Shown: positions 1 through 64,000 of the stretch, piece by piece | How the letters are laid out: every line of letters begins with the position of its first letter | Position numbering within the stretch: position 1 is the stretch's first letter | Assembly: GCA_902602795.1 (NCBI GenBank) | Contig: CACKSF010000001.1 | Location: forward strand, 5,601-69,600 | Direction of reading: 5' to 3' | DNA: 64,000 nucleotides | DNA from: an uncultured Fidelibacterota bacterium | GTDB lineage: Bacteria > Fidelibacterota > Marinisomatia > Marinisomatales > UBA1611 | The notes under the pieces: model-generated | What the model was told of the DNA's origin: nothing | The model's input: only the letters and a program-made list of their open reading frames with translations | The model's database searches: none | Translations under genes and position numbers: made by a program

Positions 1-119
1 CTCTTAATGAAAATATTAAAAAATTTGAGTTAAAACATGGTGAGATAAAATTATCTAATCGCGAAGAAGGTTTTTCATCTTTTGGTGTAAAACCTCCAAA
101 AGATACATTACCAAATTGA
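1..119 (+). CDS. 3' end of an unidentified gene (5' part lies outside the window)
   Basis: Frame 3 is open from the window edge to TGA at 117-119 (...KFELKHGEIKLSNREEGFSSFGVKPPKDTLPN*). No recognisable motif. Confidence 0.3.
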   Translation, partial: LNENIKKFELKHGEIKLSNREEGFSSFGVKPPKDTLPN

Positions 120-139
120 TAATGTAGGGTTCTCTTTTA

Positions 140-718
140 TTATTCTATAAGCACCCAGTTTCTACCTTTTTTAATTTCATGCAACGTCACTTTTCCCCAT
201 ATAGTTAGCATTGATGAGGAAATAAAAAAACCAATAAAACCTCCAGCAATTACATCACCTGGGAAATGTACACCTACGTAAATTCGTGAAAAGGAGATAA
301 GAATTGCTAAAGTAATAAGAAATGCTTTGTATTTTTTATAAAAATATGATAGAACTACTGCTAATGAAAACATGTTTGCGGCATGATTGGATGGCATACT
401 CCATTTTCCGCCTTTGGATGTCAAAAGATTAACTCCTTCTAAGTTAAGATGTGACGGCCTTATCCGTTCAAAAAGGGGTTTTAATATTTGCGCGCAAATT
501 GCATCAGTAAAAGAAAGTGAAATAATTAATATTACAAGGGCTATTTTCCCTTTAGGTCCAGAAAAAAATCCAAGTAGAGAAATGAGAGCTATAATTGGAA
601 GCTTCCAATTATTTTTATTTGTTATGAATGGCATAAAAATATCAAATAAAGTATTTGAAAAATACTGATGAATCCATCTTATCAGATTCATATCTAAGGA
701 TTGGAAAAAATCAAGCAT
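140..718 (-). CDS. PAP2-family membrane phosphatase (phosphatidic acid / undecaprenyl-diphosphate phosphatase-like)
   Basis: Three PAP2 motifs: KPLFERIRP, PSNH, SRIYVGVHFPGD. Several TM helices. Confidence 0.8.
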   Translation of the reverse strand: MLDFFQSLDMNLIRWIHQYFSNTLFDIFMPFITNKNNWKLPIIALISLLGFFSGPKGKIALVILIISLSFTDAICAQILKPLFERIRPSHLNLEGVNLLTSKGGKWSMPSNHAANMFSLAVVLSYFYKKYKAFLITLAILISFSRIYVGVHFPGDVIAGGFIGFFISSSMLTIWGKVTLHEIKKGRNWVLIE

Positions 719-733
719 GCATAATCAAAATAA

Positions 734-1723
734 TTATAATCGAACTATAATTCTTCCAACCTGTTCGCCACGTAACATTTTTTTAATTTCTTCATCTAGA
801 GAACTTAGATCAATCATCTTGCATATATGATCCAAATTTTTTAGTCTCCAAAATGTTGAAAATTTATTCCAGATGTTATCCCTAATTGGTTTAGAGCATG
901 TAGCTGAATCAATGCCGATTAACCGATTTTTTCTTAAGATAAAAGGAAATACTGATGTCGTAAAATTTGCTCCTGCTACATTACCACACGCCGTGATAAT
1001 ACCATTATATTGCATACTTGCAAGCATCGATGATAGAATGTTTCCGCCCACAGCATCAATTGCTGCATCATAAACTCCATTATTCAGTGGTAACCTTGTA
1101 GAATCTATAAATTTTTTTCTATTGATAACTTTTGAGCTACCAAGGTCATAAAGATATTGCTCACTATTTTTTTTACCTGTTATGGTAGTCACCTTAGCTC
1201 CTAATAATGATAAAAGTTTAACTGCAAGGCTCCCCACTCCTCCAGTTGAACCGCTGACGATCACTTTCAAATTATTTATTGGAGTGTGATTATCAATCTC
1301 TTCTATACATAATCCAGCTGTTAATCCTGCCGTCCCAAGCATCATTGATTCTTTGGTAGAGAGAGAATCTGGACATCTCACTGCCCAGGAGCTTGGAATC
1401 TGAATATATTCAGCAAAACCGCCGCTTGTATTCATACCAAGGTCAAACCCAGTCACTATTACTCTATCATTGGCCTTAAAATTAGTCTTGTTTGACTTTA
1501 CAACGATTCCAGCTGCATCAATACCAGGTGTATGAGGATAAAATTTTGTGACACCTTTTGCACCTGAAGAAGATAGCGCATCTTTATAGTTTAAGGATGA
1601 ATATTCGACCTTTATCAAAAGGTCACCCTTTGGTAAATCGGAAAAGTTCTTCTGGGCAATTTTATTTTTAAAATCTCCATTATGATTTTGATATGTTTCA
1701 AATGCTTTGAATGTTTTTTTCAA
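734..1723 (-). CDS. YhdH/AcuI-type NADPH-dependent MDR oxidoreductase (acrylyl-CoA reductase family)
   Basis: YSSLNYKDALSSSGAKGVTKFYPHTPGIDAAG and GSTGGVGS nucleotide-binding motif; length 329 aa is typical of the YhdH subfamily. Confidence 0.75.
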   Translation of the reverse strand: MKKTFKAFETYQNHNGDFKNKIAQKNFSDLPKGDLLIKVEYSSLNYKDALSSSGAKGVTKFYPHTPGIDAAGIVVKSNKTNFKANDRVIVTGFDLGMNTSGGFAEYIQIPSSWAVRCPDSLSTKESMMLGTAGLTAGLCIEEIDNHTPINNLKVIVSGSTGGVGSLAVKLLSLLGAKVTTITGKKNSEQYLYDLGSSKVINRKKFIDSTRLPLNNGVYDAAIDAVGGNILSSMLASMQYNGIITACGNVAGANFTTSVFPFILRKNRLIGIDSATCSKPIRDNIWNKFSTFWRLKNLDHICKMIDLSSLDEEIKKMLRGEQVGRIIVRL

Positions 1724-1778
1724 TTTTTCTTTTAGATATTTCGAGATAATTAAAATAGGGAATTGGTTTTTAATGATT

Positions 1779-2927
1779 TTATTTTTTTGTCATGCCAAGA
1801 TGTTTACAAATGATGCTTAGCATAATTTCATCAGTACCGCCACCTATTGACATTAGCCGTCCATCTCTATATACCTTTGATAAAGGATTCTCCCATGTAA
1901 ATCCCATTCCTCCCCAATACTGTAAGCAAGCATCTGACACTTCTCTAATTAATTTCCCGCATTTAAATTTTGCCATTGATGCTAGATAGGTCATATCCTT
2001 ACCACTAACAAAATCTTCACATGCTCTGTAGATTAAAGATCTCAATGCTTCAATCTCTATTTGTAGTTCTGCTAATCTAAATTGTATAGCTTGATTATCA
2101 ATAATCCTCTTCCCAAATGCCATTCTCTCTTTGCAGAAGTTAATGGTCTGTTCAATACAATCATCTAAGATGATAAGAGAGCTTACAGATAAGAATATTC
2201 TTTCTTCTTGAAATTGTTGCATTTGCATAGTAAACCCTGCACCTTCTTCTCCAACCCTATATCGTATTGGTATTCGAACATTATCAAAGTATACTGGAGC
2301 AGTATCGGAAGTACGCAATCCAAGCTTATCTATTTTCTCTCCAACTTGGACTCCAGGTAATTTTGAGGGTATGATGACAAGTGATTTATTTTTGTGAGGT
2401 TCATCATTACTTGTGTTCAATAGTGTACAAAAGTAATCTGCTTGAGATGCATTAGTTATCCACATTTTTTGTCCATTTACGATATAATCACCTCCATCTT
2501 TTTTTGCAAATGTCCTCAGCGCAGCAACATCTGATCCTCCAGTATGTTCGCTTACAGCAATAGAGGTTACATAGTCGCCGGAAATAGCAGGAGTTAAAAA
2601 CTCATCTTTCAATTCTTTCGATCCGTATCTATCTAAAGCTGGAGTAGCCATATCAGTCTGAACTCCAGTACTGATAATAACTCCACTATCTAAGCCATAG
2701 CCTAATGCTTCAGCAAACACCATTCCATAACTATAATCTAAGCCCATGCCTCCATTATCTTGATTTTTAGTAATCCCGAGTAGATCAAGATCTCCCATCT
2801 TTTTGAACAATTCATGAGCAGGAAATCCTTCATTTTTTTCCCATTCATCTGCAAAAGGTTTTATCTCATTTGTAGCGAAATCTTTTACAGTATTAAATAG
2901 AGCTTTATGTTCATTATTAAATTTCAT
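1779..2927 (-). CDS. acyl-CoA dehydrogenase
   Basis: 382 aa with typical ACAD layout (..SEHTGGSDVAAL.., ..KMWITNA.., C-terminal YRDGRLMSIGGGTDEIM). Confidence 0.9.
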   Translation of the reverse strand: MKFNNEHKALFNTVKDFATNEIKPFADEWEKNEGFPAHELFKKMGDLDLLGITKNQDNGGMGLDYSYGMVFAEALGYGLDSGVIISTGVQTDMATPALDRYGSKELKDEFLTPAISGDYVTSIAVSEHTGGSDVAALRTFAKKDGGDYIVNGQKMWITNASQADYFCTLLNTSNDEPHKNKSLVIIPSKLPGVQVGEKIDKLGLRTSDTAPVYFDNVRIPIRYRVGEEGAGFTMQMQQFQEERIFLSVSSLIILDDCIEQTINFCKERMAFGKRIIDNQAIQFRLAELQIEIEALRSLIYRACEDFVSGKDMTYLASMAKFKCGKLIREVSDACLQYWGGMGFTWENPLSKVYRDGRLMSIGGGTDEIMLSIICKHLGMTKK

Positions 2928-2929
2928 TT

Positions 2930-3727
2930 CTAATCCTTTTTATTCCAAAATGGTTTTCTTTTTTCAAAGAAAGATGCAAACCCTTCACGTCCTTCTTCAT
3001 GTACAATACATTCAGAAAATAATTTAGCAGCATGCGCAGTATCAATATTATAGTTTGAATTAAGAAGGTTTTTTGTAACCGAAATTCCATTCGGAGAACA
3101 TTTTTTCACCTTTTTAATGATCTGCATTACTTCATAATCTAAGTCTTTTTTTTCTTTTACAACATAATCTGCCATTCCTATGAAGAATGCCTTATCTCCG
3201 CTGAATACTTCACCTAGTAGCATAAGTTTTTTCCCATTATTAAATCCCACTTTTTTAATTATGTAGGGTGCTATTTGAGCTGGTGTTAATCCTATCTTTG
3301 TTTCTGTTAAAGAATATTTTGCATTAGATGTGGATACTAAAAAATCAGTAGCACATGCTATGCCGACGGCACCTGCCATGCAAGCTCCTTCTACCACAGA
3401 AATAGTAACTTTAGATAAATTACTGATCTTAGTAAAAATTTCCCCAAATTTTATACTCATTTTCATTGCTTTATCACGAGTATTATTTTTTTCGGAAGCT
3501 ATATTTTGCATCCATTTCAGATCTGCTCCTGCGCAAAAAACGTTTCCTTTTCCACGAAAAATAACACCTCGAATAGATGGATTATTTTCAATTAAATCTA
3601 ACGTTTGAGAGATTTCTCCTATTAAAATTTTAGATAAAGAATTTCGTTTTTTAGGCCTATTGAACCATATTGTTAACCAATTATTACTCAAATCTAAAAT
3701 ACATTCTTTAGTTTTTGGTATTTTCAT
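2930..3727 (-). CDS. enoyl-CoA hydratase/isomerase (crotonase family)
   Basis: Crotonase oxyanion-hole region VFCAGADLK and EGACMAGAVG. C-terminus EGREGFASFFEKRKP. Confidence 0.85.
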   Translation of the reverse strand: MKIPKTKECILDLSNNWLTIWFNRPKKRNSLSKILIGEISQTLDLIENNPSIRGVIFRGKGNVFCAGADLKWMQNIASEKNNTRDKAMKMSIKFGEIFTKISNLSKVTISVVEGACMAGAVGIACATDFLVSTSNAKYSLTETKIGLTPAQIAPYIIKKVGFNNGKKLMLLGEVFSGDKAFFIGMADYVVKEKKDLDYEVMQIIKKVKKCSPNGISVTKNLLNSNYNIDTAHAAKLFSECIVHEEGREGFASFFEKRKPFWNKKD

Positions 3728-3729
3728 AA

Positions 3730-5529
3730 TTACTCTTTGTTCTCATTCTGAAATTGATCAAAGATTTTCTTTGTCACTGGAATAGGGTATTCTAAAATTT
3801 GTTGAGCATATGACTTTCCTTGAGGGTCAATATTAAAACTAGCCATTCCTCCTCCACCTAATGAATTTTTTAATAGAAAATTAAGACCATTGATACCAGG
3901 GAGAACCCATTTGAGGACATCTCCTTGAACTACATGGCTAAAAAATTGGGAAATAGTAGAAGGATTTAGTTCGTTGTCAATAAAATTAAAATAGTCTTTT
4001 TGTCTCGCTATTATTCCTATGTTTGCATGGTTACCTTTATCACCGCTTCTAGCATATGCCAAATTAATTAATGGAAGCAAATAGTCTTTCTTAGACAAAA
4101 TCTTTTTTGTTTTTGAGGAAAAACTTTCTTGTTCCCTCTTGGATTCTTCAGGAATATCATAAGGAATTGATACAACTTTTTTATTCATTATCATTTTTAT
4201 TTTTATTTGGTTCTTTGGCAAGAGAAAAGAAAATAAATGGATGGATGGTGATACTCTTGGACGTCCACCTAAATAATTAATAACACCAGCAGTCATTCCA
4301 GTAACGGCTTGCGCTAATTCTTTTGAGAAAATAATTAATGCTTGCTTAATTGGATGAGATGCTACAATTCTAAGTACAATTTCTTTAGTATTTACATCAT
4401 TTTTTTCGGGCCCATAGATAGAATTTGATCCAATGATATCAAAGGAAGAATTAGAAAAGTTCCCTATTTTATTTTCATTGAAAATTGAAGAACATTTTTT
4501 AATTACAGCATTCGCAATTACTTCTCCTTTTTTAAATGCATCTTTTCCTCCTATTACTAAAGTTCCGATTGCTCTATATCCATCCATATATGTTGCTGAA
4601 TTCTTATAATATTTGGTAGGGGGAAATCCTTTTGCACCTTTTACAGACACTAGATCTGGTCCGGTTTCTTCAATCTTTACTTCAGAAAAGTCGCAAATTA
4701 CATCAGGGAGAATATATTCCGATGGGTTTCCTATTTCGTAAAGAAGTTGTTCTGCCACTGTTCCAAATGTGACCATTCCACCAGTCCCTTTTGGCTTTGA
4801 AACAATGAAATTGCCATTCGAAAATACATCAACAAAAGGGAAGCCCATATTTTCAAATCCTTTAACTTTTTTCCAATCTGTATAATTACCTCCAGTACAT
4901 TGTGCTCCGCATTCAATAATATGTCCTGCGAGACTACCTGCAGATAGAAGATCATAATCAGAAATTTTCCAACGATATTCATGCATTAATGGTCCTAATA
5001 CTAAAGCACTATCAACGACTCGCCCTGTAATTACAATATCTGCACCTTCATCTAGAGCTTTGACTATTCCCGATGCCCCAAGGTATGCATTGATGCTAAT
5101 ACATGAATCAGGTAAAAATAAATTTTTTTCCATTTCTTTTATTTTTTGCTTTTGAAGGGTAGGCAGTTCTGATAAAATATCATCTCCTTCAATTATAGCG
5201 ATATTCAGCTTTAAACCAAGTTGTTTTGCTTCTTGCTTCAATGCCTGTTCACAAGAATGTGGATTTATTCCTCCAGCATTTGTAATTATTCTTATCTTTT
5301 GATTTTTGATATTTTTTAGAAGTGGTTTTATTTGATCTACAAAATCAATTGCATACCCCATTTTAGAGTTTTTTAATTTTGATCTAGCTAGTATTGACAT
5401 AGTAACTTCAGATAAAAAATCAAAAACTAAATAATCTAAGGATGCTTTATCTACAAGCTGTTTCGCAGCGGTTGATGTATCCCCCCAAAATCCTGAAGCA
5501 CATCCTATTCTAACTTTTTTATTATCCAT
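3730..5529 (-). CDS. atuA: AtuA-family protein (acyclic terpene utilisation, DUF1446)
   Basis: N-terminus VRIGCASGFWGDTSTAAKQLVDKASLDYLVFDFLSEVTMSILA closely follows the AtuA/DUF1446 signature. ~600 aa, as for Pseudomonas AtuA. Confidence 0.8.
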   Translation of the reverse strand: MDNKKVRIGCASGFWGDTSTAAKQLVDKASLDYLVFDFLSEVTMSILARSKLKNSKMGYAIDFVDQIKPLLKNIKNQKIRIITNAGGINPHSCEQALKQEAKQLGLKLNIAIIEGDDILSELPTLQKQKIKEMEKNLFLPDSCISINAYLGASGIVKALDEGADIVITGRVVDSALVLGPLMHEYRWKISDYDLLSAGSLAGHIIECGAQCTGGNYTDWKKVKGFENMGFPFVDVFSNGNFIVSKPKGTGGMVTFGTVAEQLLYEIGNPSEYILPDVICDFSEVKIEETGPDLVSVKGAKGFPPTKYYKNSATYMDGYRAIGTLVIGGKDAFKKGEVIANAVIKKCSSIFNENKIGNFSNSSFDIIGSNSIYGPEKNDVNTKEIVLRIVASHPIKQALIIFSKELAQAVTGMTAGVINYLGGRPRVSPSIHLFSFLLPKNQIKIKMIMNKKVVSIPYDIPEESKREQESFSSKTKKILSKKDYLLPLINLAYARSGDKGNHANIGIIARQKDYFNFIDNELNPSTISQFFSHVVQGDVLKWVLPGINGLNFLLKNSLGGGGMASFNIDPQGKSYAQQILEYPIPVTKKIFDQFQNENKE

Positions 5530-5531
5530 TT

Positions 5532-6533
5532 TCAGTTGTAAATGTTCGATATCTTTATGGATTTTCCAAGATGTTGCATTATGGCAGTTGCGGATTCTAT
5601 TTTATGAATAGTGTGAACACTTTTTCCTGCTGAGTAAAGATTTTGTGTATTTTTTAAATTTTTAGAATTATTTCTTTTTAAAAAGTATTTTGATTGGAAA
5701 AGAGACTTTAGATTTAAAAGCATTCTTGCTTTATGTTTAAATTTACTTTTTAGTAATTTTTTGAAAAGCCATGAATTATCTTTTTGAAAATTTTCTGATT
5801 TGATCACAGAAACGGGCACACCTGTCAACCTTGTTGTTGAAACAATATCTTTTTCTGAGGCATTCACAATAGCTGTTTTATAATCTTCGAGTGTATTACA
5901 CTCTATGGAAGCAACAAATCGTGTTCCCATTTGAACTCCATCAAATCCTATTTTTAGGGCTTTAGATAACTCAATCTCACTTCCAATGCCTCCTGCGCAA
6001 ATAAGCGGGAGACCTAAGTCATTTAGCTCTCCGTACATATTTTCCATAGAATGAGATCCAAGATGACCACCTGCTCGATTATTTACACAAATTAATCCAT
6101 CTACTCCAGAGTCAACTCCTTTTTTGGCAAAATGACGATCAGTTACATCATGATAAACAACACCCCCAGTTTGATGGACTCGTTTACATACCCAATCTGG
6201 TTTACCAAGAGAGGTAACAAAAAACCGTATATTTTCTTCAAGAGCAATATCAATCCAATCGGACATACGATCTAAATACTTTTTACTACCCTTTTCAATC
6301 AGGGCATTAAAACCAATAGGTTTGGTGGTTAAGGAACGAATATATTTTATTCCTTCTCTTAAATCATATCCATGAACAAAGGTGAGGCTTACAGGTTGTA
6401 CAATTGCAATCCCTCCACCTTCAGATGCCGCTGCCACCAGCTCAGGATTGGAGCAGGGATACATAGCACCACAAATGATTGGATATTTAGAACCAGTATG
6501 TTTTAAGAAGGTATTATCAGAATTCGGAATCAT
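5532..6533 (-). CDS. nitronate monooxygenase / FabK-like FMN oxidoreductase (NMO family)
   Basis: YPIICGAMYPCSNPELVAAASEGGGIAIVQ and GGIGS..GFDGVQMGTRF, typical of the NPD/NMO TIM-barrel. Confidence 0.75.
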   Translation of the reverse strand: MIPNSDNTFLKHTGSKYPIICGAMYPCSNPELVAAASEGGGIAIVQPVSLTFVHGYDLREGIKYIRSLTTKPIGFNALIEKGSKKYLDRMSDWIDIALEENIRFFVTSLGKPDWVCKRVHQTGGVVYHDVTDRHFAKKGVDSGVDGLICVNNRAGGHLGSHSMENMYGELNDLGLPLICAGGIGSEIELSKALKIGFDGVQMGTRFVASIECNTLEDYKTAIVNASEKDIVSTTRLTGVPVSVIKSENFQKDNSWLFKKLLKSKFKHKARMLLNLKSLFQSKYFLKRNNSKNLKNTQNLYSAGKSVHTIHKIESATAIMQHLGKSIKISNIYN

Positions 6534-6949
6534 AGTATTTTTACTAAAGAGTGTCCTTTCAATTTTAGGTCATCATCTTGATTCTTTACGCTTAACTCCA
6601 GTTCCAAATTCTTCTTTTTGTCATTTGTAAAAATTTTAACCACTTTAGCGCTACAGGTTAGTTTATCTCCTATATTTGTAATAGAAGAAAATTGAACATG
6701 GTACTCGAGTATTTGGCCTTGACTAAAATTATTTGTTAAAACTCTACCAAGATATCCCATGATAAGCATTCCATGGGCAATAACATCAGGAAGTCCTATT
6801 TCATTCACATAATCTGTATCTATATGTAAAGGATTGTGATCACCGGATGCACCAGCGTATAGTGCTAGGTTTGTTCTAGAGACTGGTTCTAATTTTAATT
6901 CAGGAAGGAATTCTCCAATACTAGCAGATTTATAATTCCAAATGTTCAT
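6530..6949 (-). CDS. MaoC-like (R)-specific enoyl-CoA hydratase, hot-dog fold
   Basis: YAGASGDHNPLHIDTDYV..GLPDVIAHGML hydratase-2 motif. 4-nt overlap with the downstream gene. Confidence 0.8.
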   Translation of the reverse strand: MNIWNYKSASIGEFLPELKLEPVSRTNLALYAGASGDHNPLHIDTDYVNEIGLPDVIAHGMLIMGYLGRVLTNNFSQGQILEYHVQFSSITNIGDKLTCSAKVVKIFTNDKKKNLELELSVKNQDDDLKLKGHSLVKIL

Positions 6950-6952
6950 AAT

Positions 6953-7390
6953 CTATCTTATTACTAATGTGGATAAAGATTCTGCTATTAACTTTTTATT
7001 TTGATTCAAAAATATAGATTCAAATTCTATAAACTGTAGAGTTCCATTTTTTTTGTCATACATGTCTTTAATTTTACTTTCCATTGTAATTTGGTCTCCC
7101 GCGAAAACGAGATGATGATACTTATAACTTTGGCTTGCGTGTAAAATATTTTTCATATCTATGGACAGGTCATGTAAATATTGATAAGGGTTTTTTTTCT
7201 CATGACTAACTGTAGTTAAAAATGTAAGGGGAGCAAGTAGGGAGGGGAAGCCCTTTTCTTTAGCGACATCTTCATCAAAATATACTGGGTCAGTTTGTCC
7301 AGTAGCTTTGGAAAAAAATTTCACTCTTTGTTTTTCTACATCAAAAATGATAGGCGGATAGCTTTTATTTATAAGAGATCTATTTAACAT
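6953..7390 (-). CDS. MaoC N-terminal-type dehydratase subunit (hot-dog fold partner)
   Basis: Hot-dog-like protein adjacent to the MaoC subunit (split two-subunit hydratase layout). I prefer the internal Met start (MLNRSLINK, 7390), which removes the 41-nt overlap given by the 7435 start. Confidence 0.6.
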   Translation of the reverse strand: MLNRSLINKSYPPIIFDVEKQRVKFFSKATGQTDPVYFDEDVAKEKGFPSLLAPLTFLTTVSHEKKNPYQYLHDLSIDMKNILHASQSYKYHHLVFAGDQITMESKIKDMYDKKNGTLQFIEFESIFLNQNKKLIAESLSTLVIR

Positions 7391-7394
7391 TAGA

Positions 7395-8618
7395 TTACAC
7401 TGAGCTAAAAAGTTTTTTAGTTTTGACCATTTCATTTAATAGCTTAGGCGGTGTAAATCTTTTACCATATCGCTCTGTTAATTCTAAAGAGCGATCTCTG
7501 AATTTTAATATTCCATAATCATTTACAAATTGCAACACGCCACCAGAATCGCTAGGGAATCCCAGTCCTAAAATACTTCCAGTATTTGCATCTTTAGCTG
7601 AGGTAATAATATTTTTTTCATAGCAAGTTATTGCCTCTAGTATTTGAGCAAATATTAGTCTATCAGCAATATCTTTTTCTGGTATCTCATCGGTCGAAAC
7701 TGGAAAGTAATTTTCAAGGTCTTCCCAGAGATGTTTTTTTTGATTTTTCGGATAGTTATAAAAACCACCATTTCCAGATCTTCCCTCACGATTTAAATTT
7801 GTGATCATTAACTCAATTACGTTCTCCCAAGTGCCTGTAGAATTATTCTTATCATATTTTAGTATTTGCTTTCTAATTCTTTCTATTAAAGCAATATTTA
7901 CTTCGTCACTTAATGCTAGTGGTCCAACTGGATATCCAGCTTTTTTACCTGCATTTTCAATTGAAGTTGCTTTAATTCCTTCACTTAACATTGCCATTCC
8001 TTCAAAAGGATATCTTATAAAGACTCTCGTAGTGTAAAACCCCGGACTATCATTTACAACAATAGGTGCTTTCCCAATTTGTAATGCAAAACTGAGAGCA
8101 TGACTAAGAGTTCCAGAGCTTGTTTTCTCCCCTTTTATTACTTCAACCAATTTCATCTTATGAACTGGAGAAAAAAAATGTAAACCGATAAAGTTTTGTG
8201 GATTGATTAGTTTGGAAGCTAAAATAGAAATAGGAATGGTAGATGTATTGGATGCTAAAAAACCGTTAGGATTCAAATATTCTTCTGCAGTTTTAAGTGC
8301 TTTAGTTTTGATATCTAAATCTTCGTATATAGCTTCAATAACAACCTTTTTAGTTTTTAGTTCTTCATAATTATTACTTACTTCAATCCGGCTTTTAATA
8401 TCAACTAATTCTTGTTTTGTGATAAAGCCATTTTTTAGATTTTTATCTAAAATTTGATAAATTTTTTGCAATCCCTTAGTTGCTTGATTTATAGTTAAAT
8501 CAAGCATTAACACCTTGAGACCTGAAATAGCTGCTACATATGCTATGCCATGGCCCATCAACCCAGATCCTAAAATACCTATGGAATCATTATTATTATT
8601 TTTTAATTTATTCATCAA
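7395..8618 (-). CDS. 3-hydroxyacyl-CoA dehydrogenase (NAD-binding)
   Basis: N-terminal Rossmann IGILGSGLMGHGIA, NTSTIPI, HFFSPVHKMKLVEV motifs. Confidence 0.85.
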   Translation of the reverse strand: MMNKLKNNNNDSIGILGSGLMGHGIAYVAAISGLKVLMLDLTINQATKGLQKIYQILDKNLKNGFITKQELVDIKSRIEVSNNYEELKTKKVVIEAIYEDLDIKTKALKTAEEYLNPNGFLASNTSTIPISILASKLINPQNFIGLHFFSPVHKMKLVEVIKGEKTSSGTLSHALSFALQIGKAPIVVNDSPGFYTTRVFIRYPFEGMAMLSEGIKATSIENAGKKAGYPVGPLALSDEVNIALIERIRKQILKYDKNNSTGTWENVIELMITNLNREGRSGNGGFYNYPKNQKKHLWEDLENYFPVSTDEIPEKDIADRLIFAQILEAITCYEKNIITSAKDANTGSILGLGFPSDSGGVLQFVNDYGILKFRDRSLELTERYGKRFTPPKLLNEMVKTKKLFSSV

Positions 8619-8648
8619 GTTCGTTAATTTTATAACATAGATTTACTT

Positions 8649-9026
8649 TTAATGTTTGAGTGTCTTTGCTATATCATTTTTTAAGGATTTTAGTTCTTTG
8701 ATTATAAAGTTTATTTCTTTTTTTTGATCTTCTAGTTGGAATAATCGATAAGAAATAGCTTCAAGAGCATTTTTTGATTGAATTTTTTGAGATGGATCTA
8801 CCTCGTATAAATCAAGATATGTCTTTATGTCTTTAAGAGAAAACCCTAATTTTTTTGCACGTAGAATAATTAATAAGCGAGCCCGGTCTTTATAATTGAA
8901 AATTCTAGTATTTCCTGCACGATTTGGCTTTACAAGGCCTTTTGACTCGTAAAATCTGATAGCCCGTTCAGTTATATCTAATTCTTTAGATAACTGTGGA
9001 ACGGTATATAAGGTATCTTTTAACAT
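8649..9026 (-). CDS. MerR-family transcriptional regulator (LiuR-like position, heading an acyl-CoA catabolic operon)
   Basis: N-terminal HTH YTVPQLSKELDITERAIRFYESKGLV plus C-terminal coiled coil. First gene of the co-directional cluster. Confidence 0.8.
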   Translation of the reverse strand: MLKDTLYTVPQLSKELDITERAIRFYESKGLVKPNRAGNTRIFNYKDRARLLIILRAKKLGFSLKDIKTYLDLYEVDPSQKIQSKNALEAISYRLFQLEDQKKEINFIIKELKSLKNDIAKTLKH

Positions 9027-9126
9027 ATTTACTCATAAGTAAAATACCTTACGTATAGGTTAGTTTCAACCTAAAGATATTTCGATTTGCTAAATATTGA
9101 AAAAAATTGGGCTGTTAAAAGTAGGG

Positions 9127-12100
9127 TCAAAAAGTTGTTGTAAATCGTAAAAGCGCGACTCTTCCAATGGATGGACCACCAATGATTTCTGTGTGTCTGT
9201 AATTCAATAAATTTGAAACGGTAAAATTTGCTTTTACAATATCATTAATTTTATATCCCAAGTGTAAATCAAGAACAGAATATGGTTGGATATTTCCAAA
9301 ATAAATTCCAGAGGACCATTTAAAACCGTCTACAAATCTTCCGTTAAGCGATGCGGTTAGTGGATATCTTCTAGGGTTGTATTGTACTTTCATTCCAGCT
9401 TTATGTCTCGGAGCATTAATTGGATCTACTGAGTTCGTAATCGGATTTAAAAATTCAGTCATGCCTAGGTAGGAATATGTTAAGTCCAGAGACCATTCCA
9501 AATTGATTAATCCTGTAAGGCTTGCATCAAATCCCCACATATTCACATTACCATAGTTTATATATCCCACAACTACAGGGGGAGTATAGCCAGGAAAAGT
9601 ATCCATAGCAGTAACACCTTCCAAACCATTTCTCCAATGGTTAAAAGATTCATCATAGTCATCGGAATCAATAATATTGTTGTTTACGATATTTTCAATT
9701 CTATTAATCGTTCCATCGTTATTGTAGTCTGTTTCCAGAACAGATTTTTCGACAACTATTGGTGTAATAAAAGTAACAGGGCTAACAAAGCTACTATAAT
9801 TACTAGTGTAAATATCAAGGGTACCAAATAATCTTTGGTTTAATCTACCTTTGTATCCAATCTCCCAAGATTTAACAATTTCAGGCCCAATTTCCGGTAA
9901 GTCTTTTACCTCCTGTCCATAAAAACCTTCAATTTTTGGATCGGTAGAAGGGTAGAAGAGGATCGAGTTTGCGGTATCAAGTGGTTCATACACCCCTTCT
10001 GTGGGTCTATAATAGTAGGGTGTCCCACTTTCATCACGAGGAAATACATACCCACCATCTGCACCCCTAGCATACACTTTAAATACAGATACTCTTGTTA
10101 CAAAAATATCTAAGAATAATGCTTGGTTTGTAGGTGTATTAAAAGCCGTTGCCCATGTAATTCTAAAATTTTGATTCTCTTTTGGTTTGTATGCAAGACC
10201 TATTTTAGGAGAGACCTGTAAACCATTTGTTTTGTCTAGGTTGAAGTTCCAGTTAAAAGGATTATATCCAGATCCGTAGTTTTGATTATTAAATTCGATA
10301 AAATTTGTTAATCGGTCATGAATATCTAACCGAGTAGCTTGGATAAGCTCGATTTTAGGATTCAGTTTCCAGTTTACTTGATAGTAAACACCGAACTCGT
10401 TCACAGTATATCGATTGTCTTCAGATGCTTCGTCAATACCTTCGTCAATATTTTCATCTACTTTCCCATCATTATCATCATCTAATCCATTCGCATAAAC
10501 AATGAAATTTTGCTCTCCGAGCCAATGCACACCAGGCTCAATAGTCTCTCCAGCGTCATATAGGCCATTGCTGTTGGAATCAACAAAGTCAGGGATACCA
10601 TTATTATTTAAGTCATTGTAGTCATCACTATCATAATCATTATCTAATTTATCTGCAATTGCTCCAAGAACAGAATCATTATAACTTGAATCATTAGGAG
10701 TACCGAATTGGGTTAAATTATCTGTATCCCATCTAGAATATCCCTCTCCATCATCATACCAAGTATTATCATTTTTATCATCAAAAACGTAGGGCGATCC
10801 GGCTTCTCCATTTCCATTGTTATCTCTTCTATCTAAAATATCTTTGTCAGATAAGATTGTCCCCCTTGTATCAGGCATAGTCAGAAAATAGTCTAAGCCC
10901 CAAACAAACCTAAAATCTCCATTTTTCCATTCATTTATATGTTGAAGTTGTGCGCTGAATTTTTTTGATCGATCGTAAATTACACTTCCAGTTGCTAGAT
11001 TCCTTGTAGGCCGATCCATATTACCAGAATAGCTTGAATTAAGATATGTTTGAAGGAAAAAGTTTTTGTATCTTGTCCTCGCTTGGTAGTAGCGATAAAC
11101 CCAGCCATCAGCTAAGTATCTAGCGATACCAGTGATATTTATATTCCTTGCCCATGCGTACCCATGAGATAAACTCATGGTTAAATCAGAATTTGGTTCC
11201 CAATCCATTCGTAGGTCATATCGATAATTGCGAACATTAAAATCTGGGAAATCATTGATTCCATCATTATTTGCATCCTTGTAAATATTCGTAAGATTAC
11301 CATATTGCATCCTAAAATCTTTCTCATCAAATTCATCCACACCAACTTCTCCCACACTGGGTGCACCATTACCATCTAAATCATTATTTTCAAACTGGTC
11401 CCATGTTTCAATGCTTACTCCATCTACGATTATAGTACTATTATTTAAGTTCTCAAAAGTCTCTCCATCCCAGACACCATTTCCTTCTCCATAGTCAGGT
11501 GCTATGTCACCTTCATCATCATAATCTCCATCCCCGTTCACATCCTCAGCTGGAATTCCATCCAGACCATAGTCTAGCAATACAGTTCCAAAAATGTAAC
11601 TTTCACCAACATCTTCATCGTAAACCCCATTTCCATTAAGATCAACAAAGGGTTCTTCTGAGACATTGTAGGCGTTCCCATAATTATCTTTATATAGTCC
11701 CCAATCATTATCATCATCTAATCCATTAGACCCCCAATTGTCATCGAAGATTCCATTGTTATTGGTATCAAATACGATTTTTCCATTAGAATCGTATGTG
11801 TAATCCCCAAAACCAAATTTGTGCCGGTCATCTACAATACTCCAATTAGAATCTGGAGTACTATAATTAGTTGTAACAGAACTTAAGTTGTCTAAATCAC
11901 TTACGACTCCAAATCTATCCAGCCAGGCACTTCCTAATTCATCTACTTCATCTATAAATCCATCTCCATCATTGTCCACTCCGTCGACCCACGCTTCTTC
12001 CTCATCATCAATTCCTATGTCAATTTGTTCATCAACGTACCCATCGCCATCATTATCTATGCCATCCGCATAATAATTTCCAATTTTTTCTTCAGTAACA

Positions 12101-13263
12101 AACCAAAGTACTGTTCCATTATCGAGCGTAAATCTGTGGAAAGGATCTGAAGAGGCTTCTGCAACCATTTCAGCAGTTATGGTTGGAGAGCCATCCTCAC
12201 CTCCAGATGCAGAAATTAAATCTCCCCAATAATTTCCAATCCAAGACTCATCCGAACCTGGAACTTCACTCATCATATCTTGACTAAAAATGGGATTATT
12301 ATCATTTTCAAGTGCCAAACGACCGCCACGGTCGAGCCTATCTTTTTTCAAATTTGGTCTTCCAATCATTGCTGGGTCATGACCCTCATATTCATCTTCG
12401 TTAATATGAGTCCAGTCCTGTCCTGATAAGGCGACCCCAGAGACTTTAAAGCCGATGTCTCCAAATTTATGCGCAGTGCGGAAAGTTAATTTTTTCAATA
12501 AATCTGTATTGCTTTGACTTAGCATCCCTCCCTGAATGTTTATACTAGTGCCTGTATTTCTAAGTGGAGAGGAGGTTACGATATTTAAAACACCACTGTG
12601 GGCATTGGGTCCATAAAGAGCAGAGGAAGGGCCAAGAACAACTTCAATTTGCTCAACGTCTTCAAAAGATACTGGTATAACATTGTATGCTGTTAACCTT
12701 AAGGATGGAACATTTGCCATCCTGCCATCGGTAAGTGTCAATAGTCTAGAACTAAAAGATGAATTAAAACCCCTTGCTGTCATATTGTAGCTATCTATTC
12801 CAGACTGGGTAAAATCAATTCCCTTTGTTCCTTTTAAATAATCACCTAGGTTTGTATTACTTTCTCTTCGAATTTCAGCTTTAGATATTACGGAAATTGC
12901 TGCAGGAGCATCTTCAACTCTTTCTCTTCTTCTAGAAGCAGTTACAACATAAGTTTCCATCTTTATTGCCTCAGGTATCATTTGAATGTCAATCTTAAGA
13001 TTCTCTTGATTTTGAAAGCTAAGTTTTTTCTCGTAGGATTTAAATCCTAAATAAGAAGCAGACAAAATATAGTCGCCCATTGGGATTTGATTTATTGAGT
13101 ACTTTCCATCTGTATTTGTAGCTGCTCCAAGAGGGGTACCTTTGAGTATTACATTTGCACCTATTAGTGGTGATCCGCTAGTAGAATCAGAGACTACTCC
13201 GTTTATGGATACACCAAAAACTATGGAAAAGAATACTTGAAGTATTAAAAAAAGTTTTAGCAT
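9127..13263 (-). CDS. giant TonB-dependent receptor (CarboxypepD_reg domain + plug + barrel) with acidic Ca-binding-loop insertions
   Basis: Signal peptide; GVVSDSTSGSPLIGANVILKGT..DGKYSI; plug (DAPAAISVISKAEI, LTDGRMANVP, IEVVLGPSSALYGPNAHSGVLNIVT). Barrel ends ..ALLRFTTTF. Many DxDxDG / DxNxNG loops lie between barrel segments. Confidence 0.85.
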   Translation of the reverse strand: MLKLFLILQVFFSIVFGVSINGVVSDSTSGSPLIGANVILKGTPLGAATNTDGKYSINQIPMGDYILSASYLGFKSYEKKLSFQNQENLKIDIQMIPEAIKMETYVVTASRRRERVEDAPAAISVISKAEIRRESNTNLGDYLKGTKGIDFTQSGIDSYNMTARGFNSSFSSRLLTLTDGRMANVPSLRLTAYNVIPVSFEDVEQIEVVLGPSSALYGPNAHSGVLNIVTSSPLRNTGTSINIQGGMLSQSNTDLLKKLTFRTAHKFGDIGFKVSGVALSGQDWTHINEDEYEGHDPAMIGRPNLKKDRLDRGGRLALENDNNPIFSQDMMSEVPGSDESWIGNYWGDLISASGGEDGSPTITAEMVAEASSDPFHRFTLDNGTVLWFVTEEKIGNYYADGIDNDGDGYVDEQIDIGIDDEEEAWVDGVDNDGDGFIDEVDELGSAWLDRFGVVSDLDNLSSVTTNYSTPDSNWSIVDDRHKFGFGDYTYDSNGKIVFDTNNNGIFDDNWGSNGLDDDNDWGLYKDNYGNAYNVSEEPFVDLNGNGVYDEDVGESYIFGTVLLDYGLDGIPAEDVNGDGDYDDEGDIAPDYGEGNGVWDGETFENLNNSTIIVDGVSIETWDQFENNDLDGNGAPSVGEVGVDEFDEKDFRMQYGNLTNIYKDANNDGINDFPDFNVRNYRYDLRMDWEPNSDLTMSLSHGYAWARNINITGIARYLADGWVYRYYQARTRYKNFFLQTYLNSSYSGNMDRPTRNLATGSVIYDRSKKFSAQLQHINEWKNGDFRFVWGLDYFLTMPDTRGTILSDKDILDRRDNNGNGEAGSPYVFDDKNDNTWYDDGEGYSRWDTDNLTQFGTPNDSSYNDSVLGAIADKLDNDYDSDDYNDLNNNGIPDFVDSNSNGLYDAGETIEPGVHWLGEQNFIVYANGLDDDNDGKVDENIDEGIDEASEDNRYTVNEFGVYYQVNWKLNPKIELIQATRLDIHDRLTNFIEFNNQNYGSGYNPFNWNFNLDKTNGLQVSPKIGLAYKPKENQNFRITWATAFNTPTNQALFLDIFVTRVSVFKVYARGADGGYVFPRDESGTPYYYRPTEGVYEPLDTANSILFYPSTDPKIEGFYGQEVKDLPEIGPEIVKSWEIGYKGRLNQRLFGTLDIYTSNYSSFVSPVTFITPIVVEKSVLETDYNNDGTINRIENIVNNNIIDSDDYDESFNHWRNGLEGVTAMDTFPGYTPPVVVGYINYGNVNMWGFDASLTGLINLEWSLDLTYSYLGMTEFLNPITNSVDPINAPRHKAGMKVQYNPRRYPLTASLNGRFVDGFKWSSGIYFGNIQPYSVLDLHLGYKINDIVKANFTVSNLLNYRHTEIIGGPSIGRVALLRFTTTF

Positions 13264-13274
13264 GTCTTGTCTAA

Positions 13275-13320
13275 TTACAAATTAAATAGCCTCAAAATTT
13301 TGAGGCTATTTAATTTGTAA
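13275..13320. promoter_or_regulatory. perfect 46-bp palindrome between the T9SS-cargo gene and the TonB-receptor gene
   Basis: TTACAAATTAAATAGCCTCAAAA|TTTTGAGGCTATTTAATTTGTAA; the 23-nt arms are exact reverse complements. Confidence 0.8.
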
Positions 13321-13338
13321 AGTAAGAATGATTTTATA

Positions 13339-15141
13339 TTATTTCAATAATAACATTTTACCTTTGGCGGTACGATTATCAGATCGTACTTCGTAAAAAT
13401 AAACTCCACTGGGAACTTTATTGCCACTCTGATCTTGTCCAATCCAAGAGATGTTATAGGTCCCAGCACTTAATTGACCATTTTGAATAGTGTTGATTTT
13501 TTCACCAAGAAGTGAATAAATAGTTACTTCAACATTAGAGTCACGCTCAGTTGAGAATTTTATTTTTGTTTCTGGGTTAAATGGATTTGGATAGTTGCCC
13601 ATTAATTCAAATGTACTTGCGATTGGAGCGGTTTCATCAAGTTCAACTAATGCTGAATTGACCCAAAAAGTATTAACTCTTTGCGTCGTATTATCAACTA
13701 TGCAACTATTATCAACTTCAAATACCAAACGACCTGTCCCATATTCAGGGTCAAAATCCCATCCAGAATCATCAACGCGACCATCATAAAACCCATCTTC
13801 ATCAATGCATGCTTGCTGAACACCTACTAATGCCATTGTAGGTCCTGCTTCTAAAATTGCATTACATTGTGCTTCGGTTGCACCTGATTGAAGACAAGCT
13901 AGGTAATCAGCATTTAGGCTCGCACCAACCTGACTGCCTATTAGTGCTGAAGTGTCTGCTCCAACATACACACTTGCAACTGAATCAGCAGCAGCATTTA
14001 AAGCATCTTCCAAGCCCATTCCTGCGCCTAATAAAGCTTGAAAAGTTCCAGTAAATCTTTGTCCAGCTTCTAAATAATTATACGTAAGAAAATATCCAGT
14101 AGGAGCTAATCCTTCATCGCCGCTAAAAGGTATACCATCTGCACCGGCAGGATCAAAAAGATAACCGTTGTAAGCCATTACAGTTCCTGAAGGTAAGGTG
14201 TCTCCAGAAATTGGATCAATTTCAAAAGAACTTGGATCTGTTGGGTCAACCGTATTTCCGCCTGCTCCAATAGCAGGAATAGAAAATGATTCACCAGATC
14301 CGGTCCACCCAAGATTATACCAAAGCATGGTGTCGGGATGTAGATATGCTAAGTAACCTTCTGTATTCGTAATTGTAACAGTATCTGCTGGAGATCCAAA
14401 AACACCAAAAAAGTCATTAAGCTGTCCATCATCATTTACACCCAGTCCACTAGCAGTACCATCGTGAGCTTCCCAGAAAATATCTAAATTTGTTGGTACA
14501 GTATGGTCAGCATCGGTGTAGTCAAGAGTTACTCGACCCCAGTTTTCCATATCTGTCCCAACCCCATAATCAACACCATATGTACCACCTGCTAGGTCAG
14601 CAGCACCAAATTGTGCAAAAACATCCGATAAGCTGATACCCCAACCCATGGAATATCTATTAGGATTATCAGGATGAGTAAACCCTGTTCCACCAGTCCA
14701 AGTACCATCTTCAGATACTGCAGGGAAAGTAGCATATGTGCTACAATTTTCTGCTTCTGTAGTGGGATAAGTACTGCCTTCATTTATTGTAAATGTTCCA
14801 TCGTCATTAAGGTCAACATTCATAGCTACTCCATATAAAGCTAATAATTCTGGGCTCACTAATGGGACTTGTACAACAGTAACTGTATCTCCAATTGCGT
14901 AAGTTTTTATGGTTCTAGTATATAAAGGAGCGCCAGTATAAAATGGACTAGTTGATTGAGGCCAAGAAACCGTTATGTCGTACGTGCCATCTGTAGAATC
15001 TTCTGGACTCTCAAATTCTCTGACTACATGTGTATATTCTACAAAAGCTCCAACACATTCCCAATTGGCTTGAATAGTTTGTGAAATTAAAAAAGGTGAG
15101 GAAAAAATAAGGGCAAAAAATATTTTTAACAATTTAGTCAT
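13339..15141 (-). CDS. secreted protein of unknown function with T9SS C-terminal sorting domain
   Basis: Signal peptide and a G/T/D-rich body with no motif I recognise. C-terminus NYPNPFNPETKIKFS...GVYFYEVRSDNRTAKGKMLLLK. Confidence 0.7.
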   Translation of the reverse strand: MTKLLKIFFALIFSSPFLISQTIQANWECVGAFVEYTHVVREFESPEDSTDGTYDITVSWPQSTSPFYTGAPLYTRTIKTYAIGDTVTVVQVPLVSPELLALYGVAMNVDLNDDGTFTINEGSTYPTTEAENCSTYATFPAVSEDGTWTGGTGFTHPDNPNRYSMGWGISLSDVFAQFGAADLAGGTYGVDYGVGTDMENWGRVTLDYTDADHTVPTNLDIFWEAHDGTASGLGVNDDGQLNDFFGVFGSPADTVTITNTEGYLAYLHPDTMLWYNLGWTGSGESFSIPAIGAGGNTVDPTDPSSFEIDPISGDTLPSGTVMAYNGYLFDPAGADGIPFSGDEGLAPTGYFLTYNYLEAGQRFTGTFQALLGAGMGLEDALNAAADSVASVYVGADTSALIGSQVGASLNADYLACLQSGATEAQCNAILEAGPTMALVGVQQACIDEDGFYDGRVDDSGWDFDPEYGTGRLVFEVDNSCIVDNTTQRVNTFWVNSALVELDETAPIASTFELMGNYPNPFNPETKIKFSTERDSNVEVTIYSLLGEKINTIQNGQLSAGTYNISWIGQDQSGNKVPSGVYFYEVRSDNRTAKGKMLLLK

Positions 15142-15445
15142 TAAAAAGCTCCATTTAATTTTGATTATTAATTTGGTTTAATGATTATAAACCCAAGTAG
15201 CTAGAAACTAACTCAAGATATTGTAAATCTCAAAGGATTTTCATTTCTTAGTTTTGTTTGCATTTCGAAAGCTTCTCTTTGCCCATAGTATATATAAGCA
15301 ATATAAAAAAATGATACTTCCAAAAATGAAAACAGACTCTAATATAATTCTTTTAACTAATTCATTCATCTTATTTGATGACCAGTCCGATAACTATTAA
15401 ATTGGTAAGTGATAAATTAAACAAATTTTTAGCATAATAAAAAAA

Positions 15446-16210
15446 ATGAAAATTGCAGTATTAGTAAAACAAGTTCCTGGTTCTGAATCAGCTCTTCCTT
15501 TAAACAATTACCAAAACTGGATAGAGGAGTCTTCTGTTACTTTTGTAATGAATCCTCCTGATAACTATGCTCTTGAGGAGGCGTTGCTTATCAAAGAAAG
15601 ATTAGATGAGGGTGAAGTCGTTATCGTTAGTATGGGTCCTGACCGTGTTCAGAAAGTGATTAGGGAAGGATTAGCAAAAGGTGCAGATAGGGGTATTCAT
15701 ATTAAAGAAAGCCCTGAGATAGTAAAGGATCCTCTCTTGATTGCTAAAAGTTTCACAACTGTTTTAAAAGAAGAAAACTTTGATTTAGTACTATCTGGCC
15801 TTCAATCGGATGATACTGGTATGGGACAAACTGGAGTACTGATAGGAGAAATGCTCGGTGCTTCTACTGCAACTCTTGCTATTGAAACTAGATTAGAAGG
15901 AGACCATATTAAGGTGAAAAGAGAACTAGAGGCGGGATGGTTTCAATGGGTTCAATTACCTCTCCCTGCTTCTATAAGTATTCAGTCAGGGTTAAATACA
16001 CCTCGATATCCTTCTTTGAAAGGAATCATGGGCGCCAAGAAAAAAGTAATTAAATGTATTTCCTCAGACTTAGCATCAAAACAAGCTCAGACTATTGATA
16101 AAATTTTTATTCCTCAAACGTCCAAACAAACAGAAGTAATAGAGGCAGATGTGGACGTTGCGGTTAGTCGAATTGTAGAAATTTTAAAATCTGAGATAAA
16201 GGTATTTTAA
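15446..16210 (+). CDS. etfB: electron transfer flavoprotein beta subunit
   Basis: MKIAVLVKQVP.., ..DLVLSGLQSDDTGMGQTG.., typical EtfB; followed by etfA. Confidence 0.9.
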   Translation: MKIAVLVKQVPGSESALPLNNYQNWIEESSVTFVMNPPDNYALEEALLIKERLDEGEVVIVSMGPDRVQKVIREGLAKGADRGIHIKESPEIVKDPLLIAKSFTTVLKEENFDLVLSGLQSDDTGMGQTGVLIGEMLGASTATLAIETRLEGDHIKVKRELEAGWFQWVQLPLPASISIQSGLNTPRYPSLKGIMGAKKKVIKCISSDLASKQAQTIDKIFIPQTSKQTEVIEADVDVAVSRIVEILKSEIKVF

Positions 16211-16214
16211 GTCC

Positions 16215-17159
16215 ATGGATATTTTAGTTGTTTTAGAAGATAGTCAGGGTTCTTTACATCGTTTGAGTAAAGAAGCTATAGTGGGTGCTCAAGAATTAGG
16301 TGGTAAAGTGGTCGCACTTGCAATTGGCAAGCATTGTGAACAAATTGCGAGTGAATGTTTATCTTTTGATCTTGAAAATGTCATTACGGTAAATCATGAA
16401 TTAGTTTCCACCTACAATGCGGATGGATACTCAAATATTGTTAAAACAATTATAGAAGCAAATTCTCCAAAAATAATAGTTACGGGGCATACTTACCAAA
16501 CTAGAGATTTTATGCCTCGCGTTAGTGCTGCCTTAGATATCCCTTTTATACCAGATATTATATCCTTTTCCGAGGGTAGCTTTGTGAAACAGGTTTTAAA
16601 TGCCAAGCTAAATGCAACTGCATCTTTTAGTACAGATCAAGTTATTCTGAGTTTCCAATCTGCTGCATTTACTGAAGAAAATATTACGCCAGGTTCTTGC
16701 TCTGCCAAGGCCTTTGATGTTAACCTGGACTCAAGTATTGTCCGTTCTAAAACAGAAGATCCTTTTCAGGAGGATGCCGGAGATGTTGATTTAGAAAGTG
16801 CTGAATTACTTGTTTCTGTTGGGAGAGGAATAGAAAAAGAAGAAAATATTCCAATGGCCTTTGAGCTTGCTAAGGTCTTAGGTGCTGAAGTGTCTGCGAG
16901 TAGGCCTGTTGTGGATTCTGGATGGATAGATTCTTTTCGTCAAGTGGGAAGTTCAGGAAGTAATGTTGCACCAAAGTTGTATTTTTCGCTCGGTATTTCT
17001 GGTGCTATTCAACACGTTGTAGGAATGAAAGGTGCCAAAGCTATTCTTGCGATCAATAAAGATAAAGATGCTCCAATATTTGAAATTGCTGATTATGCGG
17101 TTGTTGGAAATGTTCTCGAGATAGTCCCTAAGCTCACTGAAGCGCTAAAAAATCAATAG
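16215..17159 (+). CDS. etfA: electron transfer flavoprotein alpha subunit
   Basis: C-terminal FAD-binding region SRPVVDSGW....QVGSSG..V.PKLYFSLGISGAIQHVVGM. Confidence 0.9.
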   Translation: MDILVVLEDSQGSLHRLSKEAIVGAQELGGKVVALAIGKHCEQIASECLSFDLENVITVNHELVSTYNADGYSNIVKTIIEANSPKIIVTGHTYQTRDFMPRVSAALDIPFIPDIISFSEGSFVKQVLNAKLNATASFSTDQVILSFQSAAFTEENITPGSCSAKAFDVNLDSSIVRSKTEDPFQEDAGDVDLESAELLVSVGRGIEKEENIPMAFELAKVLGAEVSASRPVVDSGWIDSFRQVGSSGSNVAPKLYFSLGISGAIQHVVGMKGAKAILAINKDKDAPIFEIADYAVVGNVLEIVPKLTEALKNQ

Positions 17160-17291
17160 TACTTTTTTCTTCAACACACTACTTTAAAACGTAAATTAAA
17201 ATAAATATTACATGATATTCTTGACTTTTTCAAATACTTACGTTTACGTTATATATATAACTAAAACGTTAATAAAAATATAAGTAAAAAT

Positions 17292-19307
17292 TTGCTTACG
17301 GTTACTGAAAAAATAATTTTTATCGTCTTAACTGTTGCATGTCTCGGTGCATCCTTCTTCACCTTCACAAAAATGTTTCGTGTTATTGGATTAGGTAAAG
17401 ATCCCATTGATTGGAAGAAAGTTGCCCAGAATTGGAAAGTAGGTGTAGATACCTTTATTTCACAAAAAACACTTTTTAAGACTCGACCGGTTGTGGGGTT
17501 TATTCATGCTCTAGTTGCATGGGGGTTCTCATTATATCTGTTTGTCAATATTATAGATGTTTTGTACGGCCTAATTCCAAATTTTAAATTTCTTCCAAAC
17601 CATTTCTTAGGAGATATATATAGAATCTCTGTTGATATTTTTTCGGTATTGGTCCTTTTAGGTGTAATATACTTTTTGGCTAGGAGGTTTGTTTTAAAAG
17701 ATAAACGTTTGCAGATCAGTGCACCTGTTATGATTTCGAATTCTGCTTTAAAAGGTATGCGATTTGATTCTTTATTAGTTGGATCATTTATTTTAGTTCA
17801 TGTTGGATCCAGATTTTTATCTGCATCCTTTGAAATCGCCGGATCTCATTCAGACTGGTCTCAACCTGCAGCTAATTTGGTATCAAAAATTTGGATTGGA
17901 ATGGACCATGATACAATTTTAGTAATGGAGCATATTACATGGTGGCTTGCATTGGGGTTAATCTTGCTTTTTTTACCCTATTTTCCTTATTCAAAGCATG
18001 CACATCTTTTTATGGGTCCCATTAATATAATGGCCGCAGAGAAAAGAAAATCCATGGCTACTTTAGAAAAAATTGACTTTGAAGATGATAATATTGAACA
18101 ATTTGGAGCAGCTCAGATCCAGCATTTACCTCAGGCTCAATTGCTGGATGGATATGCATGTATCCAATGCAGTAGGTGTCAAGATGCATGCCCAGCTTAC
18201 GAGACGGGAAAAGAATTATCCCCATCTGCTCTTGAGATAAACAAACGCTATTTTTTCAATGAAAATTTAGATATTTTAGCAAAAGGTGAGTCTGTTGATA
18301 AAGCTTTAACCGATTGGATGTTAACGGAAGAGGCAGCTTGGAGTTGCACTACTTGCGGTTACTGTGTTGAGGTATGTCCAGTTGGAAATGAGCCGATGGT
18401 AGATATTTTACGAGCTAGGCAAGATTTAGTTATGATGGAATCCAAGTTTCCTGAGGAGGCTATGGAAACCTTTGAAAAAATGGAAAATTACGGTAACCCA
18501 TGGGGACTTTCTCCACAAGACAGAGAAGCATGGATGGATGGATATGGCGTCCCACTTATGCGCGAAAAGAAAAAAGTTGATGTCCTTTATTGGGCAGGAT
18601 GTAGTGGAGCATATGACAACAGAGGGAAAGAGATATCTCAATCGGTTGCAGATATATTAAACAAGGCGGAAATTGATTACGGATGTTTAGGCAATGAAGA
18701 GATGTGTACAGGAGACTCAGCCCGTAGGATTGGCAATGAGTATCTTTTTCAAACAATGGCAGAACAAAACAGGGAGACTTTTGATCAATATGAGTTTAAG
18801 AAAATTGTTACGCAATGTCCTCATTGTTTTAGCACTTTAAAAAATGATTATGCTGAGATGGGAATTGAGCTCGATGTTGTTCATCATTCTCAATTTATAG
18901 ACGAACTTATTCAAGAAAATAAAATCGAACCCCAGCCATGGGTAGATGAAGATGTAACTTTTCATGACCCATGCTACCTGGGTAGGCATAATAATGAGTA
19001 TGATGCCCCCCGAAGTGTTCTTCAATCTGTTCTTAGAGAGGGAAAGATTAAAGAGATGGAAAAGGCAAAATCAGAATCCTTTTGTTGCGGAGCAGGAGGT
19101 GGAAATATGTGGTATGAAATAAAAACAGGCGAAAGAATTAATCAGAATCGAGTAAAACAAGCGGTAAGTACCAAAGCAAATACTGTCGCTGCTGCTTGTA
19201 ATTTTTGTAATATTATGTTAGAAGACGGAGTCAAGACCACTCAGAATGAAGAAAATATAAAGGTGCTTGATATAGCTGAAATGGTTTCTCAAAGTTTATC
19301 TGAATAG
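17292..19307 (+). CDS. membrane-bound Fe-S oxidoreductase, EtfD/HdrD-like (putative ETF:quinone link)
   Basis: N-terminal multi-TM domain, two 4Fe-4S motifs (CIQCSRCQDACP, CTTCGYCVEVCP), cysteine-rich CCG-type regions (CPHCF, DPCYLGRH, FCCGAGGG). TTG start assumed; the next in-frame ATG is 28 codons in. Confidence 0.7.
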   Translation: MLTVTEKIIFIVLTVACLGASFFTFTKMFRVIGLGKDPIDWKKVAQNWKVGVDTFISQKTLFKTRPVVGFIHALVAWGFSLYLFVNIIDVLYGLIPNFKFLPNHFLGDIYRISVDIFSVLVLLGVIYFLARRFVLKDKRLQISAPVMISNSALKGMRFDSLLVGSFILVHVGSRFLSASFEIAGSHSDWSQPAANLVSKIWIGMDHDTILVMEHITWWLALGLILLFLPYFPYSKHAHLFMGPINIMAAEKRKSMATLEKIDFEDDNIEQFGAAQIQHLPQAQLLDGYACIQCSRCQDACPAYETGKELSPSALEINKRYFFNENLDILAKGESVDKALTDWMLTEEAAWSCTTCGYCVEVCPVGNEPMVDILRARQDLVMMESKFPEEAMETFEKMENYGNPWGLSPQDREAWMDGYGVPLMREKKKVDVLYWAGCSGAYDNRGKEISQSVADILNKAEIDYGCLGNEEMCTGDSARRIGNEYLFQTMAEQNRETFDQYEFKKIVTQCPHCFSTLKNDYAEMGIELDVVHHSQFIDELIQENKIEPQPWVDEDVTFHDPCYLGRHNNEYDAPRSVLQSVLREGKIKEMEKAKSESFCCGAGGGNMWYEIKTGERINQNRVKQAVSTKANTVAAACNFCNIMLEDGVKTTQNEENIKVLDIAEMVSQSLSE

Positions 19308-19309
19308 CA

Positions 19310-21370
19310 CTATTTTATTAGCATTATTTTTTTGACCAATCTATTTCCCACCTTTTTCAATTCTAAAAAATAAATTCCACTTTCCCATTCTGAACCATTG
19401 ATTTGGAAGGATTGAGGGCCTATTGTTTGTTTGTTTTCTACAAAAGAGTAAACCTGTTTCCCTTTTATATCATAAACAAAAATTTTAAGTGAAGAATTAT
19501 TGGAGGTGCTAAACTTGATATTTGTGATAGGATTAAATGGATTTGGGTAAACCTTGAAAAGAGCGAAATCTGATAAATCATTCTCCTCATTGATGAATGC
19601 AAAATCGCAATTGGTTGTGTCTTGAGAACCTAGATCCTCATAGCTGATGCAGATAGGATAAGGAGGGCAGAATAGGTTTGTATGGAGTCCTAGATATTCG
19701 ATATTGTTATAAATATTGCATATGCTTTCAGGAATATTTCCACTTAATTGATTTTCAAAAAGAGTCAAATGTACAAGGTTATTCATTTCATAAAAGATAT
19801 TAGGTACTTGTCCAGACAATTGATTGTTGTGTAAGTATAAATTTTCTAGATTGGCAAGGCTCCCCAATTCAACTGGTATTTCTCCTTCAAGAAAATTGTC
19901 TGACAAACTTAGTGTAGTAAGGTTAGTAAGATTGGCTATGGATTCGGGAATAGAGCCAGTGAGGTTGTTAAATCTAAGGTTAATGTAATTTAAATTGACT
20001 AAAGCACCAATCTCTGGATCTAAAGGACCAGATAAATTATTGTTAGATAGATCTAATTCAGTAGTATTAGCTATAGAGTAACAGTTATCCCAAAGGAGAA
20101 CCTCATCGCTATTACAACCAGATATAATTTCATTTTTAATGTAGCTTCCCCAATTACAAAGTTGCCCAATATCATCTATCCAATATTCTAAATTATTTTC
20201 CACATCGAATGGCGATCCGTTACAAATATCTACAGAAATCTCTGCTAATTCCCATTCATTTGGAATTATATGCCAATTCCATGGAGCGTTAAAATCACCA
20301 TTAGTTTGATTTAGAAATCCATTGATATGTAAAACTCTGTCTGTTTCAGGCAGTTCTAACTGGGCAGAACATTGGTCAATTAGCGATGAATTGTTTGTCG
20401 CTACTATGAAATTAGATTCATCGTTTTCTCCATGTATTCCAACAGTAAAAAGTACATAGCTACTGTCTATTACAGGATAACAGGAGCTAGTGTCGGTAGA
20501 AAATTCAGAAACAAAATTTTGCCACTTTTCGCCTACCATTCTTGATGGAAACCATGATGAGGAGTCTTTATTACTATCATAGCATTCCCAAGAACCTATG
20601 GTGTATGTATCTTGATTTCCTAGCCATCCGATACTATCAGAAAGTGAATTTAGTACAATTGGTTCAAAAAGATTGGTACTGTCTGGGATTCGGAGATTAA
20701 CTACTGTATTAAAGAAAGAATTCAAAAATGAATAGTCTGTTACAAGAGTATGTCCCACTCCTGGTTCCATTGCTAAGATCCATTTTGCCCCTTCTTGACG
20801 GTGGTTTAGAAATATATTTGTTAAATTTTCAATTCGATAATCAAGGTCATTTTCGCCAACAATCATGAGAGCGGGTACTTGAATGGCTAACTGAGCATTT
20901 GTAGTGTCATGATATCCACCTTTCTGGGTTATGAATCCAACTATTCTTTCTGGCTTCCATTTTGTAAAGTGATATGCAAACTGCCCCCCCCAAGAGTATC
21001 CATTAATAAAGAAAGGAATAAAAGAAAGCTCTTGATGTTGAGATAGTATTGCAAAAGAGTCCATTGCTGCTATAACTGCATCACCAATACCAGTATCCAT
21101 ATGCATATTAAAAATATGAGCACCCAAAAGTGCAAAGTTTTGTCCCTGTGCTAAATTTTGATATGCAGTATCTGTAACAATATCTCTTGAATCTCCATTA
21201 TTAGGATGCATGAACCAATATATGCCTCTTAGTGTATCGGTAGATTCATTTATCCAAATTCGAAAATCAGCGTAAGTATAATTAGCGGTATCATTTTCAG
21301 GGATAGAAAGATCAAATATTTCTGCTTTTATTGAAGTTGATAAAAAGAAAAAAATCAGTAATCTTTTCAT
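19310..21370 (-). CDS. secreted alpha/beta-hydrolase (esterase-like) fused to plant-type leucine-rich repeats and a T9SS sorting domain
   Basis: Signal peptide and an N-terminal hydrolase-like region (GYSWGGQFAY). About 6 LRRs of LxxLxLxxNxLSGxIP type (NNLSGPLDPEIGALVNLNYINLRFNNLTGSIPESIANLTNL...). C-terminus VYPNPFNPITNIKFS...GIYFLELKKVGNRLVKKIMLIK. Confidence 0.7.
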   Translation of the reverse strand: MKRLLIFFFLSTSIKAEIFDLSIPENDTANYTYADFRIWINESTDTLRGIYWFMHPNNGDSRDIVTDTAYQNLAQGQNFALLGAHIFNMHMDTGIGDAVIAAMDSFAILSQHQELSFIPFFINGYSWGGQFAYHFTKWKPERIVGFITQKGGYHDTTNAQLAIQVPALMIVGENDLDYRIENLTNIFLNHRQEGAKWILAMEPGVGHTLVTDYSFLNSFFNTVVNLRIPDSTNLFEPIVLNSLSDSIGWLGNQDTYTIGSWECYDSNKDSSSWFPSRMVGEKWQNFVSEFSTDTSSCYPVIDSSYVLFTVGIHGENDESNFIVATNNSSLIDQCSAQLELPETDRVLHINGFLNQTNGDFNAPWNWHIIPNEWELAEISVDICNGSPFDVENNLEYWIDDIGQLCNWGSYIKNEIISGCNSDEVLLWDNCYSIANTTELDLSNNNLSGPLDPEIGALVNLNYINLRFNNLTGSIPESIANLTNLTTLSLSDNFLEGEIPVELGSLANLENLYLHNNQLSGQVPNIFYEMNNLVHLTLFENQLSGNIPESICNIYNNIEYLGLHTNLFCPPYPICISYEDLGSQDTTNCDFAFINEENDLSDFALFKVYPNPFNPITNIKFSTSNNSSLKIFVYDIKGKQVYSFVENKQTIGPQSFQINGSEWESGIYFLELKKVGNRLVKKIMLIK

Positions 21371-21372
21371 AT

Positions 21373-22212
21373 TTAGTCTTTAAGGCCTATCTCCTTCAAC
21401 CTTTCATCTAAATATTTTCTGGCAGTGTAACGCTTAGATAGAATGATATCATCTCTCGGATGAAGAAATAATGGCATTGAGAAGCGACTTTTATTTTCGA
21501 TGTTATCACTGGGGTTCACAACACGGTGAGTGGTGGATGGGAAATATCCTCTAGAAATTTCTTGAAGCATATCACCTGAGTTGATTGCTAGAGATCCTGG
21601 ATCGCAACTTACATCATGCCAGTTACCATGAATGTCTTGGACTTGCAAGCCAGGTTCTGTGCCAGCAACGAGAAGAGTAATTAAATTTATATCTTCATGA
21701 GCTGCACCTCTAATTGCCTCTGGTTCTTCTGTACCATCTAACGGAGGATAGTGGATAATTCTTAATAAATGAGTTTTGCTATCAATTATCATGTCTGGTA
21801 GCGGAATGGAGAATAAGGATTTTATATGATCTGGAGTTTTGTCTTGGATCCAATGAAGTAAAGTAGAAGTAAGGGAAACAAGTCCTTTATAAAGTTTTTC
21901 GGTATTACTGCTTACGTCACTTGGAAGCCTTCCCCATGGATAAAAGTGATAAAATTCTTTAATGTCACTAATAGCTGCACCTTTAGCATTTTCTGTTCCA
22001 AGAGGGAAAAAGCCGTCCTGCTTTACAGAATCAAAAAGATACTTTTTTTTGTCATTTCCATTGAAAAATTTTTCCCACTCATTATATACATCATAAATAA
22101 GATTTAAATCTATTGGGTGGTTATTTAATACTCCAAAACCAGTCTGTTTAAGAGACTGGGTAAATTCTCGACTACTATTAGAATCTTTATAGTTTATGGT
22201 TCGGACATTCAT
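21373..22212 (-). CDS. 2-oxoglutarate/Fe(II)-dependent oxygenase (isopenicillin-N-synthase-like family)
   Basis: HEDINLITLL (HxD) and STTHRV (distal His/Arg) facial-triad motifs. Confidence 0.7.
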   Translation of the reverse strand: MNVRTINYKDSNSSREFTQSLKQTGFGVLNNHPIDLNLIYDVYNEWEKFFNGNDKKKYLFDSVKQDGFFPLGTENAKGAAISDIKEFYHFYPWGRLPSDVSSNTEKLYKGLVSLTSTLLHWIQDKTPDHIKSLFSIPLPDMIIDSKTHLLRIIHYPPLDGTEEPEAIRGAAHEDINLITLLVAGTEPGLQVQDIHGNWHDVSCDPGSLAINSGDMLQEISRGYFPSTTHRVVNPSDNIENKSRFSMPLFLHPRDDIILSKRYTARKYLDERLKEIGLKD

Positions 22213-22227
22213 ATCCGAAAATTAAGT

Positions 22228-22656
22228 TTAATCTTCCAAACTCGCCAATTGAATGCCTATCTCTTTTGATTTTTCAATGATACGCTTATCGCGATAGAAT
22301 TCATCATAATAAATTATTTTTATTCCAGCATTTGCGATTAATTTAAAACAGCTATAGCAGGGGGAGGCAGTTACATATATTTCAGATTGATCAATTTGTA
22401 TACCGTTTTTTGCAGCTTGCACTATAGAATTTGCTTCTGCGTGTGTGGTTCTAACGCAATGTCCATCGACCATTTCACATCCTGCTTCGTCACAGTGAGG
22501 AAGACCTTTTATACTTCCATTGTATCCTGTTGACAGTATAGTTTTTTCTCTAACAATGACAGCTCCAACATGTTTTCTATCACAGGTTGATCGCGTTGCA
22601 ACTTCACGAGCAATATTCATAAAATAATCTTTCCAACTGACTCGTGGATTTGACAT
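22228..22656 (-). CDS. dCMP deaminase (ComEB-type cytidine/deoxycytidylate deaminase)
   Basis: Zinc motifs HAEANSI and PCYSCFKL; 142 aa. Confidence 0.85.
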   Translation of the reverse strand: MSNPRVSWKDYFMNIAREVATRSTCDRKHVGAVIVREKTILSTGYNGSIKGLPHCDEAGCEMVDGHCVRTTHAEANSIVQAAKNGIQIDQSEIYVTASPCYSCFKLIANAGIKIIYYDEFYRDKRIIEKSKEIGIQLASLED

Positions 22657-22910
22657 TATTTTAATTCACTCCTATTGAAAATTTTCACTGCATAACGAGG
22701 CTCGCCATAATATATTTTATTTGCAAATTGGGAAACTTGAGATGCTAGAATTAAGTATGCCCAAGTAGGAACAGTAACACTGGCGCATCCTTTAATGATA
22801 ACTTTTTCACCATCATACTGTTTCATGTTATGATCTTTAACCATTTTCCGAAAAGATTTTTCACGTATAATCCCATTATCAAGAAAATCGTCTAGAAGAA
22901 TTGTTTTCAT
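22656..22910 (-). CDS. small conserved protein, DUF2480-like (suf-operon associated)
   Basis: REKSFRKMVKDHNMKQYDGEKVIIKGCASVTVPTWAYLIL resembles, from memory, the DUF2480 family found next to sufS in FCB genomes. Shorter than typical members. Confidence 0.45.
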   Translation of the reverse strand: MKTILLDDFLDNGIIREKSFRKMVKDHNMKQYDGEKVIIKGCASVTVPTWAYLILASQVSQFANKIYYGEPRYAVKIFNRSELK

Positions 22911-24115
22911 TTAAAGTGTGATATTATTTCATTCAAAGCTTGGCATAATTTATCAATATCTTGTTCATCGTTATATAAATAAGTACTCAAGCGAGCAGTA
23001 GCAGTTTCATTTAATTTTGATAGTAGTGGCTGCGCGCAGTGATGTCCAACTCTTATTGCTATATTATATTCATTTAGAAACTGTGCTAAATCATGAGGGT
23101 GTATGTCTTTAATATTAAAACTAATGACTCCAATTCGACTTTTTGCAGAGCCATGAATTTCTATATTCTTTATTTTATTTAATTGATGTAGACAATATTT
23201 AGTTAAATGCTCTTCATGATTTGTGATTTCATTCATACCAATAGCTTCTAAATAATCTACTGCAGCACCAAGACCAATTGCTTGAATAAAATTTGGAGTT
23301 CCTGCTTCAAATTTATATGGTGTATCATTCCATGTAGCGGTTGTCATTGTAACCTTATCAATCATTTCACCACCGCCCATAAATGGATCCATTTTTTCCA
23401 ATAACTCATATTTCCCCCAGAGAACACCACTTCCAGTAGGACCTAACATTTTATGTCCAGAAAAAGCGTAAAAATCACAGCCTAAATTTTTGACATCTAT
23501 TTTTTTATGAGCAGCACCCTGAGCACCATCCACTATGAAAGTAGCACCGCATTGATTAGCGAGAGAACTAATTTTTTTGATATTGTTAACTGTACCTAAT
23601 ACATTGGAAATATGAGTAATAGATACAATTTTGGTATTAGAATTAAATAGTTGATCTGAATGATTTAAATCTAATTCTCCATCTTTTGTAATAGGAATAT
23701 ATTGAATTCTGGAACCTGTTCTCTTCGCTAGTTGTTGCCAAGGAATAATATTGGAATGATGCTCCATTTCAGAAATAAGGATTTCATCTCCTGGATTAAT
23801 ATCATTCCCTAAAGAATATGCAAGTAAGTTAAGTGATTCAGTTGCGCCGCTAGTAAATATTATTTCCTTGTGAGAATTTGCACCGATGAATGCGGATATT
23901 TTTTCTCGAGCCCCTTCATACTTTTCTGTAGCTTTCGCACCAAGAGCATATAACGCTCTGTGTACATTGGCATTTGATTCGGTATACGAAGAGTTAATTG
24001 AGTCTAATACTGATTGAGGTTTTTGAGTTGTGGCTGCATTATCTAAATAGACTAAACTTGATTTTTCAAAAATTGGGAAATCAGATTTAATTTTGTTTGA
24101 TAATTGTGACATCAC
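22907..24115 (-). CDS. sufS: cysteine desulfurase, SufS type (class V aminotransferase)
   Basis: PLP-Lys motif FSGHKMLGPTGSGVL and active-site region RVGHHCAQPL; lies in the suf operon. Confidence 0.9.
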   Translation of the reverse strand: MMSQLSNKIKSDFPIFEKSSLVYLDNAATTQKPQSVLDSINSSYTESNANVHRALYALGAKATEKYEGAREKISAFIGANSHKEIIFTSGATESLNLLAYSLGNDINPGDEILISEMEHHSNIIPWQQLAKRTGSRIQYIPITKDGELDLNHSDQLFNSNTKIVSITHISNVLGTVNNIKKISSLANQCGATFIVDGAQGAAHKKIDVKNLGCDFYAFSGHKMLGPTGSGVLWGKYELLEKMDPFMGGGEMIDKVTMTTATWNDTPYKFEAGTPNFIQAIGLGAAVDYLEAIGMNEITNHEEHLTKYCLHQLNKIKNIEIHGSAKSRIGVISFNIKDIHPHDLAQFLNEYNIAIRVGHHCAQPLLSKLNETATARLSTYLYNDEQDIDKLCQALNEIISHFK

Positions 24116-24651
24116 ATCATGCCTAATTCTAATTGGGCTTCCTCACTCATCATATCTCTGTTCCACATCGGTTCCCAGACTAGATCAACCGAAACACTCT
24201 CGACATCTTTAAGTCCATTAATTTTTCTATCTACTTCATCAGCAATAACAGGTCCCATTCCACACCCTGGGGCTGTTAGTGTCATCTGTATCGCTACTTC
24301 TTTTCCTAATTGAGCATCCTTTATCTCAAGGTTATATATAAGTCCTAATTCAACAATATTGACTGGTATTTCAGGGTCATAACAGGTTTTTAACTGATCC
24401 CAAATTTGTTGTTCGAGATTACCTTTTACTTTGGTTGGCTCTTTTTCCTTTATGTCAATGCCTAAAGCATCGGCATTTTCTGATGCGATTTGGACCATAT
24501 TTCCATTCATAATGACCGTAAAATTTCCACCAAGAGCTTGAGTAATTCTGACTAGATTTCCTGCTAGTAATTTCACCTCATCTCCAGATGGGACCATATA
24601 TGCATCAACATCTCGTAAAAGTCTTATTGGTTCTTTTGGTATATTATTCAT
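24112..24651 (-). CDS. sufT: SufT-like Fe-S assembly protein (DUF59-containing)
   Basis: C-terminal DUF59 core CYDPEIPVNIVELGLIY...TLTAPGCGMG; ~180 aa; operon context. Confidence 0.7.
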   Translation of the reverse strand: MNNIPKEPIRLLRDVDAYMVPSGDEVKLLAGNLVRITQALGGNFTVIMNGNMVQIASENADALGIDIKEKEPTKVKGNLEQQIWDQLKTCYDPEIPVNIVELGLIYNLEIKDAQLGKEVAIQMTLTAPGCGMGPVIADEVDRKINGLKDVESVSVDLVWEPMWNRDMMSEEAQLELGMM

Positions 24652-25079
24652 TGTACTAGTTTATGAATCTTATCGACTGCACTTGAAAAACCATTATTCC
24701 TTTGGCTAGTCACAGACCCCTCCAATCCGATAGCTTGAAGAATATATTGGCTATTGACTGATAAAATTTCTTCAGATGTTTGATTATTAAATATTATTTC
24801 TAAAATCTGCAGAAGACCTTTTACGATTAGAGCATCAGAATCTGTGCGAAATGTATAAGTGTTGTTCTCATGGTTTTTTGCTACCACCCATGCTTGAGAA
24901 GAACAGCCATAAATTTTATTTAATTCTGTTTTATCATCCTGTTGAAGTGGTTTCTGGTCTTTTGCCATGTCCATTAATTGGAGAAATTTGTCTTTAGGAT
25001 TCTCGAAAATTTCAAATATTTCTCGAAGGCTCTTAAGCTTATTTTCTACACTTAAGGTTGAGTCTAATCTTCTATCCAT
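24648..25079 (-). CDS. sufE: sulfur acceptor SufE
   Basis: IYGCSSQAWV persulfide-Cys motif and DSDALIVKGLL. Confidence 0.8.
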   Translation of the reverse strand: MDRRLDSTLSVENKLKSLREIFEIFENPKDKFLQLMDMAKDQKPLQQDDKTELNKIYGCSSQAWVVAKNHENNTYTFRTDSDALIVKGLLQILEIIFNNQTSEEILSVNSQYILQAIGLEGSVTSQRNNGFSSAVDKIHKLVQ

Positions 25080-26320
25080 TTATCAAAATCACTTTTTATT
25101 ATGTTAACTATTTTTGGATTTTCTAATGACTCAAAAATTTCAGAGATAAAACCATGAATTAATATTGACTTTGCAGTTTTGTAATCGATTCCTCTAGACC
25201 GCAGATAAAATAGAGCATCTTGATCAATTTCACCAGTAGATGAACCATGAGAGCATTTTACGTCATCAGCATTTATCACTAATCGCGGATTGGAATTCAT
25301 TCGTGCATTTTTTGAAAGTAATATGTTTTTGTTTGATTGACTTGAATCTGTTTTTTGAGCATCTTTATGAACAATAACTTTTCCATTAAAGACTCCGGAA
25401 GAATAGTCTTTCAAAACAGTCTTAAAATTTTGGGAACTCATGCAATTCGGACTTTTATGATTAATCAAAATATGAGTGTCTAAGTGTTGATGATTTTTCG
25501 TTAAACATAAACCACTTAAATGACACTCAGCTCCCTGACCGTTTAAATCCGAATTTACCCCAACGGACCCTAGGCTAGATCCAAAACCAAAATGTGAGAG
25601 ATAATATTTTGAGTATTTTTCTTGTTTTAAGTGGATATTTCCTGAGTTAATGGCTTGATCTGAATCCTTTTGTAACCTAATGTGTTTACAGTGACTATTT
25701 TCTTTTAATGAAAGAATTGTAGTAGAATTTGAAAAATTTCCATTTCCAAAGCCAATATGATGTTCAACCAAAGAAACAGAACTAGATTTGCCAATGTCAA
25801 TATGAATTCTGGGAGATATCATTAGTTGATCTTTACCTGCATTAATAAAAACTAAAAGGATAGGAGATTTTATTTTTATATTATTCTCAACAACTAAAGA
25901 CATCCCGCTATCCATAAAGGCAGTGTTAAGTAAATCAAAAGGTGAAGCAGCTGATTGTGCGACTTTATTTTTAGGGTCATTATAATATTCTAGATTTTTG
26001 AATATTTCTACACCTTTTGGTAAAGTAGTTAAATGTTTTTGATAGTGACCATTATTAAAGACGATTTTGTAATTATCTCCAGTAAATGGTTCAGGATACT
26101 TAAAATTCTTATTCGGGGCGTCGGAAATTTCAGAAATGCGGAAAACATTCTTTTTCAATGCTGAAAAATTTGTAAAACGAAAATCATCCCAAGATTTTTT
26201 GGACAAATTTTTCTTTAAAAACTGTTCAAAAGCATTTTTTCTTTGAGAATTAAACTTTGTAGAAAAATAGTCTCTTGTTAAAAGTTTTTCAAATTCTGAC
26301 TGATAACTAGAAGTGTTCAT
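25064..26320 (-). CDS. sufD: Fe-S cluster assembly protein SufD
   Basis: SufB/D beta-helix C-terminal region (..ADDVKCSHGSSTGEIDQDALFYLRSRGI..), located after sufC. Confidence 0.85.
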   Translation of the reverse strand: MNTSSYQSEFEKLLTRDYFSTKFNSQRKNAFEQFLKKNLSKKSWDDFRFTNFSALKKNVFRISEISDAPNKNFKYPEPFTGDNYKIVFNNGHYQKHLTTLPKGVEIFKNLEYYNDPKNKVAQSAASPFDLLNTAFMDSGMSLVVENNIKIKSPILLVFINAGKDQLMISPRIHIDIGKSSSVSLVEHHIGFGNGNFSNSTTILSLKENSHCKHIRLQKDSDQAINSGNIHLKQEKYSKYYLSHFGFGSSLGSVGVNSDLNGQGAECHLSGLCLTKNHQHLDTHILINHKSPNCMSSQNFKTVLKDYSSGVFNGKVIVHKDAQKTDSSQSNKNILLSKNARMNSNPRLVINADDVKCSHGSSTGEIDQDALFYLRSRGIDYKTAKSILIHGFISEIFESLENPKIVNIIKSDFDKWIED

Positions 26321-27057
26321 TTTTCCAACCAGCCATACCCTTTTTCTTCTAATTTTAATGCAAGTTTTTTATCGCCAGATTTAACAATCTCTCCATCAAT
26401 TAGCACATGAACAATGTCTGGTTCTATATACTCTAATAACCTTTGATAGTGGGTAATAATTAAAAAAGAACGATCTGGAGATTTATATCTATTTACTCCA
26501 TCCGAAATGATTTTTAATGCATCAATATCTAGGCCTGAATCTGTTTCATCTAGAATTGATAGGCTAGGCTCTAATGTGAGCATTTGAAGAATCTCATTTC
26601 TTTTTTTTTCACCTCCAGAGAATCCATCATTAACAGCTCGTTGTAAATAAGAAGAGTCCATTTTAAGGTCTTGAAGTTTTTCTTTGATTATTTTTAAAAA
26701 CCTAGCAGCATCCAATTCTTTTTGGCCATTATATTTTCTTTTAGCATTTAATGCTGCCTTTAAAAAATAGGTATTGTTTACTCCAGGCATCACCACAGGG
26801 TACTGAAAGGACATAAAGATTCCATGAAGTGATCTTTTTTCGGGGTTCCATTCAGTTATAGATTCGTTTTTATATTTTATATCTCCTTGTGTTATTTCAT
26901 ACCCATCTTTACCAGTAATAATATTGGAGAGAGTACTTTTTCCAGATCCATTTTTTCCCATTATGGCGTGAATTTCACCAGGTTTAATGTTCAAGTTAAT
27001 ACCATTTAATATGAATTTATTTTCGACCTTGGCGTGAAGGTTTTTTATTTCTAACAT
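26317..27057 (-). CDS. sufC: Fe-S cluster assembly ATPase SufC
   Basis: Walker A GKNGSGKST, ABC signature FSGGEKKR, Walker B LSILDETDSGLD. Confidence 0.95.
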   Translation of the reverse strand: MLEIKNLHAKVENKFILNGINLNIKPGEIHAIMGKNGSGKSTLSNIITGKDGYEITQGDIKYKNESITEWNPEKRSLHGIFMSFQYPVVMPGVNNTYFLKAALNAKRKYNGQKELDAARFLKIIKEKLQDLKMDSSYLQRAVNDGFSGGEKKRNEILQMLTLEPSLSILDETDSGLDIDALKIISDGVNRYKSPDRSFLIITHYQRLLEYIEPDIVHVLIDGEIVKSGDKKLALKLEEKGYGWLEK

Positions 27058-27076
27058 TATTTTATAAGTTAAGGGG

Positions 27077-28522
27077 TTAGCCTACACTTCCTTCTAAGGT
27101 TACTTCCATTAATTTTGTAGCTTCAACAGCAAATTCCATCGGTAACTCATTAAAAACTTCTTTGCAAAATCCATTTACGATCATAGATACAGCATCATCG
27201 ATAGAGATACCTCTTTGCGAACAATAAAACAGTTGATCCTCGCCAATATTTGATGTTGTGGCTTCATGTTCCATTTTAGCGGTAGGGTTTTTTACCTCAA
27301 TATAGGGAAATGTGTGAGCACCGCATTTATCACCAATTAGAATCGAATCACATTGTGAAAAATTTCTTGAATTTTCTGCATTTTTCATAATCTTTACTTC
27401 TCCTCTGTAAGTTTGTTGCCCTTTACCTGCAGAGATGCCTTTGGATATGATAGTACTTTTAGTATTTTTCCCAATGTGAATCATTTTTGTACCTGTATCA
27501 GCCTGCTGGAAATTATTTGTAACGGCCACTGAATAGAATTCACCAACTGAATTATCACCTTTTAAAATACAAGAAGGATATTTCCATGTAATCGCTGATC
27601 CTGTTTCCACTTGTGTCCATGAGATTCTTGAGTTTTGTCCTAAACAGGTTCCTCTCTTCGTTACAAAATTATAAATACCACCTTTCCCAGTCTTAGGATC
27701 CCCTGGATACCAATTTTGAACCGTTGAATATTTTATAGTAGCATCTTTGTGTGCGACTAATTCTACAACTGCTGCATGTAATTGGTTCTCATCCCTCATC
27801 GGAGCTGTGCAACCCTCTAAATAACTTACGTGGCTGCCTTCATCGGCAATAATAAGGGTTCTTTCAAATTGTCCGGTTTTTGCTTCATTAATTCTAAAAT
27901 AAGTTGAGAGTTCCATAGGGCAACGCACCCCTTTTGGAATGTATACAAAAGAGCCATCTGTGAAAACAGCAGAATTCAGAGCAGCAAAGTAGTTATCTGA
28001 GCTAGGAATTACAGTACCTAGATATTTTTGGATTAATTTTGGATAGTTTTTTACAGCATCTGAAAAGCTACAAAAAACAACTCCTGCTTTTTTTAGTTCA
28101 TCTTTGAATGTTGTTGCTACAGATACACTGTCAAAAACTGCATCTACCGCTATCCCGTTCAACATTTTTTGTTCGTCAAGCGGGATGCCTAATTTATTGT
28201 AAGTTTCCAAAAGTTGAGGATCTACCTCATCTAGACTAGAAAGCTGTTTCTTTTTCGGTTCTGAAAAGTAGCTTATGGATTGATAATTAATTTCTGGATA
28301 AGAAATTTTACCCCAGCCAGGTTTTTTCATTTTTTTCCACCGTTTTAAAGATTTCAACCTCCAGTCTAAAAGCCATCTAGGTTCATCTTTCTTTTTAGAA
28401 ATGGTGCGAATTACATTTTCATTTAATCCAGGAGGAAGGGTTTCGGATTCAATGTCTGTCACAAAACCATATTCATAGTCTTTATTTAAATTTGATTCTA
28501 TTATTTGTTGTTCGTTTGACAT
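27077..28522 (-). CDS. sufB: Fe-S cluster assembly scaffold SufB
   Basis: Highly conserved SufB sequence (..[13 protein letters not shown].., ..[12 protein letters not shown].., ..[21 protein letters not shown]..). I prefer the Met start MSNEQQ (~28522) to the GTG at 28576, which overlaps sufA. Confidence 0.9.
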
Positions 28523-28545
28523 GTTTTCTCTTATAAAAATAATTT

Positions 28546-28935
28546 TTACGCTGAAAAACTGGTTCCGCAACCACACGTTCTTTCAGCATTAGGATTCGTA
28601 ATTTTAAAGCCACCGTTTAGAAGATCATCTGAATAATCAATTTTAACATCTTTAAGATATAGCCAGCTTTTAAGATCGCAAATGACCGTTAGCCCGTTAC
28701 TTTTGAAGACCTTATCAAATTCTTTTTGTTTTTCATCAAAATCCATTTTATACGTCATGCCTGAGCAACCACCACCCTCTACAGACATCCTTAGAAAGTA
28801 ATTTTCTTTATTGTCTGATTTCATGACGCCTTTAAGTCTTTTAACTGCATTTTTGGTAACAAAGATAGAGGCATTTTGAAATTCCTCTTGTTTGGATTTT
28901 ATTGATGCTTTTTGCTCATTTAGTGTGTTTTTCAT
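28546..28935 (-). CDS. sufA: IscA/SufA/HesB-type Fe-S carrier
   Basis: GGGCSGM and C-terminal CGCGTSFS cluster-ligand motifs. The ATG at 28935 forms an ATGA overlap with the upstream stop. Confidence 0.85.
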
Positions 28936-29288
28936 TCCCACTCCACATTAATTTTTTGATCATTACTTTTAGTTTTTACAGGATCATATCCTAATTTTTC
29001 TCTAGCATAATCGGTCATCATCTCTGGTGTCCAAGGAGGATCAAAAGTTACGGTTACTTCGATATTATTTATTTCTTTCAGCGCCTCAATTTTATTTTTG
29101 ATGTCACCTGCCATATGTTGTCCCATTGTACATCCAGGAGTAGTAAGCGACATGGTAATTTTTACATCTCTTTTATTATTTTTGGTGTTAGTAATATTAA
29201 TATCATATATTAAACCAAGATTCCATAAATCAATTGGTATTTCTGGGTCGTAGCATTGTTTAAGAATGTCTATTATTTTTGCTTTCAT
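28932..29288 (-). CDS. DUF59 (MIP18/PaaD-like) Fe-S assembly protein
   Basis: CYDPEIPIDLWNLGLIY...LTTPGCTMG; 118 aa. Confidence 0.75.
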   Translation of the reverse strand: MKAKIIDILKQCYDPEIPIDLWNLGLIYDINITNTKNNKRDVKITMSLTTPGCTMGQHMAGDIKNKIEALKEINNIEVTVTFDPPWTPEMMTDYAREKLGYDPVKTKSNDQKINVEWE

Positions 29289-29686
29289 TTGAACGTAATA
29301 TCTGCTAAGGTCATTTTATCAAACATAGAGCGAATACTGTTATTTATACGATTTATTGGCTCTCTAATAGTACATCCACTTAATTGTTCACAATTACTAT
29401 CAAAATAGCAATCTACGATTCCCATAGGACCCTCCATGATTTCAAAAAATTTTGTCATATTAATAGTGTTTGAATCTTTAGAAATTTTGTAACCGCCTTT
29501 CGGTCCTTTGACTGATAAAATAATATTTTCTTTCGATAGTTTCTGAAGAATTTTAGCAAGCAATTCTTTAGGAATTCCATACTCTGTAGACAAAGTCTTG
29601 GCAGAGCATAATTTACCCCGCTCATTTTGTTGAAGATGGCGAAGAGCTATTAGTGCATATTCAACTTTTCTGGTGATTTTTAACAT
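29285..29686 (-). CDS. Rrf2-family transcriptional regulator (IscR/SufR-like)
   Basis: MLKITRKVEYALIALRHL.. Rrf2 HTH start. C-terminal Cys residues (CYFDSNCEQLSGC) could ligate a cluster. Confidence 0.85.
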   Translation of the reverse strand: MLKITRKVEYALIALRHLQQNERGKLCSAKTLSTEYGIPKELLAKILQKLSKENIILSVKGPKGGYKISKDSNTINMTKFFEIMEGPMGIVDCYFDSNCEQLSGCTIREPINRINNSIRSMFDKMTLADITFK

Positions 29687-29768
29687 ATGTATTTATTAAT
29701 AATTCCATGTTATGGAAAAATATGAATATGAATCAAGTATATAATACGATGATTTTAGTCGTATATAA

Positions 29769-30806
29769 CTAAGTAACTTTTATAAGGGTTGAGTTTTTAT
29801 CAGAAATATGACCGATTATTTTCGCCTCAGGATAAATTGAGTCTACAAATATCTTTGCATCCTCTGGGTTTAAAGCTATCAGCAGTCCTCCAGATGTTTG
29901 AGCATCACAAGTTAAATATCTTTGCGTATTACTTAATTTGGAATCAAATGCTATATCATTTTTTAAATATTCAAAATTTCTTCTTGTTCCTCCTGGTATG
30001 ATACCAGATTCAGCCAAGGTATCCACGGAAGGGAGAAAGTCCAACTCAGAAAAATAAATTTCTGAAGAAACTTTACTGCCTTTACAAATTTCTGCTAAAT
30101 GTCCTAATAAACCAAACCCGGTAACATCAGTAACAGCATGAATATCAAACGGTTTCAGGCCGTCTGCTGCTTTTTTATTAAGCATAGACATATTTTTTAT
30201 TGCGATATTTATAATTTCGTCAGTTACAAGACCTTTTTTTATTGCTGTCGCTATAATTCCTGTACCAAGCGGTTTTGTTAGTACTAAAGAATCTCCAGGT
30301 CGTGCTCCTGAATTTTTCCACATTTTTGATTCTTGAACCTCGCCTGTTACTACCAAACCATATTTGGGTTCTTTGTCATCAACGGAATGTCCTCCAACAA
30401 TAGGTATACCAGCTTCATTAGCTTTATCTGCTCCTCCTTGTAGAATTTCCGTAAGCATTGCTTTTGGTAGATCATTTATAGGAAAGCCTGCTATATTAAG
30501 GGCAAACAGTGGTTTTGCTCCCATTGCGTATATATCAGATAGTGAATTTGCAGCTGCGATTTGTCCAAAGTCATAAGGGCTATCAACGACAGGGGTGAAG
30601 AAATCAACAGTTTGCACCAATAATTTCCCATCACTTAGTCTTACCGCAGCTGCATCATCGGACCCATGGAATCCAAGCACTACAGAATCATGATTTGGTT
30701 GTTTCAAATTCGCTAAAACTTCTGAAAGGTCACCCGGACCAATTTTACATGCTCAGCCAGATCCGTGACTAAGAGTCGTGAGTCTTATTTTTTCTCGATC
30801 ATTCAT
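29769..30806 (-). CDS. selD: selenide, water dikinase (selenophosphate synthetase), selenocysteine-containing form
   Basis: The ORF track starts at 30707, but the frame stays meaningful upstream to ATG 30806: MNDREKIRLTTLSHGSG-TGA-ACKIGPGDLSEVLANLKQPNHD. TGA (30753-30755) aligns with Cys17 of the E. coli HGAGCGCK motif. The rest is AIR-synthase-like SelD (DDAAAV, GHSVDD). Confidence 0.85.
30714..30747 (-). promoter_or_regulatory. candidate bacterial SECIS stem-loop downstream of the selD UGA
   Basis: mRNA UAAAAUU-GGUC-CGGGU-GACC-(UUUCAGA)-AGUUUUA. The apical loop starts 16 nt after the UGA and contains GGU. The stem is imperfect, so this is a hand-fold only. Confidence 0.4.
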
Positions 30807-30812
30807 GTCTTT

Positions 30813-32795
30813 TTAGCCTTCATCTTGGGCAAGTACAACAAACCCATCTTTTGAAGAAATATTAAAAAGGGTATTCTTATCTGGAATTAATTTAATCCCA
30901 AACATTTTCTCTTTATCTTTATGCTCTTTGTAAAGTTGCAATCCTAAAACTATCTCATTACGTAATTGAGCTGCCTGCATACATTCGCCATACTTTATAG
31001 TAATCGAACCAGAATCTGAAAAGTTAAAATAGTTGGAGGCAGGTTTTATATATATTTCACTACCGTCAGCATGGAATAAATCGTCGTAAACATCTAGAGC
31101 TAGTGGCTCCTCTGACACTTGGGCCATAATTTGTGAGACAAATTGATTTGATACCATGAAATCTTCAACCCCGCTGTTTAAAATAATATCTATGTTTTCA
31201 CTATCCATTACTTCCGTAATCAGTTTTGGCCAATCGTAATTCTGAGATTCAGTACCAACCTTCGCAAGCAGTATTTGTCTTATACGAATTAGCAACGATA
31301 TAACATAGGCATCCATTTCTTCTATGGTTGCTCCACCCGGAGAAAGGATAAGGATACTATCAAAACTTTGAGGATCTATATTTTCTAGATCTTTCAGTTC
31401 GTTAAAATCAATATCTTTTATATCTATTTTTATATCAGGATATCTATCTGCTAACGATTTTTTTGTGGTTTCCATGTCATTGGATAAGGACGATGCAAAC
31501 ACATTTATTTCGGAATTTTTCTGCAAATAGCTACAGAGTTTTTCAACAATTATTTTTGTCTTTGGTGTCCAGTTTAACAAAGCAACTCGTTGGGTGTGAA
31601 CATCTAATTGTACTTTTGGTATTGAATTAATGGTAGGAGTAAATACGGCCTCACTAAAATATTTAATTGTTGAATCATCTTCAGCAAAAATAATGAGTTC
31701 ATCATCAGAATTTATAGGTTTATCTTTTGCAGGGTTTAAAATGATTTTACCTTCGGAAGTGTGTATTCCCATTGGTGTGCTACTATGAAAGCGGTTTATG
31801 CTTTCTTCAAAAGTGAGGTTGCTAGACCAACCTTCATTTGGTTTGTAAAAATAGAATTCATTTCCATCAAAGCCAACCATATCACCGTAGACCACAGATA
31901 AGCCATTTCGACTAAGTGCTAATTGAGCTATCATTCGAGATAATACGCTTACTTCGTTTAAAGCCTTCACTGTCCCATTTGAAATATTTTGAGCAAGATC
32001 TCGATCTCGGTCTGAGTGTATCTCGCAAACTATGGGTGGATGTTCTTTACCTTCACACACTGCAATAATTGACATAATTGATTTTAAAACCAATGCATCA
32101 GCAAGGGTTTTTTCTTGTTCAGGTTGCCAACTTGCAGCGCTATTAATTATGATGATGGATTTGGCATTTTCTGCCATTACTTTTTTCAAATTATTAATAT
32201 TCGTAACAACACCAGACCTTGTTATTACTCGTGTAGTCTTAAAATCAAGAATATTATCGCGTATATAATTATCCATATTTTCTTTATCATCTTCTGCTAA
32301 AATAACTATTGCTGCATCTGGTTCTGAATCATTTGCCTCTATCAATTCTCGAATAATTTCTAAGATCCTATCGCCGAATCCTAAAATTAGCGTGTGATTA
32401 TTTTCAAGTACGATACTACGCCCTCTACGCAAATCATCTAACTTTGCTTCAAAAACGCTGGTGATAAATGCAACCATACTAGAAAACAGAATTAGTCCCA
32501 CCAAAACTCCTAAGATGGAACTGAGTTTTGCTAGCCAATTGCTGTCTCCATCTGTTTCTGCAGCAGATCCTTCCATTACAGCAACATAAACTCTCCATGG
32601 AATCTCTAGCCAACTATCCAAAGTATCGTCTGGAAAAAAAGAATTGGCTATCAATCTTACAAAAACCATAATAATGAAACCAATTAAGAAGGTAAGAAGC
32701 AGCGCCATAAAAATGGAGGAGCTTCCCCTAGACATGTAATTATCAATTGCATATCTAAGTCTTTGCTTTAGTGGATATTGTGGTATCTTTACCAT
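30813..32795 (-). CDS. Castor/Pollux-like putative ion channel with tandem RCK (TrkA-N-like) domains
   Basis: N-terminus RLRYAIDNYMSRGSSS followed by TM helices, then two Rossmann-like RCK regions (HTLILGFGDR.., ALLNWTPKTK..). Family call is from memory of bacterial Castor homologues. Confidence 0.55.
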   Translation of the reverse strand: MVKIPQYPLKQRLRYAIDNYMSRGSSSIFMALLLTFLIGFIIMVFVRLIANSFFPDDTLDSWLEIPWRVYVAVMEGSAAETDGDSNWLAKLSSILGVLVGLILFSSMVAFITSVFEAKLDDLRRGRSIVLENNHTLILGFGDRILEIIRELIEANDSEPDAAIVILAEDDKENMDNYIRDNILDFKTTRVITRSGVVTNINNLKKVMAENAKSIIIINSAASWQPEQEKTLADALVLKSIMSIIAVCEGKEHPPIVCEIHSDRDRDLAQNISNGTVKALNEVSVLSRMIAQLALSRNGLSVVYGDMVGFDGNEFYFYKPNEGWSSNLTFEESINRFHSSTPMGIHTSEGKIILNPAKDKPINSDDELIIFAEDDSTIKYFSEAVFTPTINSIPKVQLDVHTQRVALLNWTPKTKIIVEKLCSYLQKNSEINVFASSLSNDMETTKKSLADRYPDIKIDIKDIDFNELKDLENIDPQSFDSILILSPGGATIEEMDAYVISLLIRIRQILLAKVGTESQNYDWPKLITEVMDSENIDIILNSGVEDFMVSNQFVSQIMAQVSEEPLALDVYDDLFHADGSEIYIKPASNYFNFSDSGSITIKYGECMQAAQLRNEIVLGLQLYKEHKDKEKMFGIKLIPDKNTLFNISSKDGFVVLAQDEG

Positions 32796-33004
32796 ATCGA
32801 AAGTCTCTTAATCAGTTATTTAGCAGTCTTAAATCTTAAAAATAAAATAAGCAATAAGTGTAATTAATTTGTTTTTGGAATAAGGGGCACCTGCCTAAAT
32901 TCAAAAATAATAATTTTGGCAAAAAACTATTTTAAGGCAGATATTTAAAAATTTTTTTTAATCTGATTTTTTCTACAAAATAGATAATAAGGTATAAAAT
33001 AAAA

Positions 33005-34846
33005 ATGGGAAAAAATTTTAAAACAATTGATGAAGCTGTAATTAGGTTTGCTGGAGACTCTGGTGATGGAATGCAGCTAACCGGTGGACGTTTTACCGAA
33101 ACCACAGCCATTGTGGGTAATGATCTCAGTACACTCCCTGATTTTCCAGCTGAAATTCGCGCACCAGCAGGATCGTTGGCTGGCGTAAGTGCTTTTCAGC
33201 TTAAATTTTCATCAAAAGACATCCATACTCCAGGTGATAAACCGGATGTGTTGGTTGCTATGAATCCAGCTGCATTAAAAGTTCATCAGAAAGATGTAAT
33301 ACCAGGTGGAACTATTATAATGAACACAGATGCTTTTGTAAAAAAGAACCTTAATTTCGCTGGATATGATTCAAATCCAGCGGAAGATGGATCCTTAGAT
33401 GACTACTTTACTATTATTCCTATCGAAATGAATAAAATGGTGAAAGCAGCCTGTGAGGATCTTGACTTAAATGGGAAATTAGTTCTTCGAACCAAGAATT
33501 TCTTTGCATTGGGTGTATTATTTTACATGTATGATCGCCCTTTGGATGCAACTGAATCTTGGCTAAAGAAAAAATTTGCAGGCAAAGATGATATTATTGA
33601 AGCAAATACTAGAGCTATGAATGCTGGATATAATTATGCGGACACTACTGAGTTATTCACTACTAGGTTTAAAGTCGAAAAGGCATCTCTTCCACCTGGA
33701 ACATATAGAAATATTAATGGTAATTACGCAACTTCACTCGGCTTATTAGCTGCCGCAGAAAAGTCTGGTCTTGAATTATTTTTAGGAAGTTATCCAATAA
33801 CACCTGCTAGCGATATTTTACATACATTGTCCGCTTGGAAACACTTTGGTGTAAAAACTTTTCAAGCTGAGGATGAAATTGCTGGGGTAACCTCCGCTAT
33901 TGGAGCGGCTTATACTGGAAGTTTAGCTATAACAACTACATCCGGACCCGGTATAGCGTTGAAAGGTGAAGCCCTGGGCCTTGCAATTATGACTGAACTA
34001 CCTCTCGTAGTCATTAATGTGCAGAGAGGTGGGCCTAGTACAGGTTTACCTACCAAAACAGAACAATCAGATTTAAATCAAGCACTCTATGGACGAAATG
34101 GAGAGGCTCCAATGCCAGTAATCGCAGCATCTACTCCAGGTGACTGTTTTTTTGCTGCATATGAGGCTTGTAGAATTGCAGTAAAACATATGACTCCTGT
34201 TATGCTTCTTACTGATGGCTATTTAGCAAATGGTTCAGAACCTTGGAATATCCCAAATGTTGAAGAACTTGAAACATTTGAGGTGAAATTTGCTGAAAAA
34301 CCAAATGCTGATGGTGATTTTTTCCCATACCTTAGAGATGAAAAAACCTTAGCGAGGCCTTGGGCTATACCAGGAACGCCAGGTTTAGAGCATAGGGTTG
34401 GTGGTATTGAGACAGCTGAAAACACTGGGCATGTTAGCTATGATCCGGAAAACCATCATAATATGGTTGTTGCTAGGCAAGAAAAAGTAAATAAAGTACA
34501 GAATGATATTGCTCAGACCGAAGTTTTTGGTGAAGGTAGCGGTGATCTTCTCGTTTTAAGTTGGGGAGGCACATATGGTGCATGTCGTTCAGCGGTAGAG
34601 ACTCTTCAAGAAAATGGGAAAAAAGTTTCGCACGTTCATGTTAGATGGATTAGCCCTCTTCCAAAAGATTTAGGTGAAATTTTAATTCAATTTAAAAACA
34701 TATTAGTCCCTGAGATAAATCTGGGGCAATTTCTAAGATTAATTAGGTCAGAATACCTTGTTGATGCCAAAGGTCTAAATTTAGTTAGAGGTAGACCAAT
34801 TGGTGCAGCAACAATTGTAGAGGCCGTAAACAAAACATTGGGATAG
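33005..34846 (+). CDS. korA: 2-oxoglutarate/2-oxoacid:ferredoxin oxidoreductase alpha subunit (gamma-alpha fusion)
   Basis: N-terminus IRFAGDSGDGMQLTG (gamma-type), central GSYPITPASDIL and TTSGPGIALKGEALG. Confidence 0.85.
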   Translation: MGKNFKTIDEAVIRFAGDSGDGMQLTGGRFTETTAIVGNDLSTLPDFPAEIRAPAGSLAGVSAFQLKFSSKDIHTPGDKPDVLVAMNPAALKVHQKDVIPGGTIIMNTDAFVKKNLNFAGYDSNPAEDGSLDDYFTIIPIEMNKMVKAACEDLDLNGKLVLRTKNFFALGVLFYMYDRPLDATESWLKKKFAGKDDIIEANTRAMNAGYNYADTTELFTTRFKVEKASLPPGTYRNINGNYATSLGLLAAAEKSGLELFLGSYPITPASDILHTLSAWKHFGVKTFQAEDEIAGVTSAIGAAYTGSLAITTTSGPGIALKGEALGLAIMTELPLVVINVQRGGPSTGLPTKTEQSDLNQALYGRNGEAPMPVIAASTPGDCFFAAYEACRIAVKHMTPVMLLTDGYLANGSEPWNIPNVEELETFEVKFAEKPNADGDFFPYLRDEKTLARPWAIPGTPGLEHRVGGIETAENTGHVSYDPENHHNMVVARQEKVNKVQNDIAQTEVFGEGSGDLLVLSWGGTYGACRSAVETLQENGKKVSHVHVRWISPLPKDLGEILIQFKNILVPEINLGQFLRLIRSEYLVDAKGLNLVRGRPIGAATIVEAVNKTLG

Positions 34847-34849
34847 ATT

Positions 34850-35857
34850 ATGAGTGAAACACAAACTACACAACTTACAAAAAAAGACTTTGTATCCGAC
34901 CAGTCCGTTCGATGGTGTCCTGGATGTGGAGATTATGCTATACTTGCACAAGCTCAAAAACAGATGCCAACATTTGGAAGAAAAAAAGAAGATATTGTCT
35001 TTGTCTCAGGGATAGGATGCTCTAGTAGGTTCCCATATTATATGGACACGTATGGTTTTCATTCTATACATGGAAGAGCCCCAGCTGTAGCAACTGGAGT
35101 TAAGATTGCAAATCCAGAACTATCTGTTTGGGTTGTTACAGGTGATGGAGATGGTCTTTCTATAGGTGGAAACCATTTTATGCACGCTTTGAGAAGAAAT
35201 ATGGATTTAAATGTATTACTCTTTAATAATAGAATTTATGGATTGACTAAGGGGCAGTATTCTCCTACCTCAGAAGTGGGAAAGGTAACAAAAGCTACAC
35301 CATATGGATCAATTGATATTCCATTGAATCCACCATCACTAGCTCTAGGTGCACAAGCAACATTTGTTGCTCGAACAATTGATAGATGGCAAAAGCATCT
35401 AGCAGAAATGATGGATAGAGCATATAATCATGATGGAGGTTCTTTTATTGAAATATATCAAAATTGCAACATTTTTAATGATGGTGCTTTTGAAGAATAT
35501 ACTGGATCACAAAAACTTGATAATGTCATTGAATTAAAAAATGGACAGCCGATGCTTTTTGCTAAAGAAACAAAAGGTTTAAAACTAGAAGGGGCTAAAG
35601 CTGTTGTTGTGGATATGGAAAAGCACAGTTTAGATGAAATTTTAGTTCATGATGAAACTAATTTAGAATTAGCCCAAATTATATCAAACTGGACATCTAA
35701 TCCTGATCTTCCTGAACCTATAGGTGTAATATATTCCATTGATAAACCAACTTATAATCAGGATATGGTAGATCAAATTAAACATGCTAAAGATAAGAAA
35801 GGATCCGGGAAGGTACAGGATTTATTGAATGCTGGAGATACTTGGAAAGTAAGCTAG
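34850..35857 (+). CDS. korB: 2-oxoglutarate/2-oxoacid:ferredoxin oxidoreductase beta subunit (TPP-binding)
   Basis: WCPGCGDY, GIGCSSRFPYY, TGDGDGLSIGGNH TPP motif. Confidence 0.9.
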   Translation: MSETQTTQLTKKDFVSDQSVRWCPGCGDYAILAQAQKQMPTFGRKKEDIVFVSGIGCSSRFPYYMDTYGFHSIHGRAPAVATGVKIANPELSVWVVTGDGDGLSIGGNHFMHALRRNMDLNVLLFNNRIYGLTKGQYSPTSEVGKVTKATPYGSIDIPLNPPSLALGAQATFVARTIDRWQKHLAEMMDRAYNHDGGSFIEIYQNCNIFNDGAFEEYTGSQKLDNVIELKNGQPMLFAKETKGLKLEGAKAVVVDMEKHSLDEILVHDETNLELAQIISNWTSNPDLPEPIGVIYSIDKPTYNQDMVDQIKHAKDKKGSGKVQDLLNAGDTWKVS

Positions 35858-35860
35858 TTT

Positions 35861-37261
35861 ATGAAAACTCGTACCGAAAGGGATAGCATTGGTCCCATCG
35901 AAGTTCCTTCTGATAGGTATTATGGAGCACAAACCCAACGGTCTTTTGAGAATTTTAAAATAGGGAGTGAGCGCTTCCCAAGAGAATTCATTAGAGCGTA
36001 TGGATTGCTTAAGAAAGCAGCAGCCAAGGTCAATCATGACTTTGGGACTTTAGATACTAAGATTGCGGATGCAATTCATAGTGCTGCTGAAGAAGTTATT
36101 GATGGAAAATTAGACGATCATTTCCCGCTTGTTGTCTGGCAAACTGGCAGCGGCACTCAGACAAACATGAATTTTAATGAAGTTATTTCAAATAGGGCTA
36201 TTGAAATCCTTGGTGGTGAAATGGGCTCAAAAACTCCTGTACATCCAAATGATCATGTAAATATGAGTCAGTCTACAAATGATACCTTTCCTACTGCGAT
36301 AAATATTGCAGCCGTAGAAAGCATTCATAATCAATTGATTCCAGCATTACAGGATTTAAAAAGTGAGTTAAATGAAAAATCAATCGAGTATAATTCTATT
36401 GTTAAGTTAGGTCGTACGCATCTTCAGGATGCTACACCATTAAGTTTAGGGCAAGAATTTTCAGGATATGTTTCCGCTGTAGACCATGGTATTACTCGTG
36501 TTAAATCTTCATTGCATCATTGTTATGAGTTAGCAATGGGAGGAACGGCTGTAGGAACAGGAATAAATTCGGTAGATGGTTTTTCAGAAAACATAGCAGA
36601 AGAAATTTCAAAATTAACCAGTTTTCCTTTTAGAACTGCGGAAAATAAGTTTGAAGCTTTGGGTGGGCAAGATAGTATTGTGGAACTATCAGGTGTATTG
36701 AAAGTTGTAGCAGGATCTTTATATAAAATTGCAAATGATATAAGATGGTTAGCTAGTGGCCCAAGAAGTGGGATAGGTGAAATATCTTTGCCTGCAAATG
36801 AACCTGGGTCTTCAATCATGCCAGGAAAAATTAATCCTACCCAGTGTGAAGCTATGACCATGCTTTGTACTCAAGTTATTGGTAACGATATAACAATTAC
36901 TGTGGCTGGTGCTTCTGGAAATTTTGAGCTTAATGTTTATAGACCTGTGATTGCTTATAATATATTACAATCTTTAAAGCTACTTTCTGATGGATGCAGA
37001 TCCTTCACGAAAAATGCTATTATTGGTATAAAACCAAATCATGATAGGATTAATCATAATCTATATAACTCACTTATGTTAGTAACAGCATTAAACCCTC
37101 ATATTGGATACGATAATGCTGCTAGAGCTGCTAAAAAAGCATTTAATGATCAATCTAGCTTACGAGAGGCAGTCATTAAACTAGGCTTTTTATCTGCTGA
37201 AGATTTTGATAAATATGTAAATCCTGAGGAGATGATTCATCCAAAAAAAGTTACTAAATAA
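35861..37261 (+). CDS. fumC: class II fumarate hydratase
   Basis: [16 protein letters not shown] signature; [10 protein letters not shown]; 466 aa. Confidence 0.95.
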
Positions 37262-37354
37262 ATTATATTTAGATTTTTTTAAAAAATAATAAGCAAAATA
37301 AAACTTCTTTAAATGTTAAATAAGATAAGTCTTTATAAAAAAATTTAAGTTAAG

Positions 37355-39472
37355 GTGAGCAGCTTAAAAAAATATTTTTTATACAGTTCCATAGTTGTTT
37401 TTATAGGTCTATTATTGGTTTTTTCTAGCATATTATTCCTATCAAAGAATCTTCCATCAATAGAACAATTAGAAAACTATGATCCTGACTTAGTAACTCG
37501 TATTTATTCCTCCGATGGAAAGGTTTTAGATGAATTATTTGTTCAAAAAAGAGTATTTACAGAATTAAATGAAATCCCAGAACATATGCAACAGGCAGTA
37601 GTTTCTTCAGAGGATCGAAAATTTTATGACCATTGGGGCCTTTCTTTAAGGAGTGTTGCTAGAGCGATTATGATAAACACCCTTTCTTTAAGCTACAGGC
37701 AAGGTTTTTCTACATTAACTCAGCAATTAGCAAGGAACCTATATAAATCTGTTGGTTTTGAAGATAGTATTCTTAGAAAAGTTAAAGAAGTAATTACGGC
37801 AATTCAGATTGAAAGAACATATACAAAAGACGAAATTTTAGAAATGTATCTAAATACTGTACATTTTGGCCATGGGACGTACGGTGTTGAAGCAGCAACA
37901 AAAAGATTTTTTGGAAAAGAATCTAAATTACTTTCCATAGATGAATCAGCACTTTTAGTTGGCTTACTACCAGCACCAGCTAGTTATTCCCCCATTCATC
38001 ATCCAAACAGGTCATTAAGGCGTCGAAATACAGTTCTTCGTTTGATGAGAGATCAAAATTTTATAAATAAAATTCAATATCAGGAAGCAAGATCAAAAGA
38101 TCTAGAATCTGTACAAGAGTTTACTAAAAGAGGGAGTGCTCCTTACTTTACTGAATATGTGCGCAGACTACTAGAAAAAGAAGACACAGAACTCAATATA
38201 AATATTTACCGAGACGGTCTTAAAATTTTTACAACTTTGGATTCAAGGTTGCAGGAGATTGCAGAAGATGCGGTACTAAAAACTGTAATTGATGACCAAA
38301 ATAGATTAAATAAAAGATTATTTAATAATCGAGAAGAATTTGAAAATTTAGCATATCTTACCATCTACCCTGAAGATAGTATAAAAATGATGCTACAAGG
38401 AAAGGATATATTATATAAAGATTTAAGAGCTAAGTTATTAGTCCAATCAGCCTTTGTAGCTTTGGATCCAAACACCGGTGGAATATTAGCTATGGTTGGA
38501 GGCAGGCCTGATTATCATGATCAATATAACCGAGCAGTACAAGCTAAGCGACAGCCCGGATCTGTTTTTAAACCATTTGTATATACAACAGCAATAAACA
38601 ATGGTTACCCGGTAACAGAACAACTACTAAATCAGCCAGTAGTTTTAAACATCCAAAATATGGATGGAACCTGGGTGAAATGGAAACCTCAAAATTATGA
38701 TGGAAGTACAGGAGGATTAACAACATTTCGAGAAGGTTTAAGAAAGTCAATGAATCTTATTTCTGTTCGAATGGTTCAGCAAGATATAGCACCTGCAGAG
38801 CAGGTAAAACAAACTGCAAAAAGAATGGGAATAAATACCGATATAAGGGCAGTAGATGCAATTGCCTTAGGTACTTCTGAAGTATTTCCCATGGAAATGG
38901 TAGCTGCTTATTCAGCATTATCAAATAAAGGTGTTTATTCAAAACCATTTGCTATTACAAAAATTGAAGATCGCTACGGTAATGTAATAAAAGATTATTT
39001 TCCTGAAAGAAGCGAAGTATTAAGCGAAGAAACAGCATATTTGATGACAAATATGATGCAGACAGTAATGGATAGAGGGACTGGGGGAAGTGCCCGTTGG
39101 AAATATAAATTTAATAGACCTGCAGCAGGTAAAACCGGAACAACACAAGGATGGAGTGACGCCTGGTTTGTTGGCTTTACACCTCAGATTGCAGCTGGCT
39201 GTTGGTTTGGAGTTGATGATTTCAAAGTTCCGCTAGGTCCGGGACAGGATGGAAGTAAAGCAGCACTACCCGCATGGGCAAGGTTTATGAAGGCTGCTCA
39301 TGATACACTTGAAATGCCAATTGAAAAATTTGAGAAACCGTCTGGAATCATAGATTTTACAATTTGTAATATAACAAAGAAAGTTCCAAGGCCAGCATGC
39401 CCAGTCGAGAAAGAAATTTATAAAGAAGGTACCGAGCCCACTCAAAATTGTAAATTACACAGGACTATTTAA
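37355..39472 (+). CDS. mrcA: bifunctional penicillin-binding protein 1A (glycosyltransferase 51 + transpeptidase)
   Basis: GT51 motifs EDRKFYDHWG and RQGFSTLTQQLARN. Transpeptidase motifs SVFKP (SxxK) and KTGTT. GTG start. Confidence 0.9.
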   Translation: MSSLKKYFLYSSIVVFIGLLLVFSSILFLSKNLPSIEQLENYDPDLVTRIYSSDGKVLDELFVQKRVFTELNEIPEHMQQAVVSSEDRKFYDHWGLSLRSVARAIMINTLSLSYRQGFSTLTQQLARNLYKSVGFEDSILRKVKEVITAIQIERTYTKDEILEMYLNTVHFGHGTYGVEAATKRFFGKESKLLSIDESALLVGLLPAPASYSPIHHPNRSLRRRNTVLRLMRDQNFINKIQYQEARSKDLESVQEFTKRGSAPYFTEYVRRLLEKEDTELNINIYRDGLKIFTTLDSRLQEIAEDAVLKTVIDDQNRLNKRLFNNREEFENLAYLTIYPEDSIKMMLQGKDILYKDLRAKLLVQSAFVALDPNTGGILAMVGGRPDYHDQYNRAVQAKRQPGSVFKPFVYTTAINNGYPVTEQLLNQPVVLNIQNMDGTWVKWKPQNYDGSTGGLTTFREGLRKSMNLISVRMVQQDIAPAEQVKQTAKRMGINTDIRAVDAIALGTSEVFPMEMVAAYSALSNKGVYSKPFAITKIEDRYGNVIKDYFPERSEVLSEETAYLMTNMMQTVMDRGTGGSARWKYKFNRPAAGKTGTTQGWSDAWFVGFTPQIAAGCWFGVDDFKVPLGPGQDGSKAALPAWARFMKAAHDTLEMPIEKFEKPSGIIDFTICNITKKVPRPACPVEKEIYKEGTEPTQNCKLHRTI

Positions 39473-39494
39473 ATTTATGTTTTAGAACTGCTCT

Positions 39495-40748
39495 CTATCT
39501 ATGAACCTTGATGGTATTTAAAAGTAATTCTGATGCTGAATCAAGTTTTTTGGAATTTGCGTTGAATGCTCTATAAATAGGACTACCTTTTTTAATTGTA
39601 TCACCAGGTTTTACAAAAAATTCTATTCCAGCAGTATTATCTAATCTCTCCAACTTTTCTTTTTTACCACATCCTAGTTCAATTAATGACCAGCCGATTT
39701 TTTCTGTGTCCATATAAATTATGGTTCCATTTTTAGTTGATCGGATTATTTTTTCATATTTTGGAATGATATTATTTTCAAATTGTTTTAAGCAGCCATT
39801 CTGAAGAGCAATCATTTTTTGGAAAAATTCAAATGCCTTACCTGTTTCTATAATTGTATTAAAAATTTCTTTTGACTCTTGTTTGTCTTTTGCTTTTCCT
39901 GCTTGAATTAATAAGCATGAACATAATTCAAAGGTATTGTTTATCAGATCTTGAGGACCGTTTCCTTTCAAACAATCTATTGCTTCAGTTATTTCACAAC
40001 CCAATCCTGCATATCTTCCAAGAGGTTGATTCATATCTGAATAAATAATATCTATTTTTATCCCGTAAGATATGGCTACCTTTTTAATAAGTATACTCAA
40101 TTCTAAAGCATCATTCTTTGTTTTCATAAATGCTCCATTTCCAACTTTTATGTCCATAACAAGCCCCATAATCCCCTCAGCAATTTTTTTACTCATTATT
40201 GAACTGCAGATAATTGGTATAGAAGGAACAGTTGCTGTCTGATTTCGCAATGCATAAATCTTATTATCAGCAGGGCAAATATTTTTGGATTGAGAAATAA
40301 TAGCACAACCTATATTTTCAACCCAACTTCTAAATTTATCAAGTGATGGAGTAACATTTATGCCTGGTATTGCCTCAAGCTTATCTATTGTCCCTCCAGT
40401 ATATTCAAGTCCTCTTCCTGCAATCATTGGTATTCGGATACCTGCAGCAGCCATAATTGGAGCTAAAATAATCGATGTTTTATCTCCAATCCCTCCGGTT
40501 GAATGTTTATCTGCGATGAAAAAATTAGATTTTTCAAATTTAACAACTTGGCCAGAATGAACCATTTCATCAACAAGAATTAATAATTCTTTTTCAGTCA
40601 TCCCGTTAAAATAAATTGCCATTAATAAGGCTGACATTTGTGCATCAGATATGTCGCCCCTTAAATATTTTGTAATAAACCAAGATAAATCATTGGATTT
40701 AAGTTCTTTTCCATTCCTTTTTCTTGCTATAATGTCTGATGGTATCAT
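39495..40748 (-). CDS. deoA: thymidine / pyrimidine-nucleoside phosphorylase
   Basis: KHSTGGIGDKTS phosphate-binding motif and SGRGLEYTGGTIDKLE-like region (AGRGLEYTGGTIDKLE). Confidence 0.9.
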   Translation of the reverse strand: MIPSDIIARKRNGKELKSNDLSWFITKYLRGDISDAQMSALLMAIYFNGMTEKELLILVDEMVHSGQVVKFEKSNFFIADKHSTGGIGDKTSIILAPIMAAAGIRIPMIAGRGLEYTGGTIDKLEAIPGINVTPSLDKFRSWVENIGCAIISQSKNICPADNKIYALRNQTATVPSIPIICSSIMSKKIAEGIMGLVMDIKVGNGAFMKTKNDALELSILIKKVAISYGIKIDIIYSDMNQPLGRYAGLGCEITEAIDCLKGNGPQDLINNTFELCSCLLIQAGKAKDKQESKEIFNTIIETGKAFEFFQKMIALQNGCLKQFENNIIPKYEKIIRSTKNGTIIYMDTEKIGWSLIELGCGKKEKLERLDNTAGIEFFVKPGDTIKKGSPIYRAFNANSKKLDSASELLLNTIKVHR

Positions 40749-42109
40749 TAGTTTGTTTTGTTTTTTAAAAAATTAAAAAGCGGAATTGGCGCTCTTTCTC
40801 GAATTGCATATAGTACTAAGTATAATGCAATAATTAATAAAAATCCGTTTGGAGCCCACATTCCCATTTCTGGGCTGACATGATTTCTATCTGCAAGTTC
40901 CTCTCCTGTAATTAAAAGAATATAATATAATAAAAAAAATCCAAAACTTAATGCAGTGCTTATTGCAAACCCCCCTCTTTTTGCCATTACCCCTAAAGGT
41001 GCTCCTAAAAGAACAAACAGAATACATGCAAAAGGTATTGAAAACTTTTTATGGGCTTCCACTTTGTACTTATTTTTCCCTTTATGATAGCTTTTTATAA
41101 GGTTAAAATCATTTTTTAGTTGCCTTTCTAAGCTCTTAAGTTGTCGCTCTTTTTTATTTAATTGATTAACTGTGCTGAATGAGTTTTTTTTCAACGAATC
41201 TTTTACAATTGAAATAGTTAATAATCCGTCATTTATATCTTTTGGTAATATACTGTCTCCAGTAGTTCTATAAAATGCACCTTTTATTCTTTTGTTTACA
41301 ATTTCAAGTTTTGTATTGTATTTTTTTATTTTGTTCATAATCATAGGTATAGTCATTTCTCTATCCGTTCTGTTTGAAGAATCTCTACGGTTTAAAAGAA
41401 TATTTTCCGCAGGAATTAAAATCCTGTGGGTATCAAATAAGATTCTTCGATAATTCATATAATCTTTATTTTCAATCTCATGTATTTCACCATTACTTAA
41501 TGTCAATAAAAAAGCATTTGAAAGAGTAGAAAGATTTCCTTTTTTTGCGTAGATACTTGTTTGAGATTCAGTTTTTCCTTTAGAAAAAATTCTAACATTT
41601 ATTAAAGTTGAGTCCTTTTTATCACTTATGATCATATTGTAATTAGGAATGTTATCAAGAAAAACTCCAGGTTCGATATTGACATCGGGCATTTTTTTAT
41701 AAATATCTCCTGAAAGTAAACGAGCTTTAAAATTCATTTCCGGTAAAACATAATTATTGAAGATAATTAGTAAAAAAGCAATACTTAATCCAAAAATAAG
41801 TGGAGGGCTAAGGATTGAAATAAAACTAATGCCAGAAGATCTTAAAGCATTAATTTCATTGTCTTCAGAAAGTCTACCAAATGTTGTTAATGTTGCAAGC
41901 AACATGGCCATTGGTATTGAAAGAGCAATAATCCATGCTAAATTAAAAAATAAATACTCGATGATTATAGATATTTCTAGCCCCTTTCCTAAAAAGCGAT
42001 CTATCGCCCTCAATAAAAAGTTCACAAATAAGATAAACGTAATAATTAGTAATGAGATCAAAAATGGTGAGGAAATTTCTCGAAAGAGGTATTTTGTGAT
42101 GAGTCGCAT
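40748..42109 (-). CDS. LptF/LptG-family (YjgP/YjgQ) permease
   Basis: MRLITKYLFREISSPFL start, 3+3 TM layout around a large periplasmic domain. Confidence 0.75.
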   Translation of the reverse strand: MRLITKYLFREISSPFLISLLIITFILFVNFLLRAIDRFLGKGLEISIIIEYLFFNLAWIIALSIPMAMLLATLTTFGRLSEDNEINALRSSGISFISILSPPLIFGLSIAFLLIIFNNYVLPEMNFKARLLSGDIYKKMPDVNIEPGVFLDNIPNYNMIISDKKDSTLINVRIFSKGKTESQTSIYAKKGNLSTLSNAFLLTLSNGEIHEIENKDYMNYRRILFDTHRILIPAENILLNRRDSSNRTDREMTIPMIMNKIKKYNTKLEIVNKRIKGAFYRTTGDSILPKDINDGLLTISIVKDSLKKNSFSTVNQLNKKERQLKSLERQLKNDFNLIKSYHKGKNKYKVEAHKKFSIPFACILFVLLGAPLGVMAKRGGFAISTALSFGFFLLYYILLITGEELADRNHVSPEMGMWAPNGFLLIIALYLVLYAIRERAPIPLFNFLKNKTN

Positions 42110-42237
42110 AAAGGAATTTAATACAATAAAATATATTAGATATTTAAGAATAAATGTTTAATTAAAAAGTCTTCAAATAAGAGTTTAATTATTTTAAATT
42201 AACATTTGTTTTAGTTAAAAATAATCTTGGTTCTTAT

Positions 42238-42314
42238 GGTGGGTGTAGCTCAGCTGGTTAGAGCACCTGGTTGTGGCCCAGGAGGCCGTGGGTTCAAGTC
42301 CCATCACTCACCCA
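42238..42314 (+). tRNA. tRNA-His (GTG)
   Basis: Hand-folded cloverleaf: G-1 + GTGGGTG acceptor, anticodon arm CCTGG-TTGTGGC-CCAGG, T-arm GTGGG-TTCAAGT-CCCAT. Confidence 0.85.
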
Positions 42315-42322
42315 GATAATTT

Positions 42323-42397
42323 CGGGGTATAGCGTAGTCCGGTTAACGCGCCTGCTTTGGGAGCAGGAGATCGGGAGTTCAAATCTCTCTACCCCGA
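42323..42397 (+). tRNA. tRNA-Pro (TGG)
   Basis: Acceptor CGGGGTA/TACCCCG, anticodon arm CCTGC-TTTGGGA-GCAGG, T-arm GGGAG-TTCAAAT-CTCTC. Confidence 0.9.
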
Positions 42398-42399
42398 CA
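42355..42399 (+). repeat. attL core (inside the intact tRNA-Pro)
   Basis: CTTTGGGAGCAGGAGATCGGGAGTTCAAATCTCTCTACCCCGACA. Confidence 0.8.
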
Positions 42400-42426
42400 C
42401 TCGAGAATGCCAAATATCTCTCGACA

Positions 42427-42455
42427 AAAGCCCTGCTAGTAAGCGGGGCTTTTAC
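42427..42455 (+). terminator. rho-independent terminator after tRNA-Pro
   Basis: AAAGCCCTGC-TAGTAA-GCGGGGCTTTT hairpin plus T tract. Confidence 0.6.
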
Positions 42456-42490
42456 TTTCAATGATTATCAATCTTTATCATTAATAGCCA

Positions 42491-42520
42491 AAAACGGGAC
42501 AAAAAAAACGGGACAAAAGG
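42491..42520 (+). repeat. tandem direct repeat AAAACGGGACAAAA x2 next to attL (possible arm-type recombinase sites)
   Basis: aaaacgggacaaaa-a-aaaacgggacaaaa. The GGGACAAAAG core recurs in repeat family B. Confidence 0.5.
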
Positions 42521-42735
42521 GCACCCCGCGAGTTGGGTCCCATCTACCCATAATTCCATTGGGACTCCTACAGAGGTTATTATAATATTTTCTTTAATCA
42601 TTATTTTAGCTACATTCAAATATCATCAGGAGTGGTTTCATATTTGAAACCCACCAACCGAGCCCAGATAAATCATGGTCACGGTGGTTAGAGCCTTAAA
42701 CGCTAGATGTGCCCAGGAAAATGGGAAACATGATT

Positions 42736-42775
42736 AGCCGCCTGATGTGCGGCTTTTTTCGTTTATAGACCTACC
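42736..42775 (+). repeat. junction repeat A, diverged copy (A0)
   Basis: AGCCGC-CTGATGT-GCGGCTTTTTTCGTTTATAGACCTACC: hairpin, T tract and GTTT..TAG box in the same layout as the A family. Confidence 0.45.
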
Positions 42776-42808
42776 TAATGTGTTAACTAAAATAAAAGGA
42801 GACACATC

Positions 42809-43063
42809 ATGTCAAAAAATAAAAAACAACAATTAAAGGATATTAAGACTGAAGAATTAGATGTTAATGGTAATCCAATAGACCCTAATAGAGAATACAT
42901 TGGAAATAAAGTTAAAGTACCGATGGCATCTTTAAATTCATCTATTTATAAAACACCCACTACTATAATACTCAAAGGAAAACCAATAACGTCAGACAAA
43001 AAGAAGAAAGCAAAGTTACTTGAATTCATAAGTAGAGCCCCCATTAGTTTTGATTCAGAATAG
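42809..43063 (+). CDS. hypothetical lysine-rich protein
   Basis: ORF preceded by a strong SD (AAAGGAGA-N6-ATG). No motif recognised. Confidence 0.5.
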   Translation: MSKNKKQQLKDIKTEELDVNGNPIDPNREYIGNKVKVPMASLNSSIYKTPTTIILKGKPITSDKKKKAKLLEFISRAPISFDSE

Positions 43064-43240
43064 AGAAACTGTTGCCAGTTTATTCTTCAAGAGAACTGGC
43101 GTACCCTATCAGAACTGGATTCAGGCATGGGCAGTGACAAAACTGCAAAAACAAAAAGGAGGGGATACAAAATGTCATTGTAATAAGTCATCACGCCTTA
43201 CCAGAAAAGATGAATAGAAAACGTGATTTTGTTGTGCAAG

Positions 43241-43289
43241 AAGCCCCACATTAGTGGGGTTTTTTTTTGTGGGATGATGGGTAGATTTG
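43241..43289 (+). repeat. junction repeat A1
   Basis: AAGCCCCACATTAGTGGGGTTTTTTTTTGTGGGATGATGGGTAGATTTG. Confidence 0.85.
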
Positions 43290-43363
43290 AACTTTAAGTA
43301 TTTTTTATTTAAGTATAATTTAACTATTATTAAATAATATTTAACCAAAATAGATTATAAAAT

Positions 43364-43858
43364 ATGATTAAACATTTACTATTACTTCTATTCATTGGAT
43401 TAGCTTGGGGGCAAGAAGACTTAGTAATTAAGAAAGCTGAAAGTAGCATTAAATTGAAAAATGGTCAAAAACTAATTATCAGATATACTAATGTGGAATC
43501 AAATGTAGTCCTTATCACTGAAGGAGAGTTTAAAAGCGTTGATAACGACTTTTTGATGATTAGTACTGAAAATGTAATTGCTGAAAAAATATCTCTACCA
43601 TCAATAACAAAGATTACTGTTCCATCAAAAATTCCAGCCAATATAAGTTTTATAAAAGGCTCTTGCTCTGGGGCTGGAATTGGTTTGATATTAATTGGTA
43701 TAATGGCTTATAACGACCCACTTAATTCTATAGCTGCACCTGGTTTTGCAATGGTGGGGGCTTTTTTAGGTGGTTTAGTAAGTTATATTGCTCCAAAATT
43801 TAGGAAAACTAAAGGCTACTTAATTCAAAATGATGAGTGGAAAATAGTAAATGACTAA
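43364..43858 (+). CDS. signal-peptide protein with C-terminal glycine-zipper membrane anchor
   Basis: MIKHLLLLLFIGLAWGQ signal; C-terminus GSCSGAGIGLILIGIMAY...VGAFLGGLVSYIA. Confidence 0.6.
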   Translation: MIKHLLLLLFIGLAWGQEDLVIKKAESSIKLKNGQKLIIRYTNVESNVVLITEGEFKSVDNDFLMISTENVIAEKISLPSITKITVPSKIPANISFIKGSCSGAGIGLILIGIMAYNDPLNSIAAPGFAMVGAFLGGLVSYIAPKFRKTKGYLIQNDEWKIVND

Positions 43859-44768
43859 ATACCTTATACTATCAATATTCATTGGGTTGGCTTGGGGGCA
43901 AGATTTCAATCAGAAAGGCTACTTAAGAAATTTAGAAGCATCAATTTGCATGAGCCATTGTGGTGCATATTACCTTGAGGACGAATTAGGATATTTTCTT
44001 AATTACATATCTGATGAAAATGATTCATTAAATTTAGAATATTATTTAAATAGATTCGTAAATATTGAGGGAGATTCAATTTCTTGTACCGAATGCATTG
44101 GCATTGATGTAATAAGAATTGATATTTCAAATGATTGTGATTTACCAGTTGATTGTTTTGCTCACCCCTGTTCAACAAGTAACTGTTTTTCTCATCCAAC
44201 TGCTGAATGTATCCCAAATTATTGTGGAGGCTGTTGGTCAGACTACTACTTAGATAGTGAATTAATAGAGTGTGAAGTTCCTGAAGGATGTATTGATTTA
44301 ACAGGAGTTGATTTCGGTGAATGTGAGATGGCTCTTGGCATCGGTTGGGTTAATAATAGCTGTGAATATATTTCAGGATGCGATTGGATTGTAGACAATG
44401 TGGATTTTAGTGAAGCCTTTTTTTCTTCTATGGATAGTTGTCAACAAACCTGTATGGTTTTACATAATGATGAAGACCCTTTATTTCCTAGCCATTATTA
44501 TATCTATAATAATTATCCAAACCCATTTAATCCTTTTACTACAATAAGATACTACTTACCAGAAGATAGGTTAGTAATTATCACGGTTTATGACTTGCTT
44601 GGAAATGTCATTAAACATTTAGCTGATGAGGTTCAAAGTTCTGGTTACAAATCAATCCAATGGAATGCTACAAACAATCAAGGCCAGCCAGTATCAGCAG
44701 GAGTATATCTCTACAGCATTGAGGCGGGAGAGTTCAGACAAATTAAAAAGATGATATTATTGAAATAG
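43851..44768 (+). CDS. cysteine-rich secreted protein with T9SS sorting domain
   Basis: Signal MTKYLILSIFIGLAWGQ, more than 20 Cys, C-terminus NYPNPFNPFTTIRYYL...GVYLYSIEAGEFRQIKKMILLK. 8-nt overlap with the upstream gene. Confidence 0.75.
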   Translation: MTKYLILSIFIGLAWGQDFNQKGYLRNLEASICMSHCGAYYLEDELGYFLNYISDENDSLNLEYYLNRFVNIEGDSISCTECIGIDVIRIDISNDCDLPVDCFAHPCSTSNCFSHPTAECIPNYCGGCWSDYYLDSELIECEVPEGCIDLTGVDFGECEMALGIGWVNNSCEYISGCDWIVDNVDFSEAFFSSMDSCQQTCMVLHNDEDPLFPSHYYIYNNYPNPFNPFTTIRYYLPEDRLVIITVYDLLGNVIKHLADEVQSSGYKSIQWNATNNQGQPVSAGVYLYSIEAGEFRQIKKMILLK

Positions 44769-44786
44769 AATTAGCTATATGCATTC

Positions 44787-44836
44787 AAGCCCCGCATATG
44801 TGGGGTTTTTTGTTTGTGGGATGATGGGTATATTTA
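44787..44836 (+). repeat. junction repeat A2
   Basis: AAGCCCCGCATATGTGGGGTTTTTTGTTTGTGGGATGATGGGTATATTTA. Confidence 0.85.
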
Positions 44837-44839
44837 TGG

Positions 44840-44950
44840 ATGGGATACGGGAGAACATTAGAAGAAAAAATAATTATTGGAGTTTTTTTAATAGGGATGT
44901 TAGCTTGGTGGGCTTACAACGAATATAAGATAGATAACCCAGATGAATAA
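44840..44950 (+). CDS. possible 36-aa single-TM peptide
   Basis: MGYGRTLEEKIIIGVFLIGMLAWWAYNEYKIDNPDE. Starts 4 nt after the A2 box, and its stop overlaps the next ATG (ATGAATAA). Below the ORF-track length cutoff. Confidence 0.35.
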   Translation: MGYGRTLEEKIIIGVFLIGMLAWWAYNEYKIDNPDE

Positions 44951-45191
44951 GCACTTAACATTATTAATGTTTTTCTTTTTAGCTTTTTGGAGTTGTGCCT
45001 CAACCAGCGATGACGCATTAAGGCAACAAGAGAATTTTATAAATAATCATCCTACTTGGAAAGGTAATTCATTTAATTTTGAGAAACGAAAGCCCGAATT
45101 AAACGCTCTTGAAATAATTGAAAAAATTAATAAAGAAAAGAAAATGGACGCTAAAATAGATTCAATCATTTTAAACCAAAGCAAACAATAA
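44943..45191 (+). CDS. small putative lipoprotein
   Basis: MNKHLTLLMFFFLAFWSC signal with Cys; no other motif. Confidence 0.5.
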   Translation: MNKHLTLLMFFFLAFWSCASTSDDALRQQENFINNHPTWKGNSFNFEKRKPELNALEIIEKINKEKKMDAKIDSIILNQSKQ

Positions 45192-45196
45192 TTATT

Positions 45197-45256
45197 TAAG
45201 CTGATACGTCCAGTATAGTGTACTTCTGTCCTTTTAAGACATAAGGGACAAAAGAA
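45197..45256 (+). repeat. repeat B1
   Basis: TAAGCTGATACGTCCAGTATAGTGTACTTCTGTCCTTTTAAGACATAAGGGACAAAAGAA; ~85% identical to B2 at 53779-53839. Confidence 0.75.
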
Positions 45257-45377
45257 ATAAACGCCCCCCTATGCCACCTTCTCAAAGTAGTAGGGGTAGT
45301 ATTATATCTCAAAGATAACTTTCCCCTATAAAAAGGATTTTAAAAAACAATATTTATGGAGAAATGAAAGAAATGAT

Positions 45378-45521
45378 ATGCTAAGAAATCATTTCCAAAA
45401 GAAAGGAAAAGTCTTTTTATATACTAACGCTGAACTTAATGAATTATTATCTGATGCAGATAATAATGATGAAGATTATGATACTATAAATGGTAATGAT
45501 TGGGGTGATGATTGGGAATAA
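45378..45521 (+). CDS. possible 47-aa acidic peptide
   Basis: MLRNHFQKKGKVFLYTNAELNELLSDADNNDEDYDTINGNDWGDDWE; ORF only, no homology evidence. Confidence 0.25.
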   Translation: MLRNHFQKKGKVFLYTNAELNELLSDADNNDEDYDTINGNDWGDDWE

Positions 45522-45872
45522 TAAGATGGGTATTTAAAAATCTTAAAAGATGTATTATATATTTTTAATTAAAATGAAATTTTAACCTTTATACATATAC
45601 CCCTCCCATTATAAACCAAAACAAAGTCCATACGCTCAAAGAATGCGTTTATAGTAAGTTAAATCTGATATTTATTCTCAACTTCCCCGACCCTCTCTTC
45701 TACCTTAAAATAAAATAATATCATTTTTTTTTCTTCATCTGTGAGTTGCAAATGATATAGTGTTTAGGTTTATATTTACTAGCCCAGTCTAACAATATCA
45801 GGTTAGAAAGAAGATGGAACAAGAGATGATTAATCGCACTCGAATAGGGTGTGAATAAAAAAGGCTATAAAG

Positions 45873-46115
45873 ATGAAACTAGGCAACAATTTCCTTATAT
45901 CCATAATGGAGAGACTCGATAGAATTGAGTCATAAATAAATAATCCAAAAGCAAATTCTCGCAAATTATTATCTATTAAAGATATTATTGATTTCTCTGG
46001 AATATCTGATCCCACCATAAGACGATCAATAAAAAGAGGGACACTAAAGGCATATAAGAAAGAAGGGAAGAAGTTGTTTCGAAGAGCAGATGTAGAAAAC
46101 TGGCTCAAAGAATAA
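45873..46115 (+). pseudogene. Xis/AlpA-type helix-turn-helix (HTH_17-like) gene interrupted by an in-frame TAA
   Basis: After TAA at 45933-45935 the same frame reads INNPKANSRKLLSIKDIIDFSGISDPTIRRSIKRGTLKAYKKEGKKLFRRADVENWLKE*, an excisionase-like HTH. There is no ATG/GTG/TTG after the stop. TAATG overlap with the primase gene. Confidence 0.5.
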
Positions 46116-46345
46116 TGGACTATCAACATTTTTTTGAGAATTTAGTGGGCGTTAAAAAAATCAAATGGTCAGGCAAACAAGGCACTGGATGCTGTCTTTT
46201 GCCTGATCACGATGATAGAAATCCGTCATTCTCATTCAACATTGAGACAGGTCAAAACTTCTGTCATTCTTGTGGTTGGAAAGGCAACGCATACACACTT
46301 GCCAAAGAGCTAAATATGGACAACCCTTGCCATATACTCAAATAA
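46115..46345 (+). CDS. CHC2 zinc-finger module of a DnaG-type primase
   Basis: CLLPDHDDRNPSFSFNIETGQNFCHSCGWKGNAYTL = CxxxH...CxxC zf-CHC2. Confidence 0.7.
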   Translation: MDYQHFFENLVGVKKIKWSGKQGTGCCLLPDHDDRNPSFSFNIETGQNFCHSCGWKGNAYTLAKELNMDNPCHILK

Positions 46346-46418
46346 TTGCAAATCTATCAAGCACAAGCCTAATAACACTATTAAAAGCCATTCTAGAGAC
46401 ATAGATGAGGTAGGAATC

Positions 46419-47012
46419 ATGAAGATGTATGAAGAACTAAAAGAAAGGTACGGAAACAGGATAAAACTCGGAGATAATTACAAGGATAAATACGTCGGAA
46501 AAAGTGATAAAGATGAGGCTGTTTTCATTTATCCAAAAGGCATCAAGATTCATAAGAAGTACTGGATTAAAGAAGCATCAATAGACACTTCTAATCAAAT
46601 CTTTATGATGGATGAATTGTTAGGTTTTGATAATTCTAAGCCACTCTACTTATTTGAAGGTGAAAAGGATGCTATAGCCTCAAAATTACAAGGAGTATCA
46701 TTCTTTTGCGGTGCTACTTCTATCCCAAAAAATATAGATGCTTTGTATGAGTTTGATGAAGTCGTACTCATATACGATAATGATGAAGCAGGTGTAAATG
46801 GTGCTAAAAAGGTAGCTGAACGGATTAAATCAGAATCACCAACAACCAAAGTACTAATTGCTCAATGGGATTCATCACTTCCAAAAGGATATGATGTTTA
46901 TGATGATGGTAAAAAGACTGGATTCGCCAAGGTAGATGAAGCCATTGCAAATACAATTATATATGATTTAAAAATACCAACAGAATTAGAAGGATTTACA
47001 ATTATGACATGA
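46419..47012 (+). CDS. Toprim-domain primase module
   Basis: LYLFEGEKDAIA (catalytic Glu) and VLIYDNDEAGVNGAKK (DxD). Ends at a TGA that is in frame with the following P-loop segment. Confidence 0.7.
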   Translation: MKMYEELKERYGNRIKLGDNYKDKYVGKSDKDEAVFIYPKGIKIHKKYWIKEASIDTSNQIFMMDELLGFDNSKPLYLFEGEKDAIASKLQGVSFFCGATSIPKNIDALYEFDEVVLIYDNDEAGVNGAKKVAERIKSESPTTKVLIAQWDSSLPKGYDVYDDGKKTGFAKVDEAIANTIIYDLKIPTELEGFTIMT

Positions 47013-47974
47013 AAAAAAGCAAGTAATACCGTTCCTAAACCAACAGAATGGATAATAGAAAATGTATTGCCTAAGGGATTTAATTCGTGTCTTGCAGGAA
47101 CGACTGGAAGTAAGAAATCTATGTGGGCAATCCAATTAGGTTTGTCAGTTGCGAATGGGAAAAAGACTTTTGTGGAAACCGTATCAAAGGTGGAAGTAGA
47201 AAGGTGTTATTTATTGATACGGAGATAGGGCAAGATGAATTACTTCGCAGGTATCACAAAATAAAAAGCAAAATAGATTGGAAAGGTGATGACAATATCA
47301 TAATGATGTCTAAAGGCGGAACAACGATGGACATTTGGGAACAAACAGAAAAAATGATTCAGGCGTATAGACCCGAAGTAGTCATCATTGATAGTATGTA
47401 TAATGCCACAAGTGTTTCAGATTTCTCCAAATCAACTGGGATGAGCAAGGTAACAGATGCTCTTGCTACTCTTAAAGATAAATACGGAGTTACTATTTTA
47501 ATTATTGCTCATTTCAATAAAGGTAATGATGAACAGGTAACTCATATAGATAGGATACAAGGTTCTGCAGTTTTCAAGAACTCTATTGAATTTCAAATAT
47601 GTATGATACAGACTAACATTGATGATTTCAATATCTTCCAAGTACAAAAGACTAGAGGAGTTCCTTTTGACAGATCTTACATTGGTCTTAAGTGGGATGA
47701 TTTTTGGTTTACTACAAAAGGTATCATTGAAGATATATCTGATTACCTTGTGACTGAACATAAGAAAAAAAAGTGGACTTCTGTATTGGAAGATTTGCCT
47801 GACAGGTTTGATACAAAGGATTGGCTGAATGTTTTTAATAGCAAGTTTGAGATGTCAGAAAGAACTGGAAAAGTTTGGCTTAAAGAGGTTAGTAGAACCC
47901 AAATGGTAGATAAGATTTCTCACGGAGTTTATGAGAAGAAACTTAAACTAATTGAAGAGAATGAAATTGATTAA
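47013..47974 (+). pseudogene. RepA/DnaB-like P-loop helicase (AAA_25-like), frameshifted
   Basis: Walker A segment ..CLAGTTGSKKSMWAIQLGLSVANGKK lies in the Toprim frame (47013-~47165). The remainder (VLFIDTEIGQDELLRRY.., VVIIDSMY Walker B, IIAHFNKG) lies in the frame of ORF 47123-47974. The shift maps to the gggAAAAAg run near 47158-47163. Confidence 0.65.
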
Positions 47975-48277
47975 TTGGTGGAGAGGTGTACTTCACTATT
48001 GCACTTTCTCTCTATTTATGATTGAAAGTGAAGATAGTGAAGATAATGAAGTATAGTTCTCTACTAATTAAACAGGAGATTAATAAGATATGCTGATAAA
48101 TAGGATAGAAACAGGCGGTGATGACTAAAGGCAGAGTGGACAACCGAGATGTTTGTTGGGGGTCTAAGGAGGAAAACCACTCTACCTCATTATCAAGTCT
48201 TCTATACTGCAAGACCAAGCATCTTTTAATATTAGGCATTTTAGAGCATCCTAACATTGACACCCATCACAAGGACT

Positions 48278-48472
48278 TTATATTGATTGGGAAGAGAAGA
48301 ATTTTAGTATCAGAACAAGTGGGTCAATTTTTCCAGTCATAATCATGTATACAAAAATAGAAATAGCTATGAGGATGATAAACATGCCTAAACATCCTAT
48401 GGCGAATAGTTTACTGATTTGGTTAATGGAGTATCTAACGAACTCGAAAAATATGGAAAGCCATTTAGACAT
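48278..48472 (-). CDS. small membrane protein
   Basis: 64 aa with a hydrophobic core LFAIGCLGMFIILIAISIFVYMIM. Confidence 0.4.
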   Translation of the reverse strand: MSKWLSIFFEFVRYSINQISKLFAIGCLGMFIILIAISIFVYMIMTGKIDPLVLILKFFSSQSI

Positions 48473-48495
48473 AGGATGCCTGGATGATTAATTAC

Positions 48496-48639
48496 TTATA
48501 CATCGTATGCAAAACCAAGACCACATAAGGCTACAATAATTGCATATCTATAGCTACCGCTATCTATTGATCTTTGCAGAGTCATTCCAAATAGGATTGC
48601 AAACATGAGTATACCCATCAATCTCCATCTTGGCAACAT
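48496..48639 (-). CDS. possible 47-aa membrane peptide
   Basis: MLPRWRLMGILMFAILFGMTLQRSIDSGSYRYAIIVALCGLGFAYDV. Fills the gap between co-directional small TM genes; below the ORF-track cutoff. Confidence 0.3.
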   Translation of the reverse strand: MLPRWRLMGILMFAILFGMTLQRSIDSGSYRYAIIVALCGLGFAYDV

Positions 48640-48669
48640 CCTTCTTTTTTTTAACCAATCAATCATTAA

Positions 48670-49017
48670 TTATTGGTCTCTAAAAAGTTTAAACCCAACA
48701 ATACTAAATGTGATATTGAATATTGCTATAATACCAAGCCAATTTGTTTTTTCACCTTTTTTTGTTGGTTTACTGAAAAGTAATGGAAGCCCAACTTTGG
48801 TTCGTTCGATACCTTTTTCTTTTTTTAATTCTCCAGCCCATTTGTACCAATCTTTATCATTATCAAAATCAACATTTGACTTTTCATATTCCCAATCTAT
48901 TTCACTGGTATCCAACCATTTATGTACTGGACTAAATCCTAGTCCAAAAACAGTTATCAGGAAGACCAAAACAGAACCAGTCCCAACCATAACTAATAAT
49001 TTTTGTTTGTCATTCAT
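48670..49017 (-). CDS. two-TM membrane protein
   Basis: 115 aa with N- and C-terminal TM helices around a charged loop. Confidence 0.5.
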   Translation of the reverse strand: MNDKQKLLVMVGTGSVLVFLITVFGLGFSPVHKWLDTSEIDWEYEKSNVDFDNDKDWYKWAGELKKEKGIERTKVGLPLLFSKPTKKGEKTNWLGIIAIFNITFSIVGFKLFRDQ

Positions 49018-49025
49018 AATTAAAA

Positions 49026-49325
49026 TTAATAATTATCTTTCCTTCTTGTCAGAGTACCTATCCAGGCATGAAAGTTTTTCTTGTTCGCATCAGAATAATA
49101 ATAATAAACAGCTACCAATAATATGCTTAATGGTATCGTAAAGACTAAAAACATTAGAAGAAGTACATTCGCAATGTCTTGTTCAGATTTATTTTTAAGT
49201 AATTTTGGAATCCCTGCTTCGCCTCTTTCATATTTTCCCCAATCTTTTAAAAATTGTTTTCTTTTTACCCAACCAAGGCATAGGACTATAATAAATAAAA
49301 TGATGGTAAATGGTGATAATTCCAT
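49026..49325 (-). CDS. two-TM membrane protein
   Basis: 99 aa with TM helices FTIILFIIVLCLGWV and VLLLMFLVFTIPLSILLVAVYYYY. Confidence 0.5.
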   Translation of the reverse strand: MELSPFTIILFIIVLCLGWVKRKQFLKDWGKYERGEAGIPKLLKNKSEQDIANVLLLMFLVFTIPLSILLVAVYYYYSDANKKNFHAWIGTLTRRKDNY

Positions 49326-49385
49326 TAACTAATTTAAGATATTTAACAATAGGTTCTTGTAACACATATACTACAGGAGTAATTT

Positions 49386-49622
49386 ATGAGTATGAGTGAA
49401 GTTAATAAAGGTGGAAGACCTAGAGAAGAACCCACCAATGTACGCAGTGTTAGATTGCCCAACAGGATTTGGAAATTGGTACAAAAGGCATCGAAAGGCA
49501 GTCGTTCAGTCAATGAATATATTCAAACAATAATTGAGAATGATTTGATTAAACGGAAAATGCTAAAGAAGTCAGAACGGAAAAAACTATCCTCTAAAAC
49601 CTCTACGAAAAGGAGTCAGTAA
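49386..49622 (+). CDS. ribbon-helix-helix (CopG/Arc-like) DNA-binding protein
   Basis: GGRPREEPTNVRSVRLPNRIWKLVQKAS....SVNEYIQTIIENDL fits a beta-alpha-alpha RHH pattern. SD AGGAG is present; TAATG overlap with the integrase. Confidence 0.5.
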   Translation: MSMSEVNKGGRPREEPTNVRSVRLPNRIWKLVQKASKGSRSVNEYIQTIIENDLIKRKMLKKSERKKLSSKTSTKRSQ

Positions 49623-50734
49623 TGGCGATACTTAAAACTCGTAGAGATAAATGGTATGAAAGAGTGATATGGTTTGTAAATGGTAAGTTTATCGAAAAAC
49701 AAATACCATTAAGAACCTCATCAAAAGTAACTGCAAGAGAGAGAATTGCAGAGGTCAAAAAGGTAGAAGGAGATATTAAACAAGGGATGGAGTTTTCATT
49801 CCCTTGGCTATCCAATTTTGCAAAGACCAAAGTAAAACGGTTCACCATTAAAGAAGCAGTTGATCAATGGTTATTAAAACGGAAGGGTAAAGTTGCGAAT
49901 TCTACATTGGATTTGAATGAGGATGGTTTGAATTATTTTCTCAAGTTCATGGGCAATGCAAATCCTATCGAAACAATCTCAACAAGTAATGTGGAACAAT
50001 TCATTGATTGGTTGGAAGGAAGGGGTTTAAGCAAGGCAAGTATTAATATACATTTACGAACTATAAAATCGATGTTTAGGTATTATCTAAATGTTGGTAG
50101 ACTGACTTCAGTTCCTCATATCCAACAATTGAGGATTCCAAAAACAGAACCTATCTACATCACAGATAATGAGTTTCAATCCATAATGGAATTAGATTGG
50201 TTAGATGATTTTTACAAGCTTGTATTCCTTTTATATCGTGAGACTGGAATGAGACTAAACGAGCATATGATTTCAGTACTTGATGGAGATTGGGTTGACA
50301 TACCTAATACATCCAAAGGTAAGGTAGGAAGAAACACCCAATTAGATAGACCAATGCAATCCATCTTCAATGAATTGAAAGAATGGTTAAGCAGTGGTTA
50401 TGGTTCAAGGCTTAAGACACCTGATGACCATATCAGTAAGATGTTTAAGAAAGCCTTAAGAAGTATAGGTGCAGATGAAAGTAAACATTTCCATTCACTT
50501 CGGCATACATTTGCAGTAAGAAGATTGATACAAGGAACATAAATATATGATTTAAAATTGTTGATGGGTCATAGTTCAGTCACAACTACTGAAGTCTATT
50601 CAAATATGAATCTTAAACGAGTGTCTCAAGGTTTTCCAACCATAGTCACAAGATATGTAAATATGACTAAAATTGGAAATTTGGACACAAAAACCTTGGA
50701 CACAATAGCATTACCAATGACCTATGTGACGTAA
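49622..50734 (+). pseudogene. tyrosine recombinase/integrase with an in-frame TAA before the catalytic Tyr region
   Basis: YRETGMRLNE (Arg I) and HSLRHTFAVRRLIQGT (HxxR), then TAA at 50540-50542. The same frame continues IYDLKLLMGHSSVTTTEVYSNM (His, Tyr nucleophile) to the stop at 50732-50734. Confidence 0.8.
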
Positions 50735-50763
50735 TAAATTAGGTTACAGCTTCCAAGCGGATA

Positions 50764-50808
50764 CTTTGGGAGCAGGAGATCGGGAGTTCAAATCTTTCTA
50801 CCCCGACA
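50764..50808 (+). repeat. attR core (orphan 3' half of tRNA-Pro)
   Basis: CTTTGGGAGCAGGAGATCGGGAGTTCAAATCTTTCTACCCCGACA (one C>T difference). No 5' tRNA half precedes it. Confidence 0.8.
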
Positions 50809-50835
50809 ATGAGGCAACACACTTGTCTCTTCAGA

Positions 50836-50870
50836 AAAGCCTCGTCAAACGATGAGGCTTCTTTGTTTTC
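50836..50870 (+). terminator. terminator after the orphan tRNA-Pro 3' half
   Basis: AAAAGCCTCGTC-AAAC-GATGAGGCTTCTTTGTTTT. Confidence 0.55.
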
Positions 50871-50910
50871 ATACTTAGTAATAAATGTTCATTAATACCC
50901 GTTTGGGGGA

Positions 50911-50992
50911 CACACCCTATGGGCGTATGGCATTTTAGGAATGAACGTAAATCCTCATTCCACGCAAAGTATTTGAAAAGAAAGTCCTTGGA
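50911..50992 (+). repeat. repeat C1 (long form)
   Basis: CACACCCTATGGGCGTATGGCATTTTAGGAATGAACGTAAATCCTCATTCCACGCAAAGTATTTGAAAAGAAAGTCCTTGG; shares its core with C2-C4. Confidence 0.7.
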
Positions 50993-51035
50993 GTAAGTTT
51001 AAATATTCTAATAATCTATTAACAAGGCCTTTACT

Positions 51036-51701
51036 TTATGGTGCTTCCCAAATAATTGGATATATAGATTCACCAAAGATACCTACGCTACGAGAATAGA
51101 AGATTTTTAAATCTTTACTAGAAAAAGGATTCTTTTGAGATTCTCCGTCAAGTGTATTGCCAAAATAATTGGAGCCATACTGTTCAATCGACTTTTTGTG
51201 CCTAATTACTCTTATTGGGTGCACATCTGCTTTTAAGGCTGCTATTATGTCGGAATCTGCATCTCCGTAATATAAATCAAGCTTTAAAGAAGTCATTTTA
51301 CGGTGTTTAGTAGTATGTTTGATGCCATCTATTTTTTCATTTGGACAGAAAAATAAATTTTTATTTTTCTCTATTTTCAAATCAAGTTTTTTAGATAAAA
51401 AGCGTGCTAAAGTTTCTCCATTTTCTCCTGATCTTGCTGTTATAAAAAAAAGGTTATGTCCATTTTCTGAAAAATAGTTTATTAGCTCTACCGTTGGTTC
51501 TATAAAAACTGATAATTTTTCATCTTGTTCATTAACCCAGCTATAATCAATTGGGTTTTTTTTATTTTGAGGTATATTTTGAAAAACATCTCTAGAAAAT
51601 AATATTGTATCATCAATATCAAATCCTACATTTAATATGCCTGAACTTGCTAAAGAGAGTGATTTTATAAATGTTATTATAATTAATAGTTTTGAATACA
51701 T
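51036..51701 (-). CDS. class B acid phosphatase (AphA-like, HAD superfamily)
   Basis: Signal peptide; GFDIDDTILFS (DDDD motif I), FFITARS, YYGDADSDI, matching the AphA layout. Confidence 0.75.
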   Translation of the reverse strand: MYSKLLIIITFIKSLSLASSGILNVGFDIDDTILFSRDVFQNIPQNKKNPIDYSWVNEQDEKLSVFIEPTVELINYFSENGHNLFFITARSGENGETLARFLSKKLDLKIEKNKNLFFCPNEKIDGIKHTTKHRKMTSLKLDLYYGDADSDIIAALKADVHPIRVIRHKKSIEQYGSNYFGNTLDGESQKNPFSSKDLKIFYSRSVGIFGESIYPIIWEAP

Positions 51702-51808
51702 ATAGTTAAAAGGTTTATTTAAGGGTTAGTAATTACTTAAAAAGACACAAAATTATCTTTAACAAATTAAAATAAAAGCTAATCTTTCTACTCAAAAATT
51801 ATTAGTAC

Positions 51809-52027
51809 CTAATAAAGATTATTTTCTCTTTCATAATCGTTAAGCATTGCTAGAAGGTTCATAATAAAACTTTCATATTGCTTTAGGCGTATAGATAATT
51901 TGTCGCCTGTATCTTTTTTTAATTTATAATCCTTTTTAAGTGATTTATTTTCTTGCAAAATGTCAGCTTCAAAAATTGGTTTGTTGAGAATATTATTAAC
52001 AGAGTCATTGAAGTTGTCTTTATCCAA
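51809..52027 (-). CDS. small coiled-coil protein, unknown function
   Basis: 72-aa ORF, charged/helical; no motif. Confidence 0.35.
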   Translation of the reverse strand: MDKDNFNDSVNNILNKPIFEADILQENKSLKKDYKLKKDTGDKLSIRLKQYESFIMNLLAMLNDYERENNLY

Positions 52028-52103
52028 TGATTACTTTATTGTATGGATATGTGATTGGTAACATAGTTAAATCCTGTTGGCCAGAAGAGGAATAGGCATC
52101 ATC

Positions 52104-52152
52104 AAGCCCCACATTCGTGCGGTTTTTTGTTTGTGGGATGATTAGTAGATTA
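52104..52152 (+). repeat. junction repeat A3
   Basis: AAGCCCCACATTCGTGCGGTTTTTTGTTTGTGGGATGATTAGTAGATTA. Confidence 0.8.
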
Positions 52153-52235
52153 ATTTATTTACTTATTGCTAATTTACTTGAACTTAATTATTATTCATAT
52201 TTACTTAACTATTATTAATTAATCACCATTTACAA

Positions 52236-52760
52236 ATGCGCAAATATATATTCTTACTTTTAATTACTGGAACCGTTTGGGCACAAACGGGTTTAGATAA
52301 ATTAGTTTTTAAAAGGGGTGCTTATTATCAAGGAAAATATGCAAACACCGATAATAAAATTACATACTTATTTGAACCACAGGCAGTTTTGGATGCAAAA
52401 AAAGATGCAAAAAAATGGATAGCTTACCCACTATTAGTAGGACTTACATTCGCCTCATCAATATATGGTACTATGACGATTGCCAGAGAAGAGCCTTGGG
52501 AAAGCCTCCCAGCAATGATAGGAATTAGCACTGCTAGTTTAGCTTTACCATACATTAGTTTAAATAATTCTGATAAAAACCAAATTGAAAAACTAAGTAA
52601 GCAAGTTTATGATATTGAATTATATAAAGAAACTTTTTCGGAAGAATTCATAAAAAATAATATCATAGGTTTAGGTCTGTTAGGTTTGGCTGCTGCTGGA
52701 GGATATATTTATTTTATTTCAACTTTTACTTTGAATGATGACTTTTATTTCGGACCGTAG
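52236..52760 (+). CDS. signal-peptide protein with C-terminal multi-TM region
   Basis: MRKYIFLLLITGTVWAQ signal and three hydrophobic segments. Same architecture class as 43364-43858. Confidence 0.55.
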   Translation: MRKYIFLLLITGTVWAQTGLDKLVFKRGAYYQGKYANTDNKITYLFEPQAVLDAKKDAKKWIAYPLLVGLTFASSIYGTMTIAREEPWESLPAMIGISTASLALPYISLNNSDKNQIEKLSKQVYDIELYKETFSEEFIKNNIIGLGLLGLAAAGGYIYFISTFTLNDDFYFGP

Positions 52761-52775
52761 TGCAGTTATTTGGTC

Positions 52776-52824
52776 AGCCCTATATTTGTGCGGCTTTTTG
52801 TTTGTTGGGTGATGGGTAGATTTG
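52776..52824 (+). repeat. junction repeat A4
   Basis: CAGCCCTATATTTGTGCGGCTTTTTGTTTGTTGGGTGATGGGTAGATTTG. Confidence 0.8.
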
Positions 52825-52975
52825 GATATGCTTTTCTACTATACAAAATTAATATATTATCTATGGGCTTTGGTATTACCCTTATTATATTTTATTTTTC
52901 AAATAATGGATTAGGTTCCTATTATTTCTATCTTAATCAATAATATATATAAAAAAACAATAGTATAAATGACAC

Positions 52976-53698
52976 ATGATTAAGTTGTTTAAATACATTT
53001 CTATATCAATAGTTACATTTTATCTTATTTATAGTTCCAATGTATTCGCTGGCAAAATCCTTAAATACGACTTAAAAAAGCAAGAGAGTTTACATGATAA
53101 TTCTGTTTTGTTTTTCATGCATGGATGGGGATCAAGTAAAAAAAAATGGTATAAAGAAATAATTTCTGAATTTGGAGATGATTTTACTATTGTGATTTTG
53201 CAAGCACCCTATAGGATGGGGTGGTTTCCTGGGAAATTTAGTTGGTATGAATGGCAAATAGTTGATGGCGATACTATATTTAATCAGGAACAGATTAATT
53301 TTAGTTCCCAAAGCGTTTTACAAACAATAGATCACATTATTAGAAAACAAAATTTGGATATTAAAAACGTTTTTATTGGTGGTCAAAGCCAAGGAGCTAT
53401 AATAGCATGCAAATTAGCTTCTGAGCATCCAGAATCTATGCGAGGATTTTTTGTGCATAATGGAAGGCTTCCAGTAGTATTCAATCCTGTTAACAGTGAT
53501 AGTTTTTCAAAATTACATGGACTTATATTAAATGGGAAATATGATAAGGTACTGCCTCCTAAATATGCTAAAAGCATAGTTAATAAATTTAAAAATCTTG
53601 GTGTGAATATAGATTCAATATCACCAGAGATTGGACATGGGATGCCAAAGGAGTCTTGGAGAATGATTCAAGAATGGATTAACTCAATTATAAGGTAA
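52976..53698 (+). CDS. secreted alpha/beta hydrolase (phospholipase/carboxylesterase family)
   Basis: FMHGWGSS, nucleophile elbow GGQSQGA, C-terminal IGHGMP (His). Confidence 0.7.
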   Translation: MIKLFKYISISIVTFYLIYSSNVFAGKILKYDLKKQESLHDNSVLFFMHGWGSSKKKWYKEIISEFGDDFTIVILQAPYRMGWFPGKFSWYEWQIVDGDTIFNQEQINFSSQSVLQTIDHIIRKQNLDIKNVFIGGQSQGAIIACKLASEHPESMRGFFVHNGRLPVVFNPVNSDSFSKLHGLILNGKYDKVLPPKYAKSIVNKFKNLGVNIDSISPEIGHGMPKESWRMIQEWINSIIR

Positions 53699-53778
53699 TT
53701 AATTTTAATGGTGAGTTTGTTGATACCAAGAAGATGCTATTGTTTAAATAAATATGTAAGTAAGTCTACAGGTTAGTT

Positions 53779-53839
53779 TAAGCAGGTACGTTCAGTATAA
53801 TGTCCTTCTGTCCTTTTAGTACTTGAAGGGACAAAAGAA
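53779..53839 (+). repeat. repeat B2
   Basis: TAAGCAGGTACGTTCAGTATAATGTCCTTCTGTCCTTTTAGTACTTGAAGGGACAAAAGAA. Confidence 0.75.
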
Positions 53840-53846
53840 CAACTTT

Positions 53847-53897
53847 CTACACACATATTCGTTGGGTTTTTTGTTTGTGGAATGATGGGTATATTTT
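53847..53897 (+). repeat. junction repeat A5 (eroded hairpin)
   Basis: CTACACACATATTCGTTGGGTTTTTTGTTTGTGGAATGATGGGTATATTTTG. Confidence 0.75.
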
Positions 53898-53900
53898 GAT

Positions 53901-54134
53901 ATGAGAGGAGAATTAAAATTCTTAGCAGGGTTTGCTATTGGCATAGCAATAGGCGCAGCAACTGATAATTTAGGTATAGGAATTGGTATCGGTATTGCTT
54001 TTGGTTCTGCATTATCCCAAACTAAAAACGAACAGAAGAGTATTAAATCAGATTCAAGTGAAGAGGATATATTAATTGATTTCAACCACATGAATAGAAG
54101 AAAAAGAAAAGCCAAGAATGATGAAAAAGAGTAG
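53901..54134 (+). CDS. small glycine-zipper membrane protein
   Basis: FLAGFAIGIAIGAATDNLGIGIGIGIAFGSAL followed by a charged tail. The ATG lies 3 nt after the A5 box. Confidence 0.55.
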   Translation: MRGELKFLAGFAIGIAIGAATDNLGIGIGIGIAFGSALSQTKNEQKSIKSDSSEEDILIDFNHMNRRKRKAKNDEKE

Positions 54135-54180
54135 AGCCCCATATTCGTGGAGTTTTTTTTTGTGAGATGATGGTTAAATC
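54134..54180 (+). repeat. junction repeat A6
   Basis: AGAGCCCCATATTCGTGGAGTTTTTTTTTGTGAGATGATGGTTAAATC. Confidence 0.75.
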
Positions 54181-54410
54181 TATTGATGCCTTGAATTAAA
54201 AATTCATAATTGTTTCCAGAGCTATTAAACTTATTATCTTCAAAAATTTCTAAAACCTTAATTTATTATTTAACAATATTTAATTTATAATTAATTTAAA
54301 TCAATGTTAACTTTATCTTTATTAATAATTAACAGCGAATTTATCAATATTTTATGTTCATTATTTTTAGGTATAATGGATCATAAATATTTTACCTTGT
54401 TATATATATT

Positions 54411-56057
54411 TTGAGTAATCAAAGATACAATTCCCTTGATGGTATGCGAGGCATATTGATGCTTTTGGGTGTTTACTTTCATTTAGCAATCAATTATATT
54501 GGAGAACCGCCAGGTGGGCATCCATTCTTTGGATTGTTCATGTACTTATGTCATTACTTTAGGATGCATGCTTTTTTCCTTGTGTCTGGTTTTTTTGGAG
54601 CTCTTCTCGTAAATCGAAGGGGAGCAAAAGAAATGATAAAAAACCGAATTAATAGAGTTCTTTATCCTTTATTAGCGCTTTCATATCCTATTTGGCTTTT
54701 CGTTGTATTCAGTGGTGACTTTTCGCTAAATCGGCAACAAGGTAACAACATAACTAACTCAATTATTTCAGGATTGTGGGTTTTTGTTGAAACCCCTACT
54801 AATTTGATTCCTGAGACTACTATGCACTTATGGTTTTTGAGTTTGTTATTCGGGATGTCTTTGCTAGGATATTTTTTCAGTAAGTATTCATTCGTTAGTG
54901 TGGATATTTTTAAAATCTTCGTTAAGAATATTTTTGAAAAACCCTGGTTGGGAACATTTTCATTTTGTTTTTTTTATGGATTATTACTTGCCATATTAGA
55001 TATTCAAGAAGCGCAAGGTGATGAAGGAGTAGGCTACTCTAGTTGGGTTTGGTTCATTAAACCTAGTGCTATCAAAACTTTTATTGCATTTGGATTTTTC
55101 TATCTAGTAGGATGGAAAATGTATTATTGCAGAGAACAATTAAATAGCTTAAGCGTTAAAAAATATTTGAAAATCTTTGCTGTACTCTTCCTTCTCATTT
55201 TTCCAGGATTTACAACATTGCTGTTTAAAATAGGAGGTTATAGTCAGTTCGAAATATTTAATGAGTTTTGGAGCCAAGAAAAAAGGGAAGTTACGTTTAA
55301 TGTGGACATGTCTCCTTTTGATTTTACACAGTTTGCGGATAGTTCTAAATTTAAAGGAGTTTATTTAAATGGTAGTTTTAATGGTTGGTGTGGAGAATGT
55401 GATAATAAAATGGATGACGTGGATGGTGATAATATTTTTTCTAAAACTATTTTACTCAATCCTGGATCTCATAACTTTGTATTTTCGGTAAATGGTTGGG
55501 ATGGTTTTCACAAAGGTGATCGAAGAGGAATAGGAGAAAAGTGGGTGTCTCCGGGTGATAAAGGGTTTGAATGTGATAAAGACCCTAATTCTGATAATGA
55601 TAATTCATATGAAATTAGATTAATAAATGAGGACTTAATCTTAGAACCAATTTGTTGGAAAGAATGTACTGATTGTGATGGAAATTATATTTCTAAAATT
55701 GATGTAAATAGACCTTGGCCTCCGTTTGAAAGGATTGTAATTGAAAAAGGTTTTATTTTCGCAATGAACTTTTTAGTTCCCTCTACAGTTATGTTGATTA
55801 TGACTCTGTTTATTCGATTTTGTGGTCAACCCTCAAAAAGGCTTCGTTACATTAGCGACTCATCGTATTGGGTTTATGTAATCCATTTACCTTTAGTCTT
55901 TTTTATTCCTGCCTTTTTTCATCAAAGTGAAATGAACTTATTAATTAAGTTTATAATTAATTCTGTAATAGTTACAGCAGTATGTTATTTATCTTATCAC
56001 TTTTTAGTAAGGAAAACATTTATTGGCAAGTTTCTTAATGGAAGAAAATTTGATTAG
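54411..56057 (+). CDS. acyltransferase-3 family membrane protein with an inserted carbohydrate-binding-like beta domain
   Basis: N-terminus YNSLDGMRGILMLLGVYFH (acyltransferase_3), ~8 TM helices, a soluble insertion EVTFNVDMS...GVYLNGSFNGWCGEC..DGDNIFSKTILLNPGSHNFVFSVNGWDG, then more TM helices. TTG start. Confidence 0.65.
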   Translation: MSNQRYNSLDGMRGILMLLGVYFHLAINYIGEPPGGHPFFGLFMYLCHYFRMHAFFLVSGFFGALLVNRRGAKEMIKNRINRVLYPLLALSYPIWLFVVFSGDFSLNRQQGNNITNSIISGLWVFVETPTNLIPETTMHLWFLSLLFGMSLLGYFFSKYSFVSVDIFKIFVKNIFEKPWLGTFSFCFFYGLLLAILDIQEAQGDEGVGYSSWVWFIKPSAIKTFIAFGFFYLVGWKMYYCREQLNSLSVKKYLKIFAVLFLLIFPGFTTLLFKIGGYSQFEIFNEFWSQEKREVTFNVDMSPFDFTQFADSSKFKGVYLNGSFNGWCGECDNKMDDVDGDNIFSKTILLNPGSHNFVFSVNGWDGFHKGDRRGIGEKWVSPGDKGFECDKDPNSDNDNSYEIRLINEDLILEPICWKECTDCDGNYISKIDVNRPWPPFERIVIEKGFIFAMNFLVPSTVMLIMTLFIRFCGQPSKRLRYISDSSYWVYVIHLPLVFFIPAFFHQSEMNLLIKFIINSVIVTAVCYLSYHFLVRKTFIGKFLNGRKFD

Positions 56058-56153
56058 ATGTAAAATGTATATTTTACAAATAAATCTAAAATTAATAACG
56101 ATAGATGATGTTCAATTAGTCTGATTTCTAAACTGCCATCATCTTATATTTTA

Positions 56154-56198
56154 TTAATCCTCATTCCCTACAAAGTATTTGAAAAGAAAATCCAAAGT
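56154..56198 (+). repeat. repeat C2
   Basis: TTAATCCTCATTCCCTACAAAGTATTTGAAAAGAAAATCCAAAG. Confidence 0.7.
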
Positions 56199-56206
56199 TT
56201 TTAATT

Positions 56207-56228
56207 CTTGTGGCGATGGTTAGATTTA
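56207..56228 (+). repeat. junction repeat A, right half only
   Basis: TTGTGGCGATGGTTAGATTTAA directly after C2. Confidence 0.6.
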
Positions 56229-56274
56229 AATATGAAAAACACAAAGTTAGTAATAGGAGTAGTAGAATTTTTAT

Positions 56275-56320
56275 AAGCCCCACATTCGTGGGGTTTTTTG
56301 GGAGGATGATGGTTAAATTA
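56275..56320 (+). repeat. junction repeat A7
   Basis: AAGCCCCACATTCGTGGGGTTTTTTGGGAGGATGATGGTTAAATTA. Confidence 0.8.
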
Positions 56321-56336
56321 AAATTATCTGGTCATT

Positions 56337-56610
56337 ATGAAAAAACTTATCATTAATTATATTTTCATTACTTTTTGCTTGTAACGGTTCTAAACTTGTT
56401 AATGTATTAAATTTTGTTGAAAGAGGGGGATTGACCTATTACTATAAATATTATTTTTTTAAAGAACACGATGTATAGATCTCCAAAATTTCTTTAGCAG
56501 AAAAGCTATTAAGTATTGGCTAACGGGTGAAGTTCAGCTGGAAGGAATATTTAAAAATGGGAACACCGAGGGGACATCGAAATATTGTTCTCTGAGGAGC
56601 GAAATAAGGG
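56337..56610 (+). pseudogene. decayed YwqK/MORN-variant-repeat lipoprotein gene
   Basis: MKKLIINYIF.. signal, then a frame change to ..LLFACNGSKLVNVLNFVERGGLTYYYK.., stops, then ..LTGEVQLEGIFKNGNTEGTSKY in another frame. Confidence 0.4.
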
Positions 56611-56632
56611 TTCGAATCTCTTCCACTCCGCA
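56606..56632 (+). other. orphan tRNA-like 3' fragment (T-arm + acceptor 3' strand)
   Basis: AAGGG-TTCGAAT-CTCTT-CCACTCC-G; no matching 5' acceptor or anticodon arm upstream. Confidence 0.5.
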
Positions 56633-56845
56633 CCCTATTTTATAGGTTTCCGCTCTAAAAACTGATCATCATTACATTTTTGATTCTCATTTACTTTATG
56701 AGAATCTATTTTAATCGGGAAAATTGCGACCCTCCTTCTTTTTCGACATTTTCGAGGACTTAGATATAAACAGAAAAACTAATCCAAATTCATAAGTCAG
56801 ATAATGCACATCAAGGAGTTTTTTTATTTTTGAGAAAAAGAAAAT

Positions 56846-57379
56846 CTATTTTATAAAAGAAGGATTATTTTCATCAGATTTTATCCAATCATTTACCCAT
56901 GTTGGTAATTTAGCCTTTGGGATATTAAAATTAAAAATCTTTGAGGCTTCTACAGATTTAATCAATTTACCATTTTTAACGACCCCTGTCCTTGCTAATA
57001 AAGTTGAAGTAATTTGATTTTTAACAATGAATTTATGTAGATAATATGTCCACTTATCATCTACATAAATGATTTTTGTTGTCATTTTAAATTTTTCACC
57101 AAATGGAATTCTGTAACGATACTTAATTGAAGCCCCAGCGACGGTAAAATAGATTTTATTTTTTTTTGCTGTACTAAAAAAACCCGTTCTAAAACCGTGA
57201 TTAAATCTTCCTATATCAGCTAGAGTTTGGTAGCGACCATTATTTATTTCCAAATATGGATCTATGTCTGAAATACCACATCTCATTGAAAGAGAAGTCT
57301 CATCTTCAATTTTTACTTTTTTTGTAAACCTTGATGCAAAATAAGCTTGTAATAGAATGAAAAATGGATAATTAAACAT
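56846..57379 (-). CDS. hot-dog-fold acyl-CoA thioesterase-like protein
   Basis: ..RCGISDIDPYLEINNGRYQTLADIGRFNHGFRTG..FTVAGASIKYRYRIPFGEKF resembles the 4HBT_2 thioesterase family. I prefer the Met start at 57379 to 57463. Confidence 0.55.
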   Translation of the reverse strand: MFNYPFFILLQAYFASRFTKKVKIEDETSLSMRCGISDIDPYLEINNGRYQTLADIGRFNHGFRTGFFSTAKKNKIYFTVAGASIKYRYRIPFGEKFKMTTKIIYVDDKWTYYLHKFIVKNQITSTLLARTGVVKNGKLIKSVEASKIFNFNIPKAKLPTWVNDWIKSDENNPSFIK

Positions 57380-57564
57380 TTTTTTGTTTTTGAAAATTAA
57401 TTTAAAATTTAAAGTATTTATTGATATTGGTATTAATATTACAAAAACACAAAATACTTTCATTAAATATTAAAGAAAATAAATAGTATTAATAAAATAA
57501 AAATTAAAAAGTCAATTTAGGGGAAACTAGGTATTTTATTTAAATAGAAATATCTTTGTGTATC

Positions 57565-57614
57565 AAGCCCCATATTCGTGTAGTTTTTTATTTGTAGGTT
57601 GATGGGTAAATTTT
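57565..57614 (+). repeat. junction repeat A8
   Basis: AAGCCCCATATTCGTGTAGTTTTTTATTTGTAGGTTGATGGGTAAATTTT. Confidence 0.75.
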
Positions 57615-57626
57615 AAAGTGCTTTTT

Positions 57627-59021
57627 ATGCAAAAAAACATGCCATTATTTATATTTTTTGTATTTTCCAATTATTTAATGGCTGAATGTTCAGATCTTGA
57701 TTCATTACAATGCGTCCAGTATCCTGAGTATTGTAGTTGGGATCAAAATCTTCATCAGTGTCGGGACGTTACTGTTGATACATTGGGTTTTAATTACGAT
57801 TGCATTCCATTTAATGACTTTAGCTCAATTCCTATAAATACTACTGATTACGCTGAAATGTGTATCGATTATGTTGGATTACCTCCCAGTGTTGATTGTG
57901 GAGAAGGTGTACCTATTCCTGTTTATGTTGATGGCATATCTATGAATGTTGATCAACCACAAGGAGAATGCGATCATCCAGATTTCAAGGGTGGTTGTTT
58001 CGTTGGCTCTAGAGTTGGAAGGGTGCAAGGTATAGATATTGATGGTGAGCATATGCCTGAAGTCATTTGGGTATATTTTTGTCGTTCTGCTGGTCAGGAA
58101 TATTTCAATGAATATGGCATTGTTTCTGTACAAATGATAGGATATAATACAGAAACAGGAGCAACTTGTTTTTTTGAGTCACCAGACGCTGTTGGTGATA
58201 TGATTCAGTCAGAATATTTAGAATTTGATGAAAATGGTTTATTAGATGGAGAATTGCCTGGTTATGGTAATCCTTGGTTTGATGAGGCATGGCATTCCCC
58301 GGCTGTTTCTCAAGCAAATTGTATATCTTGTCATACAAGCGACCCTTTTGTTCATGACCCTTGGATTGACCAAGCTAAATTACCAAGTGACCCTACACAA
58401 ACAGTGGTTCCTAAACTGGAATCTTCAGATTTACTATATTTTGCGGTTGGAGGATATGGAAGCCAATGGGATAACAGAAGCATACATGTTGAGGGCAATC
58501 AATGTTTGAGTTGTCACAGATCCAATATGATACTTGCTTATGAAAACTTTGAAGCTTTAGGTCATGTAATGATAAATGATTTTATGCCACCACATCAACC
58601 AGGGGCCCTTTCTGATGACTATAACGAACTTATTCAATGCTGGATTAATGGACCAGAAAATACAGATGGATGCGATTGGATAATTCCTCCGGGAGGAGAT
58701 TGTGAAACTCAGGTGCTATCTATCCAAAACGATCATATCAGAAATAATTTCTTTCTCCATCAAAATTATCCAAACCCATTTAATCCTTTTACTATTTTAC
58801 GATACGACTTACTAGAAGATGGGTTAGTAAATATCACTGTTTACGATATACTTGGCAATGTAATTAATCAGTTGGTAAATGAGGTTCAACATTCTGGCTA
58901 TAAGTCCATTCAATGGAATGCAACCAATAATCAAGGTCAGCCTGTATCTGCAGGAGTCTATTTATATACTATAGAAGCAGGAGATTTTAGACAGACCAAG
59001 AAGATGATATTGTTAAAATAG
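57627..59021 (+). CDS. secreted di-haem c-type cytochrome-like protein with T9SS sorting domain
   Basis: Signal MQKNMPLFIFFVFSNYLMA; two CxxCH motifs (NCISCHTSDPF, QCLSCHRSN). C-terminus NYPNPFNPFTILRYDL...GVYLYTIEAGDFRQTKKMILLK. Confidence 0.7.
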   Translation: MQKNMPLFIFFVFSNYLMAECSDLDSLQCVQYPEYCSWDQNLHQCRDVTVDTLGFNYDCIPFNDFSSIPINTTDYAEMCIDYVGLPPSVDCGEGVPIPVYVDGISMNVDQPQGECDHPDFKGGCFVGSRVGRVQGIDIDGEHMPEVIWVYFCRSAGQEYFNEYGIVSVQMIGYNTETGATCFFESPDAVGDMIQSEYLEFDENGLLDGELPGYGNPWFDEAWHSPAVSQANCISCHTSDPFVHDPWIDQAKLPSDPTQTVVPKLESSDLLYFAVGGYGSQWDNRSIHVEGNQCLSCHRSNMILAYENFEALGHVMINDFMPPHQPGALSDDYNELIQCWINGPENTDGCDWIIPPGGDCETQVLSIQNDHIRNNFFLHQNYPNPFNPFTILRYDLLEDGLVNITVYDILGNVINQLVNEVQHSGYKSIQWNATNNQGQPVSAGVYLYTIEAGDFRQTKKMILLK

Positions 59022-59034
59022 AAATATTTTAAAC

Positions 59035-59140
59035 GCAAAACTCTATATTAGTGTTTTTTTGTTTGTGTTAATCTTAATTCCTCAAAAAGTATTTAAAAGA
59101 AAGTCCAAGGTTTGTTGTTTGTGGTATGATTTGTATATTT
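59035..59140 (+). repeat. junction repeat A9 split by repeat C3
   Basis: GCAAAACTCTATATTAGTGTTTTTTTGTTTGTG | TTAATCTTAATTCCTCAAAAAGTATTTAAAAGAAAGTCCAAGGTTTGTT | GTTTGTGGTATGATTTGTATATTT. GTTTGTG is present on both sides of C3 (59068-59116). Confidence 0.75.
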
Positions 59141-59150
59141 TTGTTGAAAA

Positions 59151-59636
59151 ATGTTTAATAAACTTAAGGTGAAGGAATTATCTATGCAAAAAATAAGTAT
59201 AATTATACTAATCTCAACTTTTCTTTTTGGAAGTGATATTAATAAAATAAAAGAAACAATTCATTCCAATTGGGATAAAGTAGCACAAAAAAATGTTACT
59301 GGTTTAATTCATCCTGATGGTAGTTGGATGGCAAATTCTGAAGGAGGATTTTGGAATTTTCAGACAGTGCAAGATAATAAAACATTGATAGAGGATTCGC
59401 CAAATACTTTAAATCTTAAAGCACACCATATCCATGTAGATTTTTATGGATCAAAAAAAGATTTGGCATATGCTGTGTATTATTTATCAGGAAGTATCGA
59501 AAGAGAGGGAAAAGTTATGATTTCAAATTATCGAACTCGTGCATCCAATTTATTAAAAAAAGAGAAGGGTAAATGGCTTACTGTCGGTGCTCATTATAGC
59601 CCTATGCACTCTGGATCTGGTGTAAAATTCGATTAA
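59151..59636 (+). CDS. secreted NTF2/SnoaL-like (DUF4440-like) protein
   Basis: Signal peptide (the true start may be MQKIS at 59184). Alpha+beta cone-like pattern ending ..KEKGKWLTVGAHYSP. Weak family call. Confidence 0.45.
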   Translation: MFNKLKVKELSMQKISIIILISTFLFGSDINKIKETIHSNWDKVAQKNVTGLIHPDGSWMANSEGGFWNFQTVQDNKTLIEDSPNTLNLKAHHIHVDFYGSKKDLAYAVYYLSGSIEREGKVMISNYRTRASNLLKKEKGKWLTVGAHYSPMHSGSGVKFD

Positions 59637-59660
59637 AATATTAAAAAGTAAACACAAAAT

Positions 59661-59712
59661 AAAAACCCCGCATTCGCGGGGTTTTTTGTTAGTGGAATGA
59701 TTGTTAGATTTG
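59661..59712 (+). repeat. junction repeat A10 (perfect hairpin with compensatory changes)
   Basis: AAAAACCCCGCATTCGCGGGGTTTTTTGTTAGTGGAATGATTGTTAGATTTG. Confidence 0.8.
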
Positions 59713-59715
59713 ATA

Positions 59716-60990
59716 ATGAATGAGTCGATAAATATTTTTACTCAAAGATTCAACGATATAAAAATTGAAAACGAGTATTTAGATTTTAAATGGCCGCGAA
59801 TTTGGCCTTATCTTAAAGCTTTTCTATTTTTAACTTTGCTAATTAAAGCATTCGTTATGTTTGAAGACATAAAATTACTTGGATTACAAACACCTTATAT
59901 AATCTATCACATCTTTGATCTTATAATATTTGTTGTTTTCATGTTTATAATATCCAACAATAATAAAAAGAAATACCACCAGATATATATGAGCTTATCT
60001 TGGATAGGATTTATGAATATTGGTACCTGGACATATTACTTTTCACCATTTGATTTTCCTCCAGGAGAAGGAGTAGTAATCACATGCATAATTCTTCCAC
60101 TAACTATTTACCCTTTTCATTTAGTGAACGGGGTTATTTCTGCGTTATTTACATCAATTCCAATTATGGTAATGTTAATTCAAAAGGGAATGATGACCAA
60201 TGATCAAATTACATACCTATTTATTTTGCCTTTAATTTTTATTTTATTTGCCAAAATCAATTTCGAGAATAGATCGAGGAAAGATTTTATTAAAAGCTTG
60301 AAGCTTGATTCGAATAGAAAATTAATGAGACAAACACTAAAACGTTATTTTGGTGAAAATCTAACCAAAAAAATTCTGCACAATCAGGGAGATCTTAAAG
60401 GAGACAACATCTGGATTTCAATATCGTTCACTGATATTTCATCATATTCTACCATTATTGAACACATGTCCCCAGAAATGGTTGTAAGGTTTTTAAATGA
60501 ATATTTCTCTGCTATGCATGACGTTATAGATAAATATAAAGGTCAAATTGTAAACTATATTGGTGATTCGGTTATGGTAGTTTTTGGAGCTCCAAAAAAG
60601 GTAGAGGATCATGAAATAATGTCATTGAAATGTGCTATTGAAATGAGAGAAAAATTAGAAAAATTGAACAGGATTTGGGATGAAACAGAGTTTTCAAGAT
60701 TTTGGAAAAATCATGGTATTGAAAAAATAACTGCGCGCACTGGAATCCATACAGGTAGTGTAATTGCTGGAAATATTGGAAGCGATAGGATGTTACAGTA
60801 TAGTACTATTGGGGATACGGTCAATGTTGCTTCAAGATTAGAGCAGGCCAATAAAGATTTTGAATCTGATATTGCTTTTAGCCATGAAATTTACAATGCC
60901 TTAAACCAAAAATTACATTCAAAAGCTATTTTCCTTGGAGAAATAAAATTAAAAGGGAGAGAAAATGCTACAAAAGTATATTCAGTTTAG
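59716..60990 (+). CDS. membrane-anchored class III adenylate/guanylate cyclase
   Basis: About 6 N-terminal TM helices. Cyclase domain ISISFTDISSYS (metal Asp), NYIGDSVMVVFGAP, RTGIHTGSVIAGNIG, YSTIGDTVNVASRLE. The ATG lies 3 nt after the A10 box; the ORF-track TTG at 59701 lies inside the repeat. Confidence 0.85.
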   Translation: MNESINIFTQRFNDIKIENEYLDFKWPRIWPYLKAFLFLTLLIKAFVMFEDIKLLGLQTPYIIYHIFDLIIFVVFMFIISNNNKKKYHQIYMSLSWIGFMNIGTWTYYFSPFDFPPGEGVVITCIILPLTIYPFHLVNGVISALFTSIPIMVMLIQKGMMTNDQITYLFILPLIFILFAKINFENRSRKDFIKSLKLDSNRKLMRQTLKRYFGENLTKKILHNQGDLKGDNIWISISFTDISSYSTIIEHMSPEMVVRFLNEYFSAMHDVIDKYKGQIVNYIGDSVMVVFGAPKKVEDHEIMSLKCAIEMREKLEKLNRIWDETEFSRFWKNHGIEKITARTGIHTGSVIAGNIGSDRMLQYSTIGDTVNVASRLEQANKDFESDIAFSHEIYNALNQKLHSKAIFLGEIKLKGRENATKVYSV

Positions 60991-61353
60991 ATTATCTAAA
61001 AAAATATAAGAGATTTTTACAAGAATAATTATATAGGAGATGGATTTTTTTTTATAGGACCTCCCATAAATCATTTAATGAGATTAACAACATTATTGTT
61101 CATGGTATTATTATCTTAGTGCTAGACTAATAAAGTAAATCACTTTGAAGTAACAACATAAATTGAAAGTCTATTTTTGACCATGTTAAATCTTGTAGTG
61201 ATGGAGGTATTGAGTTGATCACCGATAATGTATGGGGTAATTAATCAAAAGTTTAAAAGTTAAAACATATTAATTATGACTAAATCCTACAGATCTAAAA
61301 TTTTAATTTTACACCTGTGCCCTATTTTAGGGAAGCATAAAGATTTATAGACC

Positions 61354-61408
61354 AAATACTTTCCATTTATTTGTGAAGTTTTTTGTTTATGAGATGATTG
61401 GTAAGTTT
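61354..61408 (+). repeat. junction repeat A11 (degenerate)
   Basis: AAATACTTTCCATTTATTTGTGAAGTTTTTTGTTTATGAGATGATTGGTAAGTTTT. Confidence 0.6.
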
Positions 61409-61646
61409 TACTTTTAGTTACAATTTCTCTTTCCCGATAGTAATTTTTCCAATGATCGAAACCTTCAGAGCCTATGTTAGAAAGCATATTAAATACTTTT
61501 TTTATATTGCCCTCATATTAGCTATAAAGGAATGGGCAGATTTGTTTAGAGGTGATGAGTTAGATTTATTGAGGTTGATAGGAAACAGTGCGTTAGCATT
61601 TTATTTTTGGGGTTTATCAGTAGGAAAATTTGAATTTAGAGAATAA
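61398..61646 (+). CDS. small two-TM membrane protein
   Basis: The true start is probably the internal Met (MIETFRAYV..). TM helices YFFYIALILAI and ALAFYFWGLSV. Confidence 0.4.
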   Translation: MVSFTFSYNFSFPIVIFPMIETFRAYVRKHIKYFFYIALILAIKEWADLFRGDELDLLRLIGNSALAFYFWGLSVGKFEFRE

Positions 61647-61655
61647 TATTTTAAA

Positions 61656-61931
61656 ATGATTAAAAAAGAATTATCAAATAGATTTAAAAGTCAAATTTGT
61701 TTGGGGTTAGCGTTATTGTTAATAGTTTTGAATTTTATTAGCTCTTTTATTTTAATTGATCCTTATGAGGCCATTAAAGATAATAGCCTTCCATTCATAG
61801 GTGCATTTTTAGGAAGTTATGCCCACTATAGAAAAAAAGATAAAAGCGAGGATTTCACAACTAAAGAAAGACTAATTGGTCTTTTTATAGTTTTTATTTT
61901 AAGTGTTTTATATTTTCAGTTAGTGGGATAA
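61656..61931 (+). CDS. small three-TM membrane protein
   Basis: ICLGLALLLIVLNFISSFILI, LPFIGAFLGSYA, LIGLFIVFILSVLYF. Confidence 0.5.
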   Translation: MIKKELSNRFKSQICLGLALLLIVLNFISSFILIDPYEAIKDNSLPFIGAFLGSYAHYRKKDKSEDFTTKERLIGLFIVFILSVLYFQLVG

Positions 61932-62309
61932 GAAAAAAAGAGATTAGAGCTTCACTACCGTATTATCCCAACGATCTCTGAGGTACCCTTTTTAAAGAAA
62001 TTTTATTGATGGGGAAAATATATAAGACGCGGTTATAAAAAGATATTCCCCCACTAAGCTCTAAAAGTCTTTCTACAAACCTTAGATACATAATTCCATA
62101 CTTTATTCTTAAGCGTTCTTACATGCAATATCTTTTTCATCATTGCAGGAGTAATAAATTTGTTTTCTTTGATAGAGGTGTTTTTTGCAAATATTAAATA
62201 AAGTAATGTTAATGTAGTCATATATTTAAAATTGCGAAATATTCCCCATATTTTTCAAAATGAATGTACCATTTGCTACTTTAAGTAAATGAGGTAAAGG
62301 TGCTAATAA

Positions 62310-62346
62310 CCAAGTGAATAGTTTTCTTGGATTTTTTTGTTTGTGT
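62310..62346 (+). repeat. junction repeat A12, left half ending at GTTTGTG
   Basis: CCAAGTGAATAGTTTTCTTGGATTTTTTTGTTTGTG, followed directly by C4. Confidence 0.65.
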
Positions 62347-62395
62347 TAATTCACACCCTATACACAAAGTATTTGAAAGGATAATTCGAAGTTTC
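62347..62395 (+). repeat. repeat C4 (short form)
   Basis: TTAATTCACACCCTATACACAAAGTATTTGAAAGGATAATTCGAAGTTTC. Joins the CACACCCTAT and CAAAGTATTTGAAA segments that are 41 nt apart in C1. Confidence 0.65.
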
Positions 62396-62568
62396 TTTTA
62401 TATAAAGAATGTTTAGCAGATTTTATTTATTTTTTGTCAAAGGCTGAATACAATTCAAATTTAATCAATTGAATAGATATAATTATTAATCCTCTACTTA
62501 AAATTTAGGCGCGAGTTGCGTATGTATGTGGCACAAGTGTTATAGAGTAAATTTATCAACACTTTATT

Positions 62569-63213
62569 TTATGCGACATGCTTAAAATAGTTTAATGTCA
62601 TTCCGCTTAGAACTGGGATTGTAACATTGTCAATTCCAAAAGTTTGCACCAATTCTGCCATTGTAAGAATGAAAGCAATAATTAAAATTGATATTATGCT
62701 TAGCTCAATACCTAAAATAAAAATGAATAAATATGATATAATGACTGTTGTTATAAAGAAAGATAAACTTCCCCCTAGAGATTTTTTTTGCCCGAAGACT
62801 ATGATTTCTTTATATTTGTAATATTTACCAATAATGCTAGCAATTGAGTCAGAAAATCCGCCAACTAACATACCGTAAATGAATGCAGTTTTATCTAATG
62901 GAAGAAAGCAATAAGTAGCAATTAAAACCCCAATCGGATAGGCCTCGGCACCGAATGTAGTTCTATCTACTGAATGAATTGATTTAAAAATATTCCTATA
63001 CTTTGTGAAAGAAGTGATTATCACAAATATAAAACAAATCAAATATATTTCTGAATTACTTAAAGTATATGGGAAAGTACATACAGTAACACAAGAAGCT
63101 ATATGAACAATCTTTCTGCTGTTGTTGGAGTCTAATAAGAATTGGTGCTTTATAAAATCAGTTACTACGAAGAGGAAAATCAGTAGTAAGATATAAATAG
63201 TTATTATTAGCAT
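62569..63213 (-). CDS. CTP-transferase-1 family membrane protein (CdsA / dolichol- or phytol-kinase-like)
   Basis: Multi-TM; GGFSDSIASIIGKYYKYK....KKSLGGSLSFF matches the D-x-x-A-x-x-x-G...KS-x-x-G motif of the family. Confidence 0.55.
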   Translation of the reverse strand: MLIITIYILLLIFLFVVTDFIKHQFLLDSNNSRKIVHIASCVTVCTFPYTLSNSEIYLICFIFVIITSFTKYRNIFKSIHSVDRTTFGAEAYPIGVLIATYCFLPLDKTAFIYGMLVGGFSDSIASIIGKYYKYKEIIVFGQKKSLGGSLSFFITTVIISYLFIFILGIELSIISILIIAFILTMAELVQTFGIDNVTIPVLSGMTLNYFKHVA

Positions 63214-64000
63214 ATATCAAATTCATATGATGCATAGGACCTAAATAATGTTACATCTGGATTGGGCATATTTTTAACCCTATTATCATCCTTAACAAGC
63301 GCATATATTATTTTAGTATATTTTGAATCAATAGCATCTGCATGCATTTGATATACTATAGCATTAGCTATTCCCATTTTTTGATATTCTGGAAGAATGC
63401 CAATTGTTTTAAAAATCAAGGTATTTACATCGTTTTCTATATAATTGCAAAAACCAATTAGTTTTTGATTCAAATGTATTGTATCAAAAAACATTTTAGG
63501 ATTCATATTGTTCTTGAAAGAAAATAAATTTAAAAAATATTCTTTTGATATTTTATTATATCCCCAATTTTTAGCAAATATTATTTCAATAATTCTAAAT
63601 AATTCAATCGATAGATTTCTATCAATTGATTTCCAATGTTTGATTACCAATCCCATATTTTTGTGTTTATCAAAGTAAGGTTTAGAGATTTTCATAATAT
63701 TATTAAAGTTTGTCCTATATCCGGAAGAATATGTTATGATATTTTTAGGACAATGAACTTTCATAAATTGATGATCTTCCTTATTGCTAAAAAACTCCCC
63801 TTTAAAAAAGGAACTTCCATCGGATTTTGAAATAAATCTATATGGGAAAAATGTAGTACCGTGAACTGGTCCTCTTAGGCGTTTAATCTTCATTTTTTTA
63901 CAAGTTTGAATAATCTCCTTCCATAAATTTGAATCATTTTTATAATTATTAAAAGTAGTGTACCCAAAATAGGCTTCTGAAGATTTTTTTTTGGGGGACA
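63207..64000 (-). CDS. GNAT-like acetyltransferase-domain protein (5' end outside the window)
   Basis: IGILPEYQKMGIANAIVYQM is acetyl-CoA motif-A-like. The frame stays open upstream of the 63893 Met to the window edge (..SPKKKSSEAYFGYTTFNNYKNDSNLWKEIIQTCKKM..). Confidence 0.5.
   Translation of the reverse strand, partial: SPKKKSSEAYFGYTTFNNYKNDSNLWKEIIQTCKKMKIKRLRGPVHGTTFFPYRFISKSDGSSFFKGEFFSNKEDHQFMKVHCPKNIITYSSGYRTNFNNIMKISKPYFDKHKNMGLVIKHWKSIDRNLSIELFRIIEIIFAKNWGYNKISKEYFLNLFSFKNNMNPKMFFDTIHLNQKLIGFCNYIENDVNTLIFKTIGILPEYQKMGIANAIVYQMHADAIDSKYTKIIYALVKDDNRVKNMPNPDVTLFRSYASYEFDIC

What the first reader, a model, noticed from the sequence alone, without database searches (positions are those of the whole stretch)
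43262..43289. The conserved half of the repeat is not the hairpin: tandem TGGGWWGA units ending in TAnnTTTG, placed 3-25 nt before start codons
Hairpins are intact in A1, A2, A7 and A10. A10 (CCCCGC/GCGGGG) and A0 (GCCGC/GCGGC) show compensatory changes relative to A1 (CCCCAC/GTGGGG). In A3-A6, A8, A9 and A11 the stem is eroded while the downstream box GTTTGTGGGATGATGGGTAGATTTG stays recognisable. The box contains a tandem 8-mer (TGGGATGA TGGGTAGA). It ends in TAGATTTG / TATATTTn, which equals the Bacteroidetes-type -7 promoter element TAnnTTTG. Start codons follow within 3 nt at 53901 and 59716, within ~3-10 nt for small ORFs after A2 and A4, and within ~10-25 nt at 57627 and 59151. That would imply leaderless or near-leaderless transcripts. 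CCCACA in the left hairpin arm can also pair with TGTGGG in the box, giving an alternative fold. An inverted partial copy (CCCATCTACCCAT, 42539-42551) lies next to attL. The box could be a shared promoter or regulator site forming a cassette regulon, a recombination core, or both.
Basis: partly seen in the sequence, partly recalled or inferred. Interest (0 to 1): 0.6.

Follow-up and report, generated by a model that had tools for sequence, protein, structure and literature searches.

The report
Terminator-promoter junction repeat between gene cassettes
A roughly 50-base sequence, made of a transcription stop hairpin followed by a probable promoter that sits three bases before the next gene's start codon, separates single genes in a variable island of a marine Marinimicrobia (SAR406) genome and in at least 48 related genomes. 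Genes appear to be swapped between genomes at this sequence.

Summary
The repeat is real. The window holds 11 co-oriented copies, all between 43.2 and 61.4 kb and none in the first 42 kb. A further 236 copies occur in 108 loci from 48 species-level genomes, essentially all Candidatus Marinimicrobia, so the host is not Bacteroidetes.

The consensus is AGCCCCACATTCGTGGGG-TTTTTTGTTTG-TGGGATGATGGG-TAGATTTG-GAT-ATG. The hairpin plus U-tract lies a median 22 nt after the upstream stop codon and folds like an intrinsic terminator. The T-run plus box travels with the downstream gene.

The strongest result is positional. In 59 of 205 copies an ATG that opens a real ORF lies exactly 3 nt after the TAnnTTTG-like 8-mer, and in 88 copies it lies within 9 nt. 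This fits a promoter that gives leaderless or short-leader mRNAs.

The cassettes are single genes (median spacing 854 nt) with diverse functions. Homology breakpoints between genomes fall on the element ten times more often than expected.

The closest known analogue is the PeSL promoter/stem-loop cassette of T4-type phages. There is no integron-type attC or IntI.

Not supported: a box better conserved than the hairpin (p=0.58 in the window), the alternative fold, and the inverted partial copy. Promoter activity and transcription start sites remain inferred.

The parts
43241..43290 (+). Copy A1. Hairpin 43244-43259 (CCCCAC/GTGGGG), T-run 43260-43268, box 43269-43289. The next long ORF starts at 43364.
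44786..44836 (+). Copy A2, 20 nt after the stop of the T9SS cargo gene 43851-44768. An ATG at 44840 lies 3 nt after the box and opens a 36-aa membrane peptide conserved in L058 and L114.
52103..52153 (+). Copy A3, with one stem mismatch. Its hairpin is the right end of a 1.1-kb segment (50988-52121) that is absent from the relative MED648. Its box is shared with MED648.
52775..52824 (+). Copy A4, 16 nt after the stop of gene 52236-52760. An ATG at 52828 (3 nt after the box) opens a 28-codon ORF.
53847..53897 (+). Copy A5, with an eroded stem. An ATG at 53901 (3 nt after the box) opens a 77-aa glycine-rich membrane protein.
54134..54182 (+). Copy A6. It overlaps the stop codon of 53901-54134, and its -7-like element is degenerate (TAAATCTA).
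56275..56321 (+). Copy A7. It has a perfect hairpin, and its box has a 3-nt deletion at GTTTG.
57564..57615 (+). Copy A8. An ATG at 57627 opens a T9SS cargo gene (464 aa).
59099..59143 (+). Copy A9, consisting of T-run and box only. It is preceded by the second repeat (S-module) instead of a hairpin. An ATG at 59151 opens a SnoaL-like gene.
59662..59713 (+). Copy A10. The hairpin is CCCCGC/GCGGGG, a compensatory variant. An ATG at 59716 (3 nt after the box) opens an adenylate cyclase gene.
61361..61409 (+). Copy A11, the most eroded copy.
56197..56236 (+). Weak box behind an S-module (TTGTGGCGATGGTTAGATTTAAATATG). Homology with MED648 (L020, 93.5%) ends right at this ATG.
50940..50987 (+). S-module, the second repeat (consensus TTAATCCTCATTCCCCGCAAAGTATTTGAAAAGAAAGTCC). 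Further copies lie at 56150-56193, 59068-59107 and 62350-62394. It replaces the hairpin or sits between the T-run and the box.
42323..42398 (+). tRNA-Pro, the left border of the variable island. Its 3' half (42348-42432) is repeated at 50757-50841.
45830..50841 (+). Mobility module of an integrative element. It carries a primase Zn-ribbon (46115), Toprim (46419), AAA_25 (47123) and a frameshifted tyrosine integrase (49622-50734), followed by a partial tRNA-Pro. Copies A1 and A2 lie in its cargo part (42.4-45.2 kb).

Best explanation
The repeat is a composite terminator-promoter junction that separates self-contained single-gene cassettes in the flexible, tRNA-linked islands of Marinimicrobia.

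Step 1 (structure shown, function inferred). The GC hairpin plus the TTTTTTGTTT tract ends transcription of the upstream gene as an intrinsic terminator.

Step 2 (inferred from position). The same T-tract together with GTGGGATGATGGG-TAGATTTG acts as a promoter. TAGATTTG serves as the -7/-10-type element and the T-tract as the upstream element. RNA polymerase would start about 4 nt after the 8-mer. In about 30% of copies that nucleotide is the A of the ATG, which gives a leaderless mRNA. In most other copies it gives a leader of less than 60 nt, sometimes with an AGGAG motif.

Step 3 (breakpoints shown, mechanism inferred). The junction is nearly identical in front of unrelated genes and across species. 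It therefore offers about 50 bp of portable homology. Recombination between copies inserts, deletes and reshuffles cassettes, and each cassette arrives with its own promoter and terminator.

Step 4. Integrative elements that target tRNA-Pro carry such cassettes as cargo and may deliver them to the island.
For: Family and host:
- 11 window copies and 236 copies in 108 loci from 48 assemblies, all Marinimicrobia or short unassigned contigs.

Terminator:
- 9-bp stem plus tetraloop, -14.2 kcal/mol, z=-4.2, followed by a U-tract.
- 81% of hairpin copies follow a co-oriented ORF, with a median of 22 nt after the stop codon.
- Alternative hairpins keep the pairing (CCCCGGTCACCCGGGG, CCCCGCCCAGTAGCGGGG).
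- 64% of boxes abut a stable hairpin, against 11% of control T-runs.

Promoter:
- The distance from the 8-mer to the first ORF-opening ATG peaks at exactly 3 nt (59 of 205), and 88 copies have 9 nt or less.
- The N-termini at that ATG look genuine and unrelated: signal peptides, GNAT acetyltransferase and serine recombinase starts.
- With spacings of 10-30 nt, 17 of 35 have an AGGAG/AAGG motif before the ATG, against 6 of 28 core genes.
- In Flavobacterium the sigma-A box TAnnTTTG lies at -12 to -5 (PMC9723704), within 1 nt of the register seen here.
- No promoter-like motif lies upstream of the box.
- The T-run+box stays with the downstream gene behind at least five different upstream sequences.

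Cassettes:
- 64 of 66 multi-copy loci are co-oriented, with a median spacing of 854 nt.
- The 107 proteins behind boxes fall into 89 Pfam families.

Recombination:
- 41% of homology ends between genomes lie within 10 nt of an element, against 3.9% at random.
- The window differs from MED648 by cassette order and by a 1.1-kb insertion that ends at the A3 hairpin.
- Homology with L020 ends at the ATG behind a box.
- The SnoaL-like cassette (59151) sits in at least 5 contexts in metagenomes, with junctions inside the element.
Against: - No transcript data exist. The transcription start site, promoter activity and termination are all inferred.
- The upstream TTTG lies 12 or 16 nt from the 8-mer, not the roughly 19 nt I recall for Bacteroidetes promoters.
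- TAnnTTTG precedes only 12% of genes without the element in these loci, against 7% for the reverse-complement control. It is therefore not shown to be the general promoter motif of this phylum.
- The invariant spacer TGGGATGATGGG is not explained by a plain promoter. It may be a protein-binding site or simply shared ancestry.
- Three window copies (A1, A3, A6) are 74-230 nt from the next long ORF.
- Some 'different contexts' in short-read MAGs could be assembly joins across a 50-bp repeat. However, a single-cell genome (AG-404-J18) and a long-read MAG (LRMED-174) also show arrays.
- Copies from orthologous cassettes are not fully independent counts.
Confidence: 0.65

Rival explanations
1. The element is a site-specific recombination site, working like an integron attC or attI. 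A dedicated recombinase would cut at a fixed point (around TTTTTTGTTT|G) to insert and excise cassettes, and any promoter activity would be secondary.
For: - Arrays are co-oriented and made of single-gene units with integron-like cassette sizes.
- Gene content is diverse and integron-like, including GNATs and small unknown proteins.
- In hairpin-only copies, similarity ends sharply after GGGGTTTTTTGTTT in 11 of 32 cases.
- Box-only copies start at the GGGG/T-run boundary in 30 cases.
- The array lies next to a tRNA and a tyrosine recombinase.
Against: - There is no attC architecture: a short perfect stem, no R''/L''-L'/R' pairs and no GTTRRRY core.
- The only recombinase in the window is a frameshifted integrase whose repeat is the tRNA-Pro 3' end, not the element.
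- No recombinase family recurs among array genes.
- Junctions also occur at the ATG, inside the box and at the hairpin start, as expected for homologous exchange or decay.
- A recombination site does not explain the fixed 3-nt register to start codons.
- The sharp limits coincide with the functional ends of a terminator U-tract and of a promoter.
Confidence: 0.12
2. The box is an operator or a promoter for a dedicated regulator or alternative sigma factor. On this view all the cassettes form one co-regulated set, for example switched on under one condition. The invariant TGGGATGATGGG would be the protein-binding site.
For: - The spacer between the T-run and the -7-like element is conserved at 85% although promoter spacers normally drift.
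- TAnnTTTG is not clearly the general promoter motif of these genomes.
- The element is confined to the island and absent from 42 kb of core genome.
Against: - The genes are functionally unrelated.
- No regulator gene is consistently linked to the arrays.
- In L179-L181 the same gene keeps only TTTGTATATTTTTG and has lost the TGGGATGAT half, so that half is dispensable at least there.
- The conservation can also be explained by repeated recombination between copies.
- This rival is compatible with the main explanation rather than opposed to it.
Confidence: 0.1
3. The box acts in RNA. It would be a shared 5' untranslated leader (a translation enhancer or processing site) of transcripts that start upstream or read through the hairpin, and the hairpin would be a stabiliser rather than a terminator.
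For: - Core genes of this genome mostly lack Shine-Dalgarno motifs (6 of 28), so unusual initiation signals are conceivable.
- The box lies at a fixed distance from the ATG.
Against: - The hairpin is followed by a 10-nt U-rich tract, which is the classical terminator arrangement.
- Nothing promoter-like lies upstream of the box, and what lies upstream is variable.
- The box adds no RNA structure.
- When the ATG is further away it is preceded by its own AGGAG in half the cases.
- The box 3' end is a perfect TAnnTTTG.
Confidence: 0.08
4. The element is a selfish miniature mobile element of the REP, MITE or Correia type. It would spread by transposition and only incidentally carry terminator-like and promoter-like sequences.
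For: - Copy number is high, with near-identical copies across species.
- Contigs often break at the element.
- A second short repeat (the S-module) appears inserted into the element between duplicated GTTTGTG at 59053-59122.
Against: - There are no terminal inverted repeats, no target duplications and no linked transposase.
- Copies lie between genes and are co-oriented with them, in fixed register with stop and start codons.
- Copies are absent from the core genome.
- The two halves occur separately in functionally sensible places.
Confidence: 0.05

Closest known systems
PeSL (promoter-early stem-loop) regulatory cassettes of T4-type phages (Arbiol et al. 2010, PMC2839356; Comeau et al. 2014, PMC4122927)
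   Same: - It is a short conserved intergenic motif that combines a stem-loop terminator with a promoter.
- It is concentrated in hyperplastic regions and flanks small genes of mostly unknown function.
- Insertions, deletions and replacements between related genomes have their breakpoints in the motifs.
- The cassettes bring their own promoter and terminator.
   Different: - The present element is in bacterial chromosomes, not phages. In IMG/VR there is one full copy and a few hairpin-only copies.
- There is no sequence similarity to PeSLs.
- The order is fixed (hairpin, then promoter), whereas in PeSLs the stem-loop lies inside or around the -35/-10 boxes.
- PeSLs carry an E. coli-type sigma-70 promoter plus a Shine-Dalgarno sequence. 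This element has a TAnnTTTG-type 8-mer and is often leaderless.
- The same sequence is shared by at least 48 species.
- PeSL promoter, terminator and mini-circles were shown experimentally. Nothing here has been.
Integron cassette arrays and CALINs (attC clusters without an integrase)
   Same: - Arrays are co-oriented and made of single-gene cassettes of a few hundred to 1500 bp.
- Gene content is diverse and largely unknown.
- A conserved repeat lies between every pair of genes, as VCRs do in Vibrio superintegrons.
   Different: - There is no attC secondary structure or GTTRRRY core, and no IntI, attI or Pc.
- Cassettes appear to carry their own promoter, whereas integron cassettes are mostly promoterless.
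- Junction positions are spread over the element rather than lying at one fixed point.
Bacteroidetes sigma-A promoters (-7 TAnnTTTG, -33 TTTG)
   Same: - The box ends in TAGATTTG or TAnnTTTn.
- The implied start site is 4-5 nt after the 8-mer, as in Flavobacterium where the box lies at -12 to -5 (PMC9723704).
- A TTTG lies upstream.
- The host belongs to the same FCB superphylum.
   Different: - The upstream TTTG is 12 or 16 nt away, not about 19 (the Bacteroidetes figure is from my own knowledge).
- The whole 31-nt sequence is conserved, not only the two motifs.
- Leaderless mRNAs make up 3.7-5.5% of transcripts in Bacteroides and Flavobacterium (PMC7366714, PMC9723704), against about 30-40% of the genes behind this box.
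- The motif is not clearly general in these genomes.
Correia elements of Neisseria and other intergenic repeats (REP/BIME, BOX, RUP). Comparison from my own knowledge.
   Same: They are short, abundant intergenic repeats that can supply promoters and terminators to neighbouring genes.
   Different: - Those elements have terminal inverted repeats or palindromic units and occur in both orientations all over the genome.
- This element has neither feature.
- It is confined to variable islands and lies in fixed register with genes.
Tycheposon-type tRNA-targeting integrative elements and additive flexible genomic islands of marine bacteria. Comparison from my own knowledge.
   Same: - The variable island begins at a tRNA gene.
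- A partial tRNA repeat is present.
- A small element with a tyrosine integrase and a primase/helicase carries cargo genes next to the tRNA.
   Different: As far as I know, those systems are not described as having a conserved junction sequence between every cargo gene.

Membership tests
PeSL-type composite promoter-terminator cassette | One short conserved intergenic motif that holds both a stable stem-loop and a promoter | tested here: inconclusive
   The stem-loop is shown (-14.2 kcal/mol, z=-4.2; 64% of boxes abut a hairpin against 11% of controls). The promoter is inferred only from the TAnnTTTG-like 8-mer and the 3-nt register to ATG. No activity data exist.
PeSL-type composite promoter-terminator cassette | Concentrated in hyperplastic regions and flanking small variable genes | tested here: met
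   All 11 window copies lie in the 18-kb island and none in 42 kb of core genome. Median spacing is 854 nt. The 107 proteins behind boxes fall into 89 Pfam families.
PeSL-type composite promoter-terminator cassette | Indel and replacement breakpoints between related genomes lie in the motifs | tested here: met
   41% of homology ends lie within 10 nt of an element against 3.9% at random.
PeSL-type composite promoter-terminator cassette | Sigma-70 -35/-10 consensus promoter with a Shine-Dalgarno sequence, in a T4-type phage genome | tested here: not met
   There is no TTGACA/TATAAT pair at 16-18 nt. Many starts are 3 nt from the box and have no SD. The host is a bacterial chromosome, and the element is almost absent from IMG/VR.
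PeSL-type composite promoter-terminator cassette | Excised mini-circles formed by recombination between flanking motifs | not testable with these tools
   This needs outward-facing read pairs or PCR on environmental DNA.
Integron / attC array | attC site: imperfect palindrome with R''-L'' and L'-R' boxes and a GTTRRRY core | tested here: not met
   The hairpin is a perfect 6-9 bp stem with a 4-6 nt loop. The sequence after it is GTTTGTG, not GTTRRRY.
Integron / attC array | Integron integrase (IntI) with attI and Pc at the head of the array | tested here: inconclusive
   The only tyrosine recombinase (49622-50734) is frameshifted, lies inside an element bounded by tRNA-Pro repeats, and matches only generic Phage_integrase models. 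IntI-specific features were not examined. No integrase family recurs among array genes.
Integron / attC array | Co-oriented array of single-gene cassettes | tested here: met
   64 of 66 multi-copy loci are co-oriented. The interquartile range of spacing is 496-1555 nt.
Bacteroidetes-type sigma-A promoter | TAnnTTTG 8-mer ending 4-5 nt before the transcription start | tested here: inconclusive
   The 8-mer is present, and the A of the ATG is the 4th nt after it in 59 copies. The start site itself was not measured.
Bacteroidetes-type sigma-A promoter | TTTG around -33, about 19 nt upstream of the 8-mer | tested here: not met
   In the consensus the nearest TTTG motifs end 12 and 16 nt before TAGATTTG.
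Bacteroidetes-type sigma-A promoter | The motif is the general housekeeping promoter of the genome | tested here: inconclusive
   TAnnTTTG lies upstream of 28 of 225 genes without the element, against 16 of 225 for the reverse-complement control. Few core operon starts are available in the window.
Intrinsic (Rho-independent) terminator | GC-rich stem-loop directly followed by a U-tract, shortly after a stop codon on the same strand | tested here: met
   (median 22 nt after the stop codon). Pairing is kept by compensatory variants.
Leaderless mRNA | Transcript 5' end at the A of the start codon | not testable with these tools
   Only the promoter-to-ATG geometry is available. The window's cassette protein is not on record in the assembly index.
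MITE / REP / Correia-type repeat | Terminal inverted repeats or palindromic units, target duplications, both orientations | tested here: not met
   There are no TIRs. Copies are co-oriented with genes and occur only between genes.

The most novel reading that the evidence does not exclude
Marinimicrobia may have a phylum-wide gene-cassette platform that works without an integron integrase. On this reading every flexible gene is packaged as promoter, often leaderless ORF, then terminator. The nearly invariant 50-bp junction would be the exchange site through which cassettes move within and between species, delivered in part by tRNA-targeting integrative elements. It would be a cellular counterpart of phage PeSL shuffling and a functional alternative to integrons.
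Probability: 0.3. Interest if true: 0.8.

Novelty: new variant of a known kind. Interest (0 to 1): 0.65.

Why it matters
Marinimicrobia (SAR406) are among the most abundant uncultured bacteria of the dark ocean, and nothing is known experimentally about their promoters or about how their flexible genome is built.

- If the inference holds, this element gives a concrete and testable promoter and terminator for the phylum.
- It would also give a large predicted set of leaderless genes in a lineage whose relatives rarely use them.
- It would explain how single genes are gained, lost and expressed at once in streamlined marine genomes.
- As far as I know, this principle has been shown only for T4-type phages.

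There is also a practical point. Assemblies break at this element, so knowing about it helps in binning and scaffolding the variable islands of these genomes.

Tried and rejected
- Rfam at gathering threshold: only two tRNAs and a SAM-I/IV riboswitch, with nothing on the repeat.
- Sigma-70 and terminator consensus scan of the island: promoter-like sites were at chance level, and the scan detected only some of the hairpins.
- Alternative fold of the left hairpin arm with the box: not favoured.
- Inverted partial copy at 42542-42551: chance level.
- Possible copy at the window end (63975-63998): it is a different T-run followed by GGGGGACA, like the sequence near the att sites.
- Phage origin: three IMG/VR scans gave one full copy and four hairpin-only copies, and the other pattern matches lack the element.
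- Pattern matches outside Marinimicrobia (Aliinostoc, Dorea, an archaeon, Verrucomicrobiae, Saccharimonadales) are chance hits without the full element. Three short contigs labelled Flavobacteriaceae, Bacteroidota or Alphaproteobacteria carry true copies and are probably misbinned.
- Looking up the 77-aa cassette protein in the assembly index, to find other contexts or transcript-like contigs: not on record.
- Testing whether TAnnTTTG, or TTG-N-TAnnTTTG, is the general promoter of the genome: inconclusive.
- Shine-Dalgarno use: weak in core genes (6 of 28), so the SD argument for short leaders is only modest.
- Recent cross-species transfer: only 6 segments of 300 bp or more are at least 95% identical between different species-level assemblies. 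That is too few to separate transfer from binning error.
- Literature search for a prior description in Marinimicrobia/SAR406: none found in the searchable library.
Full report
**1. What is in the window**

The finding's coordinates (43262-43289) read TTTTTTTGTGGGATGATGGGTAGATTTG. This stretch is the right half of a roughly 50-nt unit. At A1 the unit consists of a GC hairpin (43244-43259, CCCCAC-ATTA-GTGGGG), a T-run, and the box GTGGGATGATGGGTAGATTTG.

A profile built from the copies finds 11 members in the window. All are on the + strand and all lie between 43241 and 61409. There are none in the first 42 kb. The 20-mer box with up to 3 mismatches gives 5 matches against 0.01 expected.

The region starts right after tRNA-His and tRNA-Pro. 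It contains an integrative element bounded by a repeat of the tRNA-Pro 3' half (42348-42432 and 50757-50841). That element carries a primase, an AAA_25 protein and a frameshifted tyrosine integrase. The rest of the island encodes unrelated small genes:
- T9SS cargo proteins
- an esterase
- an acyltransferase
- a thioesterase
- a SnoaL-like protein
- an adenylate cyclase
- a GNAT acetyltransferase

**2. Where else it occurs**

I scanned one genome per species of GTDB with a degenerate box pattern. The profile finds 236 copies in 108 of these loci, from 48 assemblies.

Almost all assemblies are named Candidatus Marinimicrobia or Neomarinimicrobiota. The rest are 'uncultured bacterium' MAGs or short, probably misbinned contigs. 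Pattern hits in other phyla lack the full element.

The window shares 87-93% nucleotide identity with contigs of MAG MED648.

The consensus over all copies is (ATCA)AGCCCCACATTCGTGGGG TTTTTTGTTTG TGGGATGATGGG TAGATTTG GAT ATG.

**3. The hairpin half**

As RNA the hairpin forms a 9-bp stem with a tetraloop (-14.2 kcal/mol, z=-4.2) followed by UUUUUUGUUU.
- In 81% of hairpin-bearing copies a co-oriented open frame of at least 50 codons ends just upstream, with a median distance of 22 nt between stop codon and hairpin.
- Other hairpins occupy the same place and keep the pairing: CCCCGGTCACCCGGGG, CCCCGCCCAGTAGCGGGG, and CCCCGC/GCGGGG in window copy A10.
- 64% of boxes abut a stable hairpin, against 11% of control T-runs.

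This is the anatomy of an intrinsic terminator of the upstream gene.

The canonical hairpin is also a conserved module of its own. About 30% of its copies have no box behind them. In those copies similarity most often ends right after GGGGTTTTTTGTTT.

**4. The box half**

I measured the distance from the end of the 8-mer (TAnnTTnn) to the first ATG that opens an ORF of at least 40 codons.
- The distribution has a sharp peak at exactly 3 nt (59 of 205 copies).
- 88 copies have 9 nt or less.
- The window contributes four cases at 3 nt: 44840, 52828, 53901 and 59716.

The proteins that start at this ATG are unrelated to each other from residue 2 onwards and begin like real N-termini, with signal peptides and GNAT or serine recombinase starts.

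When the ATG is 10-30 nt away, 17 of 35 copies have an AGGAG/AAGG motif before it, against 6 of 28 core genes.

The T-run plus box remains attached to the downstream gene whatever precedes it. The upstream partner can be the canonical hairpin, another hairpin, a second repeat, or unrelated sequence.

Nothing promoter-like lies upstream of the box, and the box adds no RNA structure.

In Flavobacterium psychrophilum the sigma-A box TAnnTTTG occupies -12 to -5 (PMC9723704). With the A of the ATG as +1, the 8-mer here occupies -11 to -4. I therefore read the T-run+box as a promoter whose start site is at or just before the start codon.

This is inference from geometry. No transcript ends were available.

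Two points do not fit a textbook Bacteroidetes promoter.
- The upstream TTTG is 12 or 16 nt from the 8-mer rather than about 19.
- TAnnTTTG precedes only 12% of genes without the element in these loci, against 7% for the control.

Leaderless mRNAs are rare in Bacteroides (3.7% of 5' UTRs under 10 nt, PMC7366714) and in Flavobacterium (5.5%, PMC9723704). A 30-40% share among box-driven genes would therefore be unusual.

**5. Cassettes and recombination**

- In 64 of 66 loci with two or more copies, all copies point the same way. Median spacing is 854 nt, which is one gene.
- The 107 proteins behind boxes match 89 different Pfam families. They are a flexible gene pool, not a functional regulon.
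- Between genomes, 41% of homology ends lie within 10 nt of an element, against 3.9% for random positions.

Individual cases:
- MED648 joins the sequence after the partial tRNA-Pro directly to box A3 and its gene. The window has an extra 1.1 kb there, and that segment ends with the A3 hairpin.
- Homology with another MED648 contig (93.5% over 1.6 kb) stops at the ATG behind a box.
- MED648 holds window cassettes in a different order.
- A metagenome search with the SnoaL-like cassette protein (59151-59633) found the gene in at least five contexts. Homology to the window begins at the T-run of A9 and ends within A10.
- In more distant versions of that cassette, the gene keeps only TTTGTATATTTTTG before its start.

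Junctions occur at several places: the hairpin/T-run boundary, the T-run/box boundary, inside the box and at the ATG. This fits homologous exchange between copies better than one fixed cleavage site.

Caveat: short-read MAGs could contain false joins across a 50-bp repeat. A single-cell genome and a long-read MAG show the same arrays.

**6.

The title claim is that the box, not the hairpin, is the conserved half. It is not supported as stated.
- In the window, identity to consensus is 0.77 for the hairpin, 0.82 for the box and 0.92 for the T-run+GTTTG.
- Hairpin versus box gives p=0.58.
- It is true that one substitution breaks pairing, so 6-7 window stems are imperfect while every box is recognisable.

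Other points:
- 'A0' is the terminator of a SAM-I/IV riboswitch.
- The alternative fold is not favoured.
- The inverted 10-mer near the tRNA is at chance level.
- The 'tandem 8-mer' has no support beyond the sequence itself.
- The promoter, leaderless and cassette-boundary reading is supported.

**7. Comparison with known systems**

The closest described system is the PeSL of T4-type phages. These are conserved intergenic motifs made of a strong early promoter and a stem-loop terminator. They are concentrated in hyperplastic regions, and recombination between them shuffles small genes and can release mini-circles (PMC2839356 sections read; PMC4122927 abstract).

The present element works like a PeSL but is not one.
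- It has no sequence relation to PeSLs.
- It lies in a cellular chromosome.
- Its order is fixed, with the hairpin before the promoter.
- It has a non-sigma-70 type motif and frequent leaderless starts.
- One sequence is shared by at least 48 species.

It resembles integron arrays in layout but fails the attC and IntI criteria. It fails the criteria for MITE/REP-type repeats.

I found no earlier description in the searchable literature. That search covers open-access text only.

**8. Verdict**

The best explanation is a composite terminator-promoter junction that makes each island gene a self-expressing, exchangeable cassette (confidence 0.65).

What remains unexplained is the near-invariance of TGGGATGATGGG and of the hairpin sequence itself. 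This may reflect continual recombination between copies, a bound protein, or both.

I rate it a new variant of a known kind, with interest 0.65.

Noticed in passing
window 42618-42741 (+), ORF 42809-43063: A SAM-I/IV riboswitch (49.5 bits against a gathering score of 41.1) with its own terminator (42736-42754) precedes an 84-aa ORF with no Pfam match. It lies inside the cargo part of the integrated element. Homologous riboswitch regions occur in L085, and in L177 next to a different cassette.
   Followed up: partly
window 42348-42432 and 50757-50841; genes 45830-50734: An integrative element of about 8.4 kb sits at tRNA-Pro. It carries a split primase (Zn-ribbon 46115-46345, Toprim 46419-47012), an AAA_25 protein and a tyrosine integrase. 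The integrase is interrupted by a frameshift (49622-50542, continuing in 50558-50734). GGGACA-type direct repeats flank both att regions.
   Followed up: partly
window 50940-50987, 56150-56193, 59068-59107, 62350-62394; also L008, L011, L020 (4 copies), L080, L101, L114: A second conserved repeat of about 40 nt has the consensus TTAATCCTCATTCCCCGCAAAGTATTTGAAAAGAAAGTCC. It replaces the hairpin in front of boxes. At 59053-59122 it sits between two copies of GTTTGTG, as if inserted into the main element. Its function is unknown.
   Followed up: partly
window 45195-45260 and 53777-53842; L011 2542-2723: A third repeat of about 66 nt (76% identity between the window copies) contains the hairpin GTCCTT...AAGGGAC. 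It is also present in the relative MED648.
   Followed up: no
window 43364-43416, 43851-43903, 52236-52288; many loci: Unrelated secreted proteins behind the box share a signal peptide, M-x-(R/K)-Y-x-x-LLLFIGLAWGQ, that is conserved at the nucleotide level. Truncated remnants of it (GATATGATTAATCGCATTAC...) precede other genes. The shared unit therefore sometimes extends into the coding start.
   Followed up: partly
window 44494-44773 and 58747-59026: The C-terminal T9SS sorting domains of two otherwise different cargo genes are 79% identical in DNA over 280 nt. They match many loci at 68-83% identity, usually followed by ...TTTCTACAACATCAAGCCCC and the hairpin.
   Followed up: no
L093 418, L097 890 and 7039, L101 2362, L032 1691: In several genomes a box with a degenerate 3' end (TAGATATT) abuts the stop codon of a convergent gene that ends ...LFGTPFAGD*. 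These boxes are left without a gene to drive, and the junction lies inside the -7-like element.
   Followed up: no
L123, L125, L126, L127 (IMG/VR contigs; L127 is from a 56.6-kb contig): The exact canonical hairpin plus TTTTTTGTTT, without the box, occurs in contigs classed as viral. These may be phages or mobile elements of Marinimicrobia that use the same terminator.
   Followed up: no
window 63975-64000: The window ends with a T-run followed by GGGGGACA, like the sequence next to the att region at 50900. Another integrated element may begin there.
   Followed up: no
window 1-42000: Core genes mostly lack Shine-Dalgarno motifs (6 of 28) and have A-rich sequence before the ATG, as in Bacteroidetes. 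Cassette genes with short leaders carry AGGAG-like motifs more often (17 of 35).
   Followed up: partly

Follow-up and report, generated by a model that had tools for sequence, protein, structure and literature searches.

A widespread, undescribed family of di-haem-motif proteins with a T9SS-tailed member in an uncultured Fidelibacterota bacterium

The closest described counterparts of the protein reported here belong to systems that are otherwise unconnected. Di-haem enzymes of the CCP/MauG/RoxA type (PF03150) contain a catalytic haem alongside a His/Met electron-transfer haem, and one of them, RoxA, is secreted out of the cell. MtrC and OmcA (PF22113 / TIGR03507) are c-type haem proteins sent outside the Gram-negative cell by the type II route. 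Type A cargo of the T9SS is recognised by a Sec signal peptide and a C-terminal Ig-like domain (CTD) of about 80 amino acids with NPFNP…GxY…K…K motifs, and the known cargo consists of hydrolases, adhesins and non-covalent haem binders, for example gingipains, chitinase ChiA and the haem-binding HBP35. Our search of the literature on T9SS together with cytochrome, CxxCH or multihaem turned up no account of T9SS cargo that is a c-type cytochrome. SAR406/Marinimicrobia count among the ocean's most abundant uncultured heterotrophs. The gene described here lies within the window, that is, the whole 64-kb stretch of DNA that was analysed, and we consider it fairly probable that it encodes a T9SS-routed redox enzyme from a family, hitherto undescribed, of exported di-haem c-type haemoproteins.

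The coding sequence occupies positions 57627 to 59021 of the forward strand, begins with ATG and specifies 464 amino acids plus a stop; a GTG at 57618 provides an alternative in-frame start. The product is 100% identical to protein P0001, encoded on a public NCBI contig of 73 kb. From N- to C-terminus it contains a signal peptide, a 4-Cys module, a core of about 310 amino acids and a T9SS type A CTD. The Sec-type signal peptide (amino acids 1-19, positions 57627-57683, MQKNMPLFIFFVFSNYLMA) was assigned by inspection from its K-containing n-region, hydrophobic h-region and LMA-E site, with predicted cleavage before ECSD. The N-termini of aligned homologues are likewise hydrophobic, and a hydrophobic N-terminal segment is present in 153 of 178 near-full-length family members. 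The N-terminal 4-Cys module (57684-57776, ECSDLDSLQCVQYPEYCSWDQNLHQCRDV) is found in the alignment in Marinimicrobia members only. The family core (amino acids 55-366, 57789-58724) starts with an alpha/beta part and continues with two haem-motif segments, and is joined by a linker (amino acids 367-380, 58725-58766), modelled with low confidence (pLDDT <50 at residues 367-386), to the CTD at 58767-59018 (…NYPNPFNPFT…GVYLYTIEAGDFRQTKKMILLK).

The two CxxCH motifs are real. Motif 1, CISCH (C232-I-S-C235-H236), lies at 58320-58334, exactly where the preliminary description had put it, and motif 2, CLSCH (C293-L-S-C296-H297, followed by R298), lies at 58503-58517, one base earlier than it had been given there. 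These are the sole CxxC pair of the protein, and a His follows each of them. When the protein was shuffled 200,000 times, the probability of at least one CxxCH given its composition was 0.018 and that of at least two was 1.25e-4; no CxxCH was found in any other open reading frame of at least 80 amino acids in the window. Conservation was assessed among 276 relatives, reaching down to about 25% identity, with about 210 sequences counted at the motifs. In both motifs, each Cys and the His are conserved at about 99.5% (208-210 of 210-211 relatives). The His of motif 1 is kept in 210 of 211 relatives and is thus as invariant as the motif cysteines, while in motif 2 C293 is kept in 208, C296 in 209, H297 in 210 and R298 in 196 of 210. 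Non-motif cysteines in the same alignment are only 76-90% conserved, a difference that speaks for covalent haem rather than disulfides or zinc: in their pattern of conservation, the CxxCH motifs behave like haem c attachment sites. Further residues with high conservation are Y271 (201 of 203 relatives), His243 in FVHDPW (58353-58355; 193 of 211), which is a candidate sixth haem ligand or catalytic residue, and M320-P321-P322 (58584-58592; 171-172 of 174, about 98%). M320 is a candidate axial ligand of haem 2, by analogy with the Met-Pro motifs of class I cytochromes c.

The core is unassigned in Pfam, NCBIfam and PDB, and is not recognised as any known cytochrome family or fold. In Pfam and NCBIfam scans of the protein, every match to a cytochrome family was sub-threshold and confined to the motifs, and scans of 76 close and 75 distant relatives returned only the CTD, dockerins and a small number of unrelated domains added to the core. 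Searching the PDB with the protein sequence and with full, distant and C-terminal haem-segment profiles gave only motif-level matches, at E >= 0.027. The weak PDB and Pfam matches around the motifs are exclusively to haem c sites, namely those of NapB, octahaem nitrite reductase, NrfH and c3. The best of the PDB sequence matches, obtained with the C-terminal profile, was NapB (PF03892; PDB 1OGY chain B, E = 0.027). It shares a local N-x-C-x-x-C-H-R around haem motif 2; however, 15-19 residues align, below the family threshold, and the remainder of the protein is unrelated. AlphaFold models the core at pLDDT 93, and Foldseek with the core-only model found nothing significant in PDB or BFVD (best E = 0.39); the full-length model matched CTD-type Ig domains alone (PorU, PorZ, FlgD). 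A likeness of the C-terminal segment to class I cytochrome c551 (MPP…SDD…W) was also considered, and the membership claim was dropped because hhalign, run against an approximate c551 sequence, aligned only 17 columns around the CxxCH at a probability of 36%. The preliminary label of a di-haem c-type cytochrome-like protein thus holds for the motifs, conserved as they are, but not for a cytochrome fold or family, which the profile and structure searches that it had proposed did not detect.

The di-haem-motif family is undescribed and widespread. At the 50%-cluster level, 908 relatives of the core were found; the MAGs that encode them, from the sea and from sponges, belong to Neomarinimicrobiota, Acidobacteriota, Gemmatimonadota, Planctomycetota and Proteobacteria. 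The gene had been taken at first for a niche-specific trait, a view that does not suit a large family spanning at least 6 phyla, most members of which possess no T9SS tail. In relatives, the CTD is replaced by dockerin (9 of 76), ricin/fn3 (lectin) or ankyrin modules, and these replacements fit a surface or extracellular location; lipoboxes or lipoprotein signals also occur, and many relatives look like lipoproteins. A gene-neighbourhood search of 83 loci found no partner gene conserved across phyla. A PEP-utilising enzyme is encoded downstream in the Thermoanaerobaculia/'Multivorans' clade alone, and was put down to shared ancestry in that clade. The non-haem alpha/beta part of about 160 amino acids is conserved and contains the invariant polar residues Y75, R153, Q169 and E184, which argues for an enzyme.

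Among described systems, PF03150 offers a functional parallel. As in those enzymes, two c-type haems (here predicted from motifs) would be held by one exported polypeptide, and the outline order is alike: motif 1 has a conserved His close by, and motif 2, which comes after it, is followed by an invariant Met-Pro-Pro. The differences are the extra alpha/beta part of the di-haem protein and the T9SS CTD, dockerin or lipoprotein address of its family. No match to PF03150 was obtained at E <= 1 in Pfam, nor by PDB sequence or Foldseek. At best, the protein works like the PF03150 enzymes without being a member of them.

That haem is attached, that the candidate residues are its ligands and that the protein is secreted and works as an enzyme are all inferred here, the last from architecture and context. 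The unfolded precursor would be exported by the Sec system. In the periplasm, a cytochrome c maturation system would link one haem covalently to each CxxCH, and the 14 other cysteines would form disulfides. The folded holo-protein could then be recognised by its type A CTD and carried by the T9SS across the outer membrane, to be anchored at the surface or released. Its activity would be that of a self-contained redox enzyme and not of a wire, a proposal in whose favour we counted the finding that no redox-partner neighbour is conserved in any phylum. Haem 2, with His297 and the Met320 of MPP, might serve as electron relay, and haem 1, with His236 and either His243 or an open sixth position, may face the alpha/beta part, which would bind the substrate. 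The likeliest chemistry would be oxidation of a compound or polymer outside the cell, dependent on peroxide or O2. A more specific reading, possible but doubtful, is that a widespread marine group of di-haem extracellular enzymes with a new fold is represented here by the first member to be recognised. In Marinimicrobia the T9SS would deliver such enzymes to the surface, a task that would fall elsewhere to dockerins, lipid anchors or lectin modules; there they would oxidise organic matter, dissolved or particulate, in reactions dependent on peroxide or O2. If this reading were true, it would add a cargo class and an extracellular redox capacity that have no prior description. If the motifs bind haem, the domain of 310 amino acids, which is confidently modelled, lacks a structural relative and is represented by about 900 sequence clusters, offers a clean target for structural work and the discovery of enzymes.

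An electron-transfer role, in which the protein would be a surface or periplasmic di-haem shuttle to or from extracellular Fe(III) complexes, Mn or humics, appears unlikely. Two c-type haem motifs combined with an extracellular address would suit such a shuttle, and the protein and one relative do give MtrC/OmcA-type matches, although these are weak and sub-threshold (10-20 bits for PF22113 / TIGR03507, against cut-offs of 30 and 209). A shuttle of this kind would have two haems only, and no porin-cytochrome or other conduit genes were found near family members in any of more than 80 loci. The di-haem protein further differs from MtrC and OmcA in its proposed T9SS route and in its hosts, which are pelagic heterotrophs; its relatives come from water-column and sponge MAGs. 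Moreover, a simple carrier would not usually have a conserved non-haem part of about 160 amino acids in which polar residues are invariant, and the dockerin and lectin fusions point to substrate or scaffold targeting.

It is improbable that the CxxCH motifs are not haem sites at all, but that their four cysteines make up one Cys4 zinc site or a pair of disulfides within a secreted protein of no redox function, such as a binding module or hydrolase. That alternative can draw on the unrecognised cytochrome fold and family, on the 18 cysteines of a protein destined for the extracellular space, a setting where structural disulfides are common, and on a model that is confident without cofactor. Against the last point, high confidence is usual for apo AlphaFold models of cytochromes. 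Against zinc or disulfides stand the invariant His after each CxxC (210 of 211 and 210 of 210 relatives), set beside structural cysteines that are lost in 10-24% of relatives, and the invariant MPP and near-invariant H243, which fit distal ligands. In the AlphaFold model, both motifs form short helical turns and not zinc-knuckle hairpins.

The preliminary description of a Cys-rich exported protein with a T9SS CTD is borne out. TIGR04183 matches at 37.3 bits (cut-off 23) and PF18962 at 28.0 bits (cut-off 27), both over amino acids 381-461 of 464, so that the CTD is intact and located at the extreme C-terminus. As in other type A cargo, it is combined with a Sec signal peptide, but the passenger represents a new family. 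Four proteins in the window possess a CTD, the di-haem-motif protein and three others, and the CTD DNA is 79% identical over 280 nt to that of the open reading frame at 43851-44768. At least 1990 proteins match the CTD at E <= 0.001, the 120 listed having 70-89% identity; these matches are short fragments only and are uninformative on cargo architecture. The four CTD proteins of the window and the many CTD matches speak indirectly for T9SS machinery in the organism. The conserved haem motifs and T9SS tail of this secreted protein indicate that the Marinimicrobia lineage probably places haem redox proteins on the cell surface.

That the protein is instead a periplasmic di-haem protein, its CTD a recent or non-functional appendage and the surface not its destination, is decidedly improbable. 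In keeping with this idea, most relatives are without a CTD and many are lipoprotein-like and could face the periplasm, and no core T9SS machinery genes were seen among the 48 window ORFs scanned. On the other hand, the CTD is not only intact, C-terminal and above cut-off, but is also retained by orthologues at five other Marinimicrobia loci (L004, L005, L006, L007, L084); it is nearly identical to those of unrelated cargo encoded by the same genome, and sister proteins bear dockerins, likewise extracellular modules. As for maturation, no ccm/ccs genes were found among the same 48 ORFs, and no WWD haem-handling motif in the window or in the relatives' loci searched. Cytochrome c oxidases have been reported to be encoded in Marinimicrobia (PMC6143742), which bears on maturation only indirectly.

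A second, unnamed family from Marinimicrobia and KSB1 combines an N-terminal single-CxxCH domain, a Cu2_monoox_C-like domain and a T9SS CTD, as in L005:636-2288 (P0397). It has 1038 homologues, known in databases only as 'T9SS type A sorting domain-containing protein'. The CxxCH is kept in 107 of 116 near-full-length homologues, and 68 near-full-length homologues contain no Cys outside it. This family shares lineage, kind of CTD and a conserved CxxCH with the di-haem protein, whereas its passenger is unrelated and has one motif in place of two; hhalign aligned the motif alone. In MAG LRMED-178, a second-family gene lies two genes upstream of a di-haem orthologue, and no member was found in the 64-kb window. 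The cargo had been called unusual for T9SS, which agrees with the published record as searched, but the presence of this unrelated CxxCH and CTD family in the same lineage makes it less singular. If the new-fold enzyme reading is true, the two families together would mean that export of redox proteins loaded covalently with haem is routine for the T9SS of abundant ocean bacteria. If the motifs do bind haem, T9SS cargo would widen to proteins with covalent redox cofactors, with a translocon that accepts folded holo-cytochromes. SAR406/Marinimicrobia, together with sponge-associated and pelagic phyla, would then gain a surface or extracellular redox activity that is missing from current models of carbon, iron and peroxide cycling.

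The gene is situated in a region where a 53-nt element occurs in 11 same-strand copies between single genes, from 43.2 to 61.4 kb. The element is promoter-like and comprises a 7-bp GC hairpin, a T-run and a conserved A/T-rich tail (TTTGTGGGATGATGGGTAnATTT). Copy e8 (57563-57615, forward strand) contains a T-run, TTTGTAGGTTGATGGGTAAATT and a hairpin that has decayed. It stops 12 nt short of the ATG and is a candidate promoter or 5' boundary of the di-haem-motif gene; the degenerate copy e9 (59090-59142, forward strand) bounds the gene downstream. Same-strand single-gene units, a repeated element, an adjoining tyrosine recombinase and gene content that varies between relatives are features shared with integron cassette arrays and tRNA-linked islands. 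That site-specific recombination at attC-like sites captured the gene as an integron-type cassette and brings about its expression is nevertheless extremely improbable, for although the 11 copies part single genes near a recombinase gene and the gene order between them varies in close relatives, the element is a simple hairpin, T-run and A/T-rich tail, and the aligned copies, judged by eye, have neither the R''/L''-L'/R' architecture nor the GTTRRRY core of attC. The integron cassette array was rejected on the sequence of this repeat, from which the 'cassette array' is taken to be a flexible region with a repeated 53-nt element and not an integron. The first description of the cassette as mobile-looking is a fair one, as gene order between the elements differs among close relatives. 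The recombinase gene (49622-50542, 306 amino acids, weak Phage_integrase and SAM-like matches) is co-oriented with the genes and is followed by a duplicated tRNA-Pro 3' half, an arrangement that fits an ordinary tRNA-integrated island; the di-haem gene lies about 6.8 kb past the end of this island.

The di-haem gene runs on the + strand from an ATG at 57627 to 59021, with an in-frame GTG at 57618, and encodes a protein of 464 amino acids. The preliminary description of two CxxCH motifs in a Cys-rich protein is borne out: the protein has 18 Cys, and CISCH is encoded at 58320-58334 as reported and CLSCH at 58503-58517, one base from the position first given. These are the only two CxxC sequences in the protein, and each is followed by His. 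When the residues of the protein were shuffled 200,000 times, at least two CxxCH motifs arose with P = 1.25e-4, and no CxxCH was found in any other window ORF of at least 80 amino acids. The protein begins with a Sec-type signal peptide (aa 1-19, MQKNMPLFIFFVFSNYLMA, followed by E; by inspection) and a four-Cys module present only in Marinimicrobia members (aa 20-50), followed by the conserved core (aa 55-366), a disordered linker (aa 367-380) and the T9SS C-terminal sorting domain (CTD; the C-terminal 84 residues, aa 381-464). The 14 Cys outside the motifs are even in number, which would be expected if they pair as disulfides after export.

Conservation was counted amongst 276 relatives, down to about 25% identity, aligned to the family HMM, each column being scored over the sequences that cover it. 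C232, C235 and H236 of motif 1 are each conserved in 210 of 211 sequences, and C293, C296 and H297 of motif 2 in 208, 209 and 210 of 210, respectively. In both motifs the His is as immutable as the Cys, a pattern that, judged from sequence, marks covalent attachment of haem c. Other core Cys (C124, C152, C181, C338 and C349), of structural appearance, are visibly more dispensable (76-90%). Met-Pro-Pro (M320-P321-P322, 171-172/174), 23 residues past motif 2, provides a candidate Met axial ligand, and H243 (193/211), seven residues past motif 1, could be a sixth ligand or a distal residue. Y271 (201/203) and R298 (196/210) are also strongly conserved.

The earlier interpretation is partly right: the motifs and their conservation support a di-haem c-type protein, but no known cytochrome family or fold is recognised. 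Cytochrome matches in Pfam, NCBIfam and PDB are all sub-threshold and confined to 12-30 residues around a motif; the hhalign alignment with cytochrome c551 is likewise confined to the CxxCH region, and the passenger domain has no relatives in these three databases. The core was modelled by AlphaFold2 with a 76-sequence alignment (mean pLDDT 93, pTM 0.91). In the model, residues ~55-215 comprise a helix at the N-terminus and an antiparallel sheet, mainly of four strands, with short helices; two irregular segments follow, each with one CxxCH in a helical turn, and three helices lie C-terminal to motif 2. Foldseek found nothing significant for this model, either amongst 350,542 PDB chains (lowest E = 0.39, with TM of about 0.1) or in BFVD (lowest E = 0.11). 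As far as these searches show, the fold predicted for the core is a confident one with no solved relative. The proteins form a new family, apparently with a new fold, of probable di-haem c-type proteins, and in Marinimicrobia this family is T9SS-coupled. It extends what is known of c-type cytochromes and of T9SS cargo, and is nothing categorically new.

A word-indexed search returned 116 homologues. When 1.84 billion cluster representatives were searched with a profile, 908 clusters matched at E <= 1e-3, of which 535 still did so at E <= 1e-10 and 96 at E <= 1e-30. Relatives are encoded at 139 loci amongst GTDB species representatives, every one a MAG, and the source of these MAGs is seawater and sponges. 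The hosts are Candidatus Neomarinimicrobiota (Marinisomatales), Gemmatimonadota, Planctomycetota, Gamma-/Deltaproteobacteria-labelled bins and Acidobacteriota (Vicinamibacterales, Thermoanaerobaculia, Holophagales and 'Ca. Multivorans'). MED648 and LRMED-178 are the closest genomes, with about 86% DNA identity over the di-haem gene, which places the window in a Marinisomatales bacterium. Across phyla, the neighbourhoods of the family loci have no conserved gene in common. Genes for a redox partner, a porin-cytochrome or maturation were not seen beside the di-haem gene, and cytochrome c maturation genes were not found in the 64-kb window. In Marinimicrobia the setting consists of unrelated accessory genes, several of them for secreted hydrolases (GH16 with dockerin, PETase-like esterases, alpha/beta hydrolases). 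The sole recurrent neighbour is a PEP-utilising enzyme of ~1000 amino acids (PPDK/PEP synthase-like), encoded ~400 nt downstream of the family gene on the same strand in loci L013-L056. It is constant in about 33 Thermoanaerobaculia, 'Ca. Multivorans' and Holophagales loci, is confined to that clade, and is probably inherited synteny.

Under the proposed pathway, Sec would export the precursor, the host's maturation system would attach haem in the periplasm and disulfides would form in the exported protein. T9SS carries folded cargo, which makes the folded holo-protein a plausible substrate; it would be recognised, translocated, and displayed on the surface or released. This pathway as a whole is rather probable. 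Within it, a stand-alone redox enzyme is the favoured, still tentative, function, because the large conserved non-haem part has invariant polar residues (Y75, R153, Q169, E184), no partner gene is conserved, targeting modules vary, and the two-haem layout would pair a His/Met-type relay haem with a second haem that has a less strictly conserved nearby His. This layout parallels that of di-haem peroxidases, MauG and RoxA, although there is no homology to them. The most likely chemistry would be oxidation, dependent on peroxide or O2, of a substrate outside the cell. An electron shuttle serving extracellular acceptors is unlikely, as the protein would have only two haems, no conduit genes lie close by in any of 80+ loci and the hosts come from the water column and sponges. 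Quite improbable, too, is that the CxxCH motifs are non-haem zinc or disulfide sites, since disulfides and zinc ribbons would not be expected to show an invariant motif His and both motifs adopt helical-turn geometry in the model.

The T9SS domain described earlier is confirmed by matches above cut-off to TIGR04183 (37.3 bits, cut-off 23) and PF18962 (28.0 bits, cut-off 27), and in the full-length AlphaFold model it resembles the Ig-like CTDs of PorU, PorZ and FlgD. A periplasmic protein with an idle CTD is very unlikely, given that orthologues at five other loci retain the CTD, which is also almost identical to the CTDs of unrelated cargo. Amongst 76 relatives the CTD is found in 12, the closest ones (~60% identity or more), and a type I dockerin in nine; the remainder have no recognised C-terminal module. 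In more distant members the passenger is joined to ricin-type lectin and fn3 or to ankyrin repeats, and many non-Marinimicrobia members carry lipobox-like N-terminal signals (by inspection), so the same passenger appears to be anchored in several ways, all extracytoplasmic. In Marinimicrobia, sister proteins have type I dockerin repeats in place of the CTD, and a GH16 with dockerin and another dockerin protein are encoded nearby (P0025, P0037, P0040, P0050, P0055 and others; L085:374-1768; L087:10543-11424). This may point to a surface assembly of the cohesin-dockerin type in Marinimicrobia, of which the di-haem protein would be part.

No T9SS core genes were found in the 64-kb window, which holds four cargo genes: the di-haem gene, 43851-44768, 13339-15141 and 19310-21370. 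Of the last two, one has no recognised passenger, and the other combines BP74_N with leucine-rich repeats and adjoins a 1378-aa TonB-dependent receptor. ORF 43851-44768 encodes a protein of 305 amino acids, 18 of them Cys, that lacks a recognisable passenger domain; its CTD DNA is 79% identical to that of the di-haem gene over 280 nt, which suggests that unrelated cargo genes exchange CTD modules or that these modules evolve in concert.

The combination of CxxCH and T9SS had been regarded as unusual, and full-text searches turned up no publication that connects T9SS with c-type, multihaem or CxxCH proteins, but a second family exists in the same lineage. Amongst 18 CTD-bearing ORFs in 193 kb of Marinimicrobia DNA, a sample biased towards the di-haem family, CxxCH occurs only in that family and in L005:636-2288 (protein P0397, MAG LRMED-178), an unrelated protein with a signal peptide and a CTD of the same kind. 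Its N-terminal segment reads like a monohaem cytochrome c-like domain (CIICH … MPLG … WIIAGAP) and weakly matches PF06934 (CTI), the family of fatty-acid cis/trans isomerases in Pfam (E = 0.0017); a Cu2_monoox_C (copper monooxygenase) domain is sub-threshold (22.1 bits, cut-off 23). Homologues number 1038 in Marinimicrobia and KSB1, a majority with CTD, and are annotated at source as T9SS sorting-domain proteins, nothing more. CxxCH is kept in 107 of 116 near-full-length members, and its two Cys are the only ones in 68. Haem-motif T9SS cargo thus seems recurrent in the lineage.

The surroundings of the di-haem gene, read earlier as an array of mobile-looking cassettes, contain a 53-nt element in 11 intergenic copies on one strand between 43238 and 61410 (at 43238, 44785, 52102, 52773, 53846, 54131, 56273, 57563, 59090, 59661 and 61358), with no copy in the rest of the window, including 1-43 kb. 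It consists of a GC hairpin, AGCCCCACATTCGTGGGGT, in which copies differ by compensatory changes (CCCCAC/GTGGGG to CCCCGC/GCGGGG), a T-run and TTTGTGGGATGATGGGTAnATTT, and often ends 3-15 nt ahead of a start codon. One copy stops 12 nt ahead of the di-haem ATG, and a degenerate copy lies downstream of the gene. By inspection the element resembles an intrinsic terminator followed by a promoter of the Bacteroidetes type (TTTG … TAnnTTTG), and it may also serve as a recombination substrate for gene shuffling between relatives. An integron cassette is a most improbable reading and was rejected, as the element, judged by eye, has no attC features. 'Mobile-looking' is a fair description, since gene order is fluid. 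The di-haem gene of MED648 is found within the block equivalent to the island of the window, with its position two genes upstream of the 43851-44768 homologue, and that of LRMED-178 directly after sequence matching window 50762-50987.

Upstream of the di-haem gene, the 3' half of tRNA-Pro(TGG) (42323-42398) and its downstream sequence are repeated at 50757-50841 (79%), and a Toprim protein (46419-47012), an AAA_25 protein (47123-47974) and a tyrosine recombinase (49622-50542) are encoded in between; 42323-50841 looks like an ordinary tRNA-integrated genomic island. A SAM-I/IV riboswitch aptamer (42618-42741; 49.5 bits, gathering score 41.1) is located just downstream of the tRNA-His/tRNA-Pro pair, where the island begins. 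ORF 54411-56057 encodes an acyltransferase-3 membrane protein of unusual architecture, split by a Cys-rich soluble insert of ~150 amino acids with a weak glycogen-binding (AMPK1_CBM) match.

Follow-up and report, generated by a model that had tools for sequence, protein, structure and literature searches.

Integron cassettes normally lack promoters, and their arrays are headed by attI/Pc. The Correia elements of Neisseria, which are short and intergenic, carry terminal inverted repeats of 26 bp and duplicate a TA target. To our knowledge, an architecture in which genes are framed by terminator–promoter modules has so far been described only for T4-like phages. There, promoter-early stem-loop (PeSL) cassettes consist of a stem-loop terminator and a promoter with an AT-rich upstream part, and recombination between cassettes, with mini-circles formed from flanking motifs, has been proposed as a route of gene exchange (Arbiol et al. 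2010, PMC2839356; Comeau et al. 2014, PMC4122927). Tycheposons, described in a preprint for Prochlorococcus and some Proteobacteria, are the other relevant comparison; the preprint does not mention Marinimicrobia, a search of its text gave no instance of the word "promoter", and no account of conserved terminator–promoter repeats between cargo genes was seen in it (Hackl et al., 10.1101/2020.12.28.424599). How flexible genes are gained and shuffled in streamlined, abundant ocean bacteria is still poorly understood.

The window considered here is a 64,000-nt stretch of contig CACKSF010000001.1 from an uncultured SAR406/Marinimicrobia (Fidelibacterota) bacterium. It contains two kinds of short repeat, designated A and C, whose distribution is far from even: positions 1–42 kb have no copy of either, and all 10 occurrences of the A core pattern (0.05 expected) are on the plus strand between 43 and 62 kb, the same interval that holds 12 copies of the right-hand part of A, called R. 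TTTGTTTGTG occurs five times where 0.37 would be expected, every time in an A or C junction, and no match to the C core is expected in shuffled sequence; the pattern is not due to chance. At any one locus, in the window or elsewhere, A and C copies are all on one strand, giving strictly co-oriented arrays of single-gene units of unrelated function, with T9SS proteins, a hydrolase, an acyltransferase, a cyclase, a PhoD phosphatase, and an Asn synthase among the cargo. Features of the window are listed in Table 1. The reading we favor, and think probably correct, is that these are terminator–promoter junction modules set end to end in a variable tRNA-Pro island. A literature search turned up no account of such repeats in Marinimicrobia, and a search of Rfam at gathering and permissive thresholds assigned neither A nor C to a family, finding only tRNAs and a SAM-I/IV riboswitch elsewhere.

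Table 1. Positions of repeat modules, genes, and element ends in the window.
Feature	Position	Strand	Remarks
attL core	42351..42399	+	3' 49 nt of tRNA-Pro (tRNA 42323-42398)
A repeat	43241..43289	+	hairpin + T-run + R
A repeat	44787..44836	+	flagged terminator-like
Tyrosine recombinase of tRNA-Pro element	49622..50734	+	in-frame stop 50540-50542, upstream of catalytic-Tyr region
attR core	50762..50810	+	partial tRNA-Pro copy, 48/49 identical
Long leader ending in C1	50811..50987	+	directly after partial tRNA-Pro copy
1135-bp segment between C1 and its R	50988..52121	.	minus-strand HAD phosphatase 51036-51701; hairpin 52105
A repeat	52104..52164	+	
A repeat	52775..52835	+	
A repeat	53848..53908	+	ATG 4 nt after TATATTT
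A repeat	54135..54182	+	
C2 + R	56154..56227	+	C core 56171-56193; R 56197-56227; ATG 4 nt after TAGATTT
14-codon ORF, remnant of internally deleted cassette gene	56232..56276	+	matches N-terminus and 3' tail of L001 gene; hairpin 56275 directly 3'
A repeat	56275..56322	+	R diverged
A repeat	57565..57625	+	before 467-aa gene
Upstream gene, 467-aa protein with T9SS C-terminal sorting domain	57618..59021	+	Pfam Por_Secre_tail + FlgD_ig
A-left (H)	59033..59067	+	decayed terminator hairpin + T-run + GTTTGTG; T-rich core 59055-59067; alignment with AAGCCCCACAATCGTAGGGTTTTTTGTTTGTG
C3, short C element	59068..59106	+	S part TTAATCTTAATTCCTCA, then core AAAAGTATTTAAAAGAAAGTCC, which is one G short
Right T-rich core + R body	59107..59140	+	core 59111-59123; -10-like TATATT 59134-59139; putative promoter of downstream gene
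Downstream gene, NTF2/SnoaL-like protein	59184..59636	+	Pfam SnoaL_3, weak
A repeat	59663..59723	+	hairpin CCCCGC/GCGGGG with compensatory change; ATG 4 nt after TAGATTT (adenylate cyclase gene)
A repeat, degenerate	61360..61420	+	
T-rich core + C4	62333..62387	+	C core 62365-62387; last junction of array before minus-strand genes; 41-nt internal deletion vs. C1

From their positions, each module may be given a provisional function. The left half of A, designated H (...GGGG-TTTTTTGTTTGTR), is a 6-bp GC stem followed by a T-run, directly after stop codons; together with the compensatory CCCCGC/GCGGGG variant, this suggests an intrinsic terminator for the upstream gene, although the hairpin sequence, loop included, is conserved beyond the needs of a plain terminator. 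R (a T-rich stretch, GTGGGATGATGGG, and TAGATT) ends in TAGATT in 127 of 155 copies, and in 59 of these 155 an ATG follows the TAGATTT after exactly 4 nt, in 45 cases as the first codon of an ORF with 50 codons or more; a second peak of ATG codons lies 16 nt past it (22 copies), with the Shine-Dalgarno (SD) sequence AAGGAG between. This arrangement suggests that R is a promoter whose mRNAs have a short leader or none, with TAGATT as a candidate -10 element and transcripts that would begin at the start codon or some 12 nt before it. There is no canonical -35 in R, and a sigma-70 consensus scan does not call it. Neither the sigma-70 -35/-10 spacing nor, for the T-rich part, the Bacteroidetes-type -33/-7 spacing fits, and both of these specific readings were set aside. 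C (TTAATCC..CAAAGTATTTGAAAAGAAAGTCC) is A/T-rich and conserved and normally lies directly 5' of R, where it could be an upstream promoter element or a protein-binding site; by eye, its core loosely resembles IHF, Pho-box, and NtcA sites. In a plain A repeat, H and R overlap, with a single T-rich stretch in common.

Two RNA-level roles were considered and dropped. C is not a structured RNA by the RNAalifold consensus, which is empty on both strands for 80 C–R units; the region of C1 does fold well (z = -3.3), because it includes a terminator and one local hairpin, the latter not conserved in other copies. Anti-SD pairing of CCTTCCTTAA with TTAAGGAG was abandoned because the upstream motif is present in leaderless copies too.

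At the junction that drew attention to these repeats, between the genes for a 467-aa T9SS-type protein and an NTF2/SnoaL-like protein, the first-pass annotation had described a 49-bp C copy with GTTTGTG on both sides. The description is accurate: ...GTGTTTTTTTGTTTGTG, with GTTTGTG at 59061–59067, is followed by the 49-nt TTAATCTTAATTCCTCAAAAAGTATTTAAAAGAAAGTCCAAGGTTTGTT (59068–59116) and then by GTTTGTGGTATGATTTGTATATTT, with GTTTGTG at 59117–59123. The repeated stretch is longer than the heptamer, however, since TTTTTTGTTTGTG (59055–59067) and TTTGTTGTTTGTG (59111–59123) agree at 12 of 13 positions. Both flanking genes have counterparts at other loci (exact-protein look-up of three window proteins gave no match), and these show the same parts in other combinations. 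Orthologues of the 467-aa gene are found in two comparison loci, L015 (3535–4925) and L016 (75–1480), and AAGCCCCACAATCGTAGGGTTTTTTGTTTGTG stands 3' of the gene in both; in the window the H stem is degraded. The H–S–C composite, where S is the part preceding the C core, is also present in L015, so that window positions 57631–59107 correspond to L015 3535–5015. The right-hand neighbor of this gene is different in each of the three, with divergence beginning at GTTTGTG| for L016 and GTCC| for L015. The NTF2/SnoaL-like protein has homologues at 82–94% identity in marine metagenomes, and in locus L138 an orthologous R before the orthologous gene is joined straight to a hairpin: H–R, where the window has H–C–R. 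The junction is most plausibly a row of three recurrent regulatory modules that separates two members of a variable gene array, and it bears no footprint of a small transposon.

The remaining C copies in the window are also as first annotated. At 62333–62387, the A copy said to halt at GTTTGTG and give way to C does so (TTTTTTTGTTTGTG passes directly into TTAATTCACACCC...CAAAGTATTTGAAAGGATAATTC), and a degenerate R-like stretch (..TTTAGCAGATTTT) comes next; C2 is followed by the right half of A alone, as noted; and C4 does correspond to the longer C1 with one internal gap of 41 nt (CACACCCTAT|ACACAAAG). C3 and C4 junctions are alike throughout, including an unusual T7 run.

Beyond the window, some 170 distinct copies of the C core were collected from SAR406/Marinimicrobia genomes and marine metagenomes, with matches in 13 Neomarinimicrobiota MAGs or SAGs and, among marine metagenomes, in more than 120 contigs, and only ever in junction context; IMG/VR contigs gave no matches to the C core or to R. 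The comparison loci were all chosen for containing C, and the following counts carry that ascertainment bias. R directly follows C in at least 82 of the 140 copies with full flanks, and in 73 of those the left half of A is absent upstream, so the right-hand GTTTGTG is part of a fixed C–R unit; complete H–C–R composites number only nine. Upstream of R (n = 161), C is found in 74 cases and a hairpin in 60. The H–C junction is a conserved unit in itself: it recurs in 12 loci, and in each of the two C subfamilies 24 nt invariably separate T-run and core. This fixed spacing, and the presence of a TGTTT-type core at every module boundary, would fit a precise joining process. The apparent duplication of GTTTGTG would then arise because H and the C–R unit each bring their own T-rich copy.

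The island lies next to a tRNA-Pro gene. Between this gene and its partial copy lies an element (42.4–50.8 kb) with Toprim, AAA_25, and Phage_integrase domains, bounded by a 49-nt direct repeat; it thus has the full and partial tRNA repeat, tyrosine recombinase, and replication module of a tycheposon. The recombinase is the only one in the window and carries a nonsense mutation, and it has homologues in only 3 of ~135 loci; the one in L114 is intact. Two copies of ACGGGACAAAA adjoin attL; no further copy of this possible integrase arm-type site was found near attR. Directly after the partial tRNA copy is a long leader with a terminator hairpin (50837–50860), CCTATGGGCGTATG (50916–50929), a GGAATGA/TCATTCC hairpin, and the C core of C1 (50965–50987). 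The same leader, ~200 nt long, recurs in 12 loci at 172–179 nt 3' of a tRNA-Lys(ctt), tRNA-Lys(ttt), or tRNA-Asp gene; in the window and in L007, L015, and L114 it follows a partial tRNA-Pro copy. The 1135-bp segment that separates C1 from its R is missing from L007 and L043; C and R are contiguous there.

Homology between loci tends to end at the modules: 55 of 120 breakpoints fall within 30 nt of one, although the modules' vicinity makes up 5.9% of bases, a contrast to be read with the fact that many loci are short-read metagenome contigs, prone to break or be mis-joined at repeats (28 of 168 C copies are at contig ends). This distribution upholds the earlier suggestion of exchange at the junction repeats. 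Loci were also compared for indels of whole cassettes; under strict criteria no pairs emerged, and a looser search gave two usable pairs. Between an H and a C that they share, L059 and L001 differ by one cassette, and what is added in the clear filled/empty pairs is a gene plus hairpin, located between C and R in the L007/L043 comparison, and not C. The modules are conserved over many SAR406 lineages and could serve as portable homology, with homologous recombination between them adding genes, removing them, and pairing them anew. Within genomes, A copies are not homogenized (similarity 0.760 within vs. 0.748 between genomes, p = 0.27), and concerted evolution was rejected on this result.

Several other histories could produce such junctions. 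The first-pass annotation had proposed that C is a miniature non-autonomous transposable element targeting the A core with a 7-bp target-site duplication, and identical heptamers do flank C in the window and in L060; C is also multi-copy, with long and short forms like those of Correia-type elements. This explanation is nevertheless largely refuted, and we consider it very improbable. Terminal inverted repeats are absent: the C ends (TTAATCC... and ...GAAAGTCC(GAAG)) are not complementary, and no inverted repeats of 8 nt or more were found at window positions 59030–59145 or 50900–51000 or at 2415–2530 of L016. Among 16 H–C–R composites, just 2 have matching heptamers, and the left and right T-rich cores within a short composite are no more alike than those taken from different ones (3.73 mismatches in 13 positions for own pairs, 3.54 for cross pairs; permutation p = 0.90), with the same outcome for long C forms (p = 0.43). 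In the 73 C–R units without A-left, the right-hand "duplicate" is present without any insertion; C is not met outside junctions; C3 and C4 share their entire junction, T7 run included, and are therefore copies of one composite rather than two insertions; and the filled/empty pairs differ by a gene and hairpin. A clean empty site was not seen in the limited data available, the H–R sites of L138 and L016 having other partner genes. An origin of C3 and C4 as trimmed remains of former array heads is also unlikely, if much less so. Here the leader (H–L–DR–P–S–C–R) would be pushed inward with each tycheposon-like integration at the tRNA and later shortened by deletion between short repeats. The position of long leaders beside tRNA genes and partial tRNA-Pro copies, the element integrated in the window between full and partial tRNA-Pro, the 41-nt difference between C1 and C4, and the H–core–DR–P–S–C form of L059, intermediate between long and short, are all in keeping with this, as is the report that new tycheposons push older ones into the island (10.1101/2020.12.28.424599). 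The 24-nt spacing of the short H–S–C form, however, is constant across the two C subfamilies and across many lineages, and would therefore not be expected from independent random deletions; C2, C3, and C4 have no adjoining partial tRNA; and short C–R units precede intact genes just as ordinary junctions do.

Site-specific exchange at the T-rich core TTTTYTGTTTGTG, with R–gene–H units and C or long-C segments inserted and excised as circles by a dedicated recombinase in the manner of integrons, is the second mechanism that had been proposed. Crossovers would be expected inside TGTTTGTG, and the tRNA-proximal long C would take an attI-like leader role. A core copy at every module boundary, the L001/L059 difference, which looks like an R–gene–core unit inserted at a single core, the bracketing of the long leader too, by TTTTCTGTTT and TTTCCTGTTT, the fixed 24-nt H-to-C spacing with its identical junction in 12 loci, the strict co-orientation, and a hairpin sequence kept beyond structural need all speak for it. 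On the other side, there is no IntI-type integrase beside the array: the only tyrosine recombinase in the window (49622–50542) scores 40.1 bits against a TIGR02249 cutoff of 265, belongs to the tRNA-Pro element, and is interrupted by a nonsense codon. GTTTGTG does not fit GTTRRRY, the R''/L''–L'/R' palindrome is absent, and A offers just a 6-bp GC hairpin and T-run in place of an imperfect attC palindrome with RYYYAAC...GTTRRRY boxes. The halves of the core follow their own neighbors, the left being TTTTTT after H and GTTTCC after C and the right tracking whatever lies to its right, and left and right copies do not co-vary; junctions are at other positions in L109 and L075; the left end of the window's 1135-bp insert lacks a core; and breakpoints at module edges are predicted equally by homologous exchange between conserved modules. 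We regard this mechanism as rather improbable, and slightly more so its specific form, in which the core is the crossover of an undescribed system, integron-like but lacking IntI and attC, that assembles promoter- and terminator-bearing cassettes 3' of SAR406 tRNA genes with the long C leader and its co-varying direct repeats as docking site.

Homologous exchange between end-to-end modules is the reading we prefer. In the tRNA-side islands of SAR406, single genes would each be framed by a conserved terminator–promoter module, to which an upstream element may or may not be added, an arrangement that recurs across lineages and ocean samples. If the modules work as their anatomy suggests, incoming genes receive ready-made expression signals, and the modules supply the homology for exchange between cells. 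Predictions that follow are that TAGATT, with leaderless starts, is a candidate promoter of SAR406, that C is a candidate upstream element, and that the phylum has a tycheposon-like element, where, as far as we could find, none was reported before. More generally, a repeat flanking an apparent insert can stem from two overlapping functional modules and does not require transposition.

Of the known systems, Correia elements share with C their short length, multiple copies, intergenic location, long and short forms, and potential promoter or terminator signals, but C has neither 26-bp terminal inverted repeats nor a TA duplication and is bound to a fixed neighbor, R. Integron arrays such as those with Vibrio VCRs are, like the SAR406 array, made up of co-oriented, mostly single, unrelated genes with a conserved repeat between them and a leader-like element at one end; the SAR406 array differs in having no IntI and no attC palindrome with RYYYAAC/GTTRRRY boxes, in a repeat that seems to bear its own terminator and promoter where integron cassettes are normally promoterless, and in a tRNA gene at its head instead of attI/Pc. 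With tycheposons, the element has in common the full and partial tRNA flanks, the tyrosine recombinase, and the primase/helicase-type module, and the islands in both cases accumulate cargo 3' of a tRNA and contain degenerate integrases (Hackl et al., 10.1101/2020.12.28.424599). The PeSL cassette of T4-like phages appears to be the closest analogue. Both it and the SAR406 modules are short conserved intergenic motifs that combine a stem-loop terminator, a promoter, and an AT-rich upstream part, putatively so for SAR406; both are concentrated in variable regions, directly 5' of non-core genes; indels and replacements between relatives end in both; and both come in several sub-architectures. The SAR406 modules are set apart by their location in a tRNA-linked island of a bacterial chromosome rather than a phage, by the lack of a canonical sigma-70 -35, by the many downstream genes that appear leaderless, with ATG 4 nt after TAGATTT, and by the optional upstream element C and the ~200-nt leader tied to tRNA genes.

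The junction at 59035-59140 is an A repeat, which has a left half (A-left or H, a hairpin and T-run) and a right half (R, a T-rich core with a TAGATT-type end), with a copy of a second conserved element, C, between the halves. As the first-pass annotation described, GTTTGTG stands on both sides of this 49-nt copy (C3). The core repeat extends beyond the heptamer: TTTTTTGTTTGTG (59055-67) and TTTGTTGTTTGTG (59111-23) match at 12 of 13 positions. The annotation's account of the other three copies in the window was also accurate: C2 is followed by only the right half of A (56154-56227), at C4 A-left passes into C (62333-62387), and C1 is a longer form, to which C4 aligns with a single internal gap of 41 nt. 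The junction pattern is not due to chance. Zero matches to the C core are expected. For the A core pattern there are 10 matches against an expected 0.05, all of them + strand and confined to 43-62 kb, and for TTTGTTTGTG five against 0.37.

Features of the window discussed in the text
Feature	Position	Remarks
tRNA-His and tRNA-Pro	42239-42398	island next to tRNA-Pro
Integrated tRNA-Pro-targeting element	42323-50810	full tRNA-Pro and 49-nt partial copy at ends
Toprim protein	46419-47012	in tRNA-Pro element
AAA_25 protein	47123-47974	in tRNA-Pro element
Tyrosine recombinase	49622-50734	in-frame stop at 50540-50542; frame beyond stop reads IYDLKLLMGHSSVTTTEVYSN (catalytic Tyr region)
Leader	50811-50987	C core 155 nt after partial tRNA-Pro; own terminator hairpin
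Filled site	50988-52121	1135 bp between C1 and R; minus-strand HAD acid-phosphatase gene and hairpin
14-codon ORF, MKNTKLVIGVVEFL*	56232-56276	between C2–R and next hairpin
Left GTTTGTG	59061-59067	A-left end of C3 junction
49-nt segment (C copy)	59068-59116	between the two GTTTGTG
Right GTTTGTG	59117-59123	after 49-nt segment

A C-core scan of one genome per species gave 17 loci: 13 in MAGs or SAGs of Candidatus Neomarinimicrobiota (SAR406), and four that are chance matches within genes. A metagenome scan with the same core gave at least 120 marine contigs. In the comparison loci (numbered L001 and up) A and C stand in co-oriented arrays, as in the window, parts of which are matched at 93-96% identity by the MAG MED648. 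Among the matches listed, 168 distinct C copies were classified, 140 with full flanks and 28 at contig ends; many loci are short-read contigs, which may break or be mis-joined at repeats. Since the C core served to fetch every comparison locus, all frequencies apply only to loci that contain C.

These copies, together with their termini, largely rule out a proposed reading of C as a small element, or transposon, with a 7-bp target duplication. R directly follows C in at least 82 of the 140 full-flank copies, 73 of which have no A-left upstream; H–C–R composites like that of the window number only nine, and H–C without a recognisable R 12. The C–R unit reads ...TAATCC(G/T)(T/C)ATTCCCCG-CAAAGTATTTGAAAAGAAAGTCC-(GTTTCCTG or GAAGTTTTTTG)TTTGTGGGATGATGGGTAGATTT, and is found regardless of its left neighbour, so GTTTGTG on the right belongs to this unit. 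Upstream of R, C is found in 74 of 161 copies and a hairpin in 60, in a set biased to C-containing loci. Heptamers are identical on both sides only in the window and L060, two of 16 H–C–R-type composites, and the 13-nt left and right cores have 3.73 mismatches within a copy versus 3.54 between copies (permutation p = 0.90); for the cores bracketing the long leader the values are 5.68 and 5.72 (p = 0.43). The window's cores are nearly identical because they carry the consensus of its C subfamily, whose right core is TTTTTTGTTTGTG even without A-left (L008, L028, L045, L064, L120, L133). Terminal inverted repeats of at least 8 nt are absent from window positions 59030-59145 and 50900-51000 and from L016 2415-2530. 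The H–C junction itself, TTTTTTGTTTGT(A/G)T(T/A)AATCC, is repeated in 12 loci, with 24 nt between T-run and C core in nearly all composites of both C subfamilies. It is common to C3 and C4, including an unusual seven-T run, and these two are copies of one composite, not two insertions.

Of 155 distinct R copies, 127 end in TAGATT. The distance from TAGATTT to ATG has two sharp peaks: one at exactly 4 nt, with 59 copies (45 open an ORF of 50 codons or more), and one at 16 nt, with 22 copies and an intervening AAGGAG. A TANNNT hexamer placed 5 nt ahead of the start codon's A has the spacing of leaderless genes. We infer leaderless starts for the first class; transcripts of the second could begin at that point too, the leader then being 12 nt long and opening with the Shine-Dalgarno sequence. 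R has no canonical -35, and a sigma-70 consensus scan makes no call on it. Hexamers of TATAAA or TATTAA type also lie 6-8 nt before ATG in core genes (window 33005 and, on the minus strand, 42109), so leaderless genes could be frequent in this organism outside the island too. A-left is a 6-bp GC stem (CCCCAC-ATTC-GTGGGG; in one copy the compensatory variant CCCCGC/GCGGGG) and a T-run, directly after stop codons, and we read it as a putative intrinsic terminator. Where the A repeat is plain, its T-run doubles as the T-rich 5' part of R. C has a high A/T content and phased A-tracts, and its position is ~40-80 nt upstream of the predicted start; neither strand shows a conserved RNA structure, and Rfam gave no match. 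Its role may be that of an upstream promoter element or a site of protein binding; this step of the argument is the weakest.

The A core had further been taken for a recombination hotspot. Exchange at the modules is supported, although not in the sense proposed: of 120 internal breakpoints in homology between loci, 55 lie within 30 nt of a module, against 5.9% of bases, an enrichment due in part to the position of modules at gene ends. Left of C3 is a 467-aa gene. Its L016 counterpart has H–R and another gene behind it, identity to the window stopping at GTTTGTG (59067); its L015 counterpart has H–C, beyond which the sequence is unrelated and adjoins a tRNA-Ser, identity stopping at GTCC (59107). 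To the right of C3, the NTF2-like orthologue in L138 (86% identical protein) keeps the window's unusual R variant, here attached to a hairpin with no C between, and the gene upstream of it is another one. Filled and empty sites were found among the comparison loci, none differing by C alone; in both clear pairs the extra DNA is a gene and hairpin. In L007 (6353-6357) and L043 (4022-4026) a long C abuts R and the orthologue of gene 52236-52760, where the window has its filled site, and L059 and L001 have a common left hairpin and right C–gene but differ by ~570 nt of R–gene–T-core. Such an insertion between C and R splits a C–R unit, leaving an orphan C and an A repeat. The 14-codon ORF after C2 matches a ~190-aa gene of L001 at its start and 3' tail, and is therefore a cassette deleted almost entirely, with candidate promoter and terminator kept.

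The first 42 kb of the window are tightly packed core genes without A or C copies, while at 52-62 kb an A repeat separates every successive pair of + strand genes, themselves unrelated (T9SS-tail proteins, carboxylesterase, acyltransferase, NTF2-like protein, adenylate cyclase). Between these regions, the 3' 49 nt of tRNA-Pro (42351-42399) are repeated at 50762-50810 (48/49 identical), enclosing cassette-like genes with A repeats, Toprim and AAA_25 proteins, and a tyrosine recombinase. The recombinase stop is probably a recent nonsense mutation, a homologue in L114 (75% identical) being intact at this position, and may have immobilised this integrated, tycheposon-like and probably decaying element. 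Within it, upstream of a small ORF of unknown function (42810-43063), is a SAM-I/IV riboswitch (42618-42741; 49.5 bits, above the gathering score), unusual as mobile-element cargo.

C1 forms the last part of a conserved leader. This runs from a tRNA, partial tRNA or cassette hairpin through ~25 nt to a terminator hairpin and TTTTYTGTTT-CATCTTTAATCAT..TTATCAAA, then a direct-repeat pair, CCTATAGGCGTATG, TAATCC..., the C core, R and a gene. In 12 loci (L028, L044, L050, L057, L058, L061, L074, L078, L104, L110, L123, L013) 172-179 nt separate the C core from an upstream tRNA-Lys(ctt), tRNA-Lys(ttt) or tRNA-Asp; given this nearly fixed distance, islands start at tRNA genes with the leader, of which array-internal C copies are the shortened promoter-proximal part. 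The paired repeats co-vary between copies (GGACACA, GGATACG, GGTACAC, GGGAAAC, AAAGTCC; ~30 loci), and could act as arm-type sites, bound by proteins of matching specificity. This hairpin–L–direct-repeat layout also follows the full tRNA-Pro (42399-42520), with ACGGGACAAAA twice at 42494-42518 and no further copy near attR. A third recurrent left neighbour of C, ..ACACATATAACCCTCCCACTATAAAGTCCAAACAAAGTC.. (L044, L053, L055, L057, L068, L069, L079, L098, L129), often follows a 12-codon ORF beginning ATGACTAAACACCTCACAC. This ORF matches a common cassette gene at the gene's start and may be a truncated-cassette relic or a leader peptide.

The simplest account of the window's modules would be portable-homology exchange, as proposed for the promoter-early stem-loops (PeSLs) of T4-like phages. 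Those are conserved motifs of variable regions that combine a terminator with a promoter and give expression signals to whichever gene they flank (PMC2839356, PMC4122927). Homologous recombination between conserved H, C and R modules would exchange genes in the array, the module supplying the incoming or flanked gene with expression signals. Breakpoints would fall at module edges (after GTTTGTG or GTCC) because homology ends there, and the heptamer "duplication" would be H with its own T-rich tail set before C–R with its own T-rich head. A precise joining process directed at the T-rich core, with GTTTGTG as crossover, would be less likely: each core half tracks its own neighbour, without co-variation between halves, junctions fall elsewhere in L109 and L075, and no core is present at the left end of the 1135-bp insert, although a TGTTT-type core at every module boundary, the rigid spacing, hairpin sequence conserved beyond the needs of a terminator, and A copies as alike between genomes (0.748) as within them (0.760; p = 0.27) would suit it.

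Against core-directed joining, too, no integron-type integrase or attC structure was found. Elements targeting tRNA genes have been named tycheposons in Prochlorococcus (10.1101/2020.12.28.424599); no report of similar elements in Marinimicrobia was found in the literature searched. PeSL-like junction modules in tRNA-linked SAR406 islands likewise appear undescribed for the phylum in that literature.
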